Below, one piece after another: positions 1-24,002 of a DNA stretch of 24,002 bases. Positions within the stretch are counted from its first letter, which is position 1; every line of letters begins with the position of its first letter. Both the position numbers and the translations under genes were made by a program. Origin of the DNA: a virus. The notes below the pieces were generated by a model that ran no database searches, had not been told where the DNA came from, and worked only from the letters and a program-made list of their open reading frames with translations. The stretch lies in the UHGV virus genome UHGV-0067928. One strand, given 5' to 3'.

Positions 1-13
1 TGACGGGTAAAAA

Positions 14-1207
14 GTGGATAAAATAATTTTACCCACCGGATTTTTACCCATGCTCACCGTTAAGCAGATTGAAGCAGCAAAGCCGAAAGAAAAACCATAC
101 CGCCTTCTCGATGGTAATGGCCTGTACCTTTATGTCCCTGTGTCAGGGAAAAAGGTATGGCAGCTTCGCTACAAGATTGACGGTAAGGAGAAAATCCTGA
201 CTGTCGGAAAATATCCGCTTATGACTTTGCAGGAGGCAAGGGATAAAGCATGGACTGCGAGGAAAGACATCTCGGTTGGCATAGATCCGGTAAAAGCGAA
301 AAAGGCTTCGTCTAACAACAACTCCTTTAGTGCCATTTACAAGGAATGGTACGAGCACAAGAAGCAAGTGTGGTCTGTAGGGTATGCGACTGAACTTGCC
401 AAAATGTTTGATGACGACATTTTACCCATCATCGGCGGTCTCGAGATTCTGGATATTGAGCCGATGCAACTGCTGGAAGTAATCCGCAGATTTGAAGATC
501 GCGGTGCAATGGAGCGAGCCAACAAAGCCCGCAGAAGATGCGGCGAGGTTTTCCGTTACGCTATTGTCACTGGTAGGGCTAAATATAACCCGGCACCTGA
601 CCTTGCTGACGCCATGAAGGGATACCGCAAGAAAAACTTCCCGTTTCTTCCTGCAGACCAGATCCCGGCATTTAACAAAGCACTGGCAACATTTTCAGGA
701 AGCATCGTATCGCTCATTGCGACCAAGGTTTTACGCTATACAGCCCTAAGAACGAAAGAGCTTCGTTCCATGCAATGGAAGAACGTCGATTTTGAAAACA
801 GGATTATCACCATCGACGCCAGTGTGATGAAGGGTCGCAAAATTCATGTGGTTCCTATGTCAGACCAGGTGGTTGAACTTCTCACTACGCTAAGCTCAAT
901 CACTAAACCAGTATCAGAGTTTGTTTTTGCCGGTCGCAACGATAAGAAGAAGCCAATCTGCGAGAACGCGGTATTGCTTGTGATCAAACAAATCGGCTAT
1001 GAGGGTCTGGAAAGCGGTCACGGATTCAGGCATGAATTCAGCACAATTATGAACGAGCACGAATGGCCTGCTGACGCCATTGAAGTGCAACTTGCACATG
1101 CCAACGGCGGATCTGTGCGCGGAATTTACAACCATGCTCAGTATCTCGATAAACGCAGAGAAATGATGCAGTGGTGGGCGGACTGGCTTGATGAAAAGGT
1201 GGAGTGA
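14..1207 (+). CDS. int: Tyrosine integrase, P4-type (site-specific recombinase)
   Basis: 397-aa ORF with the N-terminal pattern typical of P4-family integrases (IEAAKPKEKPYRLLDGNGLYLYV) and a C-terminal catalytic region. ATG at 50 (MLTVKQIEAAKP...) is the more likely true start; GTG at 14 is the longest-ORF start. Confidence 0.9.
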   Translation: MDKIILPTGFLPMLTVKQIEAAKPKEKPYRLLDGNGLYLYVPVSGKKVWQLRYKIDGKEKILTVGKYPLMTLQEARDKAWTARKDISVGIDPVKAKKASSNNNSFSAIYKEWYEHKKQVWSVGYATELAKMFDDDILPIIGGLEILDIEPMQLLEVIRRFEDRGAMERANKARRRCGEVFRYAIVTGRAKYNPAPDLADAMKGYRKKNFPFLPADQIPAFNKALATFSGSIVSLIATKVLRYTALRTKELRSMQWKNVDFENRIITIDASVMKGRKIHVVPMSDQVVELLTTLSSITKPVSEFVFAGRNDKKKPICENAVLLVIKQIGYEGLESGHGFRHEFSTIMNEHEWPADAIEVQLAHANGGSVRGIYNHAQYLDKRREMMQWWADWLDEKVE

Positions 1208-1231
1208 TCCACCTTAACCACTATCGAAGAG

Positions 1232-1282
1232 CACAAAGCCTTGCAATCCAGTGCAAAGCTTTGTGTGTCTCAGTTTTGTTTC
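1232..1282 (+). terminator. Putative intrinsic terminator downstream of int
   Basis: Inverted repeat CACAAAGC/GCTTTGTG with inner TTGCA/TGCAA pairing (1232-1265), followed by T-rich TGTCTCAGTTTTGTTTC. Confidence 0.45.
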
Positions 1283-1351
1283 ATAGGTAATCATGCGTTC
1301 ACTACGATGCAAGAATCCATACCAAATTTTATTTAAAACTCACAAATACAC
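1283..1351. other. Candidate attP-containing spacer between convergent int and tailspike
   Basis: Non-coding AT-rich segment between the two face-to-face terminators, in the position where P22-like phages carry att. No tRNA 3'-end match could be confirmed by eye. Confidence 0.25.
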
Positions 1352-1384
1352 TAGATAAAAACAATCCCGCAGTTTTCATGCGGG
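1352..1384 (-). terminator. Intrinsic terminator downstream of tailspike
   Basis: Stem CCCGCA / TGCGGG (1366-1371 and 1379-1384) with a 7-nt loop; on the minus strand it is followed by ATTGTTTTTAT. Confidence 0.5.
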
Positions 1385-1404
1385 ATATACTGCATTTATT
1401 GCAA

Positions 1405-3879
1405 CTACATTGCCATTAATATAAACATAGCCAATTCGTCATAACGAATTCCGTAGCGTCCACCTGCTTTTTTTACAAGAATCATATTTCCTGTTTTATA
1501 TTGAGAATAAATTTTCTCACCTGTATCAGGATCTGTGCTCTCTTCAGTTATCACCTCTTCATCCCATACGTCTGGCCATTCATCGTAACACCAAAAAGCA
1601 TATTGCTCAGGATTTAAACCATGCTTTCTAAGAATATCTCCTACGGTTTGAGCACCAACTCCAAAATGATACCTTGATAACTCCAATCCTTTAAAATTAA
1701 TCGACTCATTAAACCTGAACTTGCATATAATTCCCTTTATTTCCAGCGCAGCATCACGCTCTGCCTGAGTAATGTCATATATTGTTTTAAGTGTTTCATC
1801 TGATGTGCTTATAGTCCCGGATGCAGAATAAATCTGAGCCCATCTAAATGATGGTGCACCAAGAGATTTGCTGTTATCAATAATTGGTGAAAAATTACCT
1901 TTAATGGCAATATTTCCAGAGTCGCCGAATATATTAATAACTGCAGAGTCATCACCATGGTTTTTTACGCTTAAGTTTCTTGATGAAATATTTATATCTT
2001 TGTTATATCCACTAACATAAATCCATCTTTTACCATCAATGTGATGCCCGGAAATATTTCCGTTTGATTGTTCGTCAGGTGACTCTCTAAGAACAATAGC
2101 ATCTACTCCAGACGACCATTGTATTTTTGTATCTGTAGGCCTCCAGTTCTTTATAATGAACGAACCATCAGTAAACTCCGTTTTTATTTGTCTATTGTCT
2201 ACAAATGCGTCTCTTGGTTTAAACTCACTTGTGTTAACGCTGCTCTGAAGATCAGAAGCAAAAAATCTAAGATTTCCTGTATAACCCTGAGTCTCGGTCA
2301 GGTTATACGCAATCATAATTCCATTTTCAAACTCAGATGATGTTATTTTAACATCACGGCAATCACCAAAAATGCAATTTCCTTTATCAAATGTTGTTTG
2401 AGCTTTGAATTTATCAAACCTTAAATTACGAACAGGGAAACCATCAACCTCTAATGCAAAGGATGCAGGAAGGCCAAAGTATTCTGATGGCTTACCTGAT
2501 GTATGATCAAGAGTAGTGGCTACTGTATTCTCAAAAACAGTCCCGCTAAAATTATTACCAATTGACGGAAACCTGATTACACTTATTGTACCTTGTATTT
2601 CAGGAGAAATACCAGATAGTGTGATGTTAGTTCCATCAAATGATGCATCTGAATACGTATATACTGATTCACTGCCAGCAATTTTAAACTGTTTAACTGA
2701 AGTTATTCTCATCGACTTTTTATGTTTAAATGTCACTGAGCTTTCAGTATTACTTACAAGATCAATCTGAGGGCTATTCCTTATCGCGATTCCTGACTGG
2801 ACATAAACGTTATTAAAGTGCGTTTTTTCAGGATTTCCCTTCATTGAAAGGCTCCCGTCATTTTCTGTCAGTAGTAGTCCTTTTACCCTCCAATAGCCGA
2901 CAATCTGTACGTTATCAATAACTGAATCACAGCTATCGTATACATGCAACCCTATATCCCAGTTATCACCCAATGAATAAGAATCAGGGTTATTGTATCC
3001 TTCAATACCATTTTTACTTACCATTATTCTCAGATTGCGTAACTGTGATGCCCTGTTGATACTAACAGCTACGCTCATGGCTTTTGGTGTAGCAGGAGTA
3101 ACACCTACAGAATCTTCATTCGTAAACTCAGTGAACTTACAAGATATCCCTTCAACAATTTTAGCTGGTCTTTCATTAGAGATGTTAAAAAAATATTTGT
3201 TTTTTTCTCCATCACCAGTAAATACAAGATGGGTTCCTTTACTCCAACTTTTTAATAATCTTTCAGGCGCTGGTCTATATGTGTCCCAATAATCAATGCC
3301 AGATCCAACCAGTGAACACCCCTCAGGAATGTTAATATTCTTCTTGATGATGCATATTCCTTCAGGAATTGTTATAACCGACCTTCCAGAGTTTAAAGCT
3401 TTAATAAAAGCATCTGAATCATCTGTTACCCCATCTATTTTTGCTCCCCACCCTCTAACATCTCCACAATCTCTCCATCGTGCCATCTGCAACTCAGGAT
3501 ATTTTTTAGCGCCATCTGGATCTTCTAATTGCTGCCGTAGCTGATCGGGGTCATACTTCAGCACATTAGGAAAATAGAACTGCTGCGCACCATACGCATC
3601 GTATACAGCCATAGAATGGCCTTGCACAGTTACGAACTTGGCAATCTGTCCGTTATATACCGGATATCCAGCAGCGTTAATGATGATTGGCTGCGAAACA
3701 GGAACGTGAGAACCGTCTTCATTCTCCACATAAACCTGAATCTGGTTTTCAGGATTTACTGGGTCAGTGTCAATTTTACCGATATAAATTTTGCCATTGG
3801 CTACGGCTTTAAAAGAACGAGCCATAGTGAAGAGTTGAGAAGGCATGCTCACTACAACATTGGCTGTAATGTCTGTCAT
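1405..3879 (-). CDS. Tailspike protein: P22-type head-binding N-domain, beta-helix receptor-binding/depolymerase body, C-terminal S74-like autochaperone domain
   Basis: N-terminus [11 protein letters not shown]...[12 protein letters not shown]...VLKYDPDQ closely follows the P22 gp9 head-binding domain. Repetitive beta-helix-like middle. C-terminal ~130 aa begin [11 protein letters not shown], resembling the intramolecular-chaperone (peptidase S74) domain of endosialidase-type tail fibres. SD GGAG lies 8 nt upstream of the ATG. Confidence 0.9.
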
Positions 3880-3943
3880 TTAATTTGCTCCAGATACAAT
3901 GAATCGCCGCAGCGTAGCTACGGTGAGTATTTGTTTGCTTTTT

Positions 3944-3966
3944 GCACTACACTTTTTGTGTAGTGC
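3944..3966. promoter_or_regulatory. Perfect 9-bp inverted repeat in the tailspike leader
   Basis: GCACTACAC-TTTTT-GTGTAGTGC. No flanking U-run on either strand. Shares the CTACAC/GTGTAG half-site with the arc/mnt operator cluster. Confidence 0.3.
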
Positions 3967-4014
3967 TATCCATCAAGGCCATCGCCGCTTAGTTGCTGCG
4001 GTGAATTTTGGGCA

Positions 4015-4038
4015 TAAAAAAACCCAGCCGAAGCTGGG
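4015..4038 (-). terminator. Intrinsic terminator between ant and tailspike
   Basis: On the minus strand: CCCAGC-TTCG-GCTGGG followed by eight T. Matches the terminator known between ant and gene 9 in P22. Confidence 0.6.
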
Positions 4039-4057
4039 TCGTTGCGTTGGTTATCTG

Positions 4058-4981
4058 TCAGTAGTTATGTACTGAAGGAGGTAATTCTTTATTCTTAAGT
4101 CTCATCCATGCGGAAATATTCGTTGGTCCGTCTGGCTCATTGATATCAACATCTCGTGTGTGATTGATTAAAACGTCTCTCGCCATTCCGATAACATACG
4201 AGAATTCATGACCGTAGTCGTAGCATCTGCCGGAATAGTTCGATTGAATTTGTTTTAATGCCGGATACAGTTCGCGGAATAATGCCTGTGAGCGGTTGGC
4301 ATAATCCCATAGCCATACAAGGCTGTTTGCTTCTTTTGCAGAAAGCTCGTTGGTTTTCTTCTCTTGTTTGCCAATGAACTCACCTTCAAGCGGAACTCGA
4401 GCTGCAAGTGACAGTGCTTCGGTAAACTGCTCCTCACTGATTTCTTTGTATGAACATCCAAAATGGGATTTCAGTGACGACCACATGGTGATCATCGCCT
4501 TAGCCTGTTTTTCCTTTGGCAGAGACTGACCGCGACTCATGACGAGTTGTTTAATGGCTTCCTGCTGTTCAGTGGTGATTTTACCCGGCAACGCCTTTTT
4601 AGCTTTGCGTGGGTTAACTACATGACCTTTAGTCCAGTACTCATAGAGCACATCGTCACACTCTTCCTGATACTGGATTACCTTGTCGCGGATTTCAGGG
4701 CGGACTTTGTTAGGGCTGATGGTTTGCAACCAGCCATTCAGTTTACGTAAAGCAAGGCAAATCATGGTCTGCACACCGCCAACTGAAGGTATTGCGATTT
4801 CCACAATACCTTTAGCAAATCTTTGTTTTAACTTTGTAAACTGTGAAGCCCAATCCATACCCATTCCCTCAACGATAGGTTTCATTGGGGTATACGGTTC
4901 GCCGTTGTGATTGACAACATAAAGCTCTGCGCCGTGGAATGGTACATTGATAGTAGATACTGCTGTTGCTATACTTTTCAT
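4058..4981 (-). CDS. ant: Antirepressor Ant
   Basis: 307 aa. The N-terminal region (MKPIVEGMG...[24 protein letters not shown]...[15 protein letters not shown]) matches the AntA/P22 Ant family; it sits downstream of arc as in P22 immI. Confidence 0.8.
4947..4975 (+). promoter_or_regulatory. Putative Psar promoter (antisense to ant)
   Basis: -35 TTGATA (4947-4952), 17-bp spacer, -10 TATACT (4970-4975), located within the first codons of ant on the opposite strand. Confidence 0.45.
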
Positions 4982-5054
4982 GTCGTTAATTCCTATGCGT
5001 GGTTTTACGATACCGAAGCCCTGACTGTTCCAGCAGTTGGGGCTTCAACTTTTT
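4982..5054 (+). ncRNA. sar: Sar-like small antisense RNA covering the ant ribosome-binding site
   Basis: About 70 nt from the predicted start after Psar to the hairpin GAAGCCC...GGGCTTC (5015-5046) plus TTTTT (5050-5054). Complementary to the ant start/RBS and arc 3' end, the same architecture as P22 sar. Confidence 0.4.
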
Positions 5055-5185
5055 AGGCTGCGAATAAGACGCTGCACTATTTCTGAATTTAAAGACCTGC
5101 CCTCCTCCTTAGCCTTTTCCTTCAATTTTTCTTTAATCTCTGGCGGGATACGAATCCCTAATGGAGCGATGTCTCTAACTTTCAT
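5045..5185 (-). CDS. arc: Arc-like ribbon-helix-helix repressor
   Basis: MKVRDIAPLGIRIPPEIKEKLKEKAKEEGRSLNSEIVQRLIRSLKS (46 aa) shows the Arc/MetJ pattern (GRS-NSEI). The ATG at 5185 is preceded by GAGGTG; the longer ORF-track start at 5245 has no RBS. Confidence 0.75.
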   Translation of the reverse strand: MKVRDIAPLGIRIPPEIKEKLKEKAKEEGRSLNSEIVQRLIRSLKS

Positions 5186-5199
5186 TTCCACCTCACTTG

Positions 5200-5283
5200 C
5201 TACACCGTGACAACTAAATACTACACCGTGTTTATTTAAAGTCAAAAATTTTTTGCCTACACTGTGTAGCTACGCACAGTGTG
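5200..5283. promoter_or_regulatory. Divergent arc/ant and mnt promoter-operator region
   Basis: Direct repeats CTACACCGTG at 5200-5209 and 5221-5230; palindrome CTACAC-T-GTGTAG (5257-5269) inside the longer inverted repeat ACACTGTG...CACAGTGT (5259-5282). Candidate minus-strand promoter: -35 TTGACT (5240-5245), -10 TAGTAT (5218-5223). Confidence 0.5.
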
Positions 5284-5294
5284 CAGGAGGAGAA

Positions 5295-5546
5295 ATGAAA
5301 GGTGCAAGAGATATCAGTCCATTGGGGATTAGGATTCCAGACTATTTAAAGAAACGCATTCAGCAAGAAGCGGATAAAAACGGCAGATCAATGAACTCAG
5401 AGATTGTGCTTATCCTTCAAAAACATGTTGATAATCTTGATGGCTCTCGCTCACTTGAAGGATTCGCTAACCAAGAAGCTGATAAATTCAAAGAGGCGCT
5501 GCTTGAGACGCTGAGGAACATGCAAGAAAACAAAAAACCCACCTGA
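5295..5546 (+). CDS. mnt: Mnt-like ribbon-helix-helix repressor
   Basis: MKGARDISPLGIRIPDYLKKRIQQEADKNGRSMNSEIV... (83 aa) has an RHH N-domain and C-terminal helix like P22 Mnt. SD AGGAGG lies 5 nt upstream of the ATG at 5295, divergent from arc. Confidence 0.75.
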   Translation: MKGARDISPLGIRIPDYLKKRIQQEADKNGRSMNSEIVLILQKHVDNLDGSRSLEGFANQEADKFKEALLETLRNMQENKKPT

Positions 5547-5559
5547 AGGTGGGTTTAGT
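5538..5559 (-). terminator. Intrinsic terminator of the two-gene operon (convergent with the mnt 3' end)
   Basis: Minus strand: ACCCACC-TTCA-GGTGGGT followed by TTTTTGT, immediately after the TAA of the 149-aa gene. The stem overlaps the last codons of mnt. Confidence 0.6.
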
Positions 5560-6004
5560 CAAACATAGTGTTTCTAAAGTCTCTCGCATACCCTGCTAAC
5601 ACTCTCATTCTATTATGATTGTTAGCAGACATGTGAGCTACAGGATGAAAAAGAGCAATCAATGAATACCTGTTCTCATCAAAAAGATTTTGTGCATAAA
5701 CGAGAGCGGTATTGGATGTTTTATGCCACTGCAACTTTTGCGGTGTGCTGATATCTGTGCCATTTTTTATTGGCTCAAATTTATTTTCACCAATTGCTAA
5801 ATGAAGGTGCATAAGACCTGCATCTTCAATATCAGGAGGCCGATGATAAGAGGTGTCTCTGCCAAAATAGCTGGGCAACGTTCCCGTAGACTTGTAGATG
5901 ATAAAATCATCTACAAGTGTTTGTTTTAAATCAGGAAACTCAACAAAAACCGGGGAGAAAAAATAGTCAAAACTATCCTGATTATATTCCACGGTTACTT
6001 GCAT
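5555..6004 (-). CDS. Hypothetical protein, 149 aa; candidate toxin/effector of a two-gene module
   Basis: SD GAGG 7 nt upstream; start lies 8 nt after the stop of the upstream gene. No confident domain; a faint recalled resemblance to YafO-family toxins (FGRD, HLHL segments) is unverified. Confidence 0.6.
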   Translation of the reverse strand: MQVTVEYNQDSFDYFFSPVFVEFPDLKQTLVDDFIIYKSTGTLPSYFGRDTSYHRPPDIEDAGLMHLHLAIGENKFEPIKNGTDISTPQKLQWHKTSNTALVYAQNLFDENRYSLIALFHPVAHMSANNHNRMRVLAGYARDFRNTMFD

Positions 6005-6012
6005 GTTTTACC

Positions 6013-6579
6013 TCAGTGGAAGTTACCAGAGTGAAACACACGAGTCCCGTGCTCAGCAAGCGCACACAAACCAGCCATATCTACGGAACTATCAAAAACA
6101 ACCGGAACACATGAGCGTTGTTTAATAAGACTATTCAGGTTAGTTACGGCAGATCTAGCATCAGCAACAACGATATAGATATCTCTTGCGATCTCTTTAA
6201 AATCAGCAGAAGCTTCTTTGAATACCGATTTCATTGCCCCTTCAAGTCCTCTCAATTGATGCTCTATCAATCGAGACTTTTCTGGTTCAATGATAGACAA
6301 CACATTGTCTACATTCTCATCGGTAGCGTTTGCAAGAACACGATAAGCGTATTTCAGCATTCGAGACAATTCTTTAATCGAAGACACCGCCTCATGAAGC
6401 TCATTATTAGCCCGTTCACTGCTGAATGAGGATTGATGGTAAGCGTGCTGAACGTTATCAGTAACAACCACCTCACAACTGAACGCAGAAGCTTGCTGTA
6501 ATAGCAAACCTATTGCGACTCCAGCTTTGGCAGCGTTCAAGCTAAACATTTCATCAATCCCATTAGTCTCATTGCTCAT
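6013..6579 (-). CDS. Hypothetical protein, 188 aa; first gene of the two-gene module
   Basis: The ATG at 6579 is preceded by AAGGAGG with a 5-nt spacer; the ORF-track start at 6609 is less likely. Predicted helical, no recognisable motif. Confidence 0.6.
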   Translation of the reverse strand: MSNETNGIDEMFSLNAAKAGVAIGLLLQQASAFSCEVVVTDNVQHAYHQSSFSSERANNELHEAVSSIKELSRMLKYAYRVLANATDENVDNVLSIIEPEKSRLIEHQLRGLEGAMKSVFKEASADFKEIARDIYIVVADARSAVTNLNSLIKQRSCVPVVFDSSVDMAGLCALAEHGTRVFHSGNFH

Positions 6580-6646
6580 ACAAACCTCCTTCTTATCGGA
6601 GATTATCAATAGCTATGTATCCATTGAATACACGCTATGCGCAGTA

Positions 6647-6675
6647 ATTCTACGTCACGTGATATCATTATGCAA
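6647..6675 (-). promoter_or_regulatory. Putative promoter of the two-gene operon
   Basis: Minus strand: -35 TTGCAT, 17-bp spacer, -10 TAGAAT. The spacer contains the overlapping palindromes TCACGTGA and TGATATCA. Confidence 0.45.
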
Positions 6676-6750
6676 CCACCGTTCTATCACCAGTAGATGA
6701 TGCCTCTCCATACATCATCTGGTATCCTGCTCAAAACTAAGGAGGTTGGT

Positions 6751-7101
6751 GTGAATGCTCAGTCTGTCATCATGGTTTTCCTTGGGCTGATTGTCGCAAA
6801 ACTATATCCAGACTGGTGGAAAGGGGCATTAGCTACTGTCGCCATCTATTTGCTTTTATCCATCGTTAAGCGATCACTCGCTGAGACCGTAAATCAAGCA
6901 AAACGTTTCTCATTTAAGAGTTTAATAAACTATGTTACTGGGCTTATTTTTTGCCTTTCAATTCTGATCGCTTCGGCTTTTTTGCCCGTATCAATAGCTA
7001 ATTTTTTTGGCGCACCATATGAGGTAGGTTATCTATTCTCTGTTTCCTGTCTTGCCATTGCTCTTCTTTACCTTTGGACGAGATCAAAGAATAAAAATTA
7101 G
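6751..7101 (+). CDS. Small integral membrane protein (about 4 TM helices); candidate superinfection-exclusion or immunity protein
   Basis: The GTG at 6751 is preceded by AAGGAGG; the upstream ATGs at 6697/6700 lack an RBS. Four hydrophobic segments. Transcribed divergently from the two-gene operon, opposite to the late genes. Confidence 0.55.
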   Translation: MNAQSVIMVFLGLIVAKLYPDWWKGALATVAIYLLLSIVKRSLAETVNQAKRFSFKSLINYVTGLIFCLSILIASAFLPVSIANFFGAPYEVGYLFSVSCLAIALLYLWTRSKNKN

Positions 7102-7130
7102 CCATCCGTGGCTGCCAGTTATTGAGTTTC
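7100..7130 (-). terminator. Weak putative terminator after gp16
   Basis: Minus strand: AGCCA-CGGA-TGGCT followed by AATTTTTATT. Short stem. Confidence 0.3.
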
Positions 7131-9134
7131 TTTTTGTGATGCCTGTGCGACTCTGGTGAGCGATTGTGTGACCGTACTGATCGCTCTGTCATATGCTGTG
7201 CTACCTTTTGGCGTATTTGCCAGACGTAACAAGGCATTTCGTATAACAGGGCTTTCGTATGCCTTCGCTGCTCCTCCTACGACACCAGCAGCAGGAACAA
7301 CAAACGCAGCCGTTTTTAGCATCCCCGCTAATACTGCTGCGTTTATGATGCCACCACCAACTAACAATCCATAAAGCTGCTGACCATTTAAGTTTTGAAC
7401 GTTCGCTTTTGCCGCGTGTCTTGTATCGTTGAGGTATTTAATAACGCCGTCCAGTTCCTTTCCATGTACGCCTTTAAAGAAAGTTGCTGATTGCTTCCTG
7501 TTCCGGTGTAACGCATTAATAAACTTTTCAACACTAATATTTCCAGACGGATCAGTCGCCTTATCTACAGCATTCTGAACTATGGCTGCTCGTGCGTTTT
7601 GCCTACCATTGTCATCCAGAAGCCTGTAAAGCTGAGAACGTTCTGATGGGTTTTGGCTAAAAACGAGTTTTGTTACATCCTCAGGTGTAGCCTTGCCGCT
7701 GGCTATTGCCTTTTGAACGCGCGTTCTTCCCATCATGTCATTGAATCTAGCCCATGAGCGATCAACCCTAGACATATTGGCAGCTTCTTCTGAGCCTAGT
7801 TTTTGGGATACTGCTTTTTTCATATCCGCTGTATATGCCTTGTAGACAATATCGCTGGCTTTCTGGAGCGTATCTTTATCAACAGTGTCAGATGACGCCA
7901 TAAATCGCTTTCGAAGATCGGTTCTGTTTTCCCTCGCCAGACGCAGGTCATTTGGTCCGCTGGTGATATCGTCTTTAAATTGCTGCAAGACTTTTACCGC
8001 GGCTCTATCCTGAGATTTGCCCGGGCGGCTTAACACGGCAATCTGATTGTCGATAGCTTTTACCGTGTTTGAGAGATCGACAGGGGTATCCCCCATAGCG
8101 TCAATTATGCGGTTATATCGCTTTCCTGCTGCCTCAATGAATTTTTGCTGCCCTTTAGTCGCAGACTCATAAAGCTGTTTATCTGAAATTCCCCCCAGAC
8201 CATCGCTAAATGTTCTGACTAAATTTTCTCGTGCTTGTTGTTGATTCAGTCGGTTCTTACCGGTTCCAAAAAAAGGAACTCTTTCGCCTAATGTTTGGGC
8301 CTGCCCCTGCATAAAGGTTTTATCTTTCAGCGTGTCACTGGTCATTAACGGCAGGTTTCTTTCCGACGCAAAATCGACAGCAGCCTTTGCTTCCGGTGAC
8401 ATCTCACCGCGAACAGCCCTGGAAACCGCACTAACTGTATTTTCCAGCCCCTTGCCAACACCACCAATGCCAGCAGAAATTACCGTTTGTGCAGGATCAA
8501 TATCTTCTCCTCCAGCAAGACTGGTGCCACCCTGTAGTGCTAAATCTGTAGCAGCTGATTTCCCTATGGCACCAAGCACCGTTCCAGCCCTGCCCGCTGG
8601 TGTGAACGCTAACGCATTAGCAAGAAACGAAGTCAGGTCTTGCGGTGATAAACCTGGCTTGTTCAGGGCATAATCACCGGATGGCAGGGAAACGATAGTG
8701 TTACCCTTCTCATCCTGCCTTAATTTCGCCCCCATACTCTGAAGAATCTTTTCCTGAGACGCCTCGGAGCCGAAAAGTTGAGACCATCCAGCCTTCAGGG
8801 CATCCATGCTTAGTGAGTTCAACTCAGGGGCAGCCCCAACATTTTGCAGTCTCTCCATTTCTGGTGTCATTCGGCTTTCACCGGTAACGGCATCGCGCAT
8901 TGCAGCACCTAAAACAGCCCCTTGCTCAGCAGAGCGATCTAGTCCTTCCTTCTGCTGAGTGGCAAGCTGTGTATATCCTGATGCAAGTGAGTTGTCTGCT
9001 GGCGATTGCTGAACACCTTGTTGTGTTGGCGCTGACTGACCAGCAAAATACTCATCAATGGCGGTGCCAATATCTTCCGTGCTCGTACCATCAGGGAAGG
9101 TAAATGTCTTACCGTTTGCAGTTACTTTCATCAT
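7119..9134 (-). CDS. Ejection (E) protein, P22 gp16-like
   Basis: 671-aa ORF in the gp16 position, last gene of the 14-7-20-16 block. Start ATG overlaps the gp20 stop (ATGA). Confidence 0.7.
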
Positions 9135-10582
9135 TCCACCGTAAATTGAATGCCTGATTTTGACGTGTAGCTACCTCCTGCTGATTGCTGAGTAGCTGGC
9201 TGTTGCCTTGATGATTTCTTCCCGCCATTACCAACATTAACGTTATATTGCTGGTTGTAATTGTCGGTATATTGCTGAATGTCGCGCATTGATTGTTGCA
9301 GTGCTTCAGGGCTTGAGAAATCAGGCTTTGGCATACCCTGAAAATACCTATTGGCCTCTGCTTCGGTGTTGATGCCAGATGCCCCCATATCTCGGGCTGC
9401 TGCAATCCCCTGATTTTGCATTTTGCCCATGATTCGCTGTGCAGCGTTGTATAGCGTCCTCTCCTCAACACCAGATGCCCGGCTACGAATATCTGCACCA
9501 AGAGCAAAAGAACCTGAAGAACCTGTAATACCTGTCATGAAGCCAAGATCGTCAATTGATGCGCCAGAAATTGCATCAAGATCTTTCTTCATTTCGTAAT
9601 TCTGTGCATTAGCTGCCGATGTAGCCGGAGCAGCAATAGAACTTGCGGGGACGCGAATCATATTGCCCTCGTTGTCTATTCCTTCGTAGAACGCATTAGC
9701 ACCAGCGCCGTGAAGCTTCCTACCAACCGTTACCGTTCTACCATCTGCCAGTTGCACAACATTCTCCCCGCCAGCAGCAGGACGGCCTCGAACACGAAGA
9801 TATGTCTTTTGTTGCTCTGGAGACAGGCTGTTGAAATATTGATATTCTTTAACAGATGCAGGAACAGCACCTCCAGCAGTGCGCAGAGAGTTTTCACGGC
9901 TAACAGCAATGCTTTGCGCCTGTAAACCTTCCCCAGCTTTATTGCTGCGAATCGTCTCTGCCAACTCGCCGCGCTCAATATCCCGACCTTCCATTCGATC
10001 TTTGATATCGAAGTACTTCTCATGACCGAGAGAAAACAGCGCCAGATTACCTGCGAAATGCTGGAAGCCCTGCGGGTCATTAACCTGCATTTCAGCAATA
10101 GTTTCTGGAGGGATACCTAAACGACGCATCTCCTGCTCATTATCCATCATGAACCTGCCAAATGCGCCCGGACCAAGCGATGAGGCTACCTGTGCTTTGA
10201 GCGCCAGATTGCCATAATCATCCCTTTGAGCATCATCGACATAACTCATCCCTTTACGGACTTCCTCAAACTCTTCTGGGAATGCTGTAATAAGATTACG
10301 CATCTGCTCCCTGTCGCCGGACGCATAAGCATCTGCATAACCTTTCTGGAATGCCGCTTTACGCTCCTGCTGTTGCTGCTGCTTATAAATATCAGCAACT
10401 CCAGCCAGACCTCGAAGACCTGTCAGACCAACGTTATTTGCACCTGAGCGAGCCAGTTCATTGTTTTCGCGGATCAGACCAAGCGTTGCGTTAATGTCGC
10501 TTGCCTTTGGCGCATTCTCATTTTGCGCACCAATTCCAGCCAGAAAACCACCAGAATTAATACCCTGTTGCCACGTAGCCAT
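9131..10582 (-). CDS. Ejection protein, P22 gp20-like
   Basis: 483 aa against about 471 for P22 gp20; Gly/Ala/Gln-rich; positional synteny. Confidence 0.7.
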
Positions 10583-10592
10583 TGATTACCCC

Positions 10593-11288
10593 TTAATAAA
10601 GCAGTGAACTAAGCAGACCGATACCAGCACCGATACCAGCACCCCACGGAGTTGATGAACCAATTAATTTCGCAAGTCCAGCCCCAGCAATAGCACCAGA
10701 CGCACCCCCGCCAATAGCAGATTGCATTGCTGATGGTCTGTTGGCATTTGCCGCTGCAAGAGCCGCACTTTGCTGCGAAATCTGACTCATGTTGTTGGCA
10801 TATGTCTGCCCGGCGTTTGCCTGACCTTGCAGTGCGCCAAGACCAATATTTGCCAGATTCTGGTAGTTGTTCATCTGACCAGATAGCCATTGCTGACCAA
10901 GCGTTGGTGCGATTGTTGCTAACTGATTACTGGTTGCGGTGGAACCTAATCCACCTGTTGCTTCCGCTGCCGCCAGACTCTGATAGCGAGCCTGACCAGC
11001 AAGATCTTTGTACTGCTGAGAGTTGTAATACTGGTTAAGCGCCTGACCTTGCCCCTCCAGAGACGATAAGTTCTCGAGGCTGCCGACATACTTCTCAGCC
11101 AGAGGAGTAAACGGCTTCAGGTTATTCATGATGGTGTTGAACTGCTGATTTTGCAGGTCTGCGGCATACTTCTGAGCTTCTGCTGCATACTTTGCGCTTT
11201 TATCAGAACTGCCACCTTTCCCGCCTTTTTCAGGGCAATAAGGTTCCTCGCCGCGCAGTTTTCTGCCCAGCTTAAATGCATATAACAT
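10593..11288 (-). CDS. Ejection protein, P22 gp7-like
   Basis: 231 aa against about 229 for P22 gp7; Q/A/G-rich with a hydrophobic C-terminus; synteny. Confidence 0.65.
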   Translation of the reverse strand: MLYAFKLGRKLRGEEPYCPEKGGKGGSSDKSAKYAAEAQKYAADLQNQQFNTIMNNLKPFTPLAEKYVGSLENLSSLEGQGQALNQYYNSQQYKDLAGQARYQSLAAAEATGGLGSTATSNQLATIAPTLGQQWLSGQMNNYQNLANIGLGALQGQANAGQTYANNMSQISQQSAALAAANANRPSAMQSAIGGGASGAIAGAGLAKLIGSSTPWGAGIGAGIGLLSSLLY

Positions 11289-11290
11289 GG

Positions 11291-11746
11291 CTATCTCCCG
11301 TGATTCAGGAAGTCGATTAGTTCTTCGCGTGTGGCGCTGTAAAAAGTCACGTCATCCACGCCTTTAAAGTATTTCTTGATGGTTCCTACACGCTTAAGGC
11401 CAATCATTGCGCAGTACATCTGACCGTGGCGGAATTTGCGTGCAGCGAACGATGTGACGCACTGAACGGTGGTGTTAGTCAGAATGTATCGCCAGAACGC
11501 CAGCCCGATTTCCTTGCTGAAGCCGCGAATCTCTGGCAGGTACATGGCGTGGCAATCGAATGTCAGCGGCTGAATCTCCTGATAGTAAACAATGCCGCCG
11601 AACTGCCCGTGCACGTTCACCTCAAAGTAACGGCATTCAGGTTTGTAGTCGTATCCATCGCCGTTGTTGCTCCCGGCGATAATGTCAGGGTGATTTCCTA
11701 CTGCTTCGATCAGGTCGATGTTTCGCGTTGGTTTGAATGTAATCAT
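11291..11746 (-). CDS. P22 gp14-like protein
   Basis: 151-aa ORF directly downstream of gp26, with start overlapping the gp26 stop (ATGA). Assigned by position only. Confidence 0.55.
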   Translation of the reverse strand: MITFKPTRNIDLIEAVGNHPDIIAGSNNGDGYDYKPECRYFEVNVHGQFGGIVYYQEIQPLTFDCHAMYLPEIRGFSKEIGLAFWRYILTNTTVQCVTSFAARKFRHGQMYCAMIGLKRVGTIKKYFKGVDDVTFYSATREELIDFLNHGR

Positions 11747-12447
11747 CAGTCAATCAGCCCATGTAATCTAAGTGCTGTTTCAAGCGCCAGAATACGCTGC
11801 CGCGCCTGCTGCAAACCTGTAGCGAGAGCCGCGACTTCGGATTGCGTGTACGTAGTGCCGACCGTGTATGACTGGTTAGCGTTGAATGAGCCAAGAAGAG
11901 GTGTACCTGTGGCTGCAGTCCATCCGGTCTGCCTTGCTCCAACGACCTGAATTCCATCAACTGAATATGATGTTTTTACATCCAGCGGTGACGCAAGAGA
12001 CTGCGATTCGGTTACGGTTTTCGATACGTAATCACTCTTAATGTCAGATACATCGCTTTCTACGCCATCCAGTCTTTGGTCAACAGTGACCAGATGCGCC
12101 TGAATATCGATAACCTCATCCAGCAAGTAATCAACATCGCTACGCAGTACGACTATCTTCCCTTCGGCGGTTGTTAACCTGACCTCAAGGAGATTTATCG
12201 CTTTTGTGTTTGCGGTGATTCTTGCATCGTGGTCAGCCAGTTCGACATCCTGTTCATCGTTTTTCACCTGAGCATCGTAAGCGCCCTGACCAGCCTGATT
12301 TGCCTTCCCGGCAATTGCGCCGACATCAGCCCCCTGATTAATGACATACAGCAGGTAAGACTGGCTGAAGATATTGCGTGGAAGGATTGATGTATCGAGT
12401 CGTGTAGCCTGAATTGTTACCGGCTCATTGAGATTCGAATCAGCCAT
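11746..12447 (-). CDS. Tail needle protein, P22 gp26-like
   Basis: [25 protein letters not shown]...[30 protein letters not shown]...[13 protein letters not shown] follows P22 gp26 along its length (233 aa). Start chosen at the ATG at 12447, which has GGAGG 7 nt upstream. Confidence 0.85.
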
Positions 12448-12985
12448 TAACATGCCTCCACGATTTACCAGACTGGATATTGTGAATCACCGTCTGACTG
12501 ACACAGTATTTTTTAGCAAGCTCTCTTTGATTAACTCCCTTTGATTTCTTTATTTCTATTACTTGCTCATATGAGAGCTTTGAAATTGGATTATTTTCTC
12601 CTTTTAAAGCCGGAAACTTCACCCTGCCTTGAGATGAGCAATGCTTCATATTCTCCTTTTGAGTACACCACTCTAAATTAGAAGCATTATTATTTTTTCG
12701 GTTGTTATCTATGTGATTTATGAACGGCTTGCCTTCTGGATTGGGGACGAAAGCAAGAGCGACAAGCCTATGCACAAGCCATTTTACTTTAACTCCATCA
12801 ACACTAAGTGGCAAATATAGATAACCTTTATTATTCTCGTGTTGTTTTAGCCACCGACCCTTTCTGAGTTGCGTGCTGCCATGAGCAGCCTTAACAACAC
12901 GTGAGTGAGAATATACTCGCCCATCCTCTGTTACGGCATATAAACCTTCATATCCAGGAATATCTTTTGCGTTTTCACTCAACAT
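12440..12985 (-). CDS. HNH homing endonuclease (NUMOD4-like N-terminus plus HNH motif)
   Basis: N-terminus [18 protein letters not shown] and HNH core [23 protein letters not shown]; SD AAAGGAG. Lies between gp10 and gp26, which are adjacent in P22. 3' end overlaps the gp26 start. Confidence 0.8.
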
Positions 12986-13005
12986 ATCTACTCCTTTAGT
13001 TTCGA
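12845..13005. repeat. Direct repeat copy A (5' end and leader of HNH gene)
   Basis: About 160 bp that are near-identical to 14815-14985, including an identical ~47-nt run CCTTTCTGAGTTGCGTGCTGCCATGAGCAGCCTTAACAACACGTGAG. Confidence 0.7.
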
Positions 13006-13006
13006 T

Positions 13007-14425
13007 TTATGTTACACGAATAGAAAGGCCTGATAATGTAACAGGACCTTTTGCAATAACTCTGAATTTAAATCCAATGAGGCGTCTAACTCGACCAACT
13101 TTTCGCCATAAAACGCGATTGTCATATACAAATGGTTTTTGTAATACGACCATTTGCTCACGACCGTAATTAATTCCATCTGTAGTTGCTGATATAAATA
13201 TTCTATCTATTCTATCACACACGCCGCCAGATGTTTCTAATTCAAGGTCATTTATTAAAACGTTATCTGCCTTTATTAAAGGAGAATATAAAATATGTTC
13301 CTGTTGCTTGTCGTACTGGCTGCTGATGTCGAATTGCAATTTCCCGGTCACGGACTCCAGCTTATCGCCGCACGTTATCTGATTGCCTTCGTAAATGAAG
13401 TCGATAGCGCGGTACACATCGTCATACAGGCCTGTTTTCAACACACACCATTGCGGACCATTGGCGCTTGAAGATGCGTCGTACACCAGAACATGGCGCG
13501 GAAGATGGATAATCAGCAGCTCATGCGCATCAAATCGCAGCGATTCCATCACGCCATCAGCCAGTTCATCAGCAGTGTAGGAGCGGAGGATTTTCTCAAT
13601 GCTCGCGCTGGCGATTGGTGACACCTGACCTGAGCCGATGATGTATACAGACGGCGCACCTGTTGCCGGATTGCTGATGAACGCATACGAATCAGCGAAT
13701 GGAGTTTTGCAATAAGTCCCAGCAATACCTTTCTGCACCATCAGCGATGGCTGTGCGACATACAAAGCGGCACCAACAGTGGTTGCACCAGTCAGGGAGA
13801 AATATTCAATAGTCGATGAACCAAAGCAGACGATGAAGTCTCGCCATGTCCCGATACCGATGATGCCGTCCGGCTGAGACTCGGCACGATATTGTGCACT
13901 GTAGCGGTCAGGATGCGATTCGTCTTCAAGGTCAGTGATAAACCATGAATCCGTGCCGTCTTTTGACCACGCATAACGCCCACGTAAGCGTGTAATGTCG
14001 CGGACTGAACCTAACTCATACTGAGTGAATCCGCTGTCTGTAGGCCAGTTTGAGACGGTTTTAACCGTGCCATCATAACGATACTCGACCAGTTGACCAT
14101 TAACGCCTACAGCCTGAGATGTCCGACCATGAGCCATTGATACTCGACCACTTCCGGCAACATCACCGACCTCACTTTCGCCCTTATACAGTTTGCCACC
14201 ACACACGCGATAAACAGCATTCTGCGCCATGTTGTACTCGACGCCGCGAGATACACCGTTCACATCAGAGCGTTTGGCAATGCCCGGGAATGAGCGAAGA
14301 TATCCCGATGAATTCAACACCTCCTTGGGCGTAGCTAAAAGATTGACTGGAAGTTGGTCTATATAATCAGCATTAACCGCACTTTTCCCCAATCCCTTCA
14401 TTAGTGGTAGTTGTTGTATTGCCAT
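13007..14425 (-). CDS. Tail hub protein, P22 gp10-like
   Basis: 472 aa, the same length as P22 gp10; N-terminus MAIQQLPLMKGLGK...ADYID..LPVNLLATPKEVLNSSGYLRSFPGIAKR matches the gp10 family. Confidence 0.85.
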   Translation of the reverse strand: MAIQQLPLMKGLGKSAVNADYIDQLPVNLLATPKEVLNSSGYLRSFPGIAKRSDVNGVSRGVEYNMAQNAVYRVCGGKLYKGESEVGDVAGSGRVSMAHGRTSQAVGVNGQLVEYRYDGTVKTVSNWPTDSGFTQYELGSVRDITRLRGRYAWSKDGTDSWFITDLEDESHPDRYSAQYRAESQPDGIIGIGTWRDFIVCFGSSTIEYFSLTGATTVGAALYVAQPSLMVQKGIAGTYCKTPFADSYAFISNPATGAPSVYIIGSGQVSPIASASIEKILRSYTADELADGVMESLRFDAHELLIIHLPRHVLVYDASSSANGPQWCVLKTGLYDDVYRAIDFIYEGNQITCGDKLESVTGKLQFDISSQYDKQQEHILYSPLIKADNVLINDLELETSGGVCDRIDRIFISATTDGINYGREQMVVLQKPFVYDNRVLWRKVGRVRRLIGFKFRVIAKGPVTLSGLSIRVT

Positions 14426-14957
14426 TGGAATCAGCCTTTATATGAACCCAGTTAGCATCACGCTTTAGCCTACTTGCCCAGGTCTTAGATATTCCGTACT
14501 TAGCCGCAATTACTGACAAGCTTTCTTTTGATGACTTGATTGCAAGAACATCGTCATCACTCAACTTGTGCTTTGGGTGCTTGGTTCCGAAAAACTTGAT
14601 TGGTTTCTTTAATCCGGTGGCGTATGCATGTTTGATGTTTTCGCTTTGAGTGCACCACTCAAGATTATTGACGTTATTATTGAGTGGATTGCCATCAATA
14701 TGATTTACCTGAGGCTTGTTTTCAGGATTTGGCAGGAATGTCATTGCAACGATTCGATGGGCAAAAGTCCATTTTGCTCCGATATTATAAAGCACCCTTC
14801 CCTGATTTATTTTAGGCTTTAACCAGCGCCCCTTTCTGAGTTGCGTGCTGCCATGAGCAGCCTTAACAACACGTGAGCGAGAATACACCCTGCCATCTTC
14901 TGTTACGGCATAAACACCTTCAAATCCAGGTATATCTTTAGCATTCTCAGAAAGCAT
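14373..14957 (-). CDS. HNH homing endonuclease (paralog of 12440-12985)
   Basis: First ~47 residues almost identical to the other HNH gene; HNH core NHIDGNPLNNNVNNLEWCTQSEN; SD AAGGAG. Inserted between gp4 and gp10, with its 3' end overlapping the gp10 start by 53 nt. Confidence 0.8.
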   Translation of the reverse strand: MLSENAKDIPGFEGVYAVTEDGRVYSRSRVVKAAHGSTQLRKGRWLKPKINQGRVLYNIGAKWTFAHRIVAMTFLPNPENKPQVNHIDGNPLNNNVNNLEWCTQSENIKHAYATGLKKPIKFFGTKHPKHKLSDDDVLAIKSSKESLSVIAAKYGISKTWASRLKRDANWVHIKADSNGNTTTTTNEGIGEKCG

Positions 14958-14985
14958 ATCTACTCCTTAAAGTTTCGATTTTTCA
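14815..14985. repeat. Direct repeat copy B (5' end and leader of HNH gene)
   Basis: Partner of 12845-13005. Confidence 0.7.
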
Positions 14986-14993
14986 TGTACTTA

Positions 14994-15098
14994 TTATATC
15001 AAAATTGCCAGCATATTCACTGGCAGATAGTCGATATAGTCGGCGTTTCGAAAGTCTTTGCCGACACCTTTCATAAGCGGAAGTTGCTGAATAGGCAT
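14994..15098 (-). pseudogene. Relic 5' end of gp10 (34 codons) stranded upstream of the HNH insertion
   Basis: Translates to MPIQQLPLMKGVGKDFRNADYIDYLPVNMLAILI-stop, with its own SD AGGTGA, 8 nt after the gp4 stop. Homologous to the N-terminus of the intact gp10 at 14425. Confidence 0.6.
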
Positions 15099-15106
15099 TT
15101 ATTCAC

Positions 15107-15589
15107 CTATGCGTTTGGGATATCGCCATCAATCAGAGGGAGATCGCCTGGATAATATCGGTCAGATGTGAACACGTCATATTTATTACCCTGTCCTACA
15201 GGAAAATCTCCACGTCGTCGTATTGAAGGAACAACCAGAGTGTCGGTAATCAAGGCATCATATGAGCGTTGGGCGTTACTGAGAACTTGCTGAGTTGGTT
15301 CAAGGCTGTAATCAGATAGCATTCTCAGCAATAACTGATAGCCTACTGCGTGTTTGTATTTTCTTGGAAGACCTGACTCATCATCTGGTAATGGCTGATC
15401 ATCTCCAGTTGCGAAAGCGTAACCAATGTCGCCGGGGTTAATCATCCACTCGGACATCATATCTTCCAGATCATTTACACCATCTTCAATTGATTGCGGC
15501 TCAACATCAGTCAGCGATGCGTTAGAAGCAATAGCAAACTTACGAAGCGCAAAAAGGACGATCTCACCCTTTGTCAGTACTGTTGCCAT
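15107..15589 (-). CDS. Head completion / tail adaptor protein, P22 gp4-like
   Basis: ALRKFAIASNASLTDVEPQSIEDGVNDLEDMMSEW matches the P22 gp4 N-terminal pattern; 160 aa. Confidence 0.85.
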   Translation of the reverse strand: MATVLTKGEIVLFALRKFAIASNASLTDVEPQSIEDGVNDLEDMMSEWMINPGDIGYAFATGDDQPLPDDESGLPRKYKHAVGYQLLLRMLSDYSLEPTQQVLSNAQRSYDALITDTLVVPSIRRRGDFPVGQGNKYDVFTSDRYYPGDLPLIDGDIPNA

Positions 15590-15749
15590 TGTCTGCCGCC
15601 TTACGACCTCGCTTACTGGTCGGTTTCAATTCATCAACTGAGGCAACAAAGCCCAACTTTTCGAAAAACTTGAAGTCTTTTTCTGTGATAACGGCCTGTA
15701 CATGCCCGGATTCGTTATCTGCGGCAAGGAATACACTCATGCGATCCAT
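15564..15749 (-). CDS. Small hypothetical protein (61 aa) between coat and gp4
   Basis: SD AAGGA 6 nt upstream of the ATG, directly after the coat terminator. Overlaps the gp4 start by 26 nt. No homology recognised. Confidence 0.4.
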   Translation of the reverse strand: MDRMSVFLAADNESGHVQAVITEKDFKFFEKLGFVASVDELKPTSKRGRKAADNGNSTDKG

Positions 15750-15760
15750 ATTGTTTCCTT

Positions 15761-15787
15761 AAAACATAAAAGGGGCGTAAGCCCCTT
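15761..15787 (-). terminator. Intrinsic terminator immediately downstream of the coat gene
   Basis: Minus strand: AAGGGGC-TTAC-GCCCCTT followed by TTTATGTTTT. Confidence 0.6.
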
Positions 15788-15791
15788 GTTA

Positions 15792-17063
15792 TTACGGATT
15801 ACCGAAGAACTGACCGCCCATGTGAGGGTTAAAGCACACATATGCAGGCAGTAAGTCGAAGCGCATTTTTTGCACGTTGGCATCGCCATCTGCGTATTTA
15901 TGTACGCGGATGGAGAAACCTTCATATGTTGCAACAGCAGAATCAATACTGTGCAGTTTCGGCAGTGGGATAGAGCCAAGTCCACAGAAGAACTTGTTAT
16001 AGAACAGGTTTGGCTTCATTGTCTGGCTAGCAGTGCCTACTACAGATACGGCATCGCCTGCCGCTACCTGACGACTTACAGAGTTGTACTGCGGGTTTGT
16101 AGTGTCATAAATCGGAACACCAGAAAGCGTAACCGTCACATCGCCACTGCTGTCTGAATCAGCATCAGCAGTAACCGTTGCAGTGAAGCTAATTGGTGTG
16201 GCTCCGTTATACAACGCCTGTTTGGTCTGCTGTTGCAGCCAGTAGGTATTGGTGAATTTAACCTGATCACCAGCTTTCAGGAAAGCTGTAACGCTGGTTG
16301 TCGCTCCGGTCAATGTTACAGTGAACTGGTATGAGTCTTTAACTGCGTTATAGGTAACAGTTGGCTGTGTTTTGACTGTCAGTGTTCCGCCAAATGCCCC
16401 CTGCGTACGAGAGGCAAGCCCATTAGACATCAGTGCGCGAATGCCGCCAAAATTGGTTGGGATCTGCGCATTCTCCCATGCAGTACGAACCAATTGATCT
16501 GAAGCGTGCAAACCAGTCTGCGCATCAGCAAGTCGCTGTGCAGACCATGGATCCATTACAGCATAGTTTTCACCTTCATTAACGCCGAGGTCTTTCAGGA
16601 AAGATGCCGTCTGCGCAACATCAGACCATTTGGTGATTGGAGTATTTGGGCTACCAAGTGACAACGCACCGTTATTCATCATGAAGTGAGCAAGCTCTGT
16701 TTCAAGGTCGGTAACGATTCGCTGGCGAACAGGCGCGAGAATTTCTTCCAGTTGGTTAAGCTTGATCGCTTCCTCCAGTTGCTGATATTCAACAGCAACA
16801 GTGATGTAGTTACCTACACGCCCCGTAGCTTTACCTGAGATCAGGTTGTTTTTATTTTGCCCTGAAATATCACCAGTGGGAGTACGGAGGGATGAGAATT
16901 GATGCGGACGTTTAAAGCTAACGCTATCGCCAGTGCTGGAGTTGATTTCACCTGCCAGCAACTGACGGTCTACGGTTTTCGCCAGAACTAAATCTGACAT
17001 AAAACCCGGAAGGAATTTTTTCAGAACGATTTGACTGACGTTACTATCGAGATTGTTATGCAT
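15792..17063 (-). CDS. Major capsid (coat) protein
   Basis: 423-aa ORF immediately downstream of scaffold and upstream of gp4, as in P22-like head modules, followed by a strong terminator. Assigned by synteny and size. Confidence 0.7.
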   Translation of the reverse strand: MHNNLDSNVSQIVLKKFLPGFMSDLVLAKTVDRQLLAGEINSSTGDSVSFKRPHQFSSLRTPTGDISGQNKNNLISGKATGRVGNYITVAVEYQQLEEAIKLNQLEEILAPVRQRIVTDLETELAHFMMNNGALSLGSPNTPITKWSDVAQTASFLKDLGVNEGENYAVMDPWSAQRLADAQTGLHASDQLVRTAWENAQIPTNFGGIRALMSNGLASRTQGAFGGTLTVKTQPTVTYNAVKDSYQFTVTLTGATTSVTAFLKAGDQVKFTNTYWLQQQTKQALYNGATPISFTATVTADADSDSSGDVTVTLSGVPIYDTTNPQYNSVSRQVAAGDAVSVVGTASQTMKPNLFYNKFFCGLGSIPLPKLHSIDSAVATYEGFSIRVHKYADGDANVQKMRFDLLPAYVCFNPHMGGQFFGNP

Positions 17064-17074
17064 TTATCTTTTCC

Positions 17075-17959
17075 TTATTCGATTTTTGCGCCGGGGCATA
17101 ATTTGTTGAATTCGTCTTGTTTCGCATCAGCACCGCCACCACGTACTTCCGGCTCTGGCTTGATGGCTTTCTTTGGTTTTGGAGCAAGGCTTACCTGTTT
17201 GCTAATCTGCCCCAAGAGGAATGCTGCGCGAATTGGATCTGTCTCAGCGGCTACACGCTGGCGTAATTGCTGGCTCTTACCTAAGCCATAGGCGAGTAGT
17301 TCAGAGCCTTCGTCTGCACAGTGAATGATGATTTCCTGCTGAATTGGTGGTAGCTCACTAAGAACAATGGCTTCCATTTCCTGATAATCTTTCACAGGAA
17401 GTTTGGCTGCCCGTTGTTTATGCGCTTCTACCCTTTGCTGGAAACGCTGCTGGTATTCCTGTTGCTGACGTAGTTTTTGTTGCTGCTGCTGTTCGACACG
17501 GCCTTTTTTCTCATGCCAATCAGTCAATGCCTGTTCAAACGCCTGTTCGTCATAATCACACGACTCAAGAGTCGGTTTTGGTGGAATAGCGTCTGGTTGT
17601 GGTTGCTGATGTTCCGCAGGCTTGGCTAATGCTTCCTCAAGCTGGCGTCGCAACTCACGGTTTTCTTTCTGTGTTTCTTTGAAGCCTTTGCGAAGATCTT
17701 TCACCCATTGCGGTGCAGGTTGCCCGTCAATGTGATCATCATCGTCAGCGTTAAGCTGAATTTCTTCATCACCAATACGCAAGGCGTAATCTTCTGGTGT
17801 CTCTTCGGTTTTTTCAGGATCAGTTGCCATCTCTTTTCCGTTGTCATCCTGGCTTTCATTCTCAGGCTGTGACTCTGTTTGGATGATGGTTTCTTCTGCA
17901 TTTTCCTGTGTTTCAGACAGGTCAATAACCTGACCGTCGATGATCAGTTCGTTTTCCAT
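17075..17959 (-). CDS. Scaffolding protein
   Basis: 294 aa, acidic N-terminus, Q/E-rich coiled-coil centre, basic C-terminus; sits between portal and coat; SD AGGAG. Confidence 0.65.
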   Translation of the reverse strand: MENELIIDGQVIDLSETQENAEETIIQTESQPENESQDDNGKEMATDPEKTEETPEDYALRIGDEEIQLNADDDDHIDGQPAPQWVKDLRKGFKETQKENRELRRQLEEALAKPAEHQQPQPDAIPPKPTLESCDYDEQAFEQALTDWHEKKGRVEQQQQQKLRQQQEYQQRFQQRVEAHKQRAAKLPVKDYQEMEAIVLSELPPIQQEIIIHCADEGSELLAYGLGKSQQLRQRVAAETDPIRAAFLLGQISKQVSLAPKPKKAIKPEPEVRGGGADAKQDEFNKLCPGAKIE

Positions 17960-17972
17960 TGATTACTCCTGG

Positions 17973-19688
17973 TTAACTCGGCATTAAGTCTGCCGGTGAC
18001 TGTGGTGGTGACTGGAATTGCTGTTGTTGTGACTCGGCGACATCTTTCAGAAGGCGTATTGCCTCCATCACTGCTTTGTCATCGATGTTTCTGGCTTGAG
18101 CCAGTTTATAGACAGTGTTTGCCTGACTCTCCATCGCATCCTGCTGGGCAGTAAATGCTTTGATTTGAGTTTGAGCAGTTTCGTTAGTTGCTTTTTGCGC
18201 TTCTGCCTGCGCTGCTACCATTTGCGCCTGAGCGAGAACCATTTCAGGATTTGGCTGGCTTTGTGCTGCCATTTGCGCCTGTTGAACAATCTGCTGCTCT
18301 TTCTCATTGCGTGGTTTTGCAATACCAGATATCAGCAGTTGGTTTCGGTTGTACTCTTTGAAGTCATCAAGGCCTTCGCCATCGATATTGTCCAGAATAA
18401 TACCCTGAATTGCCGGGCGCATTGGGTCTGTTGGAAGCATAGAGCTAAGGACATTTGTCAGTACAGAAACCGTTGCATCACGTCGTGCTGTGTAGCTTGG
18501 TCCAACATCAACCGTCACATCGTATCGACCGACAGAAAGGTCATTTAACGCAACAACAGCCCCTGTTTGCCTGTCAACAACCTGTGCGCTCAGGACAGCG
18601 ATATCATCACTTCCATCTTCGTTAACGATGCGCACTTCACGCTCTGAACCGTACACTTCACGCGCCATTGACAGCCATACTTCACCAGCGCGTTTAAGAC
18701 TTTTCGCCATATTGTCCAGATAGATAAACGAAGCCATATCTGCTCTGTTCATCAAGTTGTTAACCGTTTCCTGAGCAATATTACTTGGCATCTGCTGCAT
18801 GGCCTGACTGCCGCCTGTAACCTCCTGAATATCAGCACTGGTTTGCTGTAGTAATGCAGCCAATGCCTGATTCATAACCGCAGGCTGTGTATATCCTGCC
18901 GGGGTAGCTCCAGCGATAATGTTGCCAGATTTATCTCTCACTTCGCGCAACGGCAAGAACGCTGGGCGTTTCTTGTTGCGAGCCTCCCAGTGCTTCTCAA
19001 GTCCACGAATTTGCTCCATGCCAACTATAGGGATCTGACCGGGGTCTTGCGCTGCAGTATCAGCCAGCATTGAAACCTGAAGGTTGTACAAACGCTGTGG
19101 ATCCATTGCTTTTGCAATGTGCCCTTCGACACGCTCAATGTCATCAATGAACCAGCGTTTTCCATAAACCGGGATGAGGGGGATATGCTCACCAGGAATA
19201 CGTCGAGGTTTCTCAAGGAAACCATCACCATCCACTACGGATACATACACACGACGGCGCTTCACTGAGCGCCTTGCCACTTCCTGAAATCCAGCTATTG
19301 CCAGTTCATCTTCAATATCTTCAACCTGATCACTGTCGTATGTTGCAATCTCTCCAGTGATTGAATGTCGATAACTGATGACGTCAACAGACTCTTTACG
19401 AACTTCGTAATACTTCGCTATGTAAATAACATCTGCATCAAACCAGTCATATTCCCAACTGGTCATAGACGTTACATCCAGAGAAGCAGGAGGTTTCTTT
19501 CCGTATTCAGCCTCATATTTTTCAGGTGACAACGAATACATGCAGAACGCCCACAACGCGTCAGATTTGTCGTACTTCTTAGCGTCAGGGTCAAACCACA
19601 CAGAGCGCGACGGGTCGTATATTGGTTCAATAGCAATACGCTGACGATCGTCCATGGGGTCGTATTCATTGACCAGCATCGACGTCAA
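17973..19688 (-). pseudogene. Portal protein (P22 gp1-like), 5'-truncated
   Basis: Aligns to P22 portal from about residue 150 onward (e.g. GFQEVARRSVKRRRVYVSVV versus the P22 ...IKRRRVYKSII region) through the Q-rich C-terminal barrel. An in-frame stop 12 codons upstream and no ATG; the ORF-track start is a TTG. Confidence 0.8.
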
Positions 19689-19713
19689 ACGGAAGCAACC
19701 GAAACCACCAGCA

Positions 19714-19923
19714 ACCGAGGTTCATGTCGGAATTAATGGCGTGATGCAAATGCTTGGCGGCATTGGCGACAGCAAACAACAAGCAGCCAGCAGGCAATCA
19801 CAGAAGCCACAGCAGCAATCATCACCAGCACAACACAACGAACCTCCGATGGATTTTGACGACGATATCCCCTTTGCACCAGTAACTCTCCCTTTCCCTC
19901 GTCACGCTATTCACGCAATTTAA
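19714..19923 (+). pseudogene. ssb: ssb 3' fragment (single-stranded DNA-binding protein C-terminal tail)
   Basis: TEVHVGINGVMQMLGG...NEPPMDFDDDIPF matches the SSB C-terminal region and acidic tip. The OB-fold N-domain is absent, and 15 extra codons follow DDDIPF before the stop. Confidence 0.75.
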
Positions 19924-19931
19924 GGACTTAC

Positions 19932-20480
19932 ATGAATCACTTGATGGTTGACCTTGAAACAATGGGCAACGGGCCATACGCGCCAGTTATTTCTATTGGG
20001 GCGGTATTCTTTGACCCGAATACCGGAGAAACAGGAGAAGAGTTCTCGGTAAATATCTCGCTTGAGTCATCAATGCGATATCTGGCGCGTCCTGACGCTT
20101 CAACGATTTTATGGTGGCTGGAACAGAGTGAAGAAGCCAGAAAATCGCTAACCAGCAACACTCAGGAGCTTTCAACGGCTCTTTCATGGTTATCTGAATT
20201 CATCATAAAGAACGCCAACCACAAACTCGTTCAGGTTTGGGGGAATGGAGCATCATTTGACTGCGTTATTCTCCGCAACAGTTATTCGCTGACAGGGCAG
20301 CCAGTTCCGTGGCAGTGGTGGAATGACCGCGACGTAATAACAATCGTCGAACTTGGGAAGGTAATAGGATTCGATCCTAAGCGAGATATGCCATTCAAAG
20401 GAACTCGCCACAACGCGCTTGATGATGCCATCCACCAAGCCAAATACGTTTCAGCGATCTGGAAAAAGTTAGCTAAATAA
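19932..20480 (+). CDS. DEDD-type 3'-5' exonuclease (DnaQ/RNase T-like)
   Basis: N-terminal MVDLETMGN (Exo I D-x-E motif) and C-terminal H-x-A-x-x-D (HNALDDA); 182 aa; SD AAGGA. Confidence 0.7.
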   Translation: MNHLMVDLETMGNGPYAPVISIGAVFFDPNTGETGEEFSVNISLESSMRYLARPDASTILWWLEQSEEARKSLTSNTQELSTALSWLSEFIIKNANHKLVQVWGNGASFDCVILRNSYSLTGQPVPWQWWNDRDVITIVELGKVIGFDPKRDMPFKGTRHNALDDAIHQAKYVSAIWKKLAK

Positions 20481-20496
20481 TCAACAGGAGAAAACC

Positions 20497-20793
20497 ATGC
20501 CAGCGCCTCTATATGGTGCGGACGACCCGCGCCGCTGTTCCGGCAATTCCATATCGGAGGTGCTGGAAAATATCAAGAATAATCTCGACGCGTTTCTTTC
20601 TCTGCCACCAGAAACAAAAGAAGAACGGAAGTACCGACGCGATATACAACTCGCAGAAAAACAGGAAAAAGACCGAATAAACGAAACATCAATCCGACCA
20701 TTCCGCAAATCCACATATACCCACTTCCCTGAATATATCGACCCGCGCCTGCGTAATTACCGCTCACGCTATGGCGCTATCAGTAATGACTGA
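20497..20793 (+). CDS. Hypothetical protein (98 aa)
   Basis: SD AGGAG 6 nt upstream of the ATG; basic C-terminal half; no domain recognised. Confidence 0.5.
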
Positions 20794-20803
20794 GGAATTT
20801 ACC

Positions 20804-20968
20804 ATGAGAGGACTTGCATACAATCCCGGCATTCTTCCGGCAGAAATGATTATTCGCCAACGCGTAAAGCCAATGCCATCGAGAGAGGAATTACTTAAGA
20901 GAAATTCTTTTCCATCAGTGAATCAAAACAAGTATCTGAATGCGATGTTGCGGAGTGGGAAGAAATGA
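20804..20968 (+). CDS. Hypothetical protein (54 aa)
   Basis: ATG at 20804 preceded by TGAGGAA; stop overlaps the next start (ATGA). Confidence 0.4.
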
Positions 20969-21555
20969 AACAAATGACACTAATTGAGATGGATGGATTT
21001 CTGAAAGGTAAATGCATTCCACGAGATTTAAAGGTTAACGAAACAAACGCTGAATATCTGGTGCGTAAATTTGCTGAAGCGGAGGCCAAGATTTCGGCTC
21101 TGTACGAAGACCACCAGAAAGCGATTGAGTCAATTAAGCAGGCTGATGCAGCTGTTAAGTTGGCACACGAGAAGTTTTCAGCGCTGGCTGCTGAGAATGC
21201 TGGGCTGAAGGCTGTGGAGTCCAACCTGGTGAGAAACATAATTAACGACCTTGGCGATACGGAATACCAATACGAAAAAGTCCAAACCCCAGCTACCGAC
21301 GCTTTCCTGGCTGAAGTACGTGCGGAAGCACGCAACGAGGGGATTAACTATACCGCCAGCCGTCTTGCTGCTGCGTTCAATCACGGATTTATCAATAAGT
21401 CTTTGCGTGAAGTTTTCGACGTTACACGCATGATTTTGTCAGCGAAAGAAGAGTTGGCTAATGAAGCGCATCCGATTGATGGCCTATCTGGTGAATATGC
21501 GGAGAAATCCCTTGAAGAATGGGCGGAACAGATTCGCAAAGGAGGCAACCAGTGA
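20965..21555 (+). CDS. Hypothetical coiled-coil protein (196 aa)
   Basis: Translationally coupled on both sides; Ala/Glu-rich heptad-like segments. Confidence 0.55.
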
Positions 21556-22349
21556 GCAAGATTGACTATCAGGCACTGCGTGACAAGGCAGAGAAAGCAA
21601 CGTGTGGGGTGTGGTCGCTCGAATATGGAGAGAGCCGATTTGATTGTGATGATGCGCTAATTCATCGTGAAATTGCTGGATATATTCCCATTTGCAGAAT
21701 TGAAGGAGCGCATCCAGAAAGCGGCTTCGATGAAGATTTCCAAATGGAACAGCAGGCCAATGCTGAATTCATCGCCGCAGCCAGTCCAGCTACCGTGCTG
21801 GCGCTACTTGATGAACTGGAAGCAGCAGAGAAGCGGATTGCTGAATTGGAGTCGCTGACGGCTCCACGGTTAACGCAGCAAGCGGTGCCGGATGAAATGC
21901 CGGAGCCAGATACCACGAGAATGTTCTTTACCGATGCAGTTGTGGCAATAGCTAAGGCTCAAGGCTGGAACGCATGCCGCGCCGCTATGCTTCATGGGGC
22001 CGAACCTGTAAGTGAACATGATGAGTTGCCGCTGGACTATCTTCAAGGACACAAAGACGGCCTGGAGTGGGCTGCACAATTGGCAGAAGCCAATCATCCG
22101 CAAACAGGTGACTGGTTGTACGACGACCCAATCGATCTTGCCAGGGCGATTCGTAAAGGTCCTGATATGCCTACTGTTCAGGCTGGCAACTCTCCGGTAA
22201 CTCCGGATGGTTGGGTTATGGTGCCGAAGGAGCCAACTCAGGCCATGATTAAAGCGTGGCTATCAGAGATTGCTAACTTTCGCGGTCATGCTGCTGGTTA
22301 CAGGGCTGCTATAGAAGCAGCACCACAACTGGAGGTTAACCGTGGCTAA
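21552..22349 (+). CDS. Hypothetical early-region protein (about 265 aa)
   Basis: GTG at 21552 overlapping the upstream stop (GTGA), with AAAGGAGG 7 nt upstream. Coiled-coil centre. No confident family. Confidence 0.55.
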   Translation: MSKIDYQALRDKAEKATCGVWSLEYGESRFDCDDALIHREIAGYIPICRIEGAHPESGFDEDFQMEQQANAEFIAAASPATVLALLDELEAAEKRIAELESLTAPRLTQQAVPDEMPEPDTTRMFFTDAVVAIAKAQGWNACRAAMLHGAEPVSEHDELPLDYLQGHKDGLEWAAQLAEANHPQTGDWLYDDPIDLARAIRKGPDMPTVQAGNSPVTPDGWVMVPKEPTQAMIKAWLSEIANFRGHAAGYRAAIEAAPQLEVNRG

Positions 22350-22626
22350 CCTGCAACTTGCCGTCAAAGGTGAATACTTCGATTCCATGATTCGCGGAGA
22401 TAAAACGGAAGAGTATCGCCTATGTAATGACTACTGGAATAAGCGAATTATGTTCCGCGAGTATGACCGCCTGATTATCACAAAGGGATATCCGAAGCGC
22501 GAAGATTCCAGCCGTAGAATTGACGTCCCGTACGACGGATATGAAATCAAGACAATCACACATCCGCACTTCGGTGATAAACCGGTAAAGGTATTCGCGA
22601 TAAAGGTGAATATCGGCAATGAATAA
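22342..22626 (+). CDS. ASCH-domain protein (putative)
   Basis: Contains GDKTEEYR, which matches the GxKxxExR signature of ASCH/PUA-like domains; 94 aa; GTG start with GGAGG upstream. Confidence 0.5.
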   Translation: MANLQLAVKGEYFDSMIRGDKTEEYRLCNDYWNKRIMFREYDRLIITKGYPKREDSSRRIDVPYDGYEIKTITHPHFGDKPVKVFAIKVNIGNE

Positions 22627-22668
22627 CAATCCTCGCACTCGCGGGGATTTCTTTTATATGGGGATAAT

Positions 22669-23469
22669 ATGGCCATCCACTTTCACGGCAGCCCAATATG
22701 GGGGGATGAGCATGCCCCCACAGATATGCTGATTAAAGCCCTTTACCGTGATGGTGGGGCTTTTGTTTCATTCGCCAGACCAGAGCAGATGAAAAAGATT
22801 GCCATGTTCCCTTGTGATATACGCCTTGATAACGGCGCTTTTAGCGACTGGATGAAAGCATTAAAGAAAGGCACTCCGGTAGACTGGAGTAAGAGACGAG
22901 CAAAATTCTACGATTTTGTTGGGAAGTGGTTCAGCAGAATTGAATGGTTTCTTATACCTGACGTTATCGAAGGGACAGAGGCAGAAAACGACGAGCAGAT
23001 TGAGTTGGTTCCTGATTGGCTAAAATCAAAAGCGGTTCCTGTCTGGCATACCGACGAATCAATTGAACGTCTTTTACGCCTTTCTGGCAAATTTGAATGG
23101 GTGGCGATTGGATGCTGCGGCCCACACAGGCACATACGCTCTAAATGGTGGGAACAGAGAATGGATGAAGTTTTCACTGAGCTTTATATCAATCGTAATT
23201 TGAAAGTGAAAATTCATGGTCTTCGAATGCTCGACGTGAGAGTTCTTGGTATGTATCCGTTCGCCAGTGCGGATTCTACTAATGTTGCTGTTAACGTACC
23301 GAAGACAGAGAAGCGATTTCCTGAGATTATCGACAAACTGGCACGTACAGCTGTACTTCGCGCTGCTATTGAAAAGGTGCACCCGCCATCGATATCAGCA
23401 TGGGTAGACAGAAAGATGAGAGAGCCGGCGCAAGCCGGTTTTTTATTTGAATTCACCGACGCCGCTTAA
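22669..23469 (+). CDS. Hypothetical protein (266 aa), function unknown
   Basis: Long clean ORF with a mixed alpha/beta character; no motif recognised. Flanked by 13-bp direct repeats GGATTTCTTTTAT. Confidence 0.55.
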   Translation: MAIHFHGSPIWGDEHAPTDMLIKALYRDGGAFVSFARPEQMKKIAMFPCDIRLDNGAFSDWMKALKKGTPVDWSKRRAKFYDFVGKWFSRIEWFLIPDVIEGTEAENDEQIELVPDWLKSKAVPVWHTDESIERLLRLSGKFEWVAIGCCGPHRHIRSKWWEQRMDEVFTELYINRNLKVKIHGLRMLDVRVLGMYPFASADSTNVAVNVPKTEKRFPEIIDKLARTAVLRAAIEKVHPPSISAWVDRKMREPAQAGFLFEFTDAA

Positions 23470-23526
23470 TGCGGATTTCTTTTATCTGAACTCGCTACGG
23501 CGGGTTTTGCTTTATGGAGATGATAA

Positions 23527-23694
23527 ATGCACTTCCGAGTCACAGGTGAATGGAATGGAGAGCCATTCAACAGAGTTATCGAAGCAGAGGACATCAATGA
23601 CTGCTATAACCACTGGATGATATGGGCGCAGATAGCAAATGCAGACATAACCAATATTCGAATTGAAGAACTGAAAGAACACCAAACCGCCTGA
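23527..23694 (+). CDS. Small hypothetical protein (55 aa), below the ORF-track size cutoff
   Basis: ATG at 23527 with GGAGA 6 nt upstream; its stop is embedded in the following terminator. Confidence 0.35.
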   Translation: MHFRVTGEWNGEPFNRVIEAEDINDCYNHWMIWAQIANADITNIRIEELKEHQTA

Positions 23695-23708
23695 TGGCGG
23701 TTTTTTAT
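23684..23708 (+). terminator. Intrinsic terminator upstream of xis
   Basis: AAACCGCC-TGAT-GGCGGTTT followed by a T-run (TTTTTTATT). Confidence 0.6.
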
Positions 23709-23751
23709 TGCCTGATTTGCAGGTTCGATTCCCTATTCGGAGATAGCACTC

Positions 23752-23952
23752 ATGCAACACGAACTACAGCCTGATTCACTGGTTGATTTGAAATTCATCA
23801 TGGCTGATACTGGCTTTGGTAAAACCTTCATCTATGACCGGATTAAGTCCGGAGACCTGCCTAAAGCCAAAGTTATCCACGGGCGAGCAAGATGGTTATA
23901 TCGTGACCATTGTGAATTCAAAAATAAGCTCTTAAGCCGCGCCAATGGGTAA
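23752..23952 (+). CDS. xis: Excisionase / AlpA-family DNA-binding protein
   Basis: 66 aa with the pattern of AlpA/Xis-type winged-helix proteins (FGKTFIYDRIKSGDLPKAKVIHGRARW). These are normally encoded just upstream of P4-type integrase genes. Confidence 0.75.
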   Translation: MQHELQPDSLVDLKFIMADTGFGKTFIYDRIKSGDLPKAKVIHGRARWLYRDHCEFKNKLLSRANG

Positions 23953-24002
23953 AATAGCGGGTAAAATATTTCTCACATCTAAAAAACACCATTCTAATCA
24001 AC

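Follow-up and report, generated by a model that had tools for sequence, protein, structure and literature searches.

A mosaic tailspike gene with a P22-type head-binding domain, an exchanged beta-helix body and a predicted self-cleaving chaperone in a defective Escherichia coli prophage

We analysed a tailspike gene and its surroundings in a window of 24,002 nt (the whole stretch of viral DNA under study). The features of the locus are collected in Table 1. The tailspike ORF (1405..3879, minus strand) starts with ATG and runs over 2475 nt with no interruption. Its product matched the PHROG family phrog_1171 ('tail spike protein') at E 2.7e-204, NCBIfam gave no informative model for it, and 20 complete E. 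coli genomes contain copies of 98-99% nucleotide identity under the annotation 'phage tailspike protein'. Upstream of the gene lie ant (4058-4981), Arc/Mnt-like ORFs (5045-5546), a P22 portal recognised by Pfam and ORFs for the coat, scaffold and ejection proteins, colinear with annotated P22-like prophages. The tailspike occupies the position of a P22-like virion block (ejection proteins ... ant, tailspike), and the order ant, terminator, tailspike, terminator, convergent int is that of Sf6 and CUS-3. The place of the hairpin at 4021..4040 is annotated 'terminator' in HK620 and epsilon34.

Table 1. Features of the tailspike locus, in window coordinates.
Feature	Position	Strand	Details
IntS-type tyrosine integrase (int)	50..1207	+	Convergent with tailspike; Pfam Phage_integrase, Phage_int_M, Arm-DNA-bind_3
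int-tailspike spacer, empty	1208..1404	.	197 bp; GC 0.376
Terminator-like hairpin and T run, directly after the tailspike stop	1364..1386	-	8-bp stem with 5 G-C pairs and tail TGTTTTTATC, by consensus scan
Tailspike CDS	1405..3879	-	824 aa, 91.6 kDa; stop codon 1405-1407; ORF list
Intramolecular chaperone / S74 self-cleaving domain, aa 693-824	1408..1803	-	15.3 kDa; phmmer, Foldseek, PHROG (domain alone)
Predicted general base K698	1786-1788	-	
Predicted nucleophile S693	1801-1803	-	
C-terminal stalk before the cleavage site, aa 651-692	1804..1929	-	R679 at 1843-1845; D668 at 1876-1878
Receptor-binding beta-helix body, exchanged block, aa ~193-694	1797..3301	-	
Neck/linker and first beta-helix coils, aa 114-192 (...GWGAKxDGVTDD)	3302..3540	-	CUS-3, 9vvr and PF12708 matches
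Head-binding (virion-anchor) domain, aa 1-113	3541..3879	-	Pfam PF09008
Terminator-like hairpin between ant and tailspike	4021..4040	-	Consensus scan

The sequence-only reading held that serotype-conversion genes are missing and that nothing lies between the tailspike and att; the first point was borne out. No conversion gene was found between int and the tailspike, and the ORF list contained no ORF of at least 50 aa in the 1208-1404 spacer. By annotation, this slot holds oac in Sf6 and neuO in CUS-3, whereas it is empty here; the gtrABC genes that stand beside the spike of P22 are likewise missing from the side of this tailspike. A Pfam search of ORFs with no obvious P22 counterpart (6013-6609, 6697-7101, 20965-21555 and 22669-23469) returned zero matches, so that no acyltransferase or glycosyltransferase family was seen in these four. 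For the other long ORFs (7119-17959), a virion role was assumed from an arrangement colinear with that of the annotated prophage in KSC207. The placement of att, however, was wrong. Since a tRNA search of the whole window found none, att was located through related loci. The order in E. coli NCCP12480 is argW tRNA-Arg, intS (385 aa) and convergent tailspike, and the annotated attP core of Sf6 lies upstream of int. Together these indicate that int stands between att and the tailspike and that att lies off the left end of the window; an att inside the int-tailspike spacer was rejected on the same two arrangements.

The first ~110 residues had been read as a P22-type head-binding domain, and profile and structure-database searches confirmed this. 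PF09008 (Head_binding) matched over its full length (1-113/113; E 2.9e-67, 224 bits against a cut-off of 24), and the PDB matches of the domain were 7sg7 (Sf6 gp14), 8tvr/2xc1 (P22 gp9) and 1lkt. Residues 1-118 aligned with Sf6 gp14 (7sg7) nearly residue for residue (E 6e-65), and P22 gp9 matched at E ~1e-50. At the nucleotide level, the domain is about 91-93% identical to those of Sf6, HK620 and CUS-3. Behind the anchor, PDB entry 9vvr matched aa 114-194 and PF12708 matched aa 141-196 with a score of 28.4 bits, above its cut-off of 27. Residues 114-192 form a recombination-prone adaptor region, and the change point in GC, at about 3440-3470 (aa ~137-146), falls inside it. The GC content is 0.437 over aa 1-113 and 0.369 over aa 114-824 (GC3 0.266). 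A sliding-window run identified 1208-3459, which overlaps the gene, as the 2.25-kb segment of lowest GC in the 24,002 nt (0.366), about 4 sd below the segments outside it (mean 0.466, sd 0.023, minimum 0.411), in agreement with the earlier description of the body as AT-rich. The low GC reaches beyond the beta-helix: the C-terminal domain has a value of 0.366 and the spacer to int one of 0.376.

The body itself is a right-handed parallel beta-helix of the pectate-lyase type, for which a PDB sequence search found no close solved homologue. The AF2 model was a monomer built from a 57-sequence alignment; single-sequence AF2 of the full protein gave a pLDDT of 35.9. Across the homologue alignment, the carboxylates D308, E339, E351, E477, D509 and E518 of the body are invariant, which makes them candidate catalytic residues. 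Module exchange between phage types was seen directly. Positions 1797-3301 (aa ~193-694) are 98.7% identical at the nucleotide level and, over aa ~193-692, 97-100% identical at the amino-acid level to the tailspike of an epsilon15-like prophage (cluster P0006, 918 aa, 654 members; e.g. strain ECONIH2), while the chaperones of the two tailspikes share just 27-47% identity, and the drop in identity between body and chaperone is located at the cleavage motif. Apart from the common receptor-binding body, the P0006 protein differs in its N-terminal anchor, which we take to be of the epsilon15/phiV10 type from its N-terminus (MTVSTEVDHNEYTGNG...), in its S74 chaperone and in its surroundings, as its gene adjoins holin and GH19 endolysin genes of another phage type. 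Bodies at least 99% identical at the nucleotide level occur on two unrelated virion platforms, those of P22-like and epsilon15-like podophages. Among homologues the body was found behind five N-terminal anchors (Head_binding, Tail_spike_N, Phage_T7_tail, Phage_tail_fib and Head-tail_con), and the module is carried by 29 of 5426 complete genomes, four of which have it in two places. The nearly identical block next to so divergent a chaperone bears out the proposal that the body was acquired by module exchange. The core of the sequence-only reading is supported: the tailspike is a mosaic in which a head-binding domain of the P22 type precedes an AT-rich beta-helix of foreign origin and a chaperone of the self-cleaving type.

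The C-terminal domain had been placed at about 1408-1805 and likened to self-cleaving intramolecular chaperones absent from P22 gp9. These limits hold, as the SDETLK motif begins at aa 693 (1786-1803). The assignment was to be given up if no S74 match appeared. By Pfam score alone the outcome was borderline, with PF13884 giving 21.4 bits, or 21.7 for the N-terminally trimmed protein (E 2.4e-4 to 3e-4), and missing the gathering cut-off of 22 by 0.3-0.6 bit. However, phmmer matched the domain to five solved chaperone domains, namely 7y5s (Kp7 gp51, 2.7e-17), 4uw8 (T5 pb1, 6e-13), 6eu4 (AS12 gp42, 8.4e-12), 3gw6 (endoNF, 2.3e-10) and 3gud (phi29 gp12, 7.6e-7); 9vvr also matched, the domain alone also gave PHROG matches, and 51 of the 57 homologues matched PF13884 at E <= 0.001. 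In T5 pb1 the catalytic-site residues are D1239, R1250, S1264 and K1269, with cleavage at T1263-S1264 (PMC4690869). Residues D668, R679, S693 and K698 of the tailspike align with these four, T692-S693 aligns with the T5 cleavage site and is the predicted scissile bond, and T692 and S693 each show at least 90% conservation across the 57 homologues. The preceding stalk matched positions 118-160 of Pfam End_tail_spike (20.7 bits, under the cut-off); it can be aligned both to the very end of endosialidase 4hiz and to residues 1239-1263 of T5 pb1. The C-terminus of the AF2 model, a monomer and so not informative on the trimer, has the chaperone-domain fold, with pLDDT block means of 78-95 over model residues 581-711 and Foldseek matches to 4uw8 and 3gw6 (E ~1e-9) and to 3gud (target-normalised TM 0.76). 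Altogether, the phmmer matches, the catalytic residues, the Foldseek result and the homologues settle the identity of the S74 domain that the Pfam score had left in doubt. As in endoNF (3gw6), T5 pb1 (4uw8), phi29 gp12 (3gud) and Kp7 gp51 (7y5s), which it resembles in sequence and predicted fold, the domain has a conserved Ser/Lys dyad, partnered by an Asp and an Arg, and sits right after a C-terminal triple-strand stalk, but the mature protein attached to it is another one and it carries an extra insertion (aa ~775-800).

Among known systems, the closest architectural relative is CUS-3 (E. coli K1 prophage, CP000711), also a P22-like prophage, in which the genes for an IntS-type integrase and the tailspike converge. 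In its endosialidase tailspike the P22-type head-binding domain and the neck recur (89% identity over aa 1-163), followed by a foreign enzymatic body, a stalk and a C-terminal S74 chaperone, and the SDxTLKT motifs are aligned (TSDGTLKT in CUS-3, TSDETLKT here). The two bodies differ in kind, that of CUS-3 being a sialidase specific for the K1 capsule and the one here a pectate-lyase-type beta-helix, and the chaperones are only 34% identical. P22 gp9, Sf6 gp14 and HK620 gp9 share with this tailspike the head-binding domain (E 1e-50 to 6e-65), the concept of a trimeric beta-helix depolymerase and a gene placed after ant or the ejection genes, but their beta-helices are unrelated in sequence to the body found here. 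The tailspikes of P22, Sf6 and HK620 keep their C-terminal domain uncleaved and lack an S74 chaperone (PMC3357383).

The surrounding prophage is a deletion remnant in which a truncated portal is fused to a truncated ssb. Roughly 120 positions of the profile are missing at the start of the portal ORF, whose junction with the 3' end of ssb lies at ~19711/19712, and no terminase, lysis, late-regulator, replication or immunity genes are present. The region from terminase to replication has been lost, and the tailspike is an intact gene in a defective element. Colinearity of the right part (after 19711) with KSC207 was considered and rejected as a joining artefact, since KSC207 has those early genes upstream of int. 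Because of the deletion, this copy of the tailspike could not be mounted on a virion made by the same element. That the gene is a relic, an unexpressed passenger of a dead and decaying prophage with no present host function, is a serious possibility that we stop just short of favouring: the truncated portal and the missing genes speak for it, as does the result that no complete E. coli genome spans the portal-ssb junction, yet the reading frame is unbroken, copies elsewhere share 98-99.8% identity with it, the deletion may be recent, and the spike might still serve helper phages whose hubs are of the P22 type. Another reading makes the C-terminal domain a degenerate S74 relative that stays attached without autoproteolysis and acts as a distal receptor-binding or stabilising knob. 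We regard this as very unlikely. The PF13884 score below 22 and the subtype insertion at aa ~775-800, absent from 7y5s and 9vvr, would suit such a knob, but the Ser/Lys dyad is conserved, as are its Arg and Asp partners and the Thr just before it, the E-values against five cleaving homologues go down to 2.7e-17, and near relatives such as P0007, 62-75% identical in the domain, pass PF13884.

The proposal of a capsule or polysaccharide depolymerase is reasonable from the fold; assignment of a substrate was attempted and none was reached. Colanic acid was considered because of phrog_8280 ('colanic acid degradation') and rejected. This family matched just aa 1-365 of the full protein, and the match vanished once the head-binding domain and neck were removed; phi92, whose gp150 is a characterised colanic-acid enzyme, was not among the listed tblastn matches of the body. 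A literature search on the related phage DIJ06P1 found nothing. The seven typed carriers of bodies at least 99% identical comprise four O types (O15, O83, O5 and O6), with E50-type, W4, N-01, EC17GD31, Combat2C1 and others lying outside the typed set. As there are at least four O types among carriers of near-identical bodies, the receptor cannot be read from the hosts. An O-antigen cluster at the argW-type distance of ~346 kb was not found in DP051, E50 and EC17GD31, because their prophages lie at other chromosomal sites. One possibility, which we put forward tentatively, is an endoglycosidase specific for O antigen, like the tailspikes of P22, Sf6 and HK620, whose cognate serogroup would be O15; the carriers of other O types would then reflect O-antigen switching after lysogeny or inherited defective prophages. 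The target of the body may instead be a capsular polysaccharide or one that does not depend on serotype (K antigen, colanic acid, ECA or another exopolysaccharide), in the way that the CUS-3 tailspike acts on the K1 capsule, a reading that we judge rather unlikely. It draws on the spread of four O types over seven typed carriers and two unrelated virion platforms, on CUS-3, the nearest relative in architecture, being a capsule depolymerase, and on the finding that wca genes adjoin the O-antigen cluster in all four inspected carriers (ECONIH2, where the set is complete, and NCCP12480, DP051 and LR-60, where it is partial within the stretch viewed). Exchange of capsule-specific tailspikes between P22-like coliphages and Klebsiella phages has also been reported (bioRxiv 10.64898/2026.05.19.726188). 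Against it stand the origin of the phrog_8280 label in the head-binding domain and neck, the absence of phi92 among the listed body matches, and the rarity of the module, which is odd for a phage with a universal receptor.

Based on the above results, we propose with good confidence that this is the gene for the homotrimeric tailspike of a temperate E. coli podophage of the P22-like group (Lederbergvirus-type, CUS-3/Sf6-related), and that the spike is built from four recombining modules. Residues 1-113 would plug the spike into the tail hub in the manner of the P22 and Sf6 head-binding domains, and a short helical neck (aa ~114-140) would lead into the first coils of the beta-helix. The right-handed parallel beta-helix (aa ~141-660) would bind and most likely cleave a host surface polysaccharide, with D308, E339 and E351 as candidate residues. 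The chaperone (aa 693-824) is predicted to template trimerisation of the C-terminal stalk and then to remove itself by Ser693/Lys698-dependent autoproteolysis at T692-S693, aided by D668 and by R679 of a neighbouring chain, and its release would leave a mature spike of 76 kDa.

Phages such as CUS-3 already show this modular design, and the tailspike studied here is an ordinary, well-built example of it; beyond the receptor question, it adds one more member to a well-described class and leaves the concepts unchanged. Should phages of O5, O6, O15 and O83 hosts all rely on this near-identical body, its receptor may be a surface glycan common to these hosts and not the O antigen, and such O serotype-independent recognition, if true, would be unusual for temperate P22-family coliphages. 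We consider it improbable that the glycan is O serotype-independent and that, in addition, the SDxxxK motif is a natural recombination joint at which any S74 chaperone can fold any body through the conserved stalk. The locus is a clean natural example of tailspikes assembled from anchor, neck, body and chaperone cassettes, with recombination joints at domain borders, one of them at the autoproteolysis motif, and is useful for the engineering of chimeric receptor-binding proteins and for the prediction of host range from prophage sequence.

The tailspike gene encodes a P22-family tailspike of modular build that carries an S74 chaperone, like that of CUS-3. Near-identical copies already carry the RefSeq label 'phage tailspike protein', and the remaining window holds P22-type ejection, tail-needle, coat, scaffold and portal genes. 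We also observed that an HNH endonuclease gene lies between ant and the tailspike gene in some relatives (Combat2C1, FDAARGOS_1256 and phage Kapi1) and is absent from the window.

Coordinates of the tailspike gene and of the features discussed with it
Feature	Position	Strand	Remark
IntS-type integrase gene (int)	ATG 50, stop 1207		convergent with tailspike; limits follow from the annotated length of 385 aa
Terminator-like hairpin	1386..1364	minus	downstream of tailspike
Tailspike ORF	1405..3879	minus	uninterrupted, 824 aa
Terminator-like hairpin	4040..4021	minus	upstream of tailspike
Antirepressor gene (ant)	4058-4981		upstream of tailspike, as are Arc/Mnt-type ORFs
Portal ORF, P22-type	17973-19688		without about the first 120 profile positions

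As the sequence-only reading had proposed, the N-terminus is a P22-type head-binding domain: Pfam Head_binding matched residues 1-113 over their full length (E 2.9e-67), and the same residues aligned with Sf6 gp14 (7sg7, E 6e-65) and P22 gp9 (E about 1e-50). The DNA of this domain is 91-93% identical to that of numerous P22-like phages, HK620, Sf6 and CUS-3 among them; the similarity reaches as far as window position ~3541 (aa 113) in Sf6 and HK620, and on to ~3443 (aa ~145) in CUS-3. Residues 114-194 (..GWGAKxDGVTDD) match the equivalent part of an 843-aa tail spike (PDB 9vvr) as well as the start of the pectate-lyase-like family PF12708 (28.4 bits, cut-off 27), and the PDB sequence search found no solved structure with sequence similarity to the rest of the body. 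An AlphaFold model of aa 114-824 built on 57 aligned homologues (34-81% identical) had a mean pLDDT of 88.5, against 35.9 for a run on the single sequence. Six carboxylates, D308, E339, E351, E477, D509 and E518, are invariant in the family and may be regarded as candidate catalytic residues.

We then examined the C-terminal domain, which had been read as a self-cleaving chaperone. Pfam Peptidase_S74 (PF13884) matched aa 693-755 over the whole model and narrowly failed the gathering cut-off (21.4 against 22 bits); however, the assignment is supported by four independent lines, namely phmmer, residue correspondence with T5 pb1, Foldseek and the homologues. In phmmer, five solved chaperone-bearing proteins matched the domain: 7y5s (E 2.7e-17), 4uw8 (T5 pb1, 6e-13), 6eu4 (8.4e-12), 3gw6 (endoNF, 2.3e-10) and 3gud (phi29 gp12, 7.6e-7). 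In T5 pb1, S1264 and K1269 are required for cleavage at T1263|S1264, and R1250 of a neighbouring chain forms the oxyanion site together with D1239 (PMC4690869). The HMMER alignment places T1263|S1264, K1269, R1250 and D1239 at T692|S693, K698, R679 and D668, with the motif SDETLK starting at aa 693. Foldseek aligned the C-terminus of the model to 4uw8, 3gw6 and 3gud. Moreover, PF13884 was matched by 51 of the 57 homologues at E <= 0.001, and T692/S693 are kept in at least 90% of them. Autoproteolysis at this site is predicted to release a 15.3-kDa chaperone from a 76.4-kDa mature chain (aa 1-692).

The mosaicism of the tailspike is seen directly, beyond inference from GC, which bears out the proposed module exchange. 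Over window positions 1797-3301 (aa ~193-694), part of a gene present in E. coli ECONIH2 and in eight more complete genomes matches at 98.7% identity, and the ends of this match are sharp. The ECONIH2 gene, annotated 'tail fiber domain-containing protein', adjoins genes for holin and GH19 endolysin, and its prophage is of another type. Its 918-aa product belongs to a protein cluster of 654 member sequences (P0006) whose N-terminus, MTVSTEVDHNEYTGNG..., we take to be that of an epsilon15/phiV10-type tailspike. Between aa ~200 and ~680 the protein is 97-100% identical to this cluster, and in the chaperone identity drops to 27-47%; the right-hand junction thus falls on the cleavage motif. Another phage record, YDC107_2, is 87% identical over the chaperone block (window 1355-1806). 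In the wider family, the body-plus-chaperone unit follows Head_binding, Tail_spike_N, Phage_T7_tail, Phage_tail_fib or Head-tail_con N-termini. Earlier systematic work on receptor-binding proteins described how their head-binding, pectin-lyase-like and intramolecular-chaperone domains are shuffled (PMC10684548), and the same has been described for P22-like coliphages (bioRxiv 10.64898/2026.05.19.726188).

Base composition agrees with the suggestion of an AT-rich body. The head-binding part has a GC of 0.437 and aa 114-824 one of 0.369 (GC3 0.266), with the switch near 3440-3470. Among all 2.25-kb windows of the 24-kb sequence, 1208-3459 has the lowest GC (0.366); those outside it have a mean of 0.466 (sd 0.023, minimum 0.411). 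Since the chaperone and the int-tailspike spacer also fall in this low-GC block, the imported segment starts in the neck and extends past the end of the gene.

P22 gp9 has no cleaved chaperone (PMC3357383). The closest known system is the CUS-3 endosialidase tailspike, which has the same plan: it is 89% identical over aa 1-163, its catalytic body differs, and a stalk follows and then a chaperone that is 34% identical, with the cleavage motif aligned.

The claim that nothing lies between tailspike and att had to be corrected. E. coli NCCP12480 is annotated in the order yfdC, tRNA-Arg (argW), intS, convergent tailspike and ant; Sf6 has its annotated attP core upstream of int and oac between int and tailspike, and in CUS-3 neuO fills this slot. 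These arrangements indicate that att lies beyond int, on the far side from the tailspike, in this phage group. The window begins some 49 nt before the int ATG, leaving att outside it, and a tRNA search of the window found none. The absence of a conversion gene beside the tailspike holds, the int-tailspike slot being empty (197 bp). The Pfam scan covered four ORFs without an obvious P22 counterpart and matched none of them to any family, and hence to no acyltransferase or glycosyltransferase; the remaining long ORFs, being colinear with the annotated KSC207 prophage, were taken as virion genes. Taken together, what the sequence-only reading observed is confirmed and its interpretation was largely right; the exceptions are the position of att and a Pfam score that is borderline.

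In region 17973-19931, the portal ORF abuts the 3′ end of ssb (...DFDDDIPF, opposite strand) at ~19711/19712, and beyond ssb a 3'-5' exonuclease and then Ead/Ea22 genes lie on the other strand from the portal. No complete E. coli genome spans this junction, and the prophage is missing terminase, lysis, late-control (late-regulator), replication and immunity genes. Therefore, either the tailspike gene is intact within a prophage that has suffered a deletion, or this point of the assembly is chimeric.

Several neighbouring features were also noted. A YafO-family toxin ORF (5555-6004, minus; Pfam E 3.4e-22; GC 0.378) has a 198-aa ORF without Pfam match directly upstream (6013-6609, minus); the pair looks like a moron in the immI/sieA region and is possibly a toxin-antitoxin or defence pair. 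Between it and the ejection-protein genes, a 134-aa ORF (6697-7101, plus), hydrophobic by eye and without Pfam match, has a position that would fit a superinfection-exclusion-type membrane protein. The tailspike region has its best nucleotide match (99.3%) at 5156-8654 of the NZ_OZ040490.1 locus. This match has emrE, ybcL and ybcM (DLP12-region genes) as neighbours and no adjoining integrase, and its ant is split; it represents a further degraded copy, in a third site on the chromosome. The chromosome record of KSC207 (NZ_CP019558.1, locus 1-29171) contains a P22-like element whose genes follow phage-circle order: erf, abc, Ead/Ea22, torI (xis), intS, convergent tailspike ... portal, terminase. 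Its early-left genes run directly into int, which suggests that it integrated in tandem or in some other unusual way, or that the assembly is at fault.

The body is present in 29 of 5426 complete E. coli genomes, in a P22-type gene in 20 and an epsilon15-like gene in nine. O15, found in 100 of the 5426, is somewhat enriched among carriers, in two integration sites, and there is clearly no single O type; 17 further P22-type carriers include none of the roughly 84 O15 genomes listed. Either the O antigens were switched after lysogeny, which is plausible because in four carriers some 45-62 kb separate the prophage from the O-antigen cluster, or the receptor is something other than O antigen. A PHROG label, 'colanic acid degradation', was set aside, as it derives from the head-binding domain and neck only. 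Body matches total 33 places in 29 records, and NZ_OZ040490.1, NZ_CP019243.1 (Combat2C1), NZ_CP121153.1 (E57) and NZ_CP196906.1 (ECE170) have two places each; such hosts may each hold two prophages that share this receptor-binding module. The body is shared by phages of O5, O6, O15 and O83 hosts.

Follow-up and report, generated by a model that had tools for sequence, protein, structure and literature searches.

The window analysed here, a stretch of 24,002 nucleotides from the virus genome UHGV-0067928, carries an immI (immunity I) region in which two repressor-like genes accompany the gene for an antirepressor. The last of these, ant (4058-4981, minus strand), is the target gene of the element described below and encodes a 307-aa protein matching the Pfam families P22_AR_N (E 8.5e-45) and P22_AR_C (E 5.7e-30); its ATG occupies 4981-4979 and is preceded, 9 nt upstream, by the Shine-Dalgarno (SD) sequence AGGA at 4994-4991. 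On the same strand lies an arc-like repressor gene (5045-5185), whose 46-aa product is, going by its Pfam match (Arc, PF03869, E 5e-13), an Arc-family ribbon-helix-helix protein. An mnt-like repressor gene (5295-5546, plus strand), encoding 83 aa with an Arc-like domain (PF03869, E 5.7e-8), diverges from arc-ant and completes the module, its order and orientation being those of P22 and epsilon34.

The immI region is placed between DNA-transfer genes and the tailspike gene, a late-operon setting that is P22-like, and on its sequence the window belongs to the P22-like phages of the genus Lederbergvirus, resembling Sf6, HK620, and CUS-3 in kind, and is an E. coli prophage. Matches to the best phage records extend over only about half of the window, at approximately 95% identity. 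The tailspike ORF encodes 824 aa at 1405-3879 on the minus strand, with an N-terminus that we take to be the P22-type head-binding sequence. Adjoining immI is an “ant moron” comprising ORFs at 5555-6004 (minus), 6013-6609 (minus), and 6697-7101 (plus), which encodes a protein with a YafO-family type II toxin domain (PF13957, E 3e-22); its two other ORFs, of 198 aa and 134 aa, gave no Pfam match, and no obvious antitoxin was assigned among the moron ORFs.

Between arc and mnt, the intergenic region (5186-5295) contains CTACACCGTG twice, at 5200 and 5221 with a 21-bp spacing, together with a third, related copy, CTACACTGTG, at 5257 and overlapping palindromes at 5254-5285. The repeats surround the minus-strand sequence TTGACT-16-TAGTAT (5245-5218), which is, by its position, a candidate Pant for arc-ant and is overlapped by the CTACACCGTG words. 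These intergenic repeats are probably Arc/Mnt operators lying over Pant and Pmnt.

Opposite ant codons 3-12, on the plus strand and hence antisense to ant, lies a promoter sequence, Psar (4947-4975), with a -35 element TTGATA at 4947-4952, a 17-nt spacer, and a -10 element TATACT at 4970-4975. An earlier note on this DNA had placed a TTGATA-17-TATACT promoter within the first ant codons on the opposite strand, and the sequence is indeed found there, with hexamers agreeing with the consensus at 10 of 12 positions and a TGc closing the spacer as an extended -10. Lying within the 5′ part of ant and convergent with the candidate Pant, Psar would provide the element with a promoter of its own, predicted to start beside the ant start codon. 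Convergent transcription from Pant may influence Psar. Taken alone, the promoter match is no better than chance could produce in a window this long: TTGACA-N14-TGnTATAAT, with at most two mismatches, matches once where 0.25 matches are expected per window, and at least one match appears in 20 of 100 shuffles.

The RNA predicted to follow from this promoter is about 69-73 nt long and spans 4982-5054 on the plus strand, as judged from an Rfam match, its fold, and the promoter geometry, and it would be antisense to the arc-ant intercistronic region of immI (mnt, arc, ant). For the 5′ end, the prediction is G4982 or U4983, 7-8 nt past the -10 and just outside the ant start codon, and for the 3′ end a position inside the U run at 5050-5054, both ends being derived from the geometry of the promoter and the length of 68/69 nt published for the P22 RNA (PMC12197685). 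The 73-nt plus-strand RNA folds with -28.4 kcal/mol (z = -5.0 against shuffles), and its minimum free energy (MFE) structure agrees with the Rfam structure. In both structures, stem-loop I (4983-5010) pairs UCGU(U)AA with UUACGA, leaving one U·U mismatch or bulge, and its apical part holds UCCU (4991-4994), complementary to the AGGA of the ant SD. Stem-loop II (5015-5046) is a 14-bp hairpin with the loop UCCA, three of its pairs being G·U wobbles on the plus strand; separated from it by AAC, a tract of five U residues (5050-5054) can be read directly from the sequence. The modelled fold thus presents two stem-loops, the first bearing the anti-SD and the second being a predicted intrinsic terminator.

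A hairpin and U run overlapping the arc stop codon had likewise been proposed, and the coordinates bear this out, as the arc TGA (5047-5045) falls within the last two pairs, or foot, of stem II. Among the 104 loci in which an arc-like ORF was found, the arc stop lies in the stem foot in 51 and, in the P22-like arrangement, 4 nt past the stem in 41. A 49-aa plus-strand ORF running across the element (4907-5056) was ruled out as a gene, since it is made up of the ant start read in antisense and of the RNA.

Rfam assigns this RNA to a family that has been characterised since 1987 and is curated there. The sar RNA model, RF00262, matches 4983-5050 over model positions 1-68 of 68 at 81.2 bits (E 7e-16), against a gathering score of 43 bits, and sar is the sole Rfam family reaching its gathering threshold in the 24-kb window. 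Matches to ctRNA_pGA1 (29.8 bits, gathering score 45) and sn3060 were rejected as reflecting merely a generic hairpin and U tract. The proposal that a sar-like antisense RNA runs across the start of ant is therefore strengthened to that of a full-length member of RF00262, and the P22 sar geometry claimed for it is likewise recovered, with the element at the position of sar and Psar in epsilon34, between a P22-family ant and arc. The earlier note had added that no ORF track would show such a gene, which is true of ORF tracks, but a routine Rfam scan finds it immediately.

One might still suppose that promoter-like hexamers and a GC-rich hairpin came to adjoin each other by chance, and the expected frequency of the promoter match given above would allow it for that part of the element. 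The covariance-model E value and the recurrence of the arrangement leave this account practically no probability: the combination of promoter and RNA is found again in more than 120 phage contigs, and the sar element matches in 302 of 5426 complete E. coli genomes. The covariance score, the structural covariation, and the fixed position of the promoter already refute it, and the composite of promoter, RNA, and terminator is far beyond chance. We therefore read 4947-5054 as sar, the antisense RNA gene of immI, here in a P22-like E. coli prophage, with a probability of roughly 93%.

The position of the promoter was assessed in 124 loci picked by the stem II word only, without reference to the -10 element. 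In 121 of them, a spacing of exactly 3 nt separates the end of TGnTAnnnT from the complement of the ant start codon, and the N-terminal codons of ant vary among the 124. The -10 in the window aligns with the Psar -10 of both P22 and epsilon34.

These loci come from two pattern scans of viral contigs, one using the -10/start word and the other the stem II word, which together yielded about 165 loci. When 22 distinct variants were aligned with MAFFT, blind to structure, 96.4% of cells in the two helices proved to be paired and eight pairs changed on both sides; sliding the register by 1-3 columns leaves only 36-47% paired, and none of 500 shuffles reaches the observed pairing, although such shuffle statistics overstate independence because many of the aligned sequences are close relatives. 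The covariance model that we built from this alignment recovers 39 sar loci at 54-84 bits. Aligned with it, 38 distinct sequences, many of them closely related and all fitted to the model, have 97.2% of cells paired, with compensatory changes in 11 of 19 pairs (55 cells). Both helices contribute, with changes on both sides in four of the five pairs of stem I (95% of cells paired) and in seven of the 14 pairs of stem II (98%). Given the relatedness of the sequences and the model-fitted alignment, we put more weight on the slid-register controls and on how many kinds of pair occur than on the shuffle counts.

The strand on which this structure is selected bears on a further explanation, namely that the selected structure resides in the sense arc-ant mRNA, as a processing or translational-coupling hairpin on the minus strand, and that the plus-strand promoter is fortuitous. 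The minus strand does form two hairpins as well (-20.2 kcal/mol, z = -2.6); the target of an antisense RNA always has the mirror image of its regulator's structure. The plus strand, however, folds better by 8 kcal/mol, and the minus strand scores only 16.5 bits with the Rfam sar model and has no U tract after its hairpin. Three stem II positions that are G·U in most variants on the plus strand become A·C mismatches on the minus strand, so that the G·U pairs favour folding of the plus strand, and the position of the promoter is conserved. We regard a purely sense-strand structure as very improbable and retain the plus-strand sar RNA. What the sequence analysis establishes is membership of the sar family, by the covariance model, together with the gene context, the covarying structure, the strand bias, and the conservation of the promoter position.

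Several relatives recovered with our model lie beyond the reach of the curated one. Seven divergent variants (L007, L012, L035, L044, L050, L093, and L118) keep both helices and score 54-67 bits with our model, and RF00262 at its gathering score misses all seven. In a sensitive Rfam rescan of three of them, L093 reached 41.3 bits against the required 43, and L007 and L035 gave no match at E 0.01. These results suggest that RF00262 is narrower than the real sar family and that the model could be broadened. One contig, L152, contains two sar-like elements, at 5814-5885 (minus) and 8366-8434 (plus), the second of which scores 42 bits and has a TGCTACAAT -10 adjoining CAC, the complement of a possible GTG start, and its own terminator hairpin; this arrangement suggests that L152 has two antirepressor loci, with a separate antisense RNA for each.

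Seven other contigs (L005, L018, L046, L032, L037, L048, and L091) in which TGCTATACTNTTCATG is present and the sar stem II is absent were considered as carriers of analogous antisense RNAs and rejected. The neighbouring ORFs inspected in L005, L032, L037, L048, and L091 do not resemble ant/arc pairs, and our sar model finds no match in L005, L018, L046, L032, L037, and L091. The occurrences of TGCTATACTNTTCATG in these non-sar contigs are put down to chance agreement with an M-[KN]-S-I-A N-terminus.

Among sequenced relatives, phage CUS-3 (CP000711) is 99.5% identical over promoter and RNA, and a prophage of E. coli W4 (NZ_CP163132) carries an element that is 100% identical; both share the ant allele of the window, whereas the arc-side flank of CUS-3 is another module. 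No RNA is annotated at sar in the CUS-3 and RefSeq E. coli W4 records inspected, and none of the other E. coli matches listed has an RNA feature beneath it. As a known RNA family in a known context, scoring nearly twice the family threshold, the present copy is not a discovery and has little discovery value; its practical use lies in annotation, as identical sequence goes unannotated in the CUS-3 and W4 records.

The change of flank seen in CUS-3 is part of a wider pattern. On the ant side, the window matches CUS-3 over 4860-5052 (99.5%), and on the arc side it matches PhiR12 phages over 4966-5350 (92.5%); what the ant-side and arc-side matches have in common is exactly the Psar -10 plus sar, 4966-5052. 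The window-type stem-loop I is common, with 21 occurrences among the sampled loci, and other contigs join it to five or more different arc-side flanks, while each stem-loop I type is paired with many arc-side flanks elsewhere. These sequence comparisons point clearly to the sar gene (4966-5052) as a mosaic junction of immI.

Such a junction could also be taken as the main role of the 87-bp block 4966-5052, which would then be a recombination linker joining interchangeable modules of ant and arc, its uniformity maintained by frequent exchange and its promoter-and-hairpin appearance without an RNA function in this phage. The CUS-3 record, where the sar spot is labelled only “bsq2; boundary sequence,” speaks for this, as do the exact overlap of the ant-side and arc-side matches on sar and the recurrence of the window-type stem-loop I on several arc-side flanks. 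Yet divergent variants retain both helices through compensatory changes, the retained G·U pairs work on the plus strand only, and the -10 element is held at a fixed distance. The kept structure, the strand bias, and the promoter are constraints of an expressed structured RNA rather than of a homology patch, and a linker devoid of RNA function seems to us improbable. The two roles are compatible, the linker adding to the RNA function without replacing it, and the mosaic around sar is a clear illustration of how phage modules can recombine with the gene of a conserved regulatory RNA as their joint.

In the otherwise invariant 3′ half of sar, the most variable positions are two bases of loop II (5029-5032), which reads UCCC in 47, UCCA in 19, UACC in 13, and UACA in 12 of 91 promoter-anchored loci. 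This variation may be neutral, as drift in a loop that does not pair, or it may determine specificity. Extending the latter, sar could be both the exchange joint of immI and a determinant of specificity, with stem-loop I and loop II types setting cross-repression groups, a proposal that we consider speculative and rather unlikely. The groups would be defined by the stem-loop I types (that of the window, that of P22, and a third common type) and by the variable loop II bases (UCCC, UCCA, UACC, and UACA), while the invariant block of stem II and -10 would let ant and arc modules recombine freely, and the near-consensus -35 of the present allele would make its Psar stronger than that of P22. If true, sar groups would or would not cross-repress the ant mRNA of co-resident or superinfecting P22-like phages, an RNA-level heteroimmunity comparable to that of the P1/P7 c4 RNAs.

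Returning to the sar reading, we propose that a sigma-70 promoter embedded opposite the first ant codons would drive a transcript of about 70 nt, running from the base just outside the ant start codon to an intrinsic terminator of its own, with a foot that overlaps the stop codon of arc. With these boundaries, and being encoded opposite its target, the RNA would have perfect complementarity to the entire arc-ant intercistronic region, in which the ant SD would face the apical part of stem-loop I. Pairing with the arc-ant mRNA would then occlude the ribosome-binding site (RBS) and limit antirepressor synthesis. The targeted mRNA could originate from Pant or from late-operon read-through passing through immI towards the tailspike gene; the latter is suggested by one paper on a P22-like phage, in which arc and ant are described as being transcribed from the late promoter as well (PMC12111858).

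That the present phage produces the RNA, with these exact ends, and represses Ant translation with it is carried over by homology from P22, the only phage for which the effect is known (PMC12197685, PMC7968456). There, sar was described by Liao et al. 1987, Wu et al. 1987, and Schaefer and McClure 1997, according to the passages of PMC2629481 and PMC12197685 that cite them, and it is a 68/69-nt RNA that pairs with the ant mRNA at the RBS and blocks Ant synthesis (PMC12197685, PMC7968456, PMC10732415), acting on the initiation of Ant translation (PMC12197685, PMC7968456, PMC10732415, PMC12111858). It has also been detected in P22 infection by the sequencing of small RNAs (PMC13397905).

The classic P22 immI record aligns with the window at the sar element too, and in both phages the element lies between arc and ant in immI, in the same orientation, with a -10 (TGCTATACT) within ant codons 3-4 and a start just outside the ant ATG. 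Both RNAs have two hairpins with the anti-SD in the apical portion of hairpin I, and stem II and the linker ACC are identical, the loop excepted, which is UCCA here and UACC in P22. Stem-loop I differs (UCGUUAA...UUACGA here, UUGGU...ACUGA in P22), the helix being held by compensatory pairs, and the anti-SD is UCCU instead of the CUCC of P22 because the ant RBS differs. The ant gene is 6 nt shorter here relative to P22, which brings a near-consensus -35, TTGATA, to 17 nt, where P22 has GTGTTA. The U tail counts five U residues here and three in P22, and the arc stop is inside the stem foot here and 4 nt beyond the stem in P22. All of these differences are minor. In epsilon34, “sar, small antisense regulatory RNA” and “Psar” are annotated at the homologous positions.

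Beyond the sar family, the Rfam scan of the window at gathering threshold, which returned sar only, found no match to the c4 RNA of P1 and P7 or the CA RNA of N15. These two resemble sar in being small structured RNAs that limit antirepressor production, and c4, like sar, pairs at or near the ant ribosome-binding site; however, they belong to unrelated families and are encoded differently, c4 being processed from a longer transcript and having its target downstream in the same operon (PMC12197685, PMC10732415).

Follow-up and report, generated by a model that had tools for sequence, protein, structure and literature searches.

The repressors Arc and Mnt of phage P22 are textbook models for the reading of DNA by a beta-sheet and for the divergence of specificity between related repressors. 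They have two different DNA-reading heads, MSKMPQFNLRWP in Arc and ARDDPHFNFRMP in Mnt, and two different operators. In phage lambda, CI and Cro act at divergent promoters through one shared set of three related dyad operators (OR), placed between and over the promoters. The omega repressor of pSM19035 is a ribbon-helix-helix dimer that reads short units, either direct or inverted, with the heptad core ATCAC. According to PMC3413123, ParG of TP228 is likewise a ribbon-helix-helix dimer reading short direct or inverted units; the same paper cites Knight & Sauer (1989) and Raumann et al. (1995) for a change of operator specificity on swapping N-terminal residues between P22 Arc and Mnt. Papers on phages epsilon34 and L handle the diversity of the immI region at the gene level only, and we found no description in the literature searched, including work on immI diversity, of an immI variant with a shared head and one operator type.

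Matches to Sf6, HK620 and N7-like Lederbergvirus genomes identify the window studied here, a stretch of 24,002 nucleotides from virus genome UHGV-0067928, as late-region DNA of a P22-like (Sf6/HK620/N7-type) prophage or phage. Its mnt and arc-ant genes are divergent and sit between the ejection-protein genes and the tailspike gene, in the order mnt, arc, sar, ant that is annotated for P22 (BK000583). We identified arc, mnt and ant by Pfam, together with a full-length sar RNA (Table 1), and the locus is therefore a complete P22-type immI (immunity-I) module. For sar, a promoter-like TTGATA-17-TATACT lies at 4947-4975, with a terminator hairpin at 5015-5046. The Shine-Dalgarno sequences are GTGAGGTGG for arc' (5188-5196, minus strand) and AGGAGGAG for mnt' (5285-5292), the mnt' ATG lying at 5295.

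Table 1. Coordinates of the genes and of the observed or predicted regulatory features of the locus
Feature	Position	Strand	Basis or remark
Tailspike gene	1405-3879	-	ORF map
ant (antirepressor), 307 aa	4058..4981	-	Pfam P22_AR_N E 8.5e-45, P22_AR_C E 5.7e-30
sar antisense RNA, spanning the arc-ant junction	4983..5050	+	Rfam RF00262, 81.2 bits vs gathering score 43, full length 1-68
arc', 46-aa ribbon-helix-helix repressor MKVRDIAPLGIRIPPEIKEKLKEKAKEEGRSLNSEIVQRLIRSLKS	5045..5185	-	Pfam Arc PF03869, E 5e-13
Arc' head codons, in a 24-nt inverted repeat with the Mnt' head codons (5307-5330), 83% complementary	5153..5176	-	Repeat analysis, codon comparison
Operator A (predicted), CTACAC-C-GTGACA	5200..5212, centre 5206		CAC-N-GTG core kept in relatives, outer bases vary
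Pant (predicted, sigma-70): -35 TTGACT (5245-5240), 16-nt spacer, -10 TAGTAT (5223-5218)	5218..5245	-	Promoter prediction
Operator B (predicted), CTACAC-C-GTGTTT	5221..5233, centre 5227		Overlaps Pant -10 and spacer
A5T6 tract upstream of Pant -35	5244..5254		Sequence; T-run just before C kept in most relatives
Operator C (predicted), CTACAC-T-GTGTAG, perfect dyad	5257..5269, centre 5263		Nearly invariant in alignment of relatives
Weak dyad D, ACGCAC-A-GTGTGC	5272..5284, centre ~5278		ACACTGTG on minus strand, 5275-5282; abuts mnt Shine-Dalgarno
mnt', 83-aa ribbon-helix-helix repressor with C-terminal helix	5295..5546	+	Pfam Arc, E 6e-8

Mnt homologues are widely labelled 'partition protein ATPase' (RefSeq phage records, PHROG 2685), which appears to be a propagated annotation error, and E. 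coli RefSeq genomes list the 46-aa Arc' as a 'YlcI/YnfO family protein'. Converging on mnt are a YafO-toxin-like gene (Pfam E 3e-22) and a 188-aa ORF (5555-6004 and 6013-6579, minus strand), with a bidirectional terminator hairpin (5535-5556) common to both sides; the 188-aa ORF (phrog_8416, no Pfam match) precedes the YafO-like gene in one operon. The pair may constitute a toxin-antitoxin or exclusion system within the ant moron; a PADLOC search of the neighbouring genes returned nothing useful. The module is also present, at 94% DNA identity, in the lambda-like siphovirus PhiR12_1 (PV340549.1, 39.6-41.2 kb), where mnt-arc-ant sits in the tail gene cluster between the tail tip genes K and L, and it travels as a unit between P22-like and lambda-like phages.

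The arc-mnt intergenic region measures 109 bp (5186-5294), one less than the 110 bp given in an earlier sequence-only reading, which had correctly counted four CTACAC hexamers in it. The two direct repeats of CTACACCGTG, 21 bp apart, that were described there are found at 5200-5209 and 5221-5230, and the described palindrome, CTACACTGTGTAG, lies at 5257-5269 upstream of the mnt Shine-Dalgarno, 16 bp before which it ends. It is nested, as claimed, in a longer imperfect inverted repeat (5254-5271 / 5268-5285, 72% complementary), and an exact 8-nt inverted pair, ACACTGTG / CACAGTGT, is present at 5259-5266 / 5275-5282. The clustering of sites is far above chance: counting both strands, the 24-kb window contains 15 copies of CTACAC, of which four lie inside a single 70-bp stretch of the intergenic region, and all six matches of the core ACACNGTG in the window fall inside 5202-5282 (81 bp), with 2.5 expected over the whole window. 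The intergenic region repeats a single motif type, and repeat analysis revealed no second repeated motif within it.

The arrangement of these sites is best read, from the sequence, as a series of imperfect 13-bp dyads of the form (C/T)TACAC-N-GTGTA(G/A), with centres A-B-C-D spaced 21, 36 and ~15 bp apart. The view of A and B as lone direct-repeat half-sites is thereby replaced: in the window both are imperfect dyads with a complete left arm, C is perfect, and the impression of direct repeats given by A and B is a local one, a Serratia relative having A = CTTCAC-T-GTGTAT and B = CTACAC-G-GTGTTT. The central CAC-N-GTG is the most conserved part. We folded 73 sites into a consensus, collected with a pattern that fixed positions ±2 and ±3 and restricted ±1; beyond these pattern-set positions, A occupies ±4 in 74% of half-sites and T occupies ±5 in 72%, with ±6 weak and none conserved further out. 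In the alignment of relatives selected by protein similarity, the invariant columns are GTG of A, AC..GTG of B and TACA.TGTG of C.

The centre base of B is C or G depending on the lineage, with unchanged arms, and since CACCGTG and CACGGTG are mutual reverse complements, this switch fits the expectation of symmetric recognition. In two IMG/VR modules (L076 and L081), dyad C is present and two direct AGCTACAC repeats, 11 bp apart and without a GTG arm, replace dyads A and B downstream of the ant promoter. Because direct repeats without a GTG arm occur in these two modules, CTACAC is probably the elementary unit, and to this extent the half-site claim seems to hold. A ribbon-helix-helix dimer may accordingly occupy either a whole dyad or each single hexamer.

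We additionally noted variant sites. In phage 611R6, Citrobacter sedlakii and Serratia bockelmannii, many arms read (G)ATATCAC and not CTACAC, giving GATATC flanks, and these GATATC-flanked dyads may be composite sites for two different heads. A comparison of 611R6 with phiv205-1 for an operator specific to the alternative Arc head revealed nothing convincing beyond the GATATC-flanked sites. A simple arm-to-core code, which would pair an RD arm with CAC.GTG and, as in Paraburkholderia, CAT.ATG with NQ or AH arms, is contradicted by Massilia and Edno5.

We investigated the distribution of the dyads in three ways. A first set of 13 relatives, chosen by protein similarity to Arc' and Mnt', included modules of E. 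coli lambdoid phages (PhiR12), Pluralibacter, Serratia (two), Salmonella, Photorhabdus, two metagenomes, Edwardsiella phage Edno5, Erwinia phage Midgardsormr38, E. coli phage 611R6 and Paraburkholderia. The dyads are kept in all 13, as is the B-C distance of 36 bp, including in Paraburkholderia. An independent scan on DNA only, with CACNGTG-N10-GTCAA-N12-TACAYTGTG over 185,579 species genomes, gave 11 matches, in Thiothrix (two), Massilia, Rahnella, Oceanisphaera, Vibrio, Moraxella, Citrobacter, Orbus, Tatumella and Serratia. All 11 are mnt/ant-type modules with an mnt-side ribbon-helix-helix gene, the product of which has an R-x-I/V-x-P-x-G-x-R head in every case. The arc side carries the same P-x-G-x-R head in seven of the 11, has an unrelated ribbon-helix-helix head (KSENFMLRLP) in Citrobacter sedlakii and Serratia bockelmannii, and is absent from Vibrio and Moraxella, dyads A, B and C being kept in both of the latter groups. 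A scan of IMG/VR identified about 17 further distinct intergenic sequences between two such heads, 13 with the 36-bp dyad pair. More than 30 modules share the design, the range extending from Escherichia to Thiothrix, Massilia and Paraburkholderia, with the P-x-G-x-R head on the mnt side and mostly on the arc side too.

The association of the dyads with the Mnt-type head is firm at the level of sequence, and we consider the dyads very probably to be operators of that head. Since they persist without arc, or with another arc head, only the link to Mnt is firm, Arc' being joined to the sites only through its sequence identity with Mnt'. This is the main reason why the proposal that both repressors read the same half-site is only partly supported: the tie to the Mnt-type head stands in all 11 modules of the DNA scan, and Arc is not required for the dyads. 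The dyads might be operators for Mnt' only, with Arc', for all the likeness of its head, having a different or much weaker specificity, or acting in another way, for example in mixed oligomers. Such a division is what one would read from the four scan modules with an unrelated or missing Arc, in a set selected by DNA motif that always carries the Mnt-type head, and from phage 611R6, which pairs an RDIAP-type Mnt with a different Arc head (EVSRILVRMP) and has CAC-N-GTG dyads at B, C and D. It is harder to reconcile with the same head type on the arc side of most modules, with the single repeated motif of this intergenic region, with the maintenance of head identity despite synonymous divergence (see below), and with the setting of specificity by N-terminal residues in P22 Arc and Mnt (Knight & Sauer 1989, as cited in PMC3413123). 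We regard it as rather unlikely, and the use by Arc' of the same sites as Mnt', for which sequence identity argues, as reasonably probable.

The two proteins begin with MKVRDIAPLGIRIP (Arc') and MKGARDISPLGIRIP (Mnt'), which share the head motif RDI(A/S)PLGIRIP. Ten of 13 head residues match, bearing out the claim that the DNA-reading strands are essentially identical, against five of 13 between the heads of P22 Arc and P22 Mnt. The likeness is unusual, as had been stated, only by comparison with P22; in the wider family a shared head is the common state. Alignment with P22 Arc and Mnt places Pro, Gly and Arg at the outward-facing positions of the strand, and these three residues are invariant in both proteins across the family, the inward-facing residues being variable. 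Since Pro and Gly take up two of the three DNA-facing positions, specificity has to come from Arg and from the N-terminal arm, which differs slightly between the proteins (MKV-RDIA in Arc', MKGA-RDIS in Mnt').

Alternatively, the heads might be identical only because arc and mnt underwent recent gene conversion or duplication, in which case the identity would be functionally meaningless. In favour of this, an inverted repeat joins the two gene starts (Table 1), and the inward-facing residue is often the same within a locus. However, five of the ten identical head residues have different codons, among them the strand Arg (CGT in arc', AGG in mnt'), which differs at all three codon positions, and the common P-x-G-x-R head recurs in many divergent lineages in which the genes are otherwise only ~40% identical. 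Since half of the identical residues differ in codon, recent gene conversion is unlikely, and we rejected it on codon usage as the source of the identity; we consider this explanation very improbable. The identity of the heads, their differing codons, and helices that match at only 11 of 29 positions point to selection on the head.

Inward-facing strand residues showed a pattern of their own. At the position after the conserved Pro, the Arc and Mnt of one locus often carry an identical residue: L/L in E. coli and Tatumella, T/T in Photorhabdus, and F/F in Thiothrix, Massilia, Oceanisphaera and Orbus. This matching could reflect shared descent, occasional conversion or, if mixed dimers form, a packing constraint. 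A near-identical copy of the locus (IMGVR_UViG_2675903606_000016; L012 / L067) has the strand Arg of Arc changed to His (GIHIP), site B mutated to CTATACCGTG and an altered Pant -35 region, AGTCGAAAATTTG, and looks to be decaying in several places at once.

Outside the head, both proteins have the Arc/Mnt ribbon-helix-helix organisation of a beta-strand and two helices with a G-R-S-x-N-S-E turn (Pfam, and alignments to 1mnt, 1baz and 1arq). The phmmer matches of Arc' are to P22 Mnt (1mnt) and P22 Arc (1baz, 1arq), and the best PHROG match of Arc' and Mnt' is one and the same PHROG, the Mnt family. Mnt' aligns with residues 1-75 of P22 Mnt (1mnt), and its AlphaFold model has helices at 16-28, 33-50 and 54-78; a Foldseek search with the model retrieved Arc, AmrZ and other ribbon-helix-helix structures, with weak E-values of at least 0.12 that identify the generic fold only. 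The third modelled helix (54-78) would be homologous to the tetramerisation region of P22 Mnt, and Arc' is without it. With this extra predicted C-terminal helix in Mnt', it is plausible that, as proposed, oligomerisation is all that sets the two repressors apart. In its final 11 residues (LRNMQENKKPT), Mnt' agrees with the phiv205-type Mnt (P0028) and not with its closest relatives, which suggests a recombination joint inside mnt.

Promoter prediction places the start site of Pant near 5211. Of the 22 related intergenic regions scored, 21 have the same Pant as their top arc-sense prediction and the remaining one has it second, its -10 beginning 4-5 bp from the centre of B and overlapping the outer half of the dyad; B therefore overlaps the -10 and spacer. 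Site A spans about -2 to +12, over the predicted start site, so that the positions of B and A, as predicted, reproduce those of operators in P22-type immI regions. Lying exactly 36 bp from B, C has its centre near -52 of Pant; it falls within the leader or promoter of mnt, just past the A5T6 tract, which is likely to be, by its sequence, an UP element of Pant.

For mnt we obtained two promoter candidates, with no consistent prediction across the related intergenic regions scored. The first is P22-like, with a -10 abutting the Pant -35 / GTCAA that reads TATxxT in most relatives; this window has only TATTTA, 2 nt further away. The second, TTTAAA-17-TACACT, uses the left arm of C as its -10 and is preferred by the promoter scan here. 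With either candidate, a protein bound to C would block transcription of mnt.

Instead of protein operators, the repeats might mainly be elements of the two promoters (-10 and UP sequences of Pant and Pmnt) or of RNA structure, in the form of a hairpin in the leader of mnt. The outer half of B does belong to the Pant -10, TACACT in C is scored as a -10 paired with a TTTAAA -35, and the exact inverted pair ACACTGTG / CACAGTGT could pair in RNA. Against this, dyad symmetry is kept at three positions regardless of promoter role, the central base of B is C in some lineages and G in others with constant arms, and the motif co-occurs with one particular ribbon-helix-helix head in distant bacteria. 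The partner of the hairpin, D, is conserved neither in position nor in sequence, lying 15-23 bp from C in relatives or being absent, and a conserved hairpin between C and D was ruled out for this reason. We consider this reading highly improbable.

The A-B distance varies from 16 to 29 bp across the family, and one tetramer geometry can thus not be assumed; it is 21-22 bp in all modules whose Mnt has a P22-type C-terminus, and only in this group. That A-B spacing tracks the C-terminal type of Mnt fits, as far as the sequences go, with a setting of site spacing by oligomer geometry.

We also considered a further palindrome outside the intergenic region. A perfect palindrome with 9-bp arms, GCACTACAC-TTTTT-GTGTAGTGC, lies at 3944-3966, between the ant terminator (4021-4040) and the tailspike start, and contains the operator hexamers, separated by a 5-nt spacer. 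A stem homologous to it, GACCTACAA-AAAAA-TTGTAGGTC, is present in P22; it differs by three compensatory changes and, oddly, contains the outer hexamers of P22 Omnt. A role as a fifth operator or part of the module was rejected: epsilon34 is without the whole insert, and other CTACAC-type modules are without a palindrome before the tailspike.

Taken together, we think it moderately probable that the region is the operator-promoter core of a P22-type immI switch in which both repressors act on shared CTACAC dyads. The near-identical heads and the single motif make it the simplest reading that Arc' and Mnt' act on common sites and owe their difference to the third helix of Mnt', probably competing for these sites and not holding separate operators as in P22. 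A strong leftward Pant would drive arc'-ant and a rightward promoter mnt', both governed through the dyads, which the repressors would read by the N-terminal arm and the beta-strand R-x-I-x-P-x-G-x-R-x-P. Occupation of B would shut Pant, and Pmnt too if this promoter has the P22 geometry; occupation of A would block initiation or escape at Pant, and occupation of C would block mnt. In a lysogen, Mnt' would keep Pant shut via A and B, so that ant is silent, and would limit its own synthesis via B and C. Arc', made from Pant and with the same head, would exert rapid negative feedback on the same sites in lytic growth, like P22 Arc.

A broader suggestion, which we offer tentatively and hold at somewhat below an even chance, is that the locus exemplifies an ancestral and still widespread form of immI, with one operator type and two competing paralogous repressors of the same head, from which the separate specificities of P22 are derived. 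The Mnt-type tetramer would then serve maintenance and the Arc-type minimal dimer feedback, and mixed dimers may occur. If this is true, the outcome would be set purely by oligomerisation and fixed geometry, that is, the 36 bp between B and C and an A-B spacing that tracks the Mnt C-terminus.

The locus represents a natural family, of more than 30 modules in Gamma- and Betaproteobacteria, that keeps one head and one operator type, and which therefore lets one test how much regulatory difference oligomerisation and site spacing give by themselves; it also shows what the ancestor of the P22 system may plausibly have looked like. In practical terms, it supplies a searchable DNA signature for prophage antirepressor modules, predicted operator sequences for annotation, and a P-x-G-x-R head motif with a candidate cognate site, CAC-N-GTG flanked by TA. 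Should the two proteins not share sites, the finding would shrink to a well-conserved set of Mnt operators, which would be ordinary.

Comparison with the P22 immI region reveals the same genes in the same order and orientation, sar RNA included, a strong predicted Pant with one putative operator in the spacer/-10 and another over the start site, an Arc of ~50 aa with the ribbon-helix-helix fold, and a ribbon-helix-helix Mnt with a predicted C-terminal helix where P22 Mnt has its oligomerisation helix. The core CACGGTG, which had been said to echo the P22 mnt operator, is indeed the centre of the annotated P22 Omnt; MAFFT aligns this centre with site A and the Oarc region with B, and A corresponds by position to Omnt and B to Oarc. 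In contrast to the two operators and two heads of P22, a single motif is found here at A-D and both heads are RDI(A/S)PLGIRIP, with Pro, Gly and Arg as the DNA-facing strand residues where P22 has Gln or His, Asn and Arg. The longer mnt leader additionally contains the perfect palindrome C, of which P22 has no counterpart.

As for omega and ParG, the likeness rests on the ribbon-helix-helix fold and on a short unit, CTACAC, that is found inverted in the 13-bp dyads and, in two IMG/VR modules, in direct orientation 11 bp apart; the omega core ATCAC also resembles the TATCAC variant of phage 611R6 and Citrobacter. Unlike the contiguous arrays of 7-8-bp units in those systems, the sites here are three separated dyads at fixed promoter positions, and partition or copy control is not involved. 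Lambda CI and Cro offer the same combination of two repressors, divergent promoters and one operator set, shared binding here being inferred. They are helix-turn-helix proteins, whereas the present repressors are ribbon-helix-helix paralogues with the same reading head, and the output controlled here is an antirepressor and not the lytic genes themselves. By analogy, the logic of this immI region would nevertheless be closer to the shared operators of lambda CI and Cro than to the two proteins and two operators of P22.

Follow-up and report, generated by a model that had tools for sequence, protein, structure and literature searches.

The closest described system to the locus reported here is the yafN-yafO pair of Escherichia coli K-12, part of the dinB-yafNOP operon, in which the gene for the antitoxin YafN, a Phd/YefM-type protein of 97 amino acids, precedes and is tightly coupled to the gene for the toxin YafO. 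According to a review of the RelE/ParE superfamily, toxins of the PF_YafO family act by degrading mRNA and are encoded in the order antitoxin then toxin, and an abortive-infection role has been documented for some toxin-antitoxin (TA) systems of that superfamily (PMC11980606). A survey of E. coli found YafO_toxin genes with 13 partner clusters, of which only 8% were known antitoxins (PMC10790755), and YafO toxins of Pseudomonas prophages were reported as 'orphans' with no antitoxin recognised (PMC10449497). A second comparison is one of position. In phage P22 the genes follow one another as 16, sieA (on the opposite strand), orf59a, mnt, arc, ant and 9, and sieA is an accessory gene expressed in the lysogen from the variable interval between gp16 and mnt. 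Here we describe a pair of genes from the same interval of a P22-like prophage in which, as judged from sequence comparison, a YafO-family toxin is joined to an uncharacterised partner family that is not YafN, and this pairing is what is new. We consider it probable, at roughly 0.7, that the pair is a bicistronic, translationally coupled, type II-like TA module with gene 1 as the neutraliser, and that the prophage carries it between gp16 and immI, a variable interval, as an autonomous moron cassette.

The window, by which we mean the whole stretch of 24,002 nucleotides that was analysed, comes from a P22-like E. coli prophage related to Sf6, HK620 and N7, and its relevant features are collected in Table 1. 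The list of open reading frames contains two tightly packed ORFs at 5555-6579, separated by 8 nt. The preliminary description had recognised this compact operon of a 188-aa helical protein followed by a 149-aa protein without stating the strand, and the ORFs are as it gave them, with every element on the minus strand. Its placement of the operon between gp16 and immI is borne out by the Ant domains, Arc, Mnt and the sar RNA, all of which are present. It had also equated the locus with that of sieA; here the interval is the right one, but the counterpart of sieA by both position and orientation is the plus-strand membrane ORF, and the gene pair itself lies between this membrane ORF and mnt. Although they share the interval with sieA, neither gene of the pair resembles it in sequence, and P22 SieA gave no alignment to gene 1. 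The membrane ORF compared with SieA at E = 0.47, so that homology is undetectable there too. Homology to SieA was therefore rejected both for the pair and for its neighbour.

Table 1. Positions of the gene pair, its expression signals and the surrounding prophage features in the window.
Feature	Position	Strand	Description
Integrase	14-1207		
Tailspike	1405-3879		P22 head-binding domain
Ant	4058-4981		P22_AR_N/C domains
sar antisense RNA	4983-5050		Rfam match, 81 bits
Arc and Mnt			both present, between sar RNA and gene pair
Intrinsic terminator	5526-5556	-	9-bp GC-rich stem, 4-nt loop, UUUUUUGUUUUCU tail; terminator scan
Gene 2	5555-6004	-	ATG 6004, stop 5555; 149-aa YafO-family toxin (RelE/ParE superfamily; putative mRNA endoribonuclease)
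Intercistronic junction	6005-6012	-	8 nt; GAGGT SD-like motif overlapping gene 1 stop codon
Gene 1	6013-6579	-	ATG 6579, stop 6013; 188-aa helical protein, putative antitoxin, phrog_8416
Shine-Dalgarno (SD) sequence	6585-6591	-	AAGGAGG, 5 nt 5' of gene 1 ATG; read directly
Putative sigma-70 promoter	6647-6675	-	-35 TTGCAT (6675-6670), 17-nt spacer, -10 TAGAAT (6652-6647)
Membrane ORF	6751-7101	+	between gene pair and gp16-like gene
gp16-like ejection protein	7119-9134		

The identity of the second gene is clear. Its product matches the Pfam family PF13957 (YafO_toxin) with 78.9 bits, where the gathering threshold is 25 (E = 3.4e-22). The match spans positions 3-101 of the 101 in the profile, and in pairwise comparison the protein is 38% identical to K-12 YafO over about 120 residues (E = 7e-20). 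The residues invariant among seven aligned family members, K-12 YafO being one of them, include D33, F34, P44, F47, G48, D50, Y53, H66, H68, Y103 and H124, and the FGRD, HxH and C-terminal His positions are shared with the K-12 toxin. Against PRK09885, the NCBIfam equivalog of K-12 YafO, gene 2 scores 79 bits, below the cut-off of 153, and near its N-terminus about 16 additional residues are present that have no counterpart in K-12 YafO. By these comparisons the protein clearly belongs to the YafO_toxin family and is not an ortholog-level equivalent of K-12 YafO. The search of PADLOC-DB 2.0 gave no match for gene 2. Fold searches returned HigB, RelE and YafQ, and since the AF2 model from which they started is poor (pLDDT 52.5), a RelE-like fold is only suggested by the modelling. 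Gene 2 is itself already known and not new, because it is a member of PF13957 and because in RefSeq the identical protein is named 'type II toxin-antitoxin system YafO family toxin', an annotation that it carries in 55 complete E. coli genomes. The profile search thus turned what had been a faint impression of YafO-like toxins in the preliminary description into plain family membership. The accompanying statement that neither product could be named holds for gene 1, which has no match to a named family, and fails for gene 2.

Gene 1 is the only member of the pair that comes from an unnamed family. Its single family match is phrog_8416 (E = 4e-95), which has no function annotation, while searches of Pfam, NCBIfam, PADLOC and PDB sequences returned only sub-threshold coiled-coil noise, the only hit in PADLOC-DB 2.0 being a 14.8-bit coiled-coil-type match to the tail of ZorA. 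Scanning 26 family members against Pfam revealed no recurrent family, and no RHH, HTH, AbrB or Phd domain was found in any of them. Because gene 1 has no recognisable DNA-binding domain, classical autoregulation by its product is unsupported. With 188 residues and an all-helical build it is also unrelated to YafN: BLASTP against the K-12 protein gave E = 36, and the profile built from the gene 1 family does not match YafN either. The family is small. When 1.84 billion representative proteins were searched exhaustively with a profile, only 23 emerged as relatives at E <= 0.001, and a scan for close members found them on 5 viral contigs only. In the AF2 model of gene 1 (pLDDT 73.5), residues 16-37 form a helix, residues 38-53 a disordered linker and residues 54-156 a helical bundle; after a brief disordered segment, residues 168-183 make up a terminal helix. 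Fold searches with this model retrieved only generic helical bundles. Across the family, conservation is concentrated in the C-terminal half, with the pattern QLRGLEG ... ARS ... LN.L..Q ... F.S.ID..GL..LA.HGT, and a second conserved region lies at the very C-terminus, where the last residues are often F-H; in gene 1 the terminal helix ends in SGNFH. One partner family of YafO toxins is defined in this way, together with its conserved core.

The two genes are equipped to be expressed as a unit. The TTGCAT-17 nt-TAGAAT pattern upstream of gene 1 occurs once in the window, with 0 occurrences expected in shuffled sequence, and a -35 element TTGCA with a -10 element TAnAnT is kept in two relatives with 67-98% protein identity (L010 and L012). 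The preliminary description was correct that these elements are present and went too far in calling them near-consensus, as the -35 agrees with TTGACA at 3/6 positions and the -10 with its consensus at 5/6; a scan with the consensus promoter did not flag the site. From its sequence, the promoter is a plausible one. The same description had pointed to palindromes in the spacer, and two of 8 bp each, TGATATCA and TCACGTGA, are indeed there; they are short enough to have arisen by chance and are not conserved in the 67% relative L012. A role for them as an operator was rejected on this lack of conservation and on the finding that the upstream regions of phage HK639 and of loci L017 and L018 have no inverted repeats in common. 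The strong SD that had been proposed is AAGGAGG and is unchanged in L010 and L012. Control by the SOS response was likewise rejected: no LexA-type box of the form CTG-N10-CAG occurs in the promoter region between 6580 and 6760, and in this respect, as in its carriage on mobile elements, the pair differs from yafN-yafO of the K-12 dinB-yafNOP operon.

At the junction of the genes the sequence reads TTCCACTGA-GGTAAAAC-ATG, and because the GAGGT motif overlaps the stop codon of gene 1, translational coupling of genes 1 and 2 is suggested. The 8-nt junction with TGAGGTxA, in the form TGA-GGTxAxxx-ATG, is common to the distant members HK639, L017, L018 and D14L. Downstream, the strong terminator claimed for the operon is supported by RNA folding: the stem at 5556-5535, followed by a run of T, has a dG of -14.1 kcal/mol (z = -3.41), and 0/200 shuffled sequences were as stable. 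It overlaps the stop codon of gene 2 and stands back-to-back with the end of mnt. One putative promoter and one terminator serve a co-oriented, coupled pair with the partner gene upstream, which is the arrangement of a type II TA operon, and the order of antitoxin then toxin with tight coupling is also that of yafN-yafO.

Whether approached from the partner or from the toxin, the pair is found together. A gene for a PF13957 protein lies directly downstream, with a gap of 3-18 nt, in all of the neighbourhoods of gene 1 homologues that we examined, among them HK639, Pseudomonas phages vB_PaeS-D14L and YMC11/02/R656, Escherichia phage PhiR40_1, loci L013-L016 and a Klebsiella IncFIB plasmid (L020). 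From the side of the toxin, a partner of the family is found directly upstream in L017, L018 and the phage-plasmid CMS-2020a (L022). In a further phage-plasmid (L021) the toxin is preceded by an ORF of 175 aa that overlaps its start by 10 nt and matches the family profile only marginally. Apart from this one, the profile recognises all of the partners listed, and it recognises neither YafN nor SieA. In HK639 the module consists of genes 17/18, flanked by the tape-measure gene on one side and minor tail genes on the other, and shares its junction architecture with the present locus; gene 1 is 38% identical to HK639_17 and gene 2 59.5% identical to HK639_18. Both the HK639 locus and the Pseudomonas loci (vB_PaeS-D14L and YMC11/02/R656) differ from ours in the host element and in the site of insertion. 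The partner in PhiR40_1 was labelled 'YafM antitoxin' by its depositor; we could trace no experimental paper as the source of that label, and our literature search found no experimental paper on this pair or on any member of the partner family.

In all, the pair was found at over 15 distinct loci, which lie in P22-like, lambdoid, P2-like and Pseudomonas prophages, on phage-plasmids and on IncFIB plasmids, an outcome that answers the proposed check for co-occurrence in other prophages and, together with the family of gene 2, speaks for the TA-like character that had been suggested. It adjoins an OLD-family nuclease and Ogr in a P2-like element, and Arc and Ant in a prophage of Pseudomonas chlororaphis; it is present among tail-gene morons, one of which adjoins a SocA_Panacea pair; it is flanked by IS5 on the IncFIB replicon of 43 Klebsiella plasmids; and the phage-plasmids pJN2-26 and CMS-2020a carry it with a more distant partner, which the family profile matches at 36-38 bits. 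Within E. coli, 55 of 5,426 complete genomes have the pair at >= 99% identity, with a coverage of the two-gene query of at least 80% in 55/55, and both genes are annotated in every genome listed. The P22-like prophages that have it differ in their tailspikes and neighbours. By sequence, partner and toxin are strictly co-inherited across unrelated replicons, and the pair moves as a unit among prophages, phage-plasmids and IncF plasmids, most often landing in hotspots for accessory or defence genes.

Both genes are under purifying selection, with a dN/dS of about 0.11 for gene 1 and about 0.02 for gene 2, values obtained at saturated dS. Divergence is faster in the partner, which retains 38% identity in one comparison and 37% in another where the toxin retains 70% and 55%, respectively. 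A toxin of a known RNase family, an upstream coupled partner, strict co-inheritance, the faster evolution of that partner around a conserved C-terminal region, and the presence of the pair on both plasmids and prophages are the reasons for which we read the pair as a TA module with gene 1 as its neutraliser. In the mechanism that we propose, the product of gene 2 would act as a YafO-family endoribonuclease of the RelE/ParE superfamily and arrest translation by cleaving mRNA, and would be toxic to the cell. Gene 1 would be made first, and probably in excess, from its strong SD, and its product would serve as the cognate neutraliser, most likely by binding the toxin directly through the conserved C-terminal half, that is, through the helical bundle and the terminal helix. 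Having a promoter and a terminator to itself, the cassette can be expected to be expressed in the lysogen.

From the neighbourhoods and from the known TAs of the RelE/ParE superfamily we infer what such a module might do: by analogy, abortive infection or exclusion of superinfecting phages upon loss of the neutraliser, and/or addiction that stabilises the carrier element, are plausible and most likely roles. The comparison is with defence TAs such as the HigBA-chaperone (TAC) systems, which combine a BECR-fold RNase toxin with a protein antitoxin on mobile elements; the present pair would be a candidate of this kind, but unlike the TAC systems it has no third gene for a chaperone and its antitoxin family is a different one. 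In speaking of novel defence, the preliminary description put the case too strongly. A purely selfish module, which would stabilise prophages and plasmids by post-segregational killing and give no protection against other phages, is a possibility that we take seriously while leaning against it. The IS5-flanked copies on the 43 Klebsiella plasmids, the copies on phage-plasmids and the lack of a match to any PADLOC defence model fit such a module well, but the pair also recurs in prophage moron and defence hotspots beside genes of defence type, TAs of the superfamily are documented as abortive-infection systems (PMC11980606), and the roles of addiction and defence are compatible with each other. 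If the partner proves to be the neutraliser, it would represent a new antitoxin family in the RelE/ParE network and, at the sieA locus of P22, a candidate exclusion module.

The surroundings of the pair also bear on a quite different role. The operon runs in the same direction as the late structural operon, whose gp16 and more upstream genes are on the minus strand, and in siphoviruses the pair is found inside tail-gene clusters, as would be expected if the YafO-like protein served lytic growth of the phage, for example as a nuclease that shuts off host mRNA, with gene 1 as a timing regulator or chaperone and not as an antitoxin of the lysogen. We think this very improbable, given that the pair has a promoter and terminator of its own, that the terminator scan places a terminator-like hairpin after gp16, and that the pair is found on non-phage plasmids as well. 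Moreover, most P22-like phages do not have the pair, which makes it dispensable for their lytic growth.

One feature of gene 1 counts against the antitoxin reading, namely an N-terminus that resembles a signal peptide, which is odd for a cytoplasmic antitoxin. By a hydropathy heuristic, 25/26 family members have a hydrophobic N-terminal stretch with a hydropathy like that of the signal peptides of OmpA, PhoA and MalE, and in many of them an AxA-like motif follows. The partner in L021, a marginal relative, begins with a textbook signal peptide, MKFNIQYLHAAVVMVLSSLQPQAKA followed by AE. It is conceivable, then, that the product of gene 1 is exported or anchored in the membrane and is no soluble antitoxin, in which case control of a YafO-type toxin would be linked to export or to the membrane, with a secretion drain in place of proteolysis or with the sensing of events at the inner membrane such as the entry of phage DNA. 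The AF2 model, in which the helix at 16-37 and the disordered linker precede the bundle, is compatible with this, and so is the annotation of P22 SieA, the gene of the same interval, as a superinfection-exclusion protein. Against it, the support is a matter of hydropathy heuristics, gene 2 lacks an export signal, and the C-terminal half of gene 1, its conserved part, would end up on the wrong side of the membrane for binding. We therefore judge export or anchoring to be unlikely.

The reading of gene 1 as neutraliser could itself accommodate a functional signal-like N-terminus: Sec-dependent export or membrane insertion might continually drain the neutraliser from the cytoplasm, or the segment might pass the neutraliser to membrane proteases or chaperones. 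What sets the toxin free would in that case be the condition of the envelope or secretion machinery, or the entry of phage DNA at the inner membrane, and not proteolysis of a soluble antitoxin by Lon or Clp. Such an arrangement would be an unusual control of a cytoplasmic toxin, and we give it little weight. More generally, the N-terminal segment could serve as a true signal for export or membrane anchoring, act as a membrane tether or a labilising hydrophobic degron, or belong to the surface that binds the toxin. The subfamily of the window itself has an acidic n-region and a hydrophobic core of only about 9 residues. Among close homologues GVAIGLLLQQASAFSCE shows little or no variation, in contrast to the 20 residues that follow it, a pattern of conservation unlike that of an ordinary signal peptide.

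In the window, the gene pair, consisting of gene 1 (the putative antitoxin) and the YafO-family toxin gene, stands at one end of a P22-type immI region. Between 4058 and 6579, the order is partner gene, YafO, an oppositely oriented gene for a Mnt-like Arc protein, Arc and Ant, and the same order recurs in L018 (2420-5123), an unrelated siphovirus contig, where it lies within the cluster of tail genes. In a Pseudomonas prophage (L014, 761-3990), the pair is likewise adjoined by Arc and Ant. Together, these three arrangements suggest that the immI-type module and the toxin-antitoxin pair can move together. The presence of the sar antisense RNA between arc and ant confirms that the immI region of the window is a complete P22-type one. 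On the other side of the pair, a terminator-like hairpin would insulate it from read-through of the late operon.

Features of the window and of other loci carrying the pair
Feature	Location	Strand	Remarks
Terminator-like hairpin	window 7100-7113	-	directly past the stop codon of the gp16-like gene
Small predicted membrane protein	window 6751-7101 (longest ORF from 6697)	+	about four hydrophobic helices
sar antisense RNA	window 4983-5050	+	Rfam RF00262, 81 bits (gathering score 43)
Signal-peptide-like segment of gene 1	residues ~11-36 of the gene at window 6013-6579	-	alignment A3 (gene 1 family)
ClpP-like gene, 178 aa	L001 6082-6618 (E. coli ATCC 11775 prophage)		flanked by mnt and the YafO gene
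OLD-family nuclease (AAA_15/AAA_21/OLD-like TOPRIM) + Ogr/Delta	L013 1-1488		P2-like element
SocA_Panacea-domain gene pair	L015 2018-2821		beside the toxin-antitoxin pair

Divergently transcribed from the pair is a predicted membrane-protein ORF, whose GTG start at 6751 is preceded by a strong Shine-Dalgarno sequence (AAGGAGG), and which has the same position and orientation as sieA, the superinfection-exclusion gene of P22. Its product has no detectable similarity to SieA, and a tblastn search of 50,697 phage records returned no match. Some loci with the pair (L001) also have this ORF, while in others (L019) it is not annotated; the true counterpart of the exclusion gene in this prophage may be this ORF.

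A ClpP-like gene that is absent from the window sits between mnt and YafO in many carriers from E. coli (L001 and, among the genomes listed, at least 19 more). In L001 its start overlaps the stop codon of mnt, and its product matches Pfam CLP_protease (E = 2e-11). Such a protease gene might be linked in function to the adjoining pair, for example through turnover of the antitoxin, or it might instead be an independent moron.

Nearly all members of the gene 1 family have a hydrophobic, signal-peptide-like N-terminus, unusually highly conserved within the subfamily of the window's gene 1, after which comes a variable disordered linker; many also share a conserved F-H at the C-terminus. One family member, in Escherichia phage PhiR40_1 (L005, 222-761), was named 'YafM antitoxin' by its depositor. 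Our literature search found no paper with experimental support for this name, and 'YafO/YafM' in a Pectobacterium genomics paper is an annotation label only. Known defence-type genes adjoin the pair in other carriers (L013 and L015).

Follow-up and report, generated by a model that had tools for sequence, protein, structure and literature searches.

The window, a 24,002-nucleotide stretch of UHGV virus genome UHGV-0067928, carries at positions 6751..7101 (+ strand) a gene for a 116-aa protein, T116, which occupies the sieA position of the immI region of P22-like prophages. T116 is an ordinary prophage moron in an interesting exchange slot, in which genes are swapped from start codon to stop codon. 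It is quite possible, although we stop short of calling it probable, that this moron encodes a lysogen-expressed envelope protein protecting host and prophage from incoming phage, as an analog of SieA and not a homolog. Judging from position only, our best guess would be superinfection exclusion or another form of envelope-level protection.

The T116 gene and its predicted product

The open reading frame runs from a GTG codon at 6751 to a TAG stop codon at 7099-7101 and is preceded by a Shine-Dalgarno sequence (AGGAGG, 6740-6745) with a 5-nt spacer. Relative to the Yersinia ortholog, it shows a dN/dS of 0.13-0.15 at a dS of ~1.26 and zero indels over 116 codons, and T116 has thus been kept as a coding sequence (dN/dS ~0.14). 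The start position is a GTG or an ATG with a Shine-Dalgarno sequence in all relatives: GTG and Shine-Dalgarno are both retained in the Yersinia, Edwardsiella and PICI copies, and the relative L007 has ATG in place of GTG at the identical position. S88-type relatives present an in-frame TAA upstream, so that no earlier start is available in them. Two other starts were considered and rejected. The ATG at 6697, which would yield a 134-aa product, lies inside the allele-specific left arm of an inverted repeat (described below), where S88-type relatives have an in-frame stop. The start assigned by PGAP (ATG 6772, 109 aa) would omit seven residues (MNxQxxI) that persist even in relatives at 38% identity, and at 6751 one relative has an ATG. 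Computed directly in this manner, T116 is a genuine gene.

The initial annotation had described a 116-aa protein with four hydrophobic helices, encoded on the strand opposite to the late genes, and this description holds: of the two outcomes named there as refuting it, a lack of predicted helices and a lack of coding conservation, neither was obtained. Kyte-Doolittle hydropathy reveals four hydrophobic segments, at approximately residues 5-19, 25-39, 59-83 and 93-109, and two low-confidence AlphaFold2 models (pLDDT 57 and 63, too low for a fold to be inferred) place helices at residues 3-18, 22/23-49/52, 55-85 and 90-114/115. Positive charges are concentrated in the loop at residues 40-58 and in the C-terminal tail, in a positive-inside pattern. 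On the basis of hydropathy, charge pattern and these models, T116 is predicted to be a small inner-membrane protein of four helices. Its topology, judged from hydropathy and the positive-inside rule only, would be N-in/C-in, with the strongly conserved KLYPDWW turn and APYEVGY loop on the periplasmic side. Helix 1 and the loop-1 turn are the best-conserved parts (0.79-0.80), and the loop and tail predicted to be cytoplasmic are the least conserved (0.51-0.53).

Searches of Pfam, NCBIfam, PADLOC and PHROGs returned zero significant families for T116. In the Pfam copy searched, which did not include PF26849 and in which P22 SieA itself is unmatched, the best match was PF07332 (holin superfamily III; E 0.065, 13.7 bits against a cut-off of 28.4), with no other at E<=0.1. 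T116 likewise scored above no curated threshold for holins (superfamily III), GtrA-like flippases, T4 Imm, SieB or other small membrane families. A profile search of PDB sequences gave no match, Foldseek against BFVD none at E<0.1, and tblastn against 50,697 phage records zero matches, so that prophages and islands are the only places where T116 is known to occur to date. A profile HMM run against 1.84 billion representatives recovered only 7 clusters, all belonging to the same narrow family. The family alignment used as a profile against genome contigs yielded zero confirmed loci, and the one match of a plasmid search falls in a record of 4.9 Mb, which is in fact a chromosome.

Of 5426 complete E. 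coli genomes, 229 (~4%) have T116 annotated as a CDS, among them members of the ST95/APEC O1/S88 extraintestinal lineage, strain 042 and O111:H8 strains. The APEC O1 prophage 'APEC-1', whose ant moron was described by Villafane et al. 2008 (PMC2629481), has the same gene, with 98.6% identity over the region. Among the 229 copies, 167 are at 90-95% identity, and the three of these that were inspected all lie in satellite-like islands, which retain only gp14-like, gp7, gp20 and gp16 genes. The commonest E. coli home of T116 is an EcCIMP1-like satellite, dependent on P22-like helper phages. EcCIMP1 is the one characterised satellite of this type, with reliance on P22-like helpers and an unexplained superinfection-immunity phenotype (PMC11773190); it was checked as a possible carrier, and T116 is absent from it.

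The sieA slot and its cargo

T116 is located as in the P22-like layout, with a gp16 homolog on one side and ant, arc and mnt on the other. The gene order of the locus (ant, arc with the sar RNA, an mnt-like gene, the YafO module, T116, gp16 and gp20) agrees with the P22 map. An 824-aa ORF at 1405-3879 (- strand) is, by position only, a candidate tailspike gene, lying where close relatives have theirs. The gene convergent with T116 (7119..9134, - strand) codes for a DNA-ejection (injection) protein of the P22 gp16 family, matching phrog_770 'DNA transfer protein' at E 3e-171, and is annotated in RefSeq relatives as a P22-gp16 family protein. Genes for PF26808 gp16 adjoin T116 homologs, with gp16 C-terminal tails that align. 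Every T116 relative examined, down to 38% identity, is convergent with a gp16-family gene across a gap of 17-22 bp, and T116 is found beside both types of gp16 C-terminus.

At its 5' boundary the slot is defined by a conserved sieA-type leader (6714..6753, + strand), which contains an extended -10-like element, TGGTATCCT (6720-6728), followed by the Shine-Dalgarno sequence, the 5-nt spacer and the GTG at 6751-6753. This leader of ~40 bp is 100% identical in 7 phage records and present in 69, including P22, HK620 and epsilon34. With one mismatch, 34 of its bases are also found upstream of P22 sieA, and the GTG start is common to both genes. Leader conservation ends exactly at the start codon, and the T116 ORF starts at the GTG/ATG closing the conserved leader (...TGGTATCCTGCNCAAAACTAAGGAGGTTGGT), as befits cargo of the sieA slot. 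Sequence and conservation point to TGGTATCCT (TGgTATCCT) as a putative extended -10 promoter. In P22, 85 bp upstream of sieA are enough for exclusion from a single chromosomal copy (PMC10883804), and a literature search on hkcB, 'ant moron' and mapped sieA transcription starts gave nothing past PMC2629481 and PMC10883804. Rfam matched only the sar RNA in the neighbourhood, leaving the leader unmatched.

The 3' boundary of the slot is a short hairpin (AGCCA-TCCG-TGGCT, 7100..7113) in the 17-bp gap between the convergent stops of T116 and gene 16, which constitutes a terminator-like site on the minus strand. The sequence GCC(A/G)TCCNTGGC directly follows the stop codon in 8-9 of the 11 cargo families, and no T116 relative lacks it, even at 38% identity. 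RNA folding of the leader, the inverted repeat and the hairpin was no better than that of shuffled sequences.

Between these boundaries the cargo varies widely. Across 123 leader-bearing loci the leader precedes 11 unrelated ORF families, one of them T116, and it lies downstream of at least nine unrelated upstream sequence classes, which combine freely with the cargo families. An N-terminal hydrophobic segment is present in 10 of the 11 families. The cargo includes a SieA at 92% identity to P22 SieA, signal-peptide proteins, a YobH-like protein and a soluble, cytoplasmic-type protein of 140 aa, and several cargo families are periplasmic; with such contents, the slot might serve in general to express whatever gene is useful. 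The proposal that small inner-membrane proteins at this locus are typically superinfection-exclusion factors therefore stands with respect to position, as T116 does sit where sieA does, but not with respect to function, which has been demonstrated for SieA only, one of the 11 families.

T116, SieA and alternative functions

SieA blocks DNA delivery at the inner membrane. T4 Imm and HK97 gp15, also short inner-membrane proteins of a resident phage, stop incoming phage DNA from entering; as small membrane proteins they are of the same general kind as T116, with no sequence similarity to it in Pfam or PHROGs. HK97 gp15 is cited as an exclusion protein in PMC10883804. P22 SieA (phrog_7745 / PF26849) and T116 are encoded in the same slot, between genes 16 and 9 and converging on gene 16, and share the 34-base leader core with its GTG and single mismatch, and a prophage-type expression context for a small multi-helix inner-membrane protein, as T116 is predicted to be (PMC10883804). 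SieA, however, has 162-164 aa and three helices, as opposed to 116 aa and four predicted helices, and the best-conserved motifs of T116 are predicted to be periplasmic, whereas the conserved motif FxRYPxEAxxFNK of SieA is C-terminal and cytoplasmic (PMC10883804). This motif is absent from T116 and from all relatives in the family alignment.

The comparison with SieA, Sie-like and Imm families suggested in the initial annotation was negative: T116 is no SieA homolog and matches no Imm or SieB profile. BLASTP against P22 SieA gave an E of 0.29, alignment of the T116 family with a 9-member SieA type-A alignment by hhalign a probability of 0.3%, and phrog_7745 (SieA) no match at E<=1. HK620 hkcB and epsilon34 gp14, the 'ant moron' genes of P22-like phages (Villafane et al. 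2008, PMC2629481), are positional alleles of T116 that have the same leader and slot and encode small envelope-associated proteins, but hkcB-like proteins are unrelated to it in sequence and consist of one N-terminal helix and a coiled coil rather than four helices.

In the reading that we tentatively prefer, T116, which is joined precisely at its GTG to a portable leader with a strong ribosome-binding site and a putative extended -10 element, would with these signals have an expression of its own in the prophage. At least 11 unrelated ORFs are found in this slot in related prophages, swapped from start to stop codon and almost all membrane-anchored or secreted, and T116 would serve as a functional analog of SieA against incoming phage. 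More than the promoter or the topology, it is this exclusion function that we infer. Several observations count against exclusion: SieA alone, among the 11 slot families, is known to exclude phage; the slot also takes soluble and periplasmic proteins; T116 lacks the SieA motif and shows no similarity to SieA or to any library family searched; and an EcCIMP1-like satellite that depends on P22-like helpers would pay dearly for shutting out all P22-like DNA.

A second, somewhat unlikely but serious reading is that T116 is a lysogenic-conversion or fitness gene unrelated to exclusion, which would act in envelope physiology, stress tolerance or immunity to a membrane-acting toxin or colicin and merely use the sieA-slot expression signals. 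The dissimilarity of the slot cargo, with SieA its only characterised member, is consistent with such a role, and so is the retention of T116 in satellite-like islands reliant on P22-like helpers (PMC11773190). Conversely, SieA, alone characterised among the slot's occupants, acts in exclusion, T116 has turned up only next to a gp16-family ejection gene, and it has no match to known immunity, transporter or envelope-modification families.

A more specific form of the exclusion reading, which we regard as doubtful, would make the slot a dedicated whole-ORF exchange site with a fixed leader and a fixed hairpin, filled with non-homologous blockers. P22-like prophages, and satellites with P22-type ejection genes, would then carry cargoes that each block DNA delivery differently, and the KLYPDWW and APYEVGY segments of T116 might engage the gp20/gp16 conduit or a host partner from the periplasm, unlike SieA.

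Lambda RexB is the four-span membrane effector of RexAB abortive infection and requires RexA. T116 is, like RexB, a small inner-membrane protein from a prophage with four helices (predicted for T116), and its weak, non-significant similarity to PF07332 (E 0.065) would suit an abortive-infection or holin-like effector, set off by infection and making the inner membrane permeable. We consider this improbable: the PF07332 match is far under threshold, PADLOC returned no match, no similarity to RexB was detected, and the lysis cassette of P22-like phages sits elsewhere. Moreover, T116 has no constant partner gene of the RexA kind, and its neighbours vary freely, leaving it without a linked sensor.

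The strict linkage of T116 to gp16, in prophages as well as in satellite-like islands reduced to gp14-like, gp7, gp20 and gp16 genes, could also reflect service to the ejection-protein module, with T116 as a membrane factor for gp16/gp20 function, assembly or self-compatibility and not for host defence. This is very unlikely, because T116 lies on the strand opposite to the late operon and behind the leader of the lysogen-expressed sieA of P22, sibling phages have unrelated genes or SieA in its place, and both gp16 C-terminus types are found beside it.

The adjacent YafO operon and implications of the slot

The intergenic region upstream of T116 (6580-6750, 171 bp) extends up to the ATG at 6579 of a divergent two-gene operon. 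Its first gene encodes a 188-aa protein (6013..6579, - strand; phrog_8416) and its second a 149-aa YafO-family toxin (5555..6004, - strand; Pfam PF13957, E 3.4e-22), annotated as YafO family toxin in RefSeq relatives. Against NCBIfam PRK09885 the latter obtains an E of 4e-22 and 79 bits, below the curated equivalog cut-off of 153, and the similarity is therefore at family level only. A putative sigma-70 promoter for this operon (6647..6675, - strand) comprises TTGCAT (6675-6670) and TAGAAT (6652-6647) separated by 17 nt. Both hexamers recur at this distance in S88-type loci (TAAACT) and in a diverged (67%) operon homolog, L141 (TTGCAG / TAGACT). A consensus promoter scan found no promoter in the 171-bp region and missed this one because its -35 matches at only 3 of 6 positions.

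The overlapping palindromes reported for this region are present, TCACGTGA at 6655-6662 and TGATATCA at 6660-6667, although they begin at 6655, one base later than first given. They fall between the two hexamers of the putative minus-strand promoter, within its 17-nt spacer, and a third 8-bp palindrome, ATAGCTAT, lies at 6609-6616. The perfect 8-bp inverted repeat was reported exactly, with AGATGATG (6695-6702) and CATCATCT (6713-6720) separated by N10 and the right arm coinciding with the leader 5' end. In 5000 dinucleotide-preserving shuffles of the 171 bp, uncorrected for multiple looks, at least one 8-bp palindrome occurred in 57%, at least two in 21%, an overlapping pair in 3.4%, and an 8-bp inverted repeat with a 3-20 nt loop in 3.8%; by these frequencies the palindromes and the repeat are each mildly unusual but not compelling. 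The palindromes are retained only in near-identical copies and are gone from L141, even though the hexamers and their spacing persist there, and they could serve the 188-aa/YafO operon as an operator. Of the repeat, the left arm is found in only 2 of ~125 leader-bearing loci (the window and L140) and is absent from the S88/APEC O1 prophages, and the repeat has an RNA fold z-score of -0.13. By these comparisons of sequence, the repeat is an allele-specific accident.

The initial annotation had proposed a shared control region through which T116, the 188-aa gene and the YafO-like toxin gene would form one co-regulated system. The three genes do lie side by side in divergent arrangement, both in the window and in 51 E. 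coli genomes, and palindromes are somewhat enriched between them, but a three-gene system governed by the palindromes and inverted repeat is extremely unlikely and largely refuted by the assortment data: the 188-aa/YafO operon, behind an identical intergenic region, pairs with five different cargo ORFs; T116 lies elsewhere beside Panacea-domain, ImmA/IrrE, HTH or signal-peptide-protein genes; the leader is portable across at least nine upstream classes; the two putative promoters stand back to back, ~45 bp apart, without overlap; and the repeat is missing from 98.6%-identical relatives. Nor does T116 co-occur constantly with the toxin operon, as the third component of a YafO type II toxin-antitoxin system would. 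The 188-aa/YafO operon is a separate module with its own putative promoter, assorting independently of T116.

If T116 excludes phage, it would provide a second, unrelated way to block the P22-type DNA-ejection conduit and a handle on how this conduit crosses the inner membrane; if it has no such role, it would be one more hypothetical moron gene. The slot has a wider meaning, since one invariant leader stands before at least 11 unrelated, mostly envelope-directed genes, ten of them uncharacterised, which make up a candidate list of prophage defence and conversion functions, and the leader itself offers a natural expression cassette in which these cargo genes may be tested.

The sieA-position gene and its membrane protein

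The window is the immI or "ant moron" end of a P22-like prophage in reversed orientation, with the gene order integrase, 824-aa ORF (1405-3879, minus strand), ant (4058-4981, minus), sar antisense RNA (4983-5050, plus), arc, mnt-like, YafO-family toxin gene (5555-6004, minus), 188-aa gene (6013-6579, minus), the 116-aa gene under study (T116; 6751-7101, plus) and gp16 gene (7119-9134, minus). An Rfam match (RF00262, 81 bits, E 8e-17) identifies the sar RNA between ant and arc, and the immI antirepressor control circuit therefore looks intact. T116 takes the place that sieA has in P22, converging with gene 16 from the opposite strand. The 824-aa ORF occupies the position of the tailspike gene in close relatives, and the mnt-like ORF (97 aa, within 5253-5555) extends nearly to the YafO gene; in S88 and related prophages a 537-bp ClpP-like protease gene directly follows the mnt-like gene (L001:5191-5975 in the S88-type locus), and this gene is missing from 5253-5555 of the window.

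The T116 ORF runs from a GTG at 6751 to a TAG at 7099-7101 (116 codons), with AGGAGG at 6740-6745, five bases upstream of the GTG. Its relatives come from E. coli prophages and islands, Edwardsiella, Yersinia and metagenomes. The ORF is conserved as coding, as the initial annotation expected of a genuine gene: comparison with the Yersinia ortholog (71% identical) yields a dN/dS of 0.13-0.15 at a dS of ~1.26, with zero indels over 116 codons. The GTG and its Shine-Dalgarno sequence are retained in all relatives other than one E. coli prophage (L007), where ATG replaces GTG at the same position; the N-terminal MNxQxxI is kept down to 38% identity, and an in-frame TAA upstream of the gene in the S88-type allele leaves no earlier start possible. 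These comparisons favour the 116-aa start, the only one they back, and indicate that T116 is a real gene starting at GTG 6751. Public annotations (RefSeq and others) assign it four lengths (109, 116, 129-130 and 151 aa), with variants at L001:7245-7574, at L005:4984-5373 (an island-type locus) and in protein P0009, and ORF lists for the window give 134 aa (6697-7101).

Kyte-Doolittle profiles place four hydrophobic segments at residues ~5-19, 25-39, 59-83 and 93-109, bearing out, together with the ORF, the 116-aa protein with four hydrophobic helices initially described. Lysine and arginine are concentrated in loop 40-58 and the C-terminal tail, and by the positive-inside rule this fits a predicted four-span N-in/C-in topology. 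Two AlphaFold2 runs also returned four helices, with pLDDT of just 57 and 63, and the models are therefore usable for secondary structure only. Conservation peaks at helix 1 with the KLYPDWW turn and at helix 3 with the APYEVGY loop, and drops to its minimum in the loop and tail predicted to be cytoplasmic. If the predicted topology is right, the conserved faces would be membrane-embedded and periplasmic, on the opposite side from the conserved motif of SieA, which is cytoplasmic.

T116 itself is not a SieA: BLASTP between the two gave an E-value of 0.29, profile-profile comparison a probability of 0.3% and the SieA PHROG zero matches at E<=1, and the SieA motif FxRYPxEAxxFNK was not found in T116. 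The Pfam copy used lacks PF26849 (the SieA family) and leaves true SieA unmatched, so that its silence is uninformative on SieA; T116 was also unmatched in other curated families, defence models, solved structures and viral folds. Its family is very narrow, with 7 clusters among 1.84 billion representatives in a profile search.

Intergenic region and the neighbouring toxin operon

T116 is separated from the minus-strand ATG (6579) by 171 bp, the T116 end of which belongs to a conserved segment of ~40 bp (6714-6753, GTG included; the leader), most of which also precedes sieA in P22. The overlapping palindromes reported initially are present as TCACGTGA (6655-6662) and TGATATCA (6660-6667), having been placed one base too early, and are accompanied by a third 8-bp palindrome, ATAGCTAT (6609-6616); the perfect 8-bp inverted repeat, AGATGATG-N10-CATCATCT (6695-6720), is exactly as described. 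An overlapping palindrome pair arose in 3.4% and an inverted repeat of the same kind in 3.8% of 5000 dinucleotide-preserving shuffles, making both mildly unusual against chance and not compelling.

Both overlapping palindromes occupy the spacer of a putative minus-strand promoter (TTGCAT-17 nt-TAGAAT, 6675-6647). The S88 allele (TAAACT) and L141, a 67%-identical homolog locus (TTGCAG/TAGACT), preserve its hexamers and 17-nt spacing, whereas the palindromes are not preserved at L141. Operators are usual at toxin-antitoxin loci, and because of their location in the putative promoter spacer the palindromes are best read as a possible, weak candidate for the operator of the 188-aa/YafO toxin operon. 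The YafO-family gene lies 8 nt after the 188-aa gene, where a YafN-type antitoxin would be expected; the 188-aa protein matches no family except phrog_8416 and is a possible antitoxin of non-canonical type. In the inverted repeat, the right arm coincides with the beginning of the leader; the left arm occurs only in the window allele and one other locus, with unrelated sequence in relatives that share 98.6% identity overall. The RNA fold of the repeat was no better than those of shuffles, and we regard the repeat as fortuitous.

The initial annotation had suggested that T116, the 188-aa gene and the YafO gene share a control region and form one system. Co-regulation is made improbable by the portability of the leader over at least nine upstream classes, by the allele-specific inverted repeat and by the putative T116 and toxin-operon promoters, which stand back to back ~45 bp apart with no overlap. 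Furthermore, the 188-aa gene was found at 10 loci, in nine of which the intergenic region is identical to that of the window, and these nine carry T116 behind the leader in five cases and a 62-aa, hkcB-like, 140-aa or 129-aa ORF in the other four, giving five types of cargo with the same operon region. Alternative neighbours of T116 are a Panacea-domain gene, an ImmA/IrrE gene and HTH regulators, and in Yersinia it comes second, behind the gene for a signal-peptide protein. The two modules assort independently, and the three genes are therefore not an obligate system; the initial reading is supported in part, as regards a small membrane protein at the sieA locus.

Distribution and possible role

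T116 is present in 229 of 5426 complete E. coli genomes, with 61 copies at >=99% identity, of which those inspected lie in P22-like prophages (e.g. APEC O1, S88 and ATCC 11775), and 167 copies at 90-95%. Three inspected lower-identity copies lie outside prophages, in an island adjoining yicG or yicG/dinD. In strain 042 (L147, NC_017626 4199323-4227664; L005, L006, L131 and L144 are grouped with it as further loci for island-type copies) this island extends ~20 kb out to the integrase gene and carries an integrase, an antirepressor, an Ash-family gene, a TOPRIM/DUF927 primase and a PerC-like regulator, its P22-like genes being only gp14-like, gp7, gp20 and gp16. The same architecture, with its own ejection-protein genes, is found in EcCIMP1, a satellite mobilised by the P22-like phage Kapi1 (PMC11773190), and the Edwardsiella copy and one metagenome copy of T116 have similar satellite-like surroundings. 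EcCIMP1 itself (L148, E. coli MP1) lacks T116. The equivalent place (L148:5132-5830, minus strand) holds a 232-aa ORF beginning MIKNLLLILSLSLLAGC, with a lipoprotein-type signal, next to the gp16 analog, a 906-aa lytic-transglycosylase-domain protein; the superinfection immunity reported for EcCIMP1 and left unexplained (PMC11773190) might be traceable to this ORF.

By analogy with SieA, T116 would be a lysogen-expressed envelope protein interfering with incoming phage. Its occupation of the sieA position (the slot) behind the sieA leader, its predicted membrane location, its strict association with ejection-protein genes and its retention in many genomes suggest such a role, and from this position we tentatively propose a function in exclusion or defence. 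Caution is advised because slot cargo is varied and because T116 occurs in satellites needing P22-like helpers; it could instead serve some other conversion function, which we consider somewhat less likely. There is little probability that it is an abortive-infection effector, has a function linked to the ejection proteins, or belongs to a three-gene system, the last being opposed by the independent assortment of the two modules.

The leader and its interchangeable cargo

Megablast of the T116 region against phage genomes returned a sole match of 42 bp (6714-6755), and in alignment ATCATCTGGTATCCTGCTCAAAACTAAGGAGGTTGGTGTG is invariant across other P22-like phages, with similarity ending exactly at the start codon. 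The leader occurs in 69 phage records, among them P22, HK620, epsilon34 and SE1. In P22, 34 of its bases with one mismatch lie ahead of sieA and abut the annotated sieA promoter, and 85 bp upstream of sieA suffice for full exclusion from a single chromosomal copy (PMC10883804). At least nine unrelated sequence classes precede the leader; these have in common only CAT(CT) ahead of GGTATCC, and any shared promoter element must therefore be inside the leader. Here, TGgTATCCT (6720-6728) reads as a putative extended -10, of which a diverged Edwardsiella copy (TGGTAGAGT) retains the TG and T-A-x-x-x-T. A consensus promoter scan of the intergenic region found no promoter, and no mapped transcription start for the leader or sieA was found in the literature.

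Scanning viral contigs for the leader yielded at least 120 loci. Among the matches listed, the ORFs starting at the leader-terminal GTG (123 loci) form at least 11 mutually dissimilar families: hkcB-like proteins with one helix and a coiled coil (39 loci), a 129-aa signal-peptide protein (25), a 62-aa two-helix protein (12), a 75-aa protein (10), SieA (8; 92% identical to P22 SieA), T116 (7), a 140-aa soluble protein (6), and proteins of 149 (5), 106 (4), 99 (4) and 68 aa (3). An N-terminal hydrophobic segment is present in 10 of these 11 families among the matches listed, and Pfam and PHROGs assign them "unknown function", save for SieA and a YobH-like match of the 68-aa family. Cargo families are not tied to particular upstream classes; the two combine freely. 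Directly 3' of the stop codon, a short hairpin, GCC(A/G)TCCNTGGC, is found in 8-9 of the 11 families among the matches listed and in all T116 relatives (7100-7113 in the window); with a fixed leader and this 3' hairpin, the unit exchanged therefore extends almost precisely from the start codon of the cargo to its stop codon.

Two ORFs are stacked in some slots (3' of the first cargo ORF at L026, L029, L046 and L057, and at L130:5627-6330 in Yersinia, where T116 is the second), arranged as a first ORF, a GCCATCCNTGGC hairpin, a shortened leader, ATCTGGAGGTT(A/G)AT(A/G)TG, and a second membrane-protein ORF. The shortened leader keeps the ribosome-binding site and lacks the TGGTATCCT...AAAACTAAG part.

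The variable "moron" nature of the region has been known since 2008, including in the APEC O1 prophage (PMC2629481). That prophage carries T116 too. No description of the shared leader with ORF-precise exchange was found in the searchable literature. T116 is thus an uncharacterised prophage moron in the sieA slot, and a notable by-product of its analysis is a single fixed leader with interchangeable cargo that is mostly envelope-directed.

Follow-up and report, generated by a model that had tools for sequence, protein, structure and literature searches.

The window analysed here, 24,002 nucleotides of the UHGV virus genome UHGV-0067928, carries on its minus strand the gene order gp4, a 34-codon gp10 stub, HNH-1, full gp10, HNH-2 and gp26 (Table 1). 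A previous reading of the sequence alone had noted that gp4, gp10 and gp26 are directly adjacent in P22, which is correct and holds likewise for HK620, and that an HNH gene has been placed here on each side of gp10, which we confirm. Gp4 together with the stub is 98.9% identical to HK620. The stub ORF begins 8 nt past the gp4 stop with GGTGA in front, and the 3'-terminal 53 nt of HNH-1 overlap the gp10 start in a different frame. At the other end of gp10, a 21-nt spacer with an SD (12986-13006) precedes HNH-2, whose stop overlaps codons 2-3 of gp26; the ATG at 12453, listed as the gp26 ORF start, lies in frame upstream of the homologous start at 12447. The stem-loop predicted across the relic/cassette junction has a folding energy of -16 kcal/mol (z -4.6), with 0 of 200 shuffles equally stable. 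For comparison we used roughly 50 related loci along with 5,426 complete genomes of E. coli; the 926 of these genomes that carry the gp4-gp10-gp26 region serve as the denominator for prevalence. The best phage match spans only 50% of the window, P22-like genomes being strongly mosaic.

Table 1. Features of the gp4-gp26 region, in window coordinates.
Feature	Position	Strand	Basis
gp4 (head-tail adaptor)	15107-15589	-	Pfam P22_Tail-4, E 1e-73
Relic ORF, stranded native gp10 start, 34 codons	14994-15098	-	Pfam Phage_stabilise positions 1-28, E 7e-11
Stem-loop across relic/cassette junction, then T-rich run	14995-15038	-	RNA fold, terminator-like flag
HNH-1 cassette, 701 bp	14306-15006	-	Linkage and diversity borders
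Shared HNH leader + 5' coding segment, copy 1	14818-14981	-	86% identity to copy 2
HNH-1 ORF, 194 aa, NUMOD4 + HNH_3	14373-14957	-	Pfam
Functional gp10, 472 aa	13007-14425	-	Pfam Phage_stabilise, E 1e-281
Diverged gp10 3' segment, nt ~1101-1419	13007-13325	-	Linkage to HNH-2/HNH-2'
Shared HNH leader + 5' coding segment, copy 2	12846-13008	-	86% identity to copy 1
HNH-2 ORF, 181 aa, NUMOD4 + HNH_3 + weak C-terminal HTH-like	12440-12985	-	Pfam
gp26 tail needle, right-hand boundary of HNH-2 insertion	11746-12447	-	Homology to HK620 gp26 resumes at 12449

By their domains, HNH-1 and HNH-2 belong to the I-HmuI-like family of HNH homing endonucleases, with a putative nuclease activity. They score 41.5 and 40.8 bits, respectively, against HNH_3 (Pfam cut-off 24.8) and 33.7 and 44.1 bits against NUMOD4 (cut-off 23.4). 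The sole significant solved relative of both is I-HmuI (PDB 1U3E; E 1e-8 for HNH-1 and 2e-12 for HNH-2), and the H...N...N motif is aligned, with 'NHIDGN...NNLEWCTQSEN' of HNH-1 and 'NHIDNN...[11 protein letters not shown]' of HNH-2 facing 'DHKDGN...TNLRWVTQKIN' of 1U3E. Both genes are free-standing, as separate ORFs with an SD each, and an Rfam search detected no group I or group II intron signal at the locus. The paralogy proposed for the two proteins is borne out over their full length (54% identity, E 1e-58). The 5' segment they were said to share is also present and takes in about 25 nt of upstream leader with the SD, but 'near-identical' was the wrong word for it, since identity is 85-86%, with 120 of 141 coding nt matching and a longest exact run of 48 nt; 14 of the 17 differing codons are synonymous. 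The same degree of similarity is seen when genomes with only one homing-endonuclease gene (HEG) are compared, so that it does not reflect recent intragenomic conversion. The ratio pN/pS is 0.10 for HNH-1 (15 distinct alleles), 0.07 for HNH-2 and 0.00 for its allele HNH-2', and all three are under purifying selection.

The stub was rightly recognised from the sequence alone as a gp10 N-terminus with its own SD, and the alignments specify what it is. Positions 15007-15098 are canonical gp10 nt 1-92, and the last codons of the ORF (ILI and two stops) are cassette sequence. Over these 92 nt the stub agrees with HK620 gp10 at 91 positions and the functional copy at 59; against P22 the figures are 76/92 and 63/92, so that the stub is related to gp10 at the nucleotide level and is, as had been supposed, closer to P22 than the functional copy is. 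In the Salmonella phage UPF_BP1 the stub matches P22 at 92/92 positions. The same junction and stub occur in all 30 HNH-1+ loci (24 distinct sequences), with at least five gp4 allele types upstream of this relic in other genomes. Within that common architecture the relic shows as much polymorphism as live gp10 starts do, agrees with the lineage of its own genome, and shares 20 of its 26 minor alleles with live canonical starts. The stranded piece is the native start of gp10, but not one single fossil. In E. coli prophages, RefSeq annotates it as a gp10 pseudogene.

Three parts make up the HNH-1 cassette: a 49-nt leader with an SD, the HNH-1 ORF and gp10 nt 1-120 in diverged form. The cassette is inserted inside gp10 after nt 92 and replaces canonical nt 93-120, a stretch that is absent from HNH-1+ genomes and differs from the replacement copy at about half of its 28 positions. 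Between gp10 nt 4 and 120, 33 sites are in complete association with HNH-1, and from nt 121 onward r2 falls to about 0.04, which makes the right border sharp. The variant segment occurs at full length in 18 E. coli genomes, the same number as carry HNH-1, and is 100% identical to that of UPF_BP1. Nucleotide diversity (pi) amounts to 0.005-0.006 within the cassette, against 0.043 for the relic and 0.064 for gp10 from nt 121, that is, about ten times lower in the cassette than in either flank, which points to rapid recent horizontal spread; one and the same cassette is found next to five gp4 types and several gp26 types. The suggestion that the endonuclease had arrived with a co-converted gp10 5' segment was correct in that the diverged segment came with HNH-1, but, rather than being a variable co-conversion tract, this segment belongs to the cassette as a fixed 120-nt unit. 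Similarly, the supposed footprint of homing with flank co-conversion does contain a HEG inserted within a contiguous block, but ordinary homing with co-conversion would leave no relic, and a separate founding event is therefore required. On its right side this founding insertion must have proceeded by homology, in register at nt 120/121; on the left, after nt 92, it must have been illegitimate.

The functional gp10, an essential tail gene, is a three-part mosaic, with identities to HK620 of 62% for nt 1-120, 94% for nt 121-1100 and 62% for nt 1101-1419. Its start has its own ATG and encodes a conserved N-terminus despite 36% nucleotide divergence. At its other end, HNH-2 displays the mirror pattern, absent from the sequence-only reading: the final stretch of gp10, about 320 nt long, is diverged and strictly linked to the endonuclease gene. 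Here 71 sites are fully associated with HNH-2/HNH-2', the association being complete from gp10 nt 1132 (window position 13294) and graded to the left of it, and the variant 3' segment is found in 52 E. coli genomes, which equals the sum of those with HNH-2 (16) and HNH-2' (36). The gp10/gp26 junction is occupied, depending on the genome, by HNH-2, HNH-2' or an HNH_3+AP2 gene. HNH-2 is accompanied by a foreign gp10 3' end and by no native relic. The central 980 nt of gp10 have an r2 of about 0.03-0.05 with either HEG, and the diverged ends occur apart from the HEGs in only one chimeric allele among the 5,426 genomes. Sequence comparison found no donor lineage for these ends.

The arrangement is not universal: the HEG-less state predominates by far, and neither HK620 nor P22 has an insert. 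Among the 926 E. coli genomes with the region, HNH-1 is present in 18, HNH-2 in 16 and HNH-2' in 36 (the last two together in 52). HNH-1 occurs alone in UPF_BP1 and Res13, as does HNH-2 in HZ41 and E. coli MB53. Of the 30 HNH-1+ loci in the locus set, 24 have their gp10/gp26 junction free of any HEG, and HNH-1 is missing from 16 of the 21 loci with HNH-2 or HNH-2'. The double state was found in only about two E. coli genomes, where about one is expected by chance, and the exact pair of HNH-1 and HNH-2 only in this window. The two cassettes segregate independently and each is rare. Variants of loss and decay also exist. E. coli AVS0578 lacks any HNH gene, and its gp10 start is a chimera, canonical over nt 1-57 and variant over nt 60-120, most simply explained by recombination between the relic and the functional start, removing HNH-1. 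This is the repeat recombination seen among the genomes; they gave no evidence of the deletion of gp10 between the HNH 5' repeats that had been envisaged. In ES5, HNH-1 is split into two ORFs by a frameshift that could be a sequencing error. STEC308 harbours two P22-like elements (prophages), both with HNH-1, whose cassettes are 100% identical while gp10 nt 228-1419 differs by about 5%, leaving an identity tract of about 107 nt beyond the cassette, the only such case for HNH-1. As gp4 and gp26 are also identical between both elements, this identity could in part be due to relatedness rather than conversion.

From the observed anatomy of the locus, its linkage, the trough in diversity, the lineage-matched stubs, the purifying selection and the loss and decay variants, we infer that gp10 has probably been invaded by two independent, free-standing HEG cassettes of the I-HmuI type, each combining an endonuclease gene with a diverged replacement of the adjoining gp10 end and spreading by homing. 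The first supplies a new ribosome-binding site, a start codon and the first 40 gp10 codons, the native 92 nt staying upstream as a translatable stub; because it brings a replacement start, the essential gene is kept intact. The second consists of the diverged last ~320 nt of gp10, the 21-nt spacer and HNH-2, and its end coincides exactly with the gp26 start. If a HEG-less P22-like genome is present in the same cell, through co-infection or as a resident prophage, each enzyme would nick or cut the canonical gp10 allele close to its own insertion point. The predicted target of HNH-1 lies around canonical gp10 nt 93-120, since this is the only canonical sequence missing from HEG+ genomes, with about half of its positions changed. 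Recombinational repair off the HEG+ genome would then copy the cassette, with the stub and gp4 as left homology arm and gp10 from nt 121 onward as the right one, which would account for the recipient-lineage polymorphisms borne by the stub and for the abrupt end of linkage at either border. With their diverged gp10 ends, HEG+ genomes would be protected from their own enzymes. Some observations do not sit easily with this scheme. Prevalences of about 2% and 5% are below the expectation for strong drive, although temperate phages may rarely meet, and the sharp right border shows no co-conversion gradient, unlike the long variable tracts of T4.

A young cassette could also be carried from one background to another by ordinary homologous recombination, these phages being highly mosaic. 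The HNH genes might thus be passive, each inserted once with a foreign gp10 end and then shuffled without any endonuclease drive, which we consider unlikely although not far-fetched. The mosaicism of P22-like genomes, with a best phage match over half of the window, would accommodate the five gp4 types and several gp26 types around the same cassette, and low prevalence and the missing gradient at the right border of HNH-1 also fit. Yet the tenfold deficit in cassette diversity implies rapid recent spread, a pN/pS of about 0.1 means that the proteins are maintained, and both co-resident STEC308 elements have a cassette whose population frequency is about 2%. Moreover, the near-complete failure of the diverged gp10 ends to separate from their HEGs is what would be expected if separation were lethal through self-cleavage.

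The selected benefit could instead lie in damage to rival P22-like or superinfecting phages (interference competition, marker exclusion), the copying of cassettes being a by-product. Purifying selection on the HNH genes and predicted targets inside an essential virion gene would agree with this, and there is a precedent in phage PhiPA3, whose intron-encoded HNH endonuclease is reported to confer a competitive advantage via cutting of a co-infecting phage (PMC11620839). Low prevalence speaks against a large benefit, and as the main explanation we find this quite improbable; it is, however, compatible with selfish homing, and the present data do not separate the two.

It is very doubtful that both HEGs and gp10 constitute one composite mobile unit with gp10 as cargo. 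Two HEGs do bracket an essential gene, as in the islands described in PMC10448857, and the equal distance (~62%) of both diverged ends from canonical gp10, together with the recombined 5' module common to both HEGs, hints at a shared past in one donor. In its present-day form this interpretation is already contradicted by the independence of the cassettes, by a double state near its chance frequency, by the lack of association of the central 980 nt of gp10 with either HEG and by the restriction of the exact combination to this window. Finally, a split gene with the stub and functional gp10 as exons around an intron or intein, for which a splice from stub nt 92 to downstream nt 93 would be in frame, or else an assembly artefact, can hardly be entertained, given the lack of an intron family match, a downstream copy with its own ATG and conserved N-terminus, and the presence of the structure in more than 30 independent records, complete genomes among them.

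Returning to the two homing cassettes, a broader and more tentative synthesis is conceivable, which we regard as possible but hold with some reserve. HNH-1 may represent a third lifestyle besides introns and inteins, a discrete cassette that replaces a gene end and carries a recoded start; the stranded native start would be its obligatory left homology arm, refreshed from each new recipient, and the cassette may use the junction stem-loop to control its own expression. Both diverged gp10 ends may be the last remnants of one unsampled donor gp10 that was once bracketed by both HEGs, an ancestral HEG-island since dismantled by recombination.

Free-standing homing endonucleases are considered a force in phage mosaicism, although how they enter coding regions and where their borders lie is rarely clear. 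The gp10 locus offers a natural series in tractable phages (P22, Sf6, HK620), comprising the empty site, either cassette alone, both, alternative endonucleases at one site, a decayed copy and an apparent excision footprint, with a testable target prediction at canonical gp10 nt ~93-120. The cassette also accounts for the recurrent 'partial gp10' pseudogene annotated in E. coli prophages and for a RefSeq phage record in which the start of gp10 is called wrongly.

Enzymes of the I-HmuI/I-HmuII type, from the Bacillus phages SPO1 and SP82, resemble HNH-1 and HNH-2 in having a NUMOD4-type N-terminus, HNH_3 and a C-terminal helix-turn-helix-like DNA-binding tail, and I-HmuI is likewise phage-encoded beside or within an essential gene. 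I-HmuI, a strand-specific nickase, resides however inside a group I intron of a DNA polymerase gene, whereas HNH-1 and HNH-2 are free-standing and of low sequence identity to it. The Seg and Mob endonucleases of T4-like phages (SegF, SegG, MobE) are also free-standing, between or beside essential genes, and cleave the HEG-less allele of a neighbour while polymorphism protects the HEG+ genome; Seg enzymes are GIY-YIG, and T4-like phages are lytic. Homing in T4 involves long variable co-conversion tracts, and we know of no stranded duplicate of a target gene start in that system. In the HEG-islands of ICP1-like and other phages (Barth, Dunham & Seed 2023, PMC10448857), HEGs also bracket an essential structural gene, different HEGs occupy cognate positions and domains are shuffled between HEGs. 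Those islands are described without discrete borders and are defined by the joint inheritance of cargo and HEGs; here gp10 is not co-inherited (r2 ~0.03-0.05, co-occurrence at chance level), the cassettes are independent and the borders of the HNH-1 cassette are discrete.

The closest precedent is provided by the endonuclease mORF hybrid genes of fungal mitochondria, known from Allomyces atp6 and from Glomus atp6, atp9, cox2 and nad3 (Beaudet et al. 2013, PMC3630166), with further fungal mitochondrial cases among atp6/cob partial duplications (PMC6279837). There are differences, as mORF enzymes are LAGLIDADG or GIY-YIG rather than HNH, and HNH-1 is a mirrored version, with the 5' end replaced and the relic upstream, without in-frame fusion to the host gene and in a temperate phage; HNH-2 departs further, its foreign 3' end having no native relic. 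In both systems, nevertheless, the endonuclease gene brings along a foreign end of the host gene while the native end stays as a duplicate, as is the case for HNH-1, and the native piece is much the closer to relatives: 91-98% against 64-81% for the inserted piece in mORF genes (PMC3630166, PMC6279837), and 99% against 64% here (91/92 and 59/92, HK620). The locus shows that temperate phages, too, can carry a foreign gene end with a native relic, an architecture known from fungal mitochondria.

The two paralogous HNH genes that the sequence-only reading had placed around gp10, together with a stranded gp10 start, are borne out by coordinates, domain matches and a protein identity of 54% between HNH-1 (between the gp10 stub and gp10) and HNH-2 (between gp10 and gp26). 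As also stated there, gp4, gp10 and gp26 are directly adjacent in P22, and they are likewise contiguous in HK620. In the window all the genes concerned, gp4, stub, HNH-1, gp10, HNH-2 and gp26, lie on the minus strand; the stub ORF starts 8 nt past gp4, HNH-1 overlaps the gp10 start over 53 nt in a different reading frame, and HNH-2 terminates within gp26, its stop codon falling on codons 2-3. I-HmuI (1U3E) is the sole significant solved relative of both HNH proteins, with its catalytic motif aligned. The shared 5' segment of the two genes exists and divergence does set in past it, but "near-identical" was an overstatement: over the leaders and the first 141 coding nt the identity is 85-86%, a core of 48 nt matches exactly, and the differences are mostly synonymous. 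Because the same 86% identity is seen in genomes carrying a single homing endonuclease gene (HEG), recent intragenomic gene conversion between the two 5' ends is rejected. An intron-based account of the arrangement is likewise rejected, as the region has no match to any intron model. A promoter scan gave promoter-like matches no more often than shuffled sequence did.

Coordinates of the features at the gp10 region and in comparison loci
Feature	Sequence	Position	Strand	Details
gp4	window	15107-15589	minus	P22_Tail-4
Stub, 34-codon ORF	window	14994-15098	minus	gp10 family model positions 1-28, E 7e-11
HNH-1	window	14373-14957	minus	194 aa, NUMOD4 + HNH_3
HNH-1 C-terminal tail	window	14373-14425		last 17 codons
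gp10	window	13007-14425	minus	472 aa
HNH-2	window	12440-12985	minus	181 aa, NUMOD4 + HNH_3, weak helix-turn-helix match
gp26	window	homologous start 12447	minus
HNH-1 cassette	window	14306-15006		701 bp
Junction stem-loop	window	14995-15038	minus	-16 kcal/mol, z -4.6
HNH-2'	L005; L008	1621-2154; 1008-1541		177 aa
HNH_3 + AP2 gene	683R2 (L004)	1648-2142		annotated 'endolysin'
HNH_3 + AP2 gene	IMG/VR contig L028			downstream of gp10, together with HNH-1
172-aa paralog	L047-L052; phage N7; ST-35	N7 35994-36506		~47% identical to HNH-1
gp10, RefSeq CDS	UPF_BP1 (NC_047875)	2213-3523		108 nt short
gp10, full gene	UPF_BP1 (NC_047875)	2213-3631
gp10	AVS0578 (L120)	2450-3868		chimeric start
HNH-1, two ORFs	ES5 (L121)	1144-1727		1-nt difference

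The borders of the HNH-1 element were drawn by comparing the window with HK620, P22, HZ41, UPF_BP1, 683R2, several E. coli prophages and 52 IMG/VR contigs, the latter being the set retrieved with HNH-1. Every one of the 30 HNH-1 loci (24 distinct sequences) has the same stub end (…NMLA-ILI-stop), an HNH-1 of the same 194 codons and a gp10 that begins with MAIQQLPLMKGLGKSAVNADYIDQLPVNLL…, the canonical N-terminus being MPIQQLPLMKGVGKDFRNADYIDYLPVNML…. Since gp10 measures 1,419 nt in all genes, its association with HNH-1 could be computed site by site, free of alignment uncertainty; it is complete at 33 sites within gp10 nt 4-120, and beyond nt 120 mean r2 falls to ~0.04. The consensus of the variant (HEG-linked) allele differs from the canonical one at ~39 of the first 120 positions, among them all seven of nt 114-120, where TCN takes the place of AGC in two serine codons, and the two are identical from nt 121. 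The stub keeps canonical nt 1-92. This stub and the association border at nt 120/121 delimit a 701-bp cassette that stands in place of canonical gp10 nt 93-120; its leader takes up 49 nt, HNH-1 532 nt and the foreign gp10 segment 120 nt.

Several features of the cassette borders were observed in addition. The last 17 codons of HNH-1 (…NGNTTTTTNEGIGEKCG) are the start region of gp10 translated in a different frame and, as they lie past the point where the alignment to HNH-2 ends, are probably a by-product of fusion. In UPF_BP1 the gp10 gene appears to have been annotated short because the actual start lies in a stretch shared with the HNH gene. Across the junction of stub and cassette there is a stable stem-loop, with an inner stem formed by an inverted repeat that belongs to native gp10 (nt 76-92) and an outer stem in which gp10 nt 61-68 pair with the cassette's first bases; a T-rich run comes after it. 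This structure could attenuate HNH-1 expression or be the trace of a founding illegitimate join.

Sequence variation among the HNH-1 loci carries signs of cassette movement. Nucleotide diversity is 0.005-0.006 in each of the three cassette parts, against 0.043 for the stub and 0.064 for gp10 directly past nt 120, and the cassette is found with at least five gp4 types upstream and several gp26 types downstream. The stub of the window matches HK620 gp10 at 91 of 92 positions; that of the Salmonella phage UPF_BP1 matches P22 gp10 at 92/92 and HK620 at only 75/92, and the foreign 120 nt of gp10 are 100% identical between the window and UPF_BP1. Minor stub alleles also occur in live canonical gp10 starts (20/26, in a sample of 19 starts). 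These patterns argue that the stub is recipient-type sequence and not one decaying fossil, as would be expected if it provides the homology arm on the left or continues to recombine with canonical phages. HNH-1 itself is under purifying selection (pN/pS 0.10).

On the other side of the gene, a diverged gp10 3' end is present in every locus with HNH-2 or with HNH-2', an allele that differs from HNH-2 in the middle but has the same flanks (upstream gp10 variant and spacer) and agrees with it over ~30 nt at the start and ~20 nt at the end. Association with HNH-2/HNH-2' is complete at 71 sites from gp10 nt 1132 to 1416 and graded from nt ~1100; the C-terminus reads …RLIGFKFRVIAKGPVTLSGLSIRVT in these loci and …KNVGFKLRVITKSPVTLSGCQIRIE in the canonical allele, and a native relic is absent from the gp10 3' side. 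Compared with HK620, the gp10 of the window is a three-part mosaic of 62%, 94% and 62% identity. In 683R2 and one IMG/VR contig, the gp10/gp26 junction contains a third, unrelated endonuclease gene (HNH_3 + AP2). With HNH-2, HNH-2' and this gene, at least three endonuclease genes have settled at the junction, which makes it a hot spot. In the prophage of E. coli M160133, an IS1 element lies inside the gp10/HNH-2 region. Other P22-like genomes have a further paralog elsewhere, so that the endonuclease family occupies several sites in this group.

Among 5,426 complete E. coli genomes, 926 have a P22-like gp4-gp10-gp26 region. HNH-1 occurs in 18 of the genomes (22 places) and the variant gp10 5' segment in 18 at full length plus one in part; HNH-2 was found in 16, HNH-2', the commoner allele, in 36, and the variant 3' segment in 52, exactly their sum, so linkage to HNH-2/2' is complete at this scale. 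Most loci with HNH-1 have a gp10/gp26 junction free of endonuclease genes, most loci with HNH-2/2' lack HNH-1, and central gp10 is associated with neither. HNH-1 and HNH-2' occur together in two E. coli genomes, and HNH-1 and HNH-2, among the loci examined, in the window only. The two kinds of cassette are mutually independent; the bracketing of gp10 in the window is therefore a coincidence of two rare, separate elements and not a co-mobile HEG-island (Barth et al.).

The best-supported reading is that HNH-1 and HNH-2 are putatively active, free-standing homing endonuclease cassettes; we infer their enzymatic activity, their target sites and a role of the nuclease, as opposed to ordinary recombination, in their transfer. 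The diverged gp10 ends would free each cassette's own genome of the sites that its enzyme targets. Since gp10 nt 93-120 is the sole canonical sequence absent from HNH-1 genomes, the recognition or cleavage site of HNH-1 is predicted to lie there. Only the right junction of the cassette is in register, which makes it probable that the founding insertion arose when a break was repaired with a distant donor as template, through homology on the right and illegitimate joining on the left. In later spread, homology at both sides could be used.

Individual genomes may record later stages. In E. coli AVS0578 gp10 directly follows gp4, the HNH gene is absent, and gp10 starts as a chimera of canonical nt 1-57 and variant nt 60-120, the product expected of recombination between stub and functional start that deletes HNH-1; a conversion tract without the endonuclease gene would yield the same product. 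The split of HNH-1 in E. coli ES5 stems either from gene decay or from an error in sequencing. E. coli STEC308 has two P22-like elements in one chromosome, one complete and the other a degraded remnant, both with HNH-1. Their 701-bp cassettes are 100% identical, and the identity runs on to gp10 nt 227, with ~5% difference over nt 228-1419; this pattern would fit intracellular conversion, but gp4 and gp26 are identical between the elements too. E. coli ET729 contains HNH-1 in two copies.

A donor of the diverged gp10 ends was sought by blastn against 50,697 phage records, where the variant 5' end was matched only in UPF_BP1 and the variant 3' end, at 99.7%, only in the HNH-2 carrier HZ41; one other 3' match reached 90-95%, and the rest were canonical alleles at ~67%. 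In a scan of one genome per GTDB species, amino-acid identity to the variant C-terminus nowhere exceeded 70%. A search of 5.8 billion proteins returned chiefly fragments and one 78% match (P0003), which proved to be the HNH-2 arrangement again, in a metagenomic copy full of frameshifts (94.6% nucleotide identity, 13 gaps).

RefSeq already carries the labels 'HNH endonuclease' and partial gp10 pseudogene. The literature searched describes unrelated HNH insertions in epsilon34 gene 31 and, in SEN22, between terminase and portal; it held no description of HNH genes adjoining gp10 in P22-like phages and no phage precedent for an HEG with a stranded gene start. The combination of an endonuclease ORF, a foreign gene end and a stranded native end is established for the mORF hybrid genes of fungal mitochondria, where relatives share 91-98% identity with the native pieces and 64-81% with the inserted ones, figures almost the same as ours. 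Unlike those hybrids, the cassette in the window is a mirror image, located at the 5' end of its gene, with an HNH enzyme, and in temperate enterobacterial phages.

Follow-up and report, generated by a model that had tools for sequence, protein, structure and literature searches.

A truncated portal gene abutting an ssb fragment marks a probable ~16 kb deletion in a P22-like prophage at argW of human-gut Escherichia coli

The DNA analysed here, UHGV virus genome UHGV-0067928 (24,002 nt, one strand, hereafter "the window"), carries the virion gene set of a P22-type phage in canonical order from portal to gp16, together with a tailspike that has a head-binding domain. An integrase gene lies at one end and an excisionase gene at the other, and the structural genes meet a group of early-left genes at a point where a portal gene and an ssb gene are both incomplete. 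The features of the window are as follows.

1–49, plus strand: inner part of the attL P' arm, with GGGTAAAA / TTTTACCC motifs upstream of int.
50–1207, plus strand: IntS-type tyrosine integrase, 385 aa, intact (Pfam Arm-DNA-bind_3, Phage_int_M and Phage_integrase).
1405–3879, minus strand: tailspike, 824 aa, with a P22-type head-binding domain (Pfam Head_binding and Pect-lyase).
4058–5546, both strands: immI-like region (Pfam P22_AR_N/C and Arc).
4058–4981, minus strand: antirepressor Ant, 99% identical over its full length to the homologue in prophage L028.
5045–5245, minus strand: Arc (Pfam).
5253–5546, plus strand: Mnt/Arc-like gene (Pfam).
7119–17959, minus strand: late structural genes, full length (Pfam, and tblastn against intact phages and prophages).
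17973–19711, minus strand: 5'-truncated portal gene, with its start at ATG 19679 (568 aa) or TTG 19688 (571 aa).
19654–19923, plus strand: chimeric ORF of 89 aa, comprising 19 codons antisense to portal in frame with the ssb tail.
19694–19702 and 19710–19718, plus strand: 9-nt direct repeat AGCAACCGA, the second copy of which spans the junction.
19711–19712: deletion junction, an apparent blunt join.
19712–19923, plus strand: 3' fragment of a phage ssb gene (212 nt, the last 70 codons and the stop).
19932–20793, plus strand: early-left genes, intact (whole Pfam profiles).
19932–20480, plus strand: 3'-5' exonuclease, Rv2179c-like, 100% identical to that of intact prophage L009.
20497–20793, plus strand: Abc2 anti-RecBCD protein (Anti-RecBCD_p2).
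20786–23694, plus strand: early-left accessory ORFs (DUF2737, a 196-aa ORF, an Ead/Ea22-like ORF, and ORFs of 94, 266 and 55 aa).
23752–23952, plus strand: excisionase, a TorI-type recombination directionality factor of 66 aa, intact.
23953–24002, plus strand: inner part of the attR P arm, with GGGTAAAAT repeats.

Apart from the two incomplete genes and the chimeric ORF, the coding content of the window is well preserved. None of the 29 other ORFs contains an internal stop, and 25 of them have homologues in intact phages or prophages by tblastn, most aligned over their full length; only partial matches were obtained for the tailspike and the Ead/Ea22 ORF, and four had no homologue in the small reference set. 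The integrase is identical (100%, full length) to that of the intact argW prophage L020, and the excisionase is identical (100%) to its homologue beside dsdC in the intact prophage L009; the homologue in L028 carries the annotation torI. The tailspike falls in the same 90% cluster as other 824-aa E. coli tailspikes. The late block comprises the ejection proteins gp16, gp20 and gp7, as well as gp14, the gp26 tail needle, gp10, gp4, a 61-aa ORF, coat and scaffold, with two HNH endonuclease ORFs lying among them. Pfam domains assigned across the virion set were P22_portal, Phage-scaffold, P22_CoatProtein, P22_Tail-4, Phage_stabilise, DUF2824, P22_gp7, Inj_translocase, Phage_P22_gp16 and Head_binding, and an NCBIfam search of the window ORFs assigned almost nothing further.

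The original prediction, made from the letters and ORF translations of this DNA, described an abrupt junction between a portal gene and the 3' end of ssb. This was borne out, and the junction proved sharper than described: base-by-base alignment to the parental sequences places the breakpoint between 19711 and 19712. When 18700–20700 was compared with phage records by megablast, the matches fell into two halves with no mixing. The portal side (18700–19711) is 98.5–99.3% identical to the portal genes of HF4s, Gally, Sf6, N7 and HK620, whilst the ssb side (19712–20700) is 94% identical to the ssb, exonuclease and abc2 genes of mEpX2/mEp235. Against Sf6, the alignment of 15700–19711 is gap-free at 99.2% identity. 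Portal homology, which had been placed from about 19688, therefore runs on to 19711, and the shortfall of the portal gene, which had been put at roughly 150 codons, is about 129 by comparison with Sf6, where the gene occupies 1835–3961 and homology begins at 2223 (a 5' loss of 388 nt, or 129 codons and 1 nt). Correspondingly, the Pfam P22_portal profile is matched at positions 120–594 of 594, with positions 1–119 absent. The predicted in-frame stop, 12 codons 5' of TTG 19688, was found at 19722–19724, within ssb-derived DNA.

On the other side of the junction, ssb has lost 295 nt (98 codons and 1 nt) of a 507-nt gene. The 212 nt that remain are 100% identical to ssb of the prophage in E. coli 702/18 and encode an acidic ...DDDIPF motif near the C-terminus. 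No Pfam SSB (OB-fold) domain was detected in this fragment, the only match being an NCBIfam one to the C-terminal part of the SSB profile. One relative has an HNH gene adjoining ssb. The 89-aa chimeric ORF that crosses the junction is probably fortuitous and unlikely to be expressed; an exact lookup of its product returned no record, and the JGI gene call at this position is a shorter ORF of 84 aa.

The size and content of the missing segment were read from full-length relatives, a comparison that the original prediction had proposed. Measured against the prophage of E. coli M18 (L029), the deletion is ~16.2 kb, a figure based on the correspondence of window 15007–19711 to L029 15496–20200 (99.2% identity) and of window 19813–21209 to L029 36516–37915. 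The intervening M18 sequence holds the 5' end of portal, the large and small terminases, lysis genes, a Q-type antiterminator, nin genes, replication genes, cII, cro, the repressor, N, a Rad52-type recombinase and the 5' end of ssb. The prophage of E. coli 702/18 and phage N7 have the same layout as M18, with the full gene set between both points, so that all three carry the undeleted complement. Terminase, lysis, Q, nin, replication, cro/c2 and N genes were found nowhere in the window. The claim that everything a P22-like genome normally carries between ssb and portal is missing thus stands, and all of these genes lie between the breakpoints in the intact relatives. The element also falls short of the gene set of a functional temperate phage, with neither a full portal nor terminases, lysis genes, replication genes, repressor/cro or a late activator.

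On long contigs that contain it, the element lies within E. coli chromosomal DNA, with argW on one side and dsdC on the other. On a 77 kb JGI contig the left flank reads fadJ/fadI, fadL, mlaA, yfdC and tRNA-Arg(CCU), followed by int; on the right, xis is followed by dsdC-dsdX-dsdA-emrY-emrK, and this flank matches E. coli chromosomes at 100% identity. A 16-nt core, CTGCAGGGGACACCAT, is present at both ends of the element, as expected of integration at this tRNA-Arg(CCU) gene. The left copy is the 3' end of argW, 127–112 nt to the left of window position 1, and the right copy lies 23 nt past position 24002 and is followed by dsdC. The core-to-core length is ~24.15 kb, and the window is almost exactly one whole prophage. 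From the core to the int ATG, the 179 nt show colinearity with phage N7 attP and with other argW prophages, and both att arms are equal in length to, and colinear with, those of the same references. The int gene adjoins attL and is transcribed away from it, and the excisionase lies at the far end beside attR, which is the layout of the KplE1 family. KplE1/CPS-53, a cryptic prophage of E. coli K-12, is bordered by the same core CTGCAGGGGACACCAT, and its IntS/TorI recombination module is common to HK620, Sf6 and CUS-3 (PMC2951348).

In phage N7 the core lies between xis and int. With attP in this position, the virion map is permuted on integration, which accounts for int lying beside the tailspike. 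A circular episome or virion-form genome, which that neighbourhood might also have indicated, is excluded by the host flanks and the duplicated att cores. Prior to the deletion, the prophage order would have been attL, int, tailspike, tail and head genes, portal, terminase, lysis, Q, nin, replication, cro, c2, N, erf, ssb, exo, abc2, xis and attR. The same attP position makes portal (minus strand) and ssb (plus strand) colinear within the prophage, and hence one deletion suffices for the join. A single event of ~16 kb joined portal codon 130 to ssb codon 99. The segment lost comprises the portal N-terminus and both terminase subunits, and with the latter the pac site, the lysis cassette and the late activator, the nin region and replication genes, and the immunity switch together with N and erf. 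The deletion is the only obvious lesion of the prophage, and it looks recent, since the remaining genes are intact and the copies differ by about 2 nt in 16 kb. Taken with the evidence on recurrence given below, the window is very probably a defective P22-like prophage (Lederbergvirus) of the Sf6/HK620 group, residing in argW of a human-gut E. coli and disabled by one deletion of ~16 kb.

The exact 60-nt junction was recovered from ENA ERZ27239406 (a 58 kb contig), ENA ERZ27239394, JGI 3300045988 and Logan ERR525745, in seven contigs altogether, and these copies are 99.99% identical to the window (2 mismatches in ~16 kb). An exact-protein lookup found the 568-aa truncated portal encoded on 19 contigs, and the same product is present in nr as DAW97032.1. 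A lookup of the tailspike added JGI 3300029079 (77 kb), JGI 3300029071 and the ENA/Logan assemblies of ERR525746, a human gut metagenome (PRJEB6456); in these contigs the reading covered the tailspike and the flanks. The assemblies may partly overlap in their reads, with ERR525745/6 represented in Logan, ENA and possibly JGI. Searched with a 400-nt query or an exact 24-mer, the junction was absent from 5,426 complete E. coli genomes, and it was likewise absent from 50,697 phage records (INPHARED) and from PLSDB plasmids. Exact-pattern scans of IMG/VR, GTDB species-representative genomes and JGI metagenome contigs gave no match, the JGI scan set presumably being without sample 3300045988, which does carry the junction. 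As the isolate and reference collections are without the junction, all sightings are of one clone, in metagenome-derived assemblies only.

The original prediction had proposed a large deletion or chimeric join that left a crippled element, and named three possibilities for its nature: a defective deletion derivative, a helper-dependent element or an assembly artefact. The crippled state is supported, with deletion favoured, and of the three possibilities the defective derivative held up whilst recurrence, host flanks and mid-codon breaks count against the other two. That an assembler misjoined two P22-like or lambdoid phage fragments is extremely improbable. Every copy of the junction is metagenome-assembled, and no isolate-based collection that was searched has it, as a misjoin would lead one to expect; however, the same junction was obtained in MEGAHIT k119 and k127 contigs (ENA), in JGI assemblies and in Logan, hence it is not confined to one assembly. 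The two parental sequences share 0 nt at the join and the longest common word nearby, at 7 nt, is much shorter than any assembly k; with no shared repeat of k or longer, a de Bruijn graph would have no path to a false join. Furthermore, contigs of 58–77 kb cross the element into normal E. coli neighbours, with attL and attR matching. A helper-dependent, satellite-like element, which would lean on a co-resident or superinfecting P22-like phage for its regulation and replication, for portal and terminase, and for lysis, is very unlikely. A headful helper could, in principle, package concatemers of a 24 kb genome, the head and tail genes are all intact save portal, and so are int, xis and both att arms; KplE1-type modules are moreover able to excise without the rest of the phage (PMC2951348). 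Yet both junction genes are broken mid-codon, which points to accident rather than design, and the element lacks a replication initiator, a small terminase and a pac region, as well as any repressor/derepression module or capsid-size redirection gene. No Pfam or NCBIfam domain for satellite functions (own replication, a master switch, packaging redirection) was found in the window, an absence that is not absolute given that several small ORFs are unannotated. The architecture occurs in one clone only, with no family of elements that has it, and the argW locus holds other remnants, of ~6.3 kb (L015–L017) and of 10.2 kb (KplE1), whose quite different sizes fit random decay.

It is also unlikely, though rather less so, that the join was made between two phage genomes, or within a replicating phage before integration, the product then having spread in a helper-assisted burst and integrated by its own Int. 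The left part of the window is nearest to Sf6/HK620-type phages and the right part to ssb-exo-abc2 modules that are found in siphoviruses such as mEpX2 too, and lambdoid phages are mosaic. However, the prophages of M18 (L029) and 702/18 (L022) and the argW prophage L009 combine both modules in the same order and orientation; as intact P22-like prophages already unite the two, no second genome is needed. The flanks and att sites are, in addition, those of a normal single integration. Whether the deletion came before or after integration, either timing fits the evidence.

The sequence at the breakpoint bears on how a deletion of this kind may have formed. Beyond 19711, four intact portal genes continue with TAGCAGCG, whereas in six intact ssb genes the base matching 19712 is preceded by CCGTTACA, so that there is 0 nt of microhomology at the join. 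The search for microhomology suggested in the original prediction was thus negative at the breakpoint itself, and no insertion sequence ends or hairpins were found there. The 7-nt word CAACCGA is common to both parental sequences. A cross-junction repeat of at least 9 nt, as formed by the two copies of AGCAACCGA, arose in 0.4% of 50,000 simulated random joins of an intact relative, a frequency computed post hoc. We tentatively infer that the deletion arose by illegitimate recombination without microhomology at the final join. Both ends may have paired transiently at the shared CAACCGA, after which ~2 nt would have been synthesised from template and the ends re-aligned, an event of the template-switch or synthesis-dependent end-joining class. 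The two HNH genes of the element, and the one beside ssb in a relative, prompted us to consider HNH cleavage as a possible source of the break.

As it now stands, the element is predicted from its gene content to be unable to be induced, to replicate, to lyse the cell or to package DNA, because the repressor switch, replication genes, late activator, terminases, full portal and lysis genes are gone. No sigma-70-like promoter was found in 19000–20600, and neither a new promoter nor a new terminator was found at the join. The deletion would have stripped both long operons, late and early-left, of their promoters, hence most of the remaining genes, including the truncated portal, the chimeric ORF and most structural genes, are probably silent. 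Excision is a different matter. The element is probably still excisable, as is KplE1 in K-12, given that intS has its own promoter in attL and that both att arms and xis are intact. In KplE1-type modules intS is served by its own promoter in attL, and KplE1 keeps every element required for site-specific recombination (PMC2951348). We also weighed a reading in which the element is not inert and, separately, the junction records synthesis-dependent, microhomology-primed end joining in E. coli, with an apparent blunt join and a templated repeat of 9 nt, and consider it improbable as a whole. In its first part, the element may be an excisable, domesticated remnant kept by the host for a purpose; its role could lie in structural, tailspike or immI (Ant) functions, or it could act as a recombination partner for, or be mobilised by, superinfecting P22-like phages.

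Among the closest known counterparts of this defective prophage is KplE1 (CPS-53), which shares with it the argW site, the CTGCAGGGGACACCAT core, IntS by attL and a TorI-type excisionase by attR, and which is likewise a defective P22-like remnant without an immunity region (PMC2951348). The two differ in extent. KplE1 is 10.2 kb long and nearly all its virion genes are gone, whereas the ~24.15 kb element described here has a late structural operon that is complete save for the portal N-terminus and the terminases; this fuller gene set places it at a much earlier stage of decay, reached by one deletion. Sf6, HK620, N7, HF4s and intact prophages such as that of M18 resemble it in portal/scaffold/coat DNA (98.5–99.3%), in gene order and in the int-attP-xis module, but are 38–40 kb long, with the genes from terminases to erf and with full-length portal and ssb. 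PICI, cfPICI and P4-like satellites also have an integrase, an excisionase and att sites and depend on another phage for their spread; unlike the present element, which has been seen in just one clone and ends in a pair of gene fragments, they form conserved families with their own replication/regulatory modules and packaging-hijack genes. The cryptic lambdoid prophages Rac, DLP12, Qin and e14 of E. coli were disabled by internal deletions and are kept in the chromosome. They belong to other phage lineages and sites and are older, most having many lesions, whereas one lesion is seen here. Such a state is an ordinary step in prophage decay, and the element adds one more example to a well-known kind.

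In nr, the exact proteins of the element carry the label "MAG TPA ... [Caudoviricetes sp.]" (DAW97032.1, DAW97038.1), hence the defective prophage circulates as a virus genome, and this suggests that a virus-mining pipeline cut it out of a bacterial contig. A defective prophage listed as a virus genome affects completeness estimates and host-range catalogues. There is nothing unexpected here for specialists, and the main value of the finding lies in curation, although the element also captures prophage decay at an early point, with a single clean lesion, at a locus that shows graded states. The argW series could be of use in studying how prophages are purged of their central lethal modules while int/xis/att persists. 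Its members are intact prophages of ~40 kb (L009 and L020, which represent the two ends), the 24 kb element described here, KplE1 at 10.2 kb and widespread int-to-xis remnants of ~6.3 kb, and at argW the central modules are repeatedly lost while the two ends are kept.

The tail-gene cluster contains two HNH endonuclease ORFs, one on either side of the gp10 gene, together with a detached copy of the gp10 start:

12440-12985, minus strand: HNH endonuclease ORF, 181 aa (Pfam NUMOD4 and HNH_3)
14373-14957, minus strand: HNH endonuclease ORF, 194 aa (Pfam NUMOD4 and HNH_3)
15007-15098: orphan copy of the gp10 start (approximately the first 30 codons), called as a 34-aa ORF and located upstream of the first HNH gene

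The 5′ regions of both HNH ORFs share a 164-nt repeat (12846-13008 and 14818-14981, 86.6% identity). In intact relatives such as phage N7 and the prophage of E. coli M18, gp4 is followed directly by gp10. The two HNH ORFs look like homing-endonuclease cassettes which have been inserted into the tail-gene cluster. An HNH endonuclease gene was also observed in the intact prophage of E. coli 702/18 (L022, locus positions 19242-19709), in this case immediately upstream of ssb and near the site equivalent to the window's right-hand breakpoint.

Three further ORFs were placed between gp16 and the immI region (mnt/arc/ant), one toxin-like and two lacking a family match:

5555-6004, minus strand: ORF resembling YafO-family toxins (Pfam YafO_toxin; its NCBIfam match, at E = 4e-22, falls under the curated cut-off)
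6013-6609, minus strand: ORF with no family match
6697-7101, plus strand: ORF with no family match

Homologues were found for none of the three among the reference phages compared. The YafO-like ORF and its two neighbours may represent a moron or toxin–antitoxin cargo.

At both ends of the window (1-49 and 23953-24002), within the att arms, GGGTAAAA motifs and the inverted form TTTTACCC recur; other argW prophages and the attP of phage N7 have conserved these motifs. The repeats are probably arm-type binding sites for IntS.

For the truncated portal and for the tailspike of the window, NCBI nr contains identical proteins (DAW97032.1 and DAW97038.1), with titles of the form “MAG TPA: portal protein / tail protein [Caudoviricetes sp.]”, hence the sequence, a defective E. 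coli prophage, seems to stand catalogued as an uncultivated virus genome.

Other prophage states were observed outside the window. The argW–dsdC site also holds widespread and far shorter remnants of approximately 6.3 kb, read here in E. coli draft and metagenome contigs (L015-L017, locus positions 10001-16287). These retain int, an acyltransferase, one minus-strand ORF of 429–462 aa, a few early-left ORFs and xis, and thus resemble the window's element in that the ends are kept and the centre is lost. The chromosome of E. coli GPEC79-13-647 (L028, NZ_CM142761.1; locus positions 6107-7714) carries a P22-like prophage in virion-type order: torI and intS are neighbours, with an attP core still intact between them (locus position 6381), hence this prophage is not integrated via that attP; its tailspike region is broken by an IS3 element.

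Follow-up and report, generated by a model that had tools for sequence, protein, structure and literature searches.

The window analysed here, the whole 24,002-nt stretch of UHGV virus genome UHGV-0067928, is a P22/Sf6-like (Lederbergvirus-type) prophage of E. coli. The tailspike and virion genes are carried on the minus strand, and a leftward early operon, read on the plus strand of the window, has an excisionase gene as its final gene, close to the prophage end. The following features were found to bear on the region under study.

About 51-1207, + strand: integrase gene.
17973-19688, - strand: portal gene without its 5' part (571-aa ORF, profile positions 138-671 of 681).
19654-19920: 3' fragment of an ssb gene, abutting the portal ORF.
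19654 to xis/torI at 23752-23952, + strand: leftward early operon.
21519-22349: Ead/Ea22-like ORF of 276 aa, early-left.
22342-22626, + strand: ASCH-domain gene (phrog_625, E 3.9e-50), upstream neighbour of the insert.
22628-22657, + strand: predicted tL4-type intrinsic terminator (hairpin 22628-22649 and then a U-tract), including the left copy of a 13-bp repeat.
22658-23485 (equivalently 22645-23472), + strand: 828-bp insert, by alignment against HF4s, HK022 and phiv205-1.
22669-23469, + strand: dpdA-like gene, 266 aa, predicted TGT-fold TIM barrel.
23419-23452, + strand: strong terminator-like hairpin and T-run from the terminator scan, within the last 17 codons of the dpdA-like ORF.
23462-23485, + strand: weak hairpin CCGC-UUAAU-GCGG, its loop containing the stop codon, and then the right copy of the 13-bp repeat.
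23488-23515, + strand: second linker hairpin (23488-23507) and U-tract (-11 kcal/mol, z -2.65; terminator scan).
23527-23694, + strand: orf55, homologue of lambda 'lambdap35' (phrog_676), downstream neighbour of the insert.
23684-23703: bidirectional terminator ending orf55 (-13 kcal/mol, z -3.61; terminator scan).
23752-23952, + strand: excisionase gene of the TorI/Xis type (phrog_66).

In the related locus L003 the RefSeq name for the upstream neighbour is 'ASCH domain-containing protein', and the excisionase gene is annotated as torI and adjoins host dsdC. The truncated portal gene abuts the 3' fragment of ssb, and therefore one deletion took out the region between them, comprising the rest of the early-left region, pL/N, immunity, replication, nin, Q, lysis and the terminase genes. 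An intact relative in E. coli LR-29-1 has the order N ... erf-like, ssb, abc2, ea genes, ASCH gene, dpdA-like gene, orf55, torI and host dsdC, with the dpdA-like gene downstream of N within the leftward operon. The 266-aa product of this gene had been described in a sequence-only reading of the window as that of the largest early-left gene, a description that fails on the Ead/Ea22-like ORF, which is ten residues longer.

The protein had also been put down as having no motif that could be placed. It is 98% identical to HK106 gp29 (YP_007151699), which Hutinet et al. 2019 had already entered as a singleton DpdA in their Supplementary Data 1, under the phages encoding DpdA only (PMC6884629). The 'singleton DpdA' cluster of gamma-proteobacterial phages was suggested by those authors to have possibly diverged in function (PMC6884629). 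The listing of HK106 is confined to the supplement, and nothing was found when article full texts were searched for HK106 together with 7-deazaguanine. In PHROGs the protein matched phrog_887, 'queuine tRNA-ribosyltransferase' (E 1.6e-101). Pfam gave a sub-threshold match to Gene66 only, NCBIfam and PADLOC gave no match, and the PDB returned only noise, whether searched with phmmer or with the family profile. The family is large, counting 2220 word-index matches and 2061 representatives at 50% clustering. The AlphaFold2 model, built with 37 homologues, is a (beta/alpha)8 barrel (pLDDT 90, pTM 0.87) in which residues 255-266 have pLDDT below 50, and Foldseek with this model returned generic TIM barrels only. 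The family profile was found by hhalign to match the genetically validated CAjan DpdA with 96% probability (E 4.7e-9, 194 columns), pairing LDNGAFS with LDSGAFS, PVWH with PCFH and SADST with SCDSS, whereas no relationship to E. coli Tgt was detected (probability 0.5%).

The residues D54, D98, H127, G148, G151 and D202 are invariant in the family down to 43% identity, as is the D202-S203 pair; F58 is at least 90% conserved among the 37 homologues and L185 is nearly invariant. These positions follow the order of D95, F99, D130, H181, G206/G207, L236 and D256 of the bacterial enzyme bDpdA, in which D95 acts as general acid/base and D256 as nucleophile (PMC10164549). The D54-N-G-A-F58 segment matches the pattern of a general acid/base Asp with a gating aromatic residue (bDpdA D95...F99), and D202 matches the nucleophile Asp after the last barrel strand (bDpdA D256). 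D98, H127, G148 and G151, candidates for the Asp, His and Gly-rich loop that recognise the base (bDpdA D130, H181, G206/G207), stand in the right order, with D98 in an hhalign register three residues off the CAjan Asp. The predicted catalytic residues are D54 as general acid/base (LDNGAF), D98, H127, G148/G151 and D202 as nucleophile (SADST). Cysteines occur at 49, 149 and 150 only, none of them after D202, and the protein has no counterpart of the Zn subdomain found in TGT and bDpdA. CAjan DpdA is likewise without the Cys cluster, and therefore the Zn site marks bDpdA and TGT and not the phage DpdAs. The protein is thus predicted, from fold, profile match and invariant residues, which establish its family membership, to be a DpdA-family 7-deazaguanine DNA transglycosylase, a minimal TIM-barrel member of the TGT superfamily of the phage 'singleton' type. 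The earlier guess of a DNA modification function agrees with this prediction, to which homology, fold, gene neighbourhood and domain fusions all point.

Among its characterized relatives, the DpdAs of Salmonella phage 7-11 and Pantoea phage MED16 are 58% and 42% identical, respectively, over at least 89% of the length. The modification in both phages is dADG, not dPreQ0, at 50 per 10^6 nt in 7-11 DNA (~0.02% of G; PMC6884629) and 354 per 10^6 nt in MED16 DNA (~0.13% of G; PMC8306585). No protection of MED16 DNA was detectable with the restriction enzymes tried (PMC8306585). Both enzymes are singleton DpdAs relying on host precursors, as proposed for the window protein, and dADG in the phage DNA is linked to the gene by association; they differ from it in their lytic or unrelated phage backgrounds and in their genomic slots. 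The DpdA1 enzymes of CAjan and 9g (Queuovirinae) share the fold class and the catalytic motifs and, like the window protein, have no Zn cluster and no DpdB partner, and the 9g DpdA alone puts dPreQ0 into plasmid DNA. They are only ~19-24% identical to it, and their phages have their own FolE/QueD/QueE/QueC pathway with ~25-32% of G modified, whereas the singletons are without pathway genes and their relatives show at most 0.13% of G. Different again is bDpdA of the S. Montevideo Dpd island (PDB 7ui4), a 413-aa protein with a large Ins8 insertion and a structural Zn that needs the DpdB ATPase and belongs to an 11-gene R-M system, in contrast to the 266-aa window protein with no Zn site and no dpdB-K genes. 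No direct assay of a member of the singleton subgroup was found in the literature, and recent DpdA studies (WASA V. cholerae, Dag glycosylases) concern the Queuovirinae-type DpdA, not the singleton subgroup.

In homologues of 76-87% identity the gene overlaps the stop codon of a YhhQ/VUT-family gene (PF02592) lying upstream, to which it is translationally coupled; YhhQ/VUT is reportedly, after Zallot and co-workers in 2017, the family of the preQ0/preQ1 importer. Domain fusions, each in one lineage, join the family to Dam (PF05869), to a D12-class adenine methyltransferase (PF02086) and to QueD/PTPS (PF01242), although in some of them the gene caller may have merged neighbouring genes. The transporter overlap and the fusions together link the family to a DNA substrate and to the 7-deazaguanine pathway. 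In the window itself, no gene for synthesis or uptake of 7-deazaguanine precursors is linked to the dpdA-like gene, and the precursor preQ0 is presumably supplied by the E. coli host.

The very low modification levels of 7-11 and MED16, together with the possible functional divergence flagged by Hutinet et al., could be taken to mean that the gene is a decayed or diverged relic, inactive or merely binding or sequestering preQ0, that hitch-hikes in a variable region. Some E. coli copies are indeed frameshifted (H158-H162), others are reduced to scars with the end of the gene only, and the operon promoter is deleted in the window prophage. This explanation was considered unlikely, as the residues of catalytic type are strictly invariant at all levels of identity down to the lowest compared, the family is large, and its linkage to a deazapurine-precursor transporter and QueD is conserved. 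A tRNA-directed TGT, as the database name of phrog_887 would imply, or a Cap10-like enzyme attaching deazaguanine to protein, was considered quite unlikely. The closest matches, in structure as in profile, are with DNA-specific DpdAs, related phages contain dADG in their DNA, and DNA as the substrate is also suggested by the fusions to DNA adenine methyltransferases of two kinds. Furthermore, the lack of the Zn subdomain, with the cysteines placed as above, and of extra tRNA-binding domains, the failure of hhalign to relate the profile to E. coli Tgt and the presence of Tgt in the host speak against a tRNA substrate, and no Cap9/QueC-like or CD-NTase partner is encoded nearby.

The gene was noted earlier to be bracketed by a 13-bp direct repeat, and the 13-mer GGATTTCTTTTAT was confirmed on the + strand at 22645-22657, ending 11 nt 5' of the ATG, and at 23473-23485, beginning 3 nt past the TAA stop. 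These are the only exact copies in the window. The ASCH/phrog_625 gene adjoins orf55 in the insert-free phages HF4s, HK022 and phiv205-1, which have exactly one 13-mer at the same place; their empty sites read ...CCTCGCACTCGCGGGGATTTCTTTTAT joined to CTGAACTCGCTACGGCGGGTTTTG..., with both flanks matching the window. The ends of the 828-bp presence/absence insert coincide with the 13-mer in all three independent empty-site phages, in line with the suggestion that the repeats are cassette boundaries. The insert consists of the junction and RBS, dpdA as its single ORF, the gene's own terminators and the duplicated 13-mer. Both repeats lie at identical offsets in all IMG/VR copies of at least 97% identity with flanks present (~29 loci), four of which have one mismatch in one repeat copy. 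The cassette is carried by 82 of 5426 complete E. coli genomes, the locus being present in 3635. HK106 has the same insert (97.5% nucleotide identity), with the tL4 hairpin on its flank and orf55-xis downstream, and no preQ0 synthesis genes in the phage; it differs in a right repeat with one mismatch (GGGTTTCTTTTAT), in the gene upstream of tL4 and in being an intact siphovirus of the HK97-like type and not, like the window, a P22/Sf6-like prophage with a deletion.

The left copy of the repeat lies in a predicted terminator. The left hairpin (22628-22649) has 9 bp, with -14.3 kcal/mol and z -3.75 in RNA folding, and was also found in the terminator scan. The homologous 29 nt aatcctcgcattcgcggggatttctttta is annotated as 'tL4 terminator' in GenBank X51962 (HK022 int-xis region); the name is taken from this feature only, as nothing relevant to tL4 was found in the literature. 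The 13-mer is made up of the last two stem bases and the U-tract of this terminator. Both copies had been placed just after a short GC stem, which was correct for the left one, whereas the stem before the right one, CCGC/GCGG (4 bp, 23462-23474; -6.8 kcal/mol, z -1.2), is not distinguishable from those of shuffled sequences and was missed by the terminator scan, which found the other four hairpins. Judged from sequence and fold, the left element has the GC-rich hairpin and U-tract of a Rho-independent terminator and the right one does not. The left element is accordingly taken as a predicted Rho-independent terminator, tL4, and the right copy as a recombination joint or terminator remnant, not a second good terminator. 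The hairpin within the ORF (23419-23452) is stronger than either (-17.2 kcal/mol, z -4.78); it codes for the disordered tail of the protein (...EPAQAGFLFEF) and is kept in homologues of 76-87% identity.

Those homologues, which lie in other prophages, are without the 13-mer, and several of them end in terminators of their own with the stop codon in the loop (L045, GCCGCTTAAGGGCGGCTTCTTTTTT; L043, GCCGCCTGATGGCGGCTTTTTT), which the window's GCCGCTTAATGCGGATTTCTTTTAT resembles. The weak right hairpin is thus probably what remains of the terminator that belonged to the gene, now fused to the U-tract of tL4. The simplest reading of the right copy is that the cassette's terminator was joined through short homology to that U-tract, in which case the sequence 3' of the joint would be recipient sequence. 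Later replacement left its traces in L055, L056 and in three E. coli genomes, where other cargo is followed by no more than the final ~90 nt of the gene together with the 13-mer. In L042, a VUT gene occupies the left side and the 13-mer is present in its right copy alone; this locus may be a recombinant within dpdA, a secondary one and hence not decisive for the order of the joints.

The slot was found to be used by other genes as well. The second linker hairpin lies directly 3' of the lone 13-mer in empty sites, and 120 IMG/VR contigs contain the 13-mer followed by this hairpin. In ~112 of them the tL4 hairpin is directly upstream and comes just after the stop codons of varied genes; the 3' end of dpdA takes this upstream position in five contigs and a different small cargo in three. 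The same small cargo occurs in the Stx2a phage Stx2_16002, with its right joint exactly at GGATTTCTTTTAT, and L008 has unrelated cargo with the same right-side joint position. On the left, a base other than C follows the tL4 unit in 32 contigs (24 continuing into dpdA, six that are empty-site point variants, and two, L190 and L199, with an unrelated large module joined exactly after TTTTAT). Yet another gene is placed after the second hairpin in Kapi1 and Stx2 phage I. As varied cargo is found at the same joints, the terminator U-tract is a recurrent mosaic joint of a hypervariable accessory slot.

An exact direct repeat that flanks an insert and is lacking as a pair in one-copy relatives is formally the signature of a target-site duplication, as would be left by a transposable or site-specifically inserting cassette. 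This origin is very improbable. No transposase, integrase or recombinase gene was found within the 828 bp and no terminal inverted repeats at the insert ends, 13 bp is an unusual duplication length, and the GC content of the cassette (46.4%) equals that of the window (45.5%). Moreover, the right copy occurs without the left one in L042, L055 and L056 and with unrelated cargo in L008, the left joint is common to the unrelated modules of L190 and L199, and homologues elsewhere have no repeat and end in their own look-alike terminators. Even less credible is a chance coincidence unrelated to the history of the gene: U-tract sequence is of low complexity, ~6.4 exact direct 13-mer pairs are expected in order-1 Markov randomised windows and 43% of these have at least one within 1.5 kb, so that the pair is not improbable per se and its significance depends on the comparative data, which effectively refute chance, as the indel boundaries of the three empty-site phages fall exactly on the repeat and the pair is kept in all high-identity copies.

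The whole explanation that was judged probable is therefore that of a singleton DpdA in an optional cassette of the pL operon, with the 13-bp repeat arising from a joint in the tL4 U-tract. In lambdoid and P22-like phages the cassette has its place distally in the leftward early (pL) operon, within a conserved intergenic linker, between tL4 and the second hairpin upstream of orf55-xis. The proposal of a moron did not hold in its textbook form: the cassette is inserted between genes that are adjacent in relatives and has its own terminator (23419-23452), but neither a promoter of its own nor a deviant base composition. No sigma-70-like sites were detected by the consensus scan in 19500-24002, against 6.8 +/- 2.4 in shuffles. 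It is because no promoter accompanies the gene that the cassette is not a classic moron, and the insert is an operon cassette and not an autonomous, lysogen-expressed moron. Mosaic module boundaries and morons of lambdoid phages were reportedly treated by Juhala and co-workers (Hendrix) in 2000. The cassette has in common with them an optional gene between genes adjacent in relatives, delimitation by terminators and joints in a reused linker, and differs in having no promoter and no deviant composition. The dpdA-like gene was thus already catalogued, and the repeat is ordinary lambdoid mosaicism at a known terminator.

The cassette is without a promoter and would therefore be transcribed only by N-antiterminated pL transcripts, which after induction or infection would read through tL4 into dpdA, a timing suited to post-replicative modification. 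In the mechanism expected from homology to bacterial DpdA and TGT, Asp202 would attack C1' of the target deoxyguanosine while Asp54 protonates the leaving guanine, and the covalent enzyme-DNA intermediate would then be resolved by a 7-deazaguanine base that displaces the enzyme (double displacement). The incoming base would be preQ0 or the amide derived from it, ADG, made by the host through FolE/QueD/QueE/QueC; a host origin is proposed since genes for the synthesis are missing from the phage. Singleton phages generally have hosts with a full queuosine pathway (PMC6884629). Replicated and packaged phage DNA would then carry sparse marks of dPreQ0 or dADG, probably in a sequence-specific manner, and the benefit may be the evasion of some restriction or modification-dependent system. 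Since pL and N were lost from the window prophage, the intact gene is probably an unexpressed, silent passenger here.

The main value of these results is one of annotation. The RefSeq/PGAP label is 'hypothetical protein' in every E. coli copy listed, and the gene, carried by the 82 complete genomes, can now be named as encoding a predicted DpdA-family DNA transglycosylase. The locus also provides a base-resolved case in which terminator U-tracts are used repeatedly as joints when lambdoid phages exchange accessory genes, a principle already established. A more speculative idea, which we hold to be doubtful, is drawn by analogy with the orphan Dam/Dcm of phages: singleton DpdAs of temperate enterobacterial phages may be 'orphan' modification enzymes whose sparse, motif-specific dADG or dPreQ0 marks mimic the Dpd self-mark or blunt other modification-sensing defence. 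If so, the precursors would come from the host preQ0/ADG pool or from YhhQ/VUT salvage, the transporter being that of the ancestral two-gene module, the phage would pass through Dpd-positive hosts, and the low levels in 7-11 and MED16 would be due to the rarity of the recognition motif and not to weak activity. HK106, or an inducible prophage with the cassette in the tractable E. coli K-12, would be a convenient system for the study of singleton DpdAs in temperate phages.

In several relatives (loci L010, L038-L047 and L059/L060), the dpdA homologue belongs to a two-gene module and is translationally coupled to a YhhQ/VUT-family transporter gene (PF02592), which has been lost from the version in the window; in L059 and L060, a Dam methyltransferase is fused to the DpdA domain. 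The gene was found in 82 complete E. coli genomes, and all the E. coli copies among the matches listed (H125-H164) carry the RefSeq/PGAP label 'hypothetical protein'. The copies in H158-H162, with 98.3% identity, are each divided into a pair of ORFs, with a 1-nt deletion as the apparent cause. In two relatives and two further E. coli matches, the last ~90 nt of dpdA and the 13-mer are the sole remnant, lying behind unrelated upstream genes. These remnants are scars, other cargo having taken the place of the cassette in some prophages. The same slot also holds other small cargo genes, among them a 103-aa Cys-rich ORF that Kapi1 and Stx2 phage I (L007 and L009) carry as an insertion 3' of the second hairpin, and an insert in a Stx2a phage (L008) that replaces the tL4 hairpin and contains a short ORF along with TTGCAT...TATAAT, which resembles a promoter.

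L055 2500-2612, L056 2500-2618, and E. coli matches H163 and H164: dpdA remnant with 13-mer
L008 880-1240: ~340-bp insert, Stx2a phage Stx2_16002

The coding sequence of dpdA itself carries a further signal.

Window 23419-23452: strong terminator-like hairpin with a T-run, inside the dpdA coding sequence

This hairpin is retained in homologues of 76-87% identity (L010, L038-L047), even where the stop codon overlaps the next gene, and its position within the ORF makes the conserved C-terminal peptide ...EPAQAGFLFEF a translated terminator. The distal early-left operon as a whole looks promoter-depleted and terminator-enriched: between 19500 and 24002 a consensus scan returned no sigma-70-like promoter sites on either strand (6.8 ± 2.4 in shuffles), and nine terminator-like sites were found vs 4.1 expected.

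Elsewhere in the window, two sets of repeats were detected.

Window 12846-12996 and 14818-14968: 151-nt direct repeat, 87% identity, spacing 1972 bp
Window 1-50 (adjoining int) and 23950-23975 (just past xis): repeated GGGTAAAA / TTTTACCC motifs

The former contains a 48-nt exact run; it takes in the starts of two virion genes on the minus strand, ORFs 12440-12985 and 14373-14957, together with the sequence upstream of each. The latter, present at both window ends, could be arm-type sites in the attachment regions, bound by Int/Xis (TorI).

Between these ends, the prophage has suffered a deletion.

Window 17973-19920 (- / +), junction about 19690-19711: truncated portal gene and ssb fragment

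The portal gene (- strand) lacks its 5' third; what is left of it covers profile positions 138-671 of 681 and is directly adjoined by a 3' fragment of ssb (+ strand). Gone between the two are the remainder of the early-left region along with pL/N, immunity, replication, nin, Q, lysis and terminase. Running from int at one end to xis at the other, the 24-kb window amounts to essentially an entire defective prophage.
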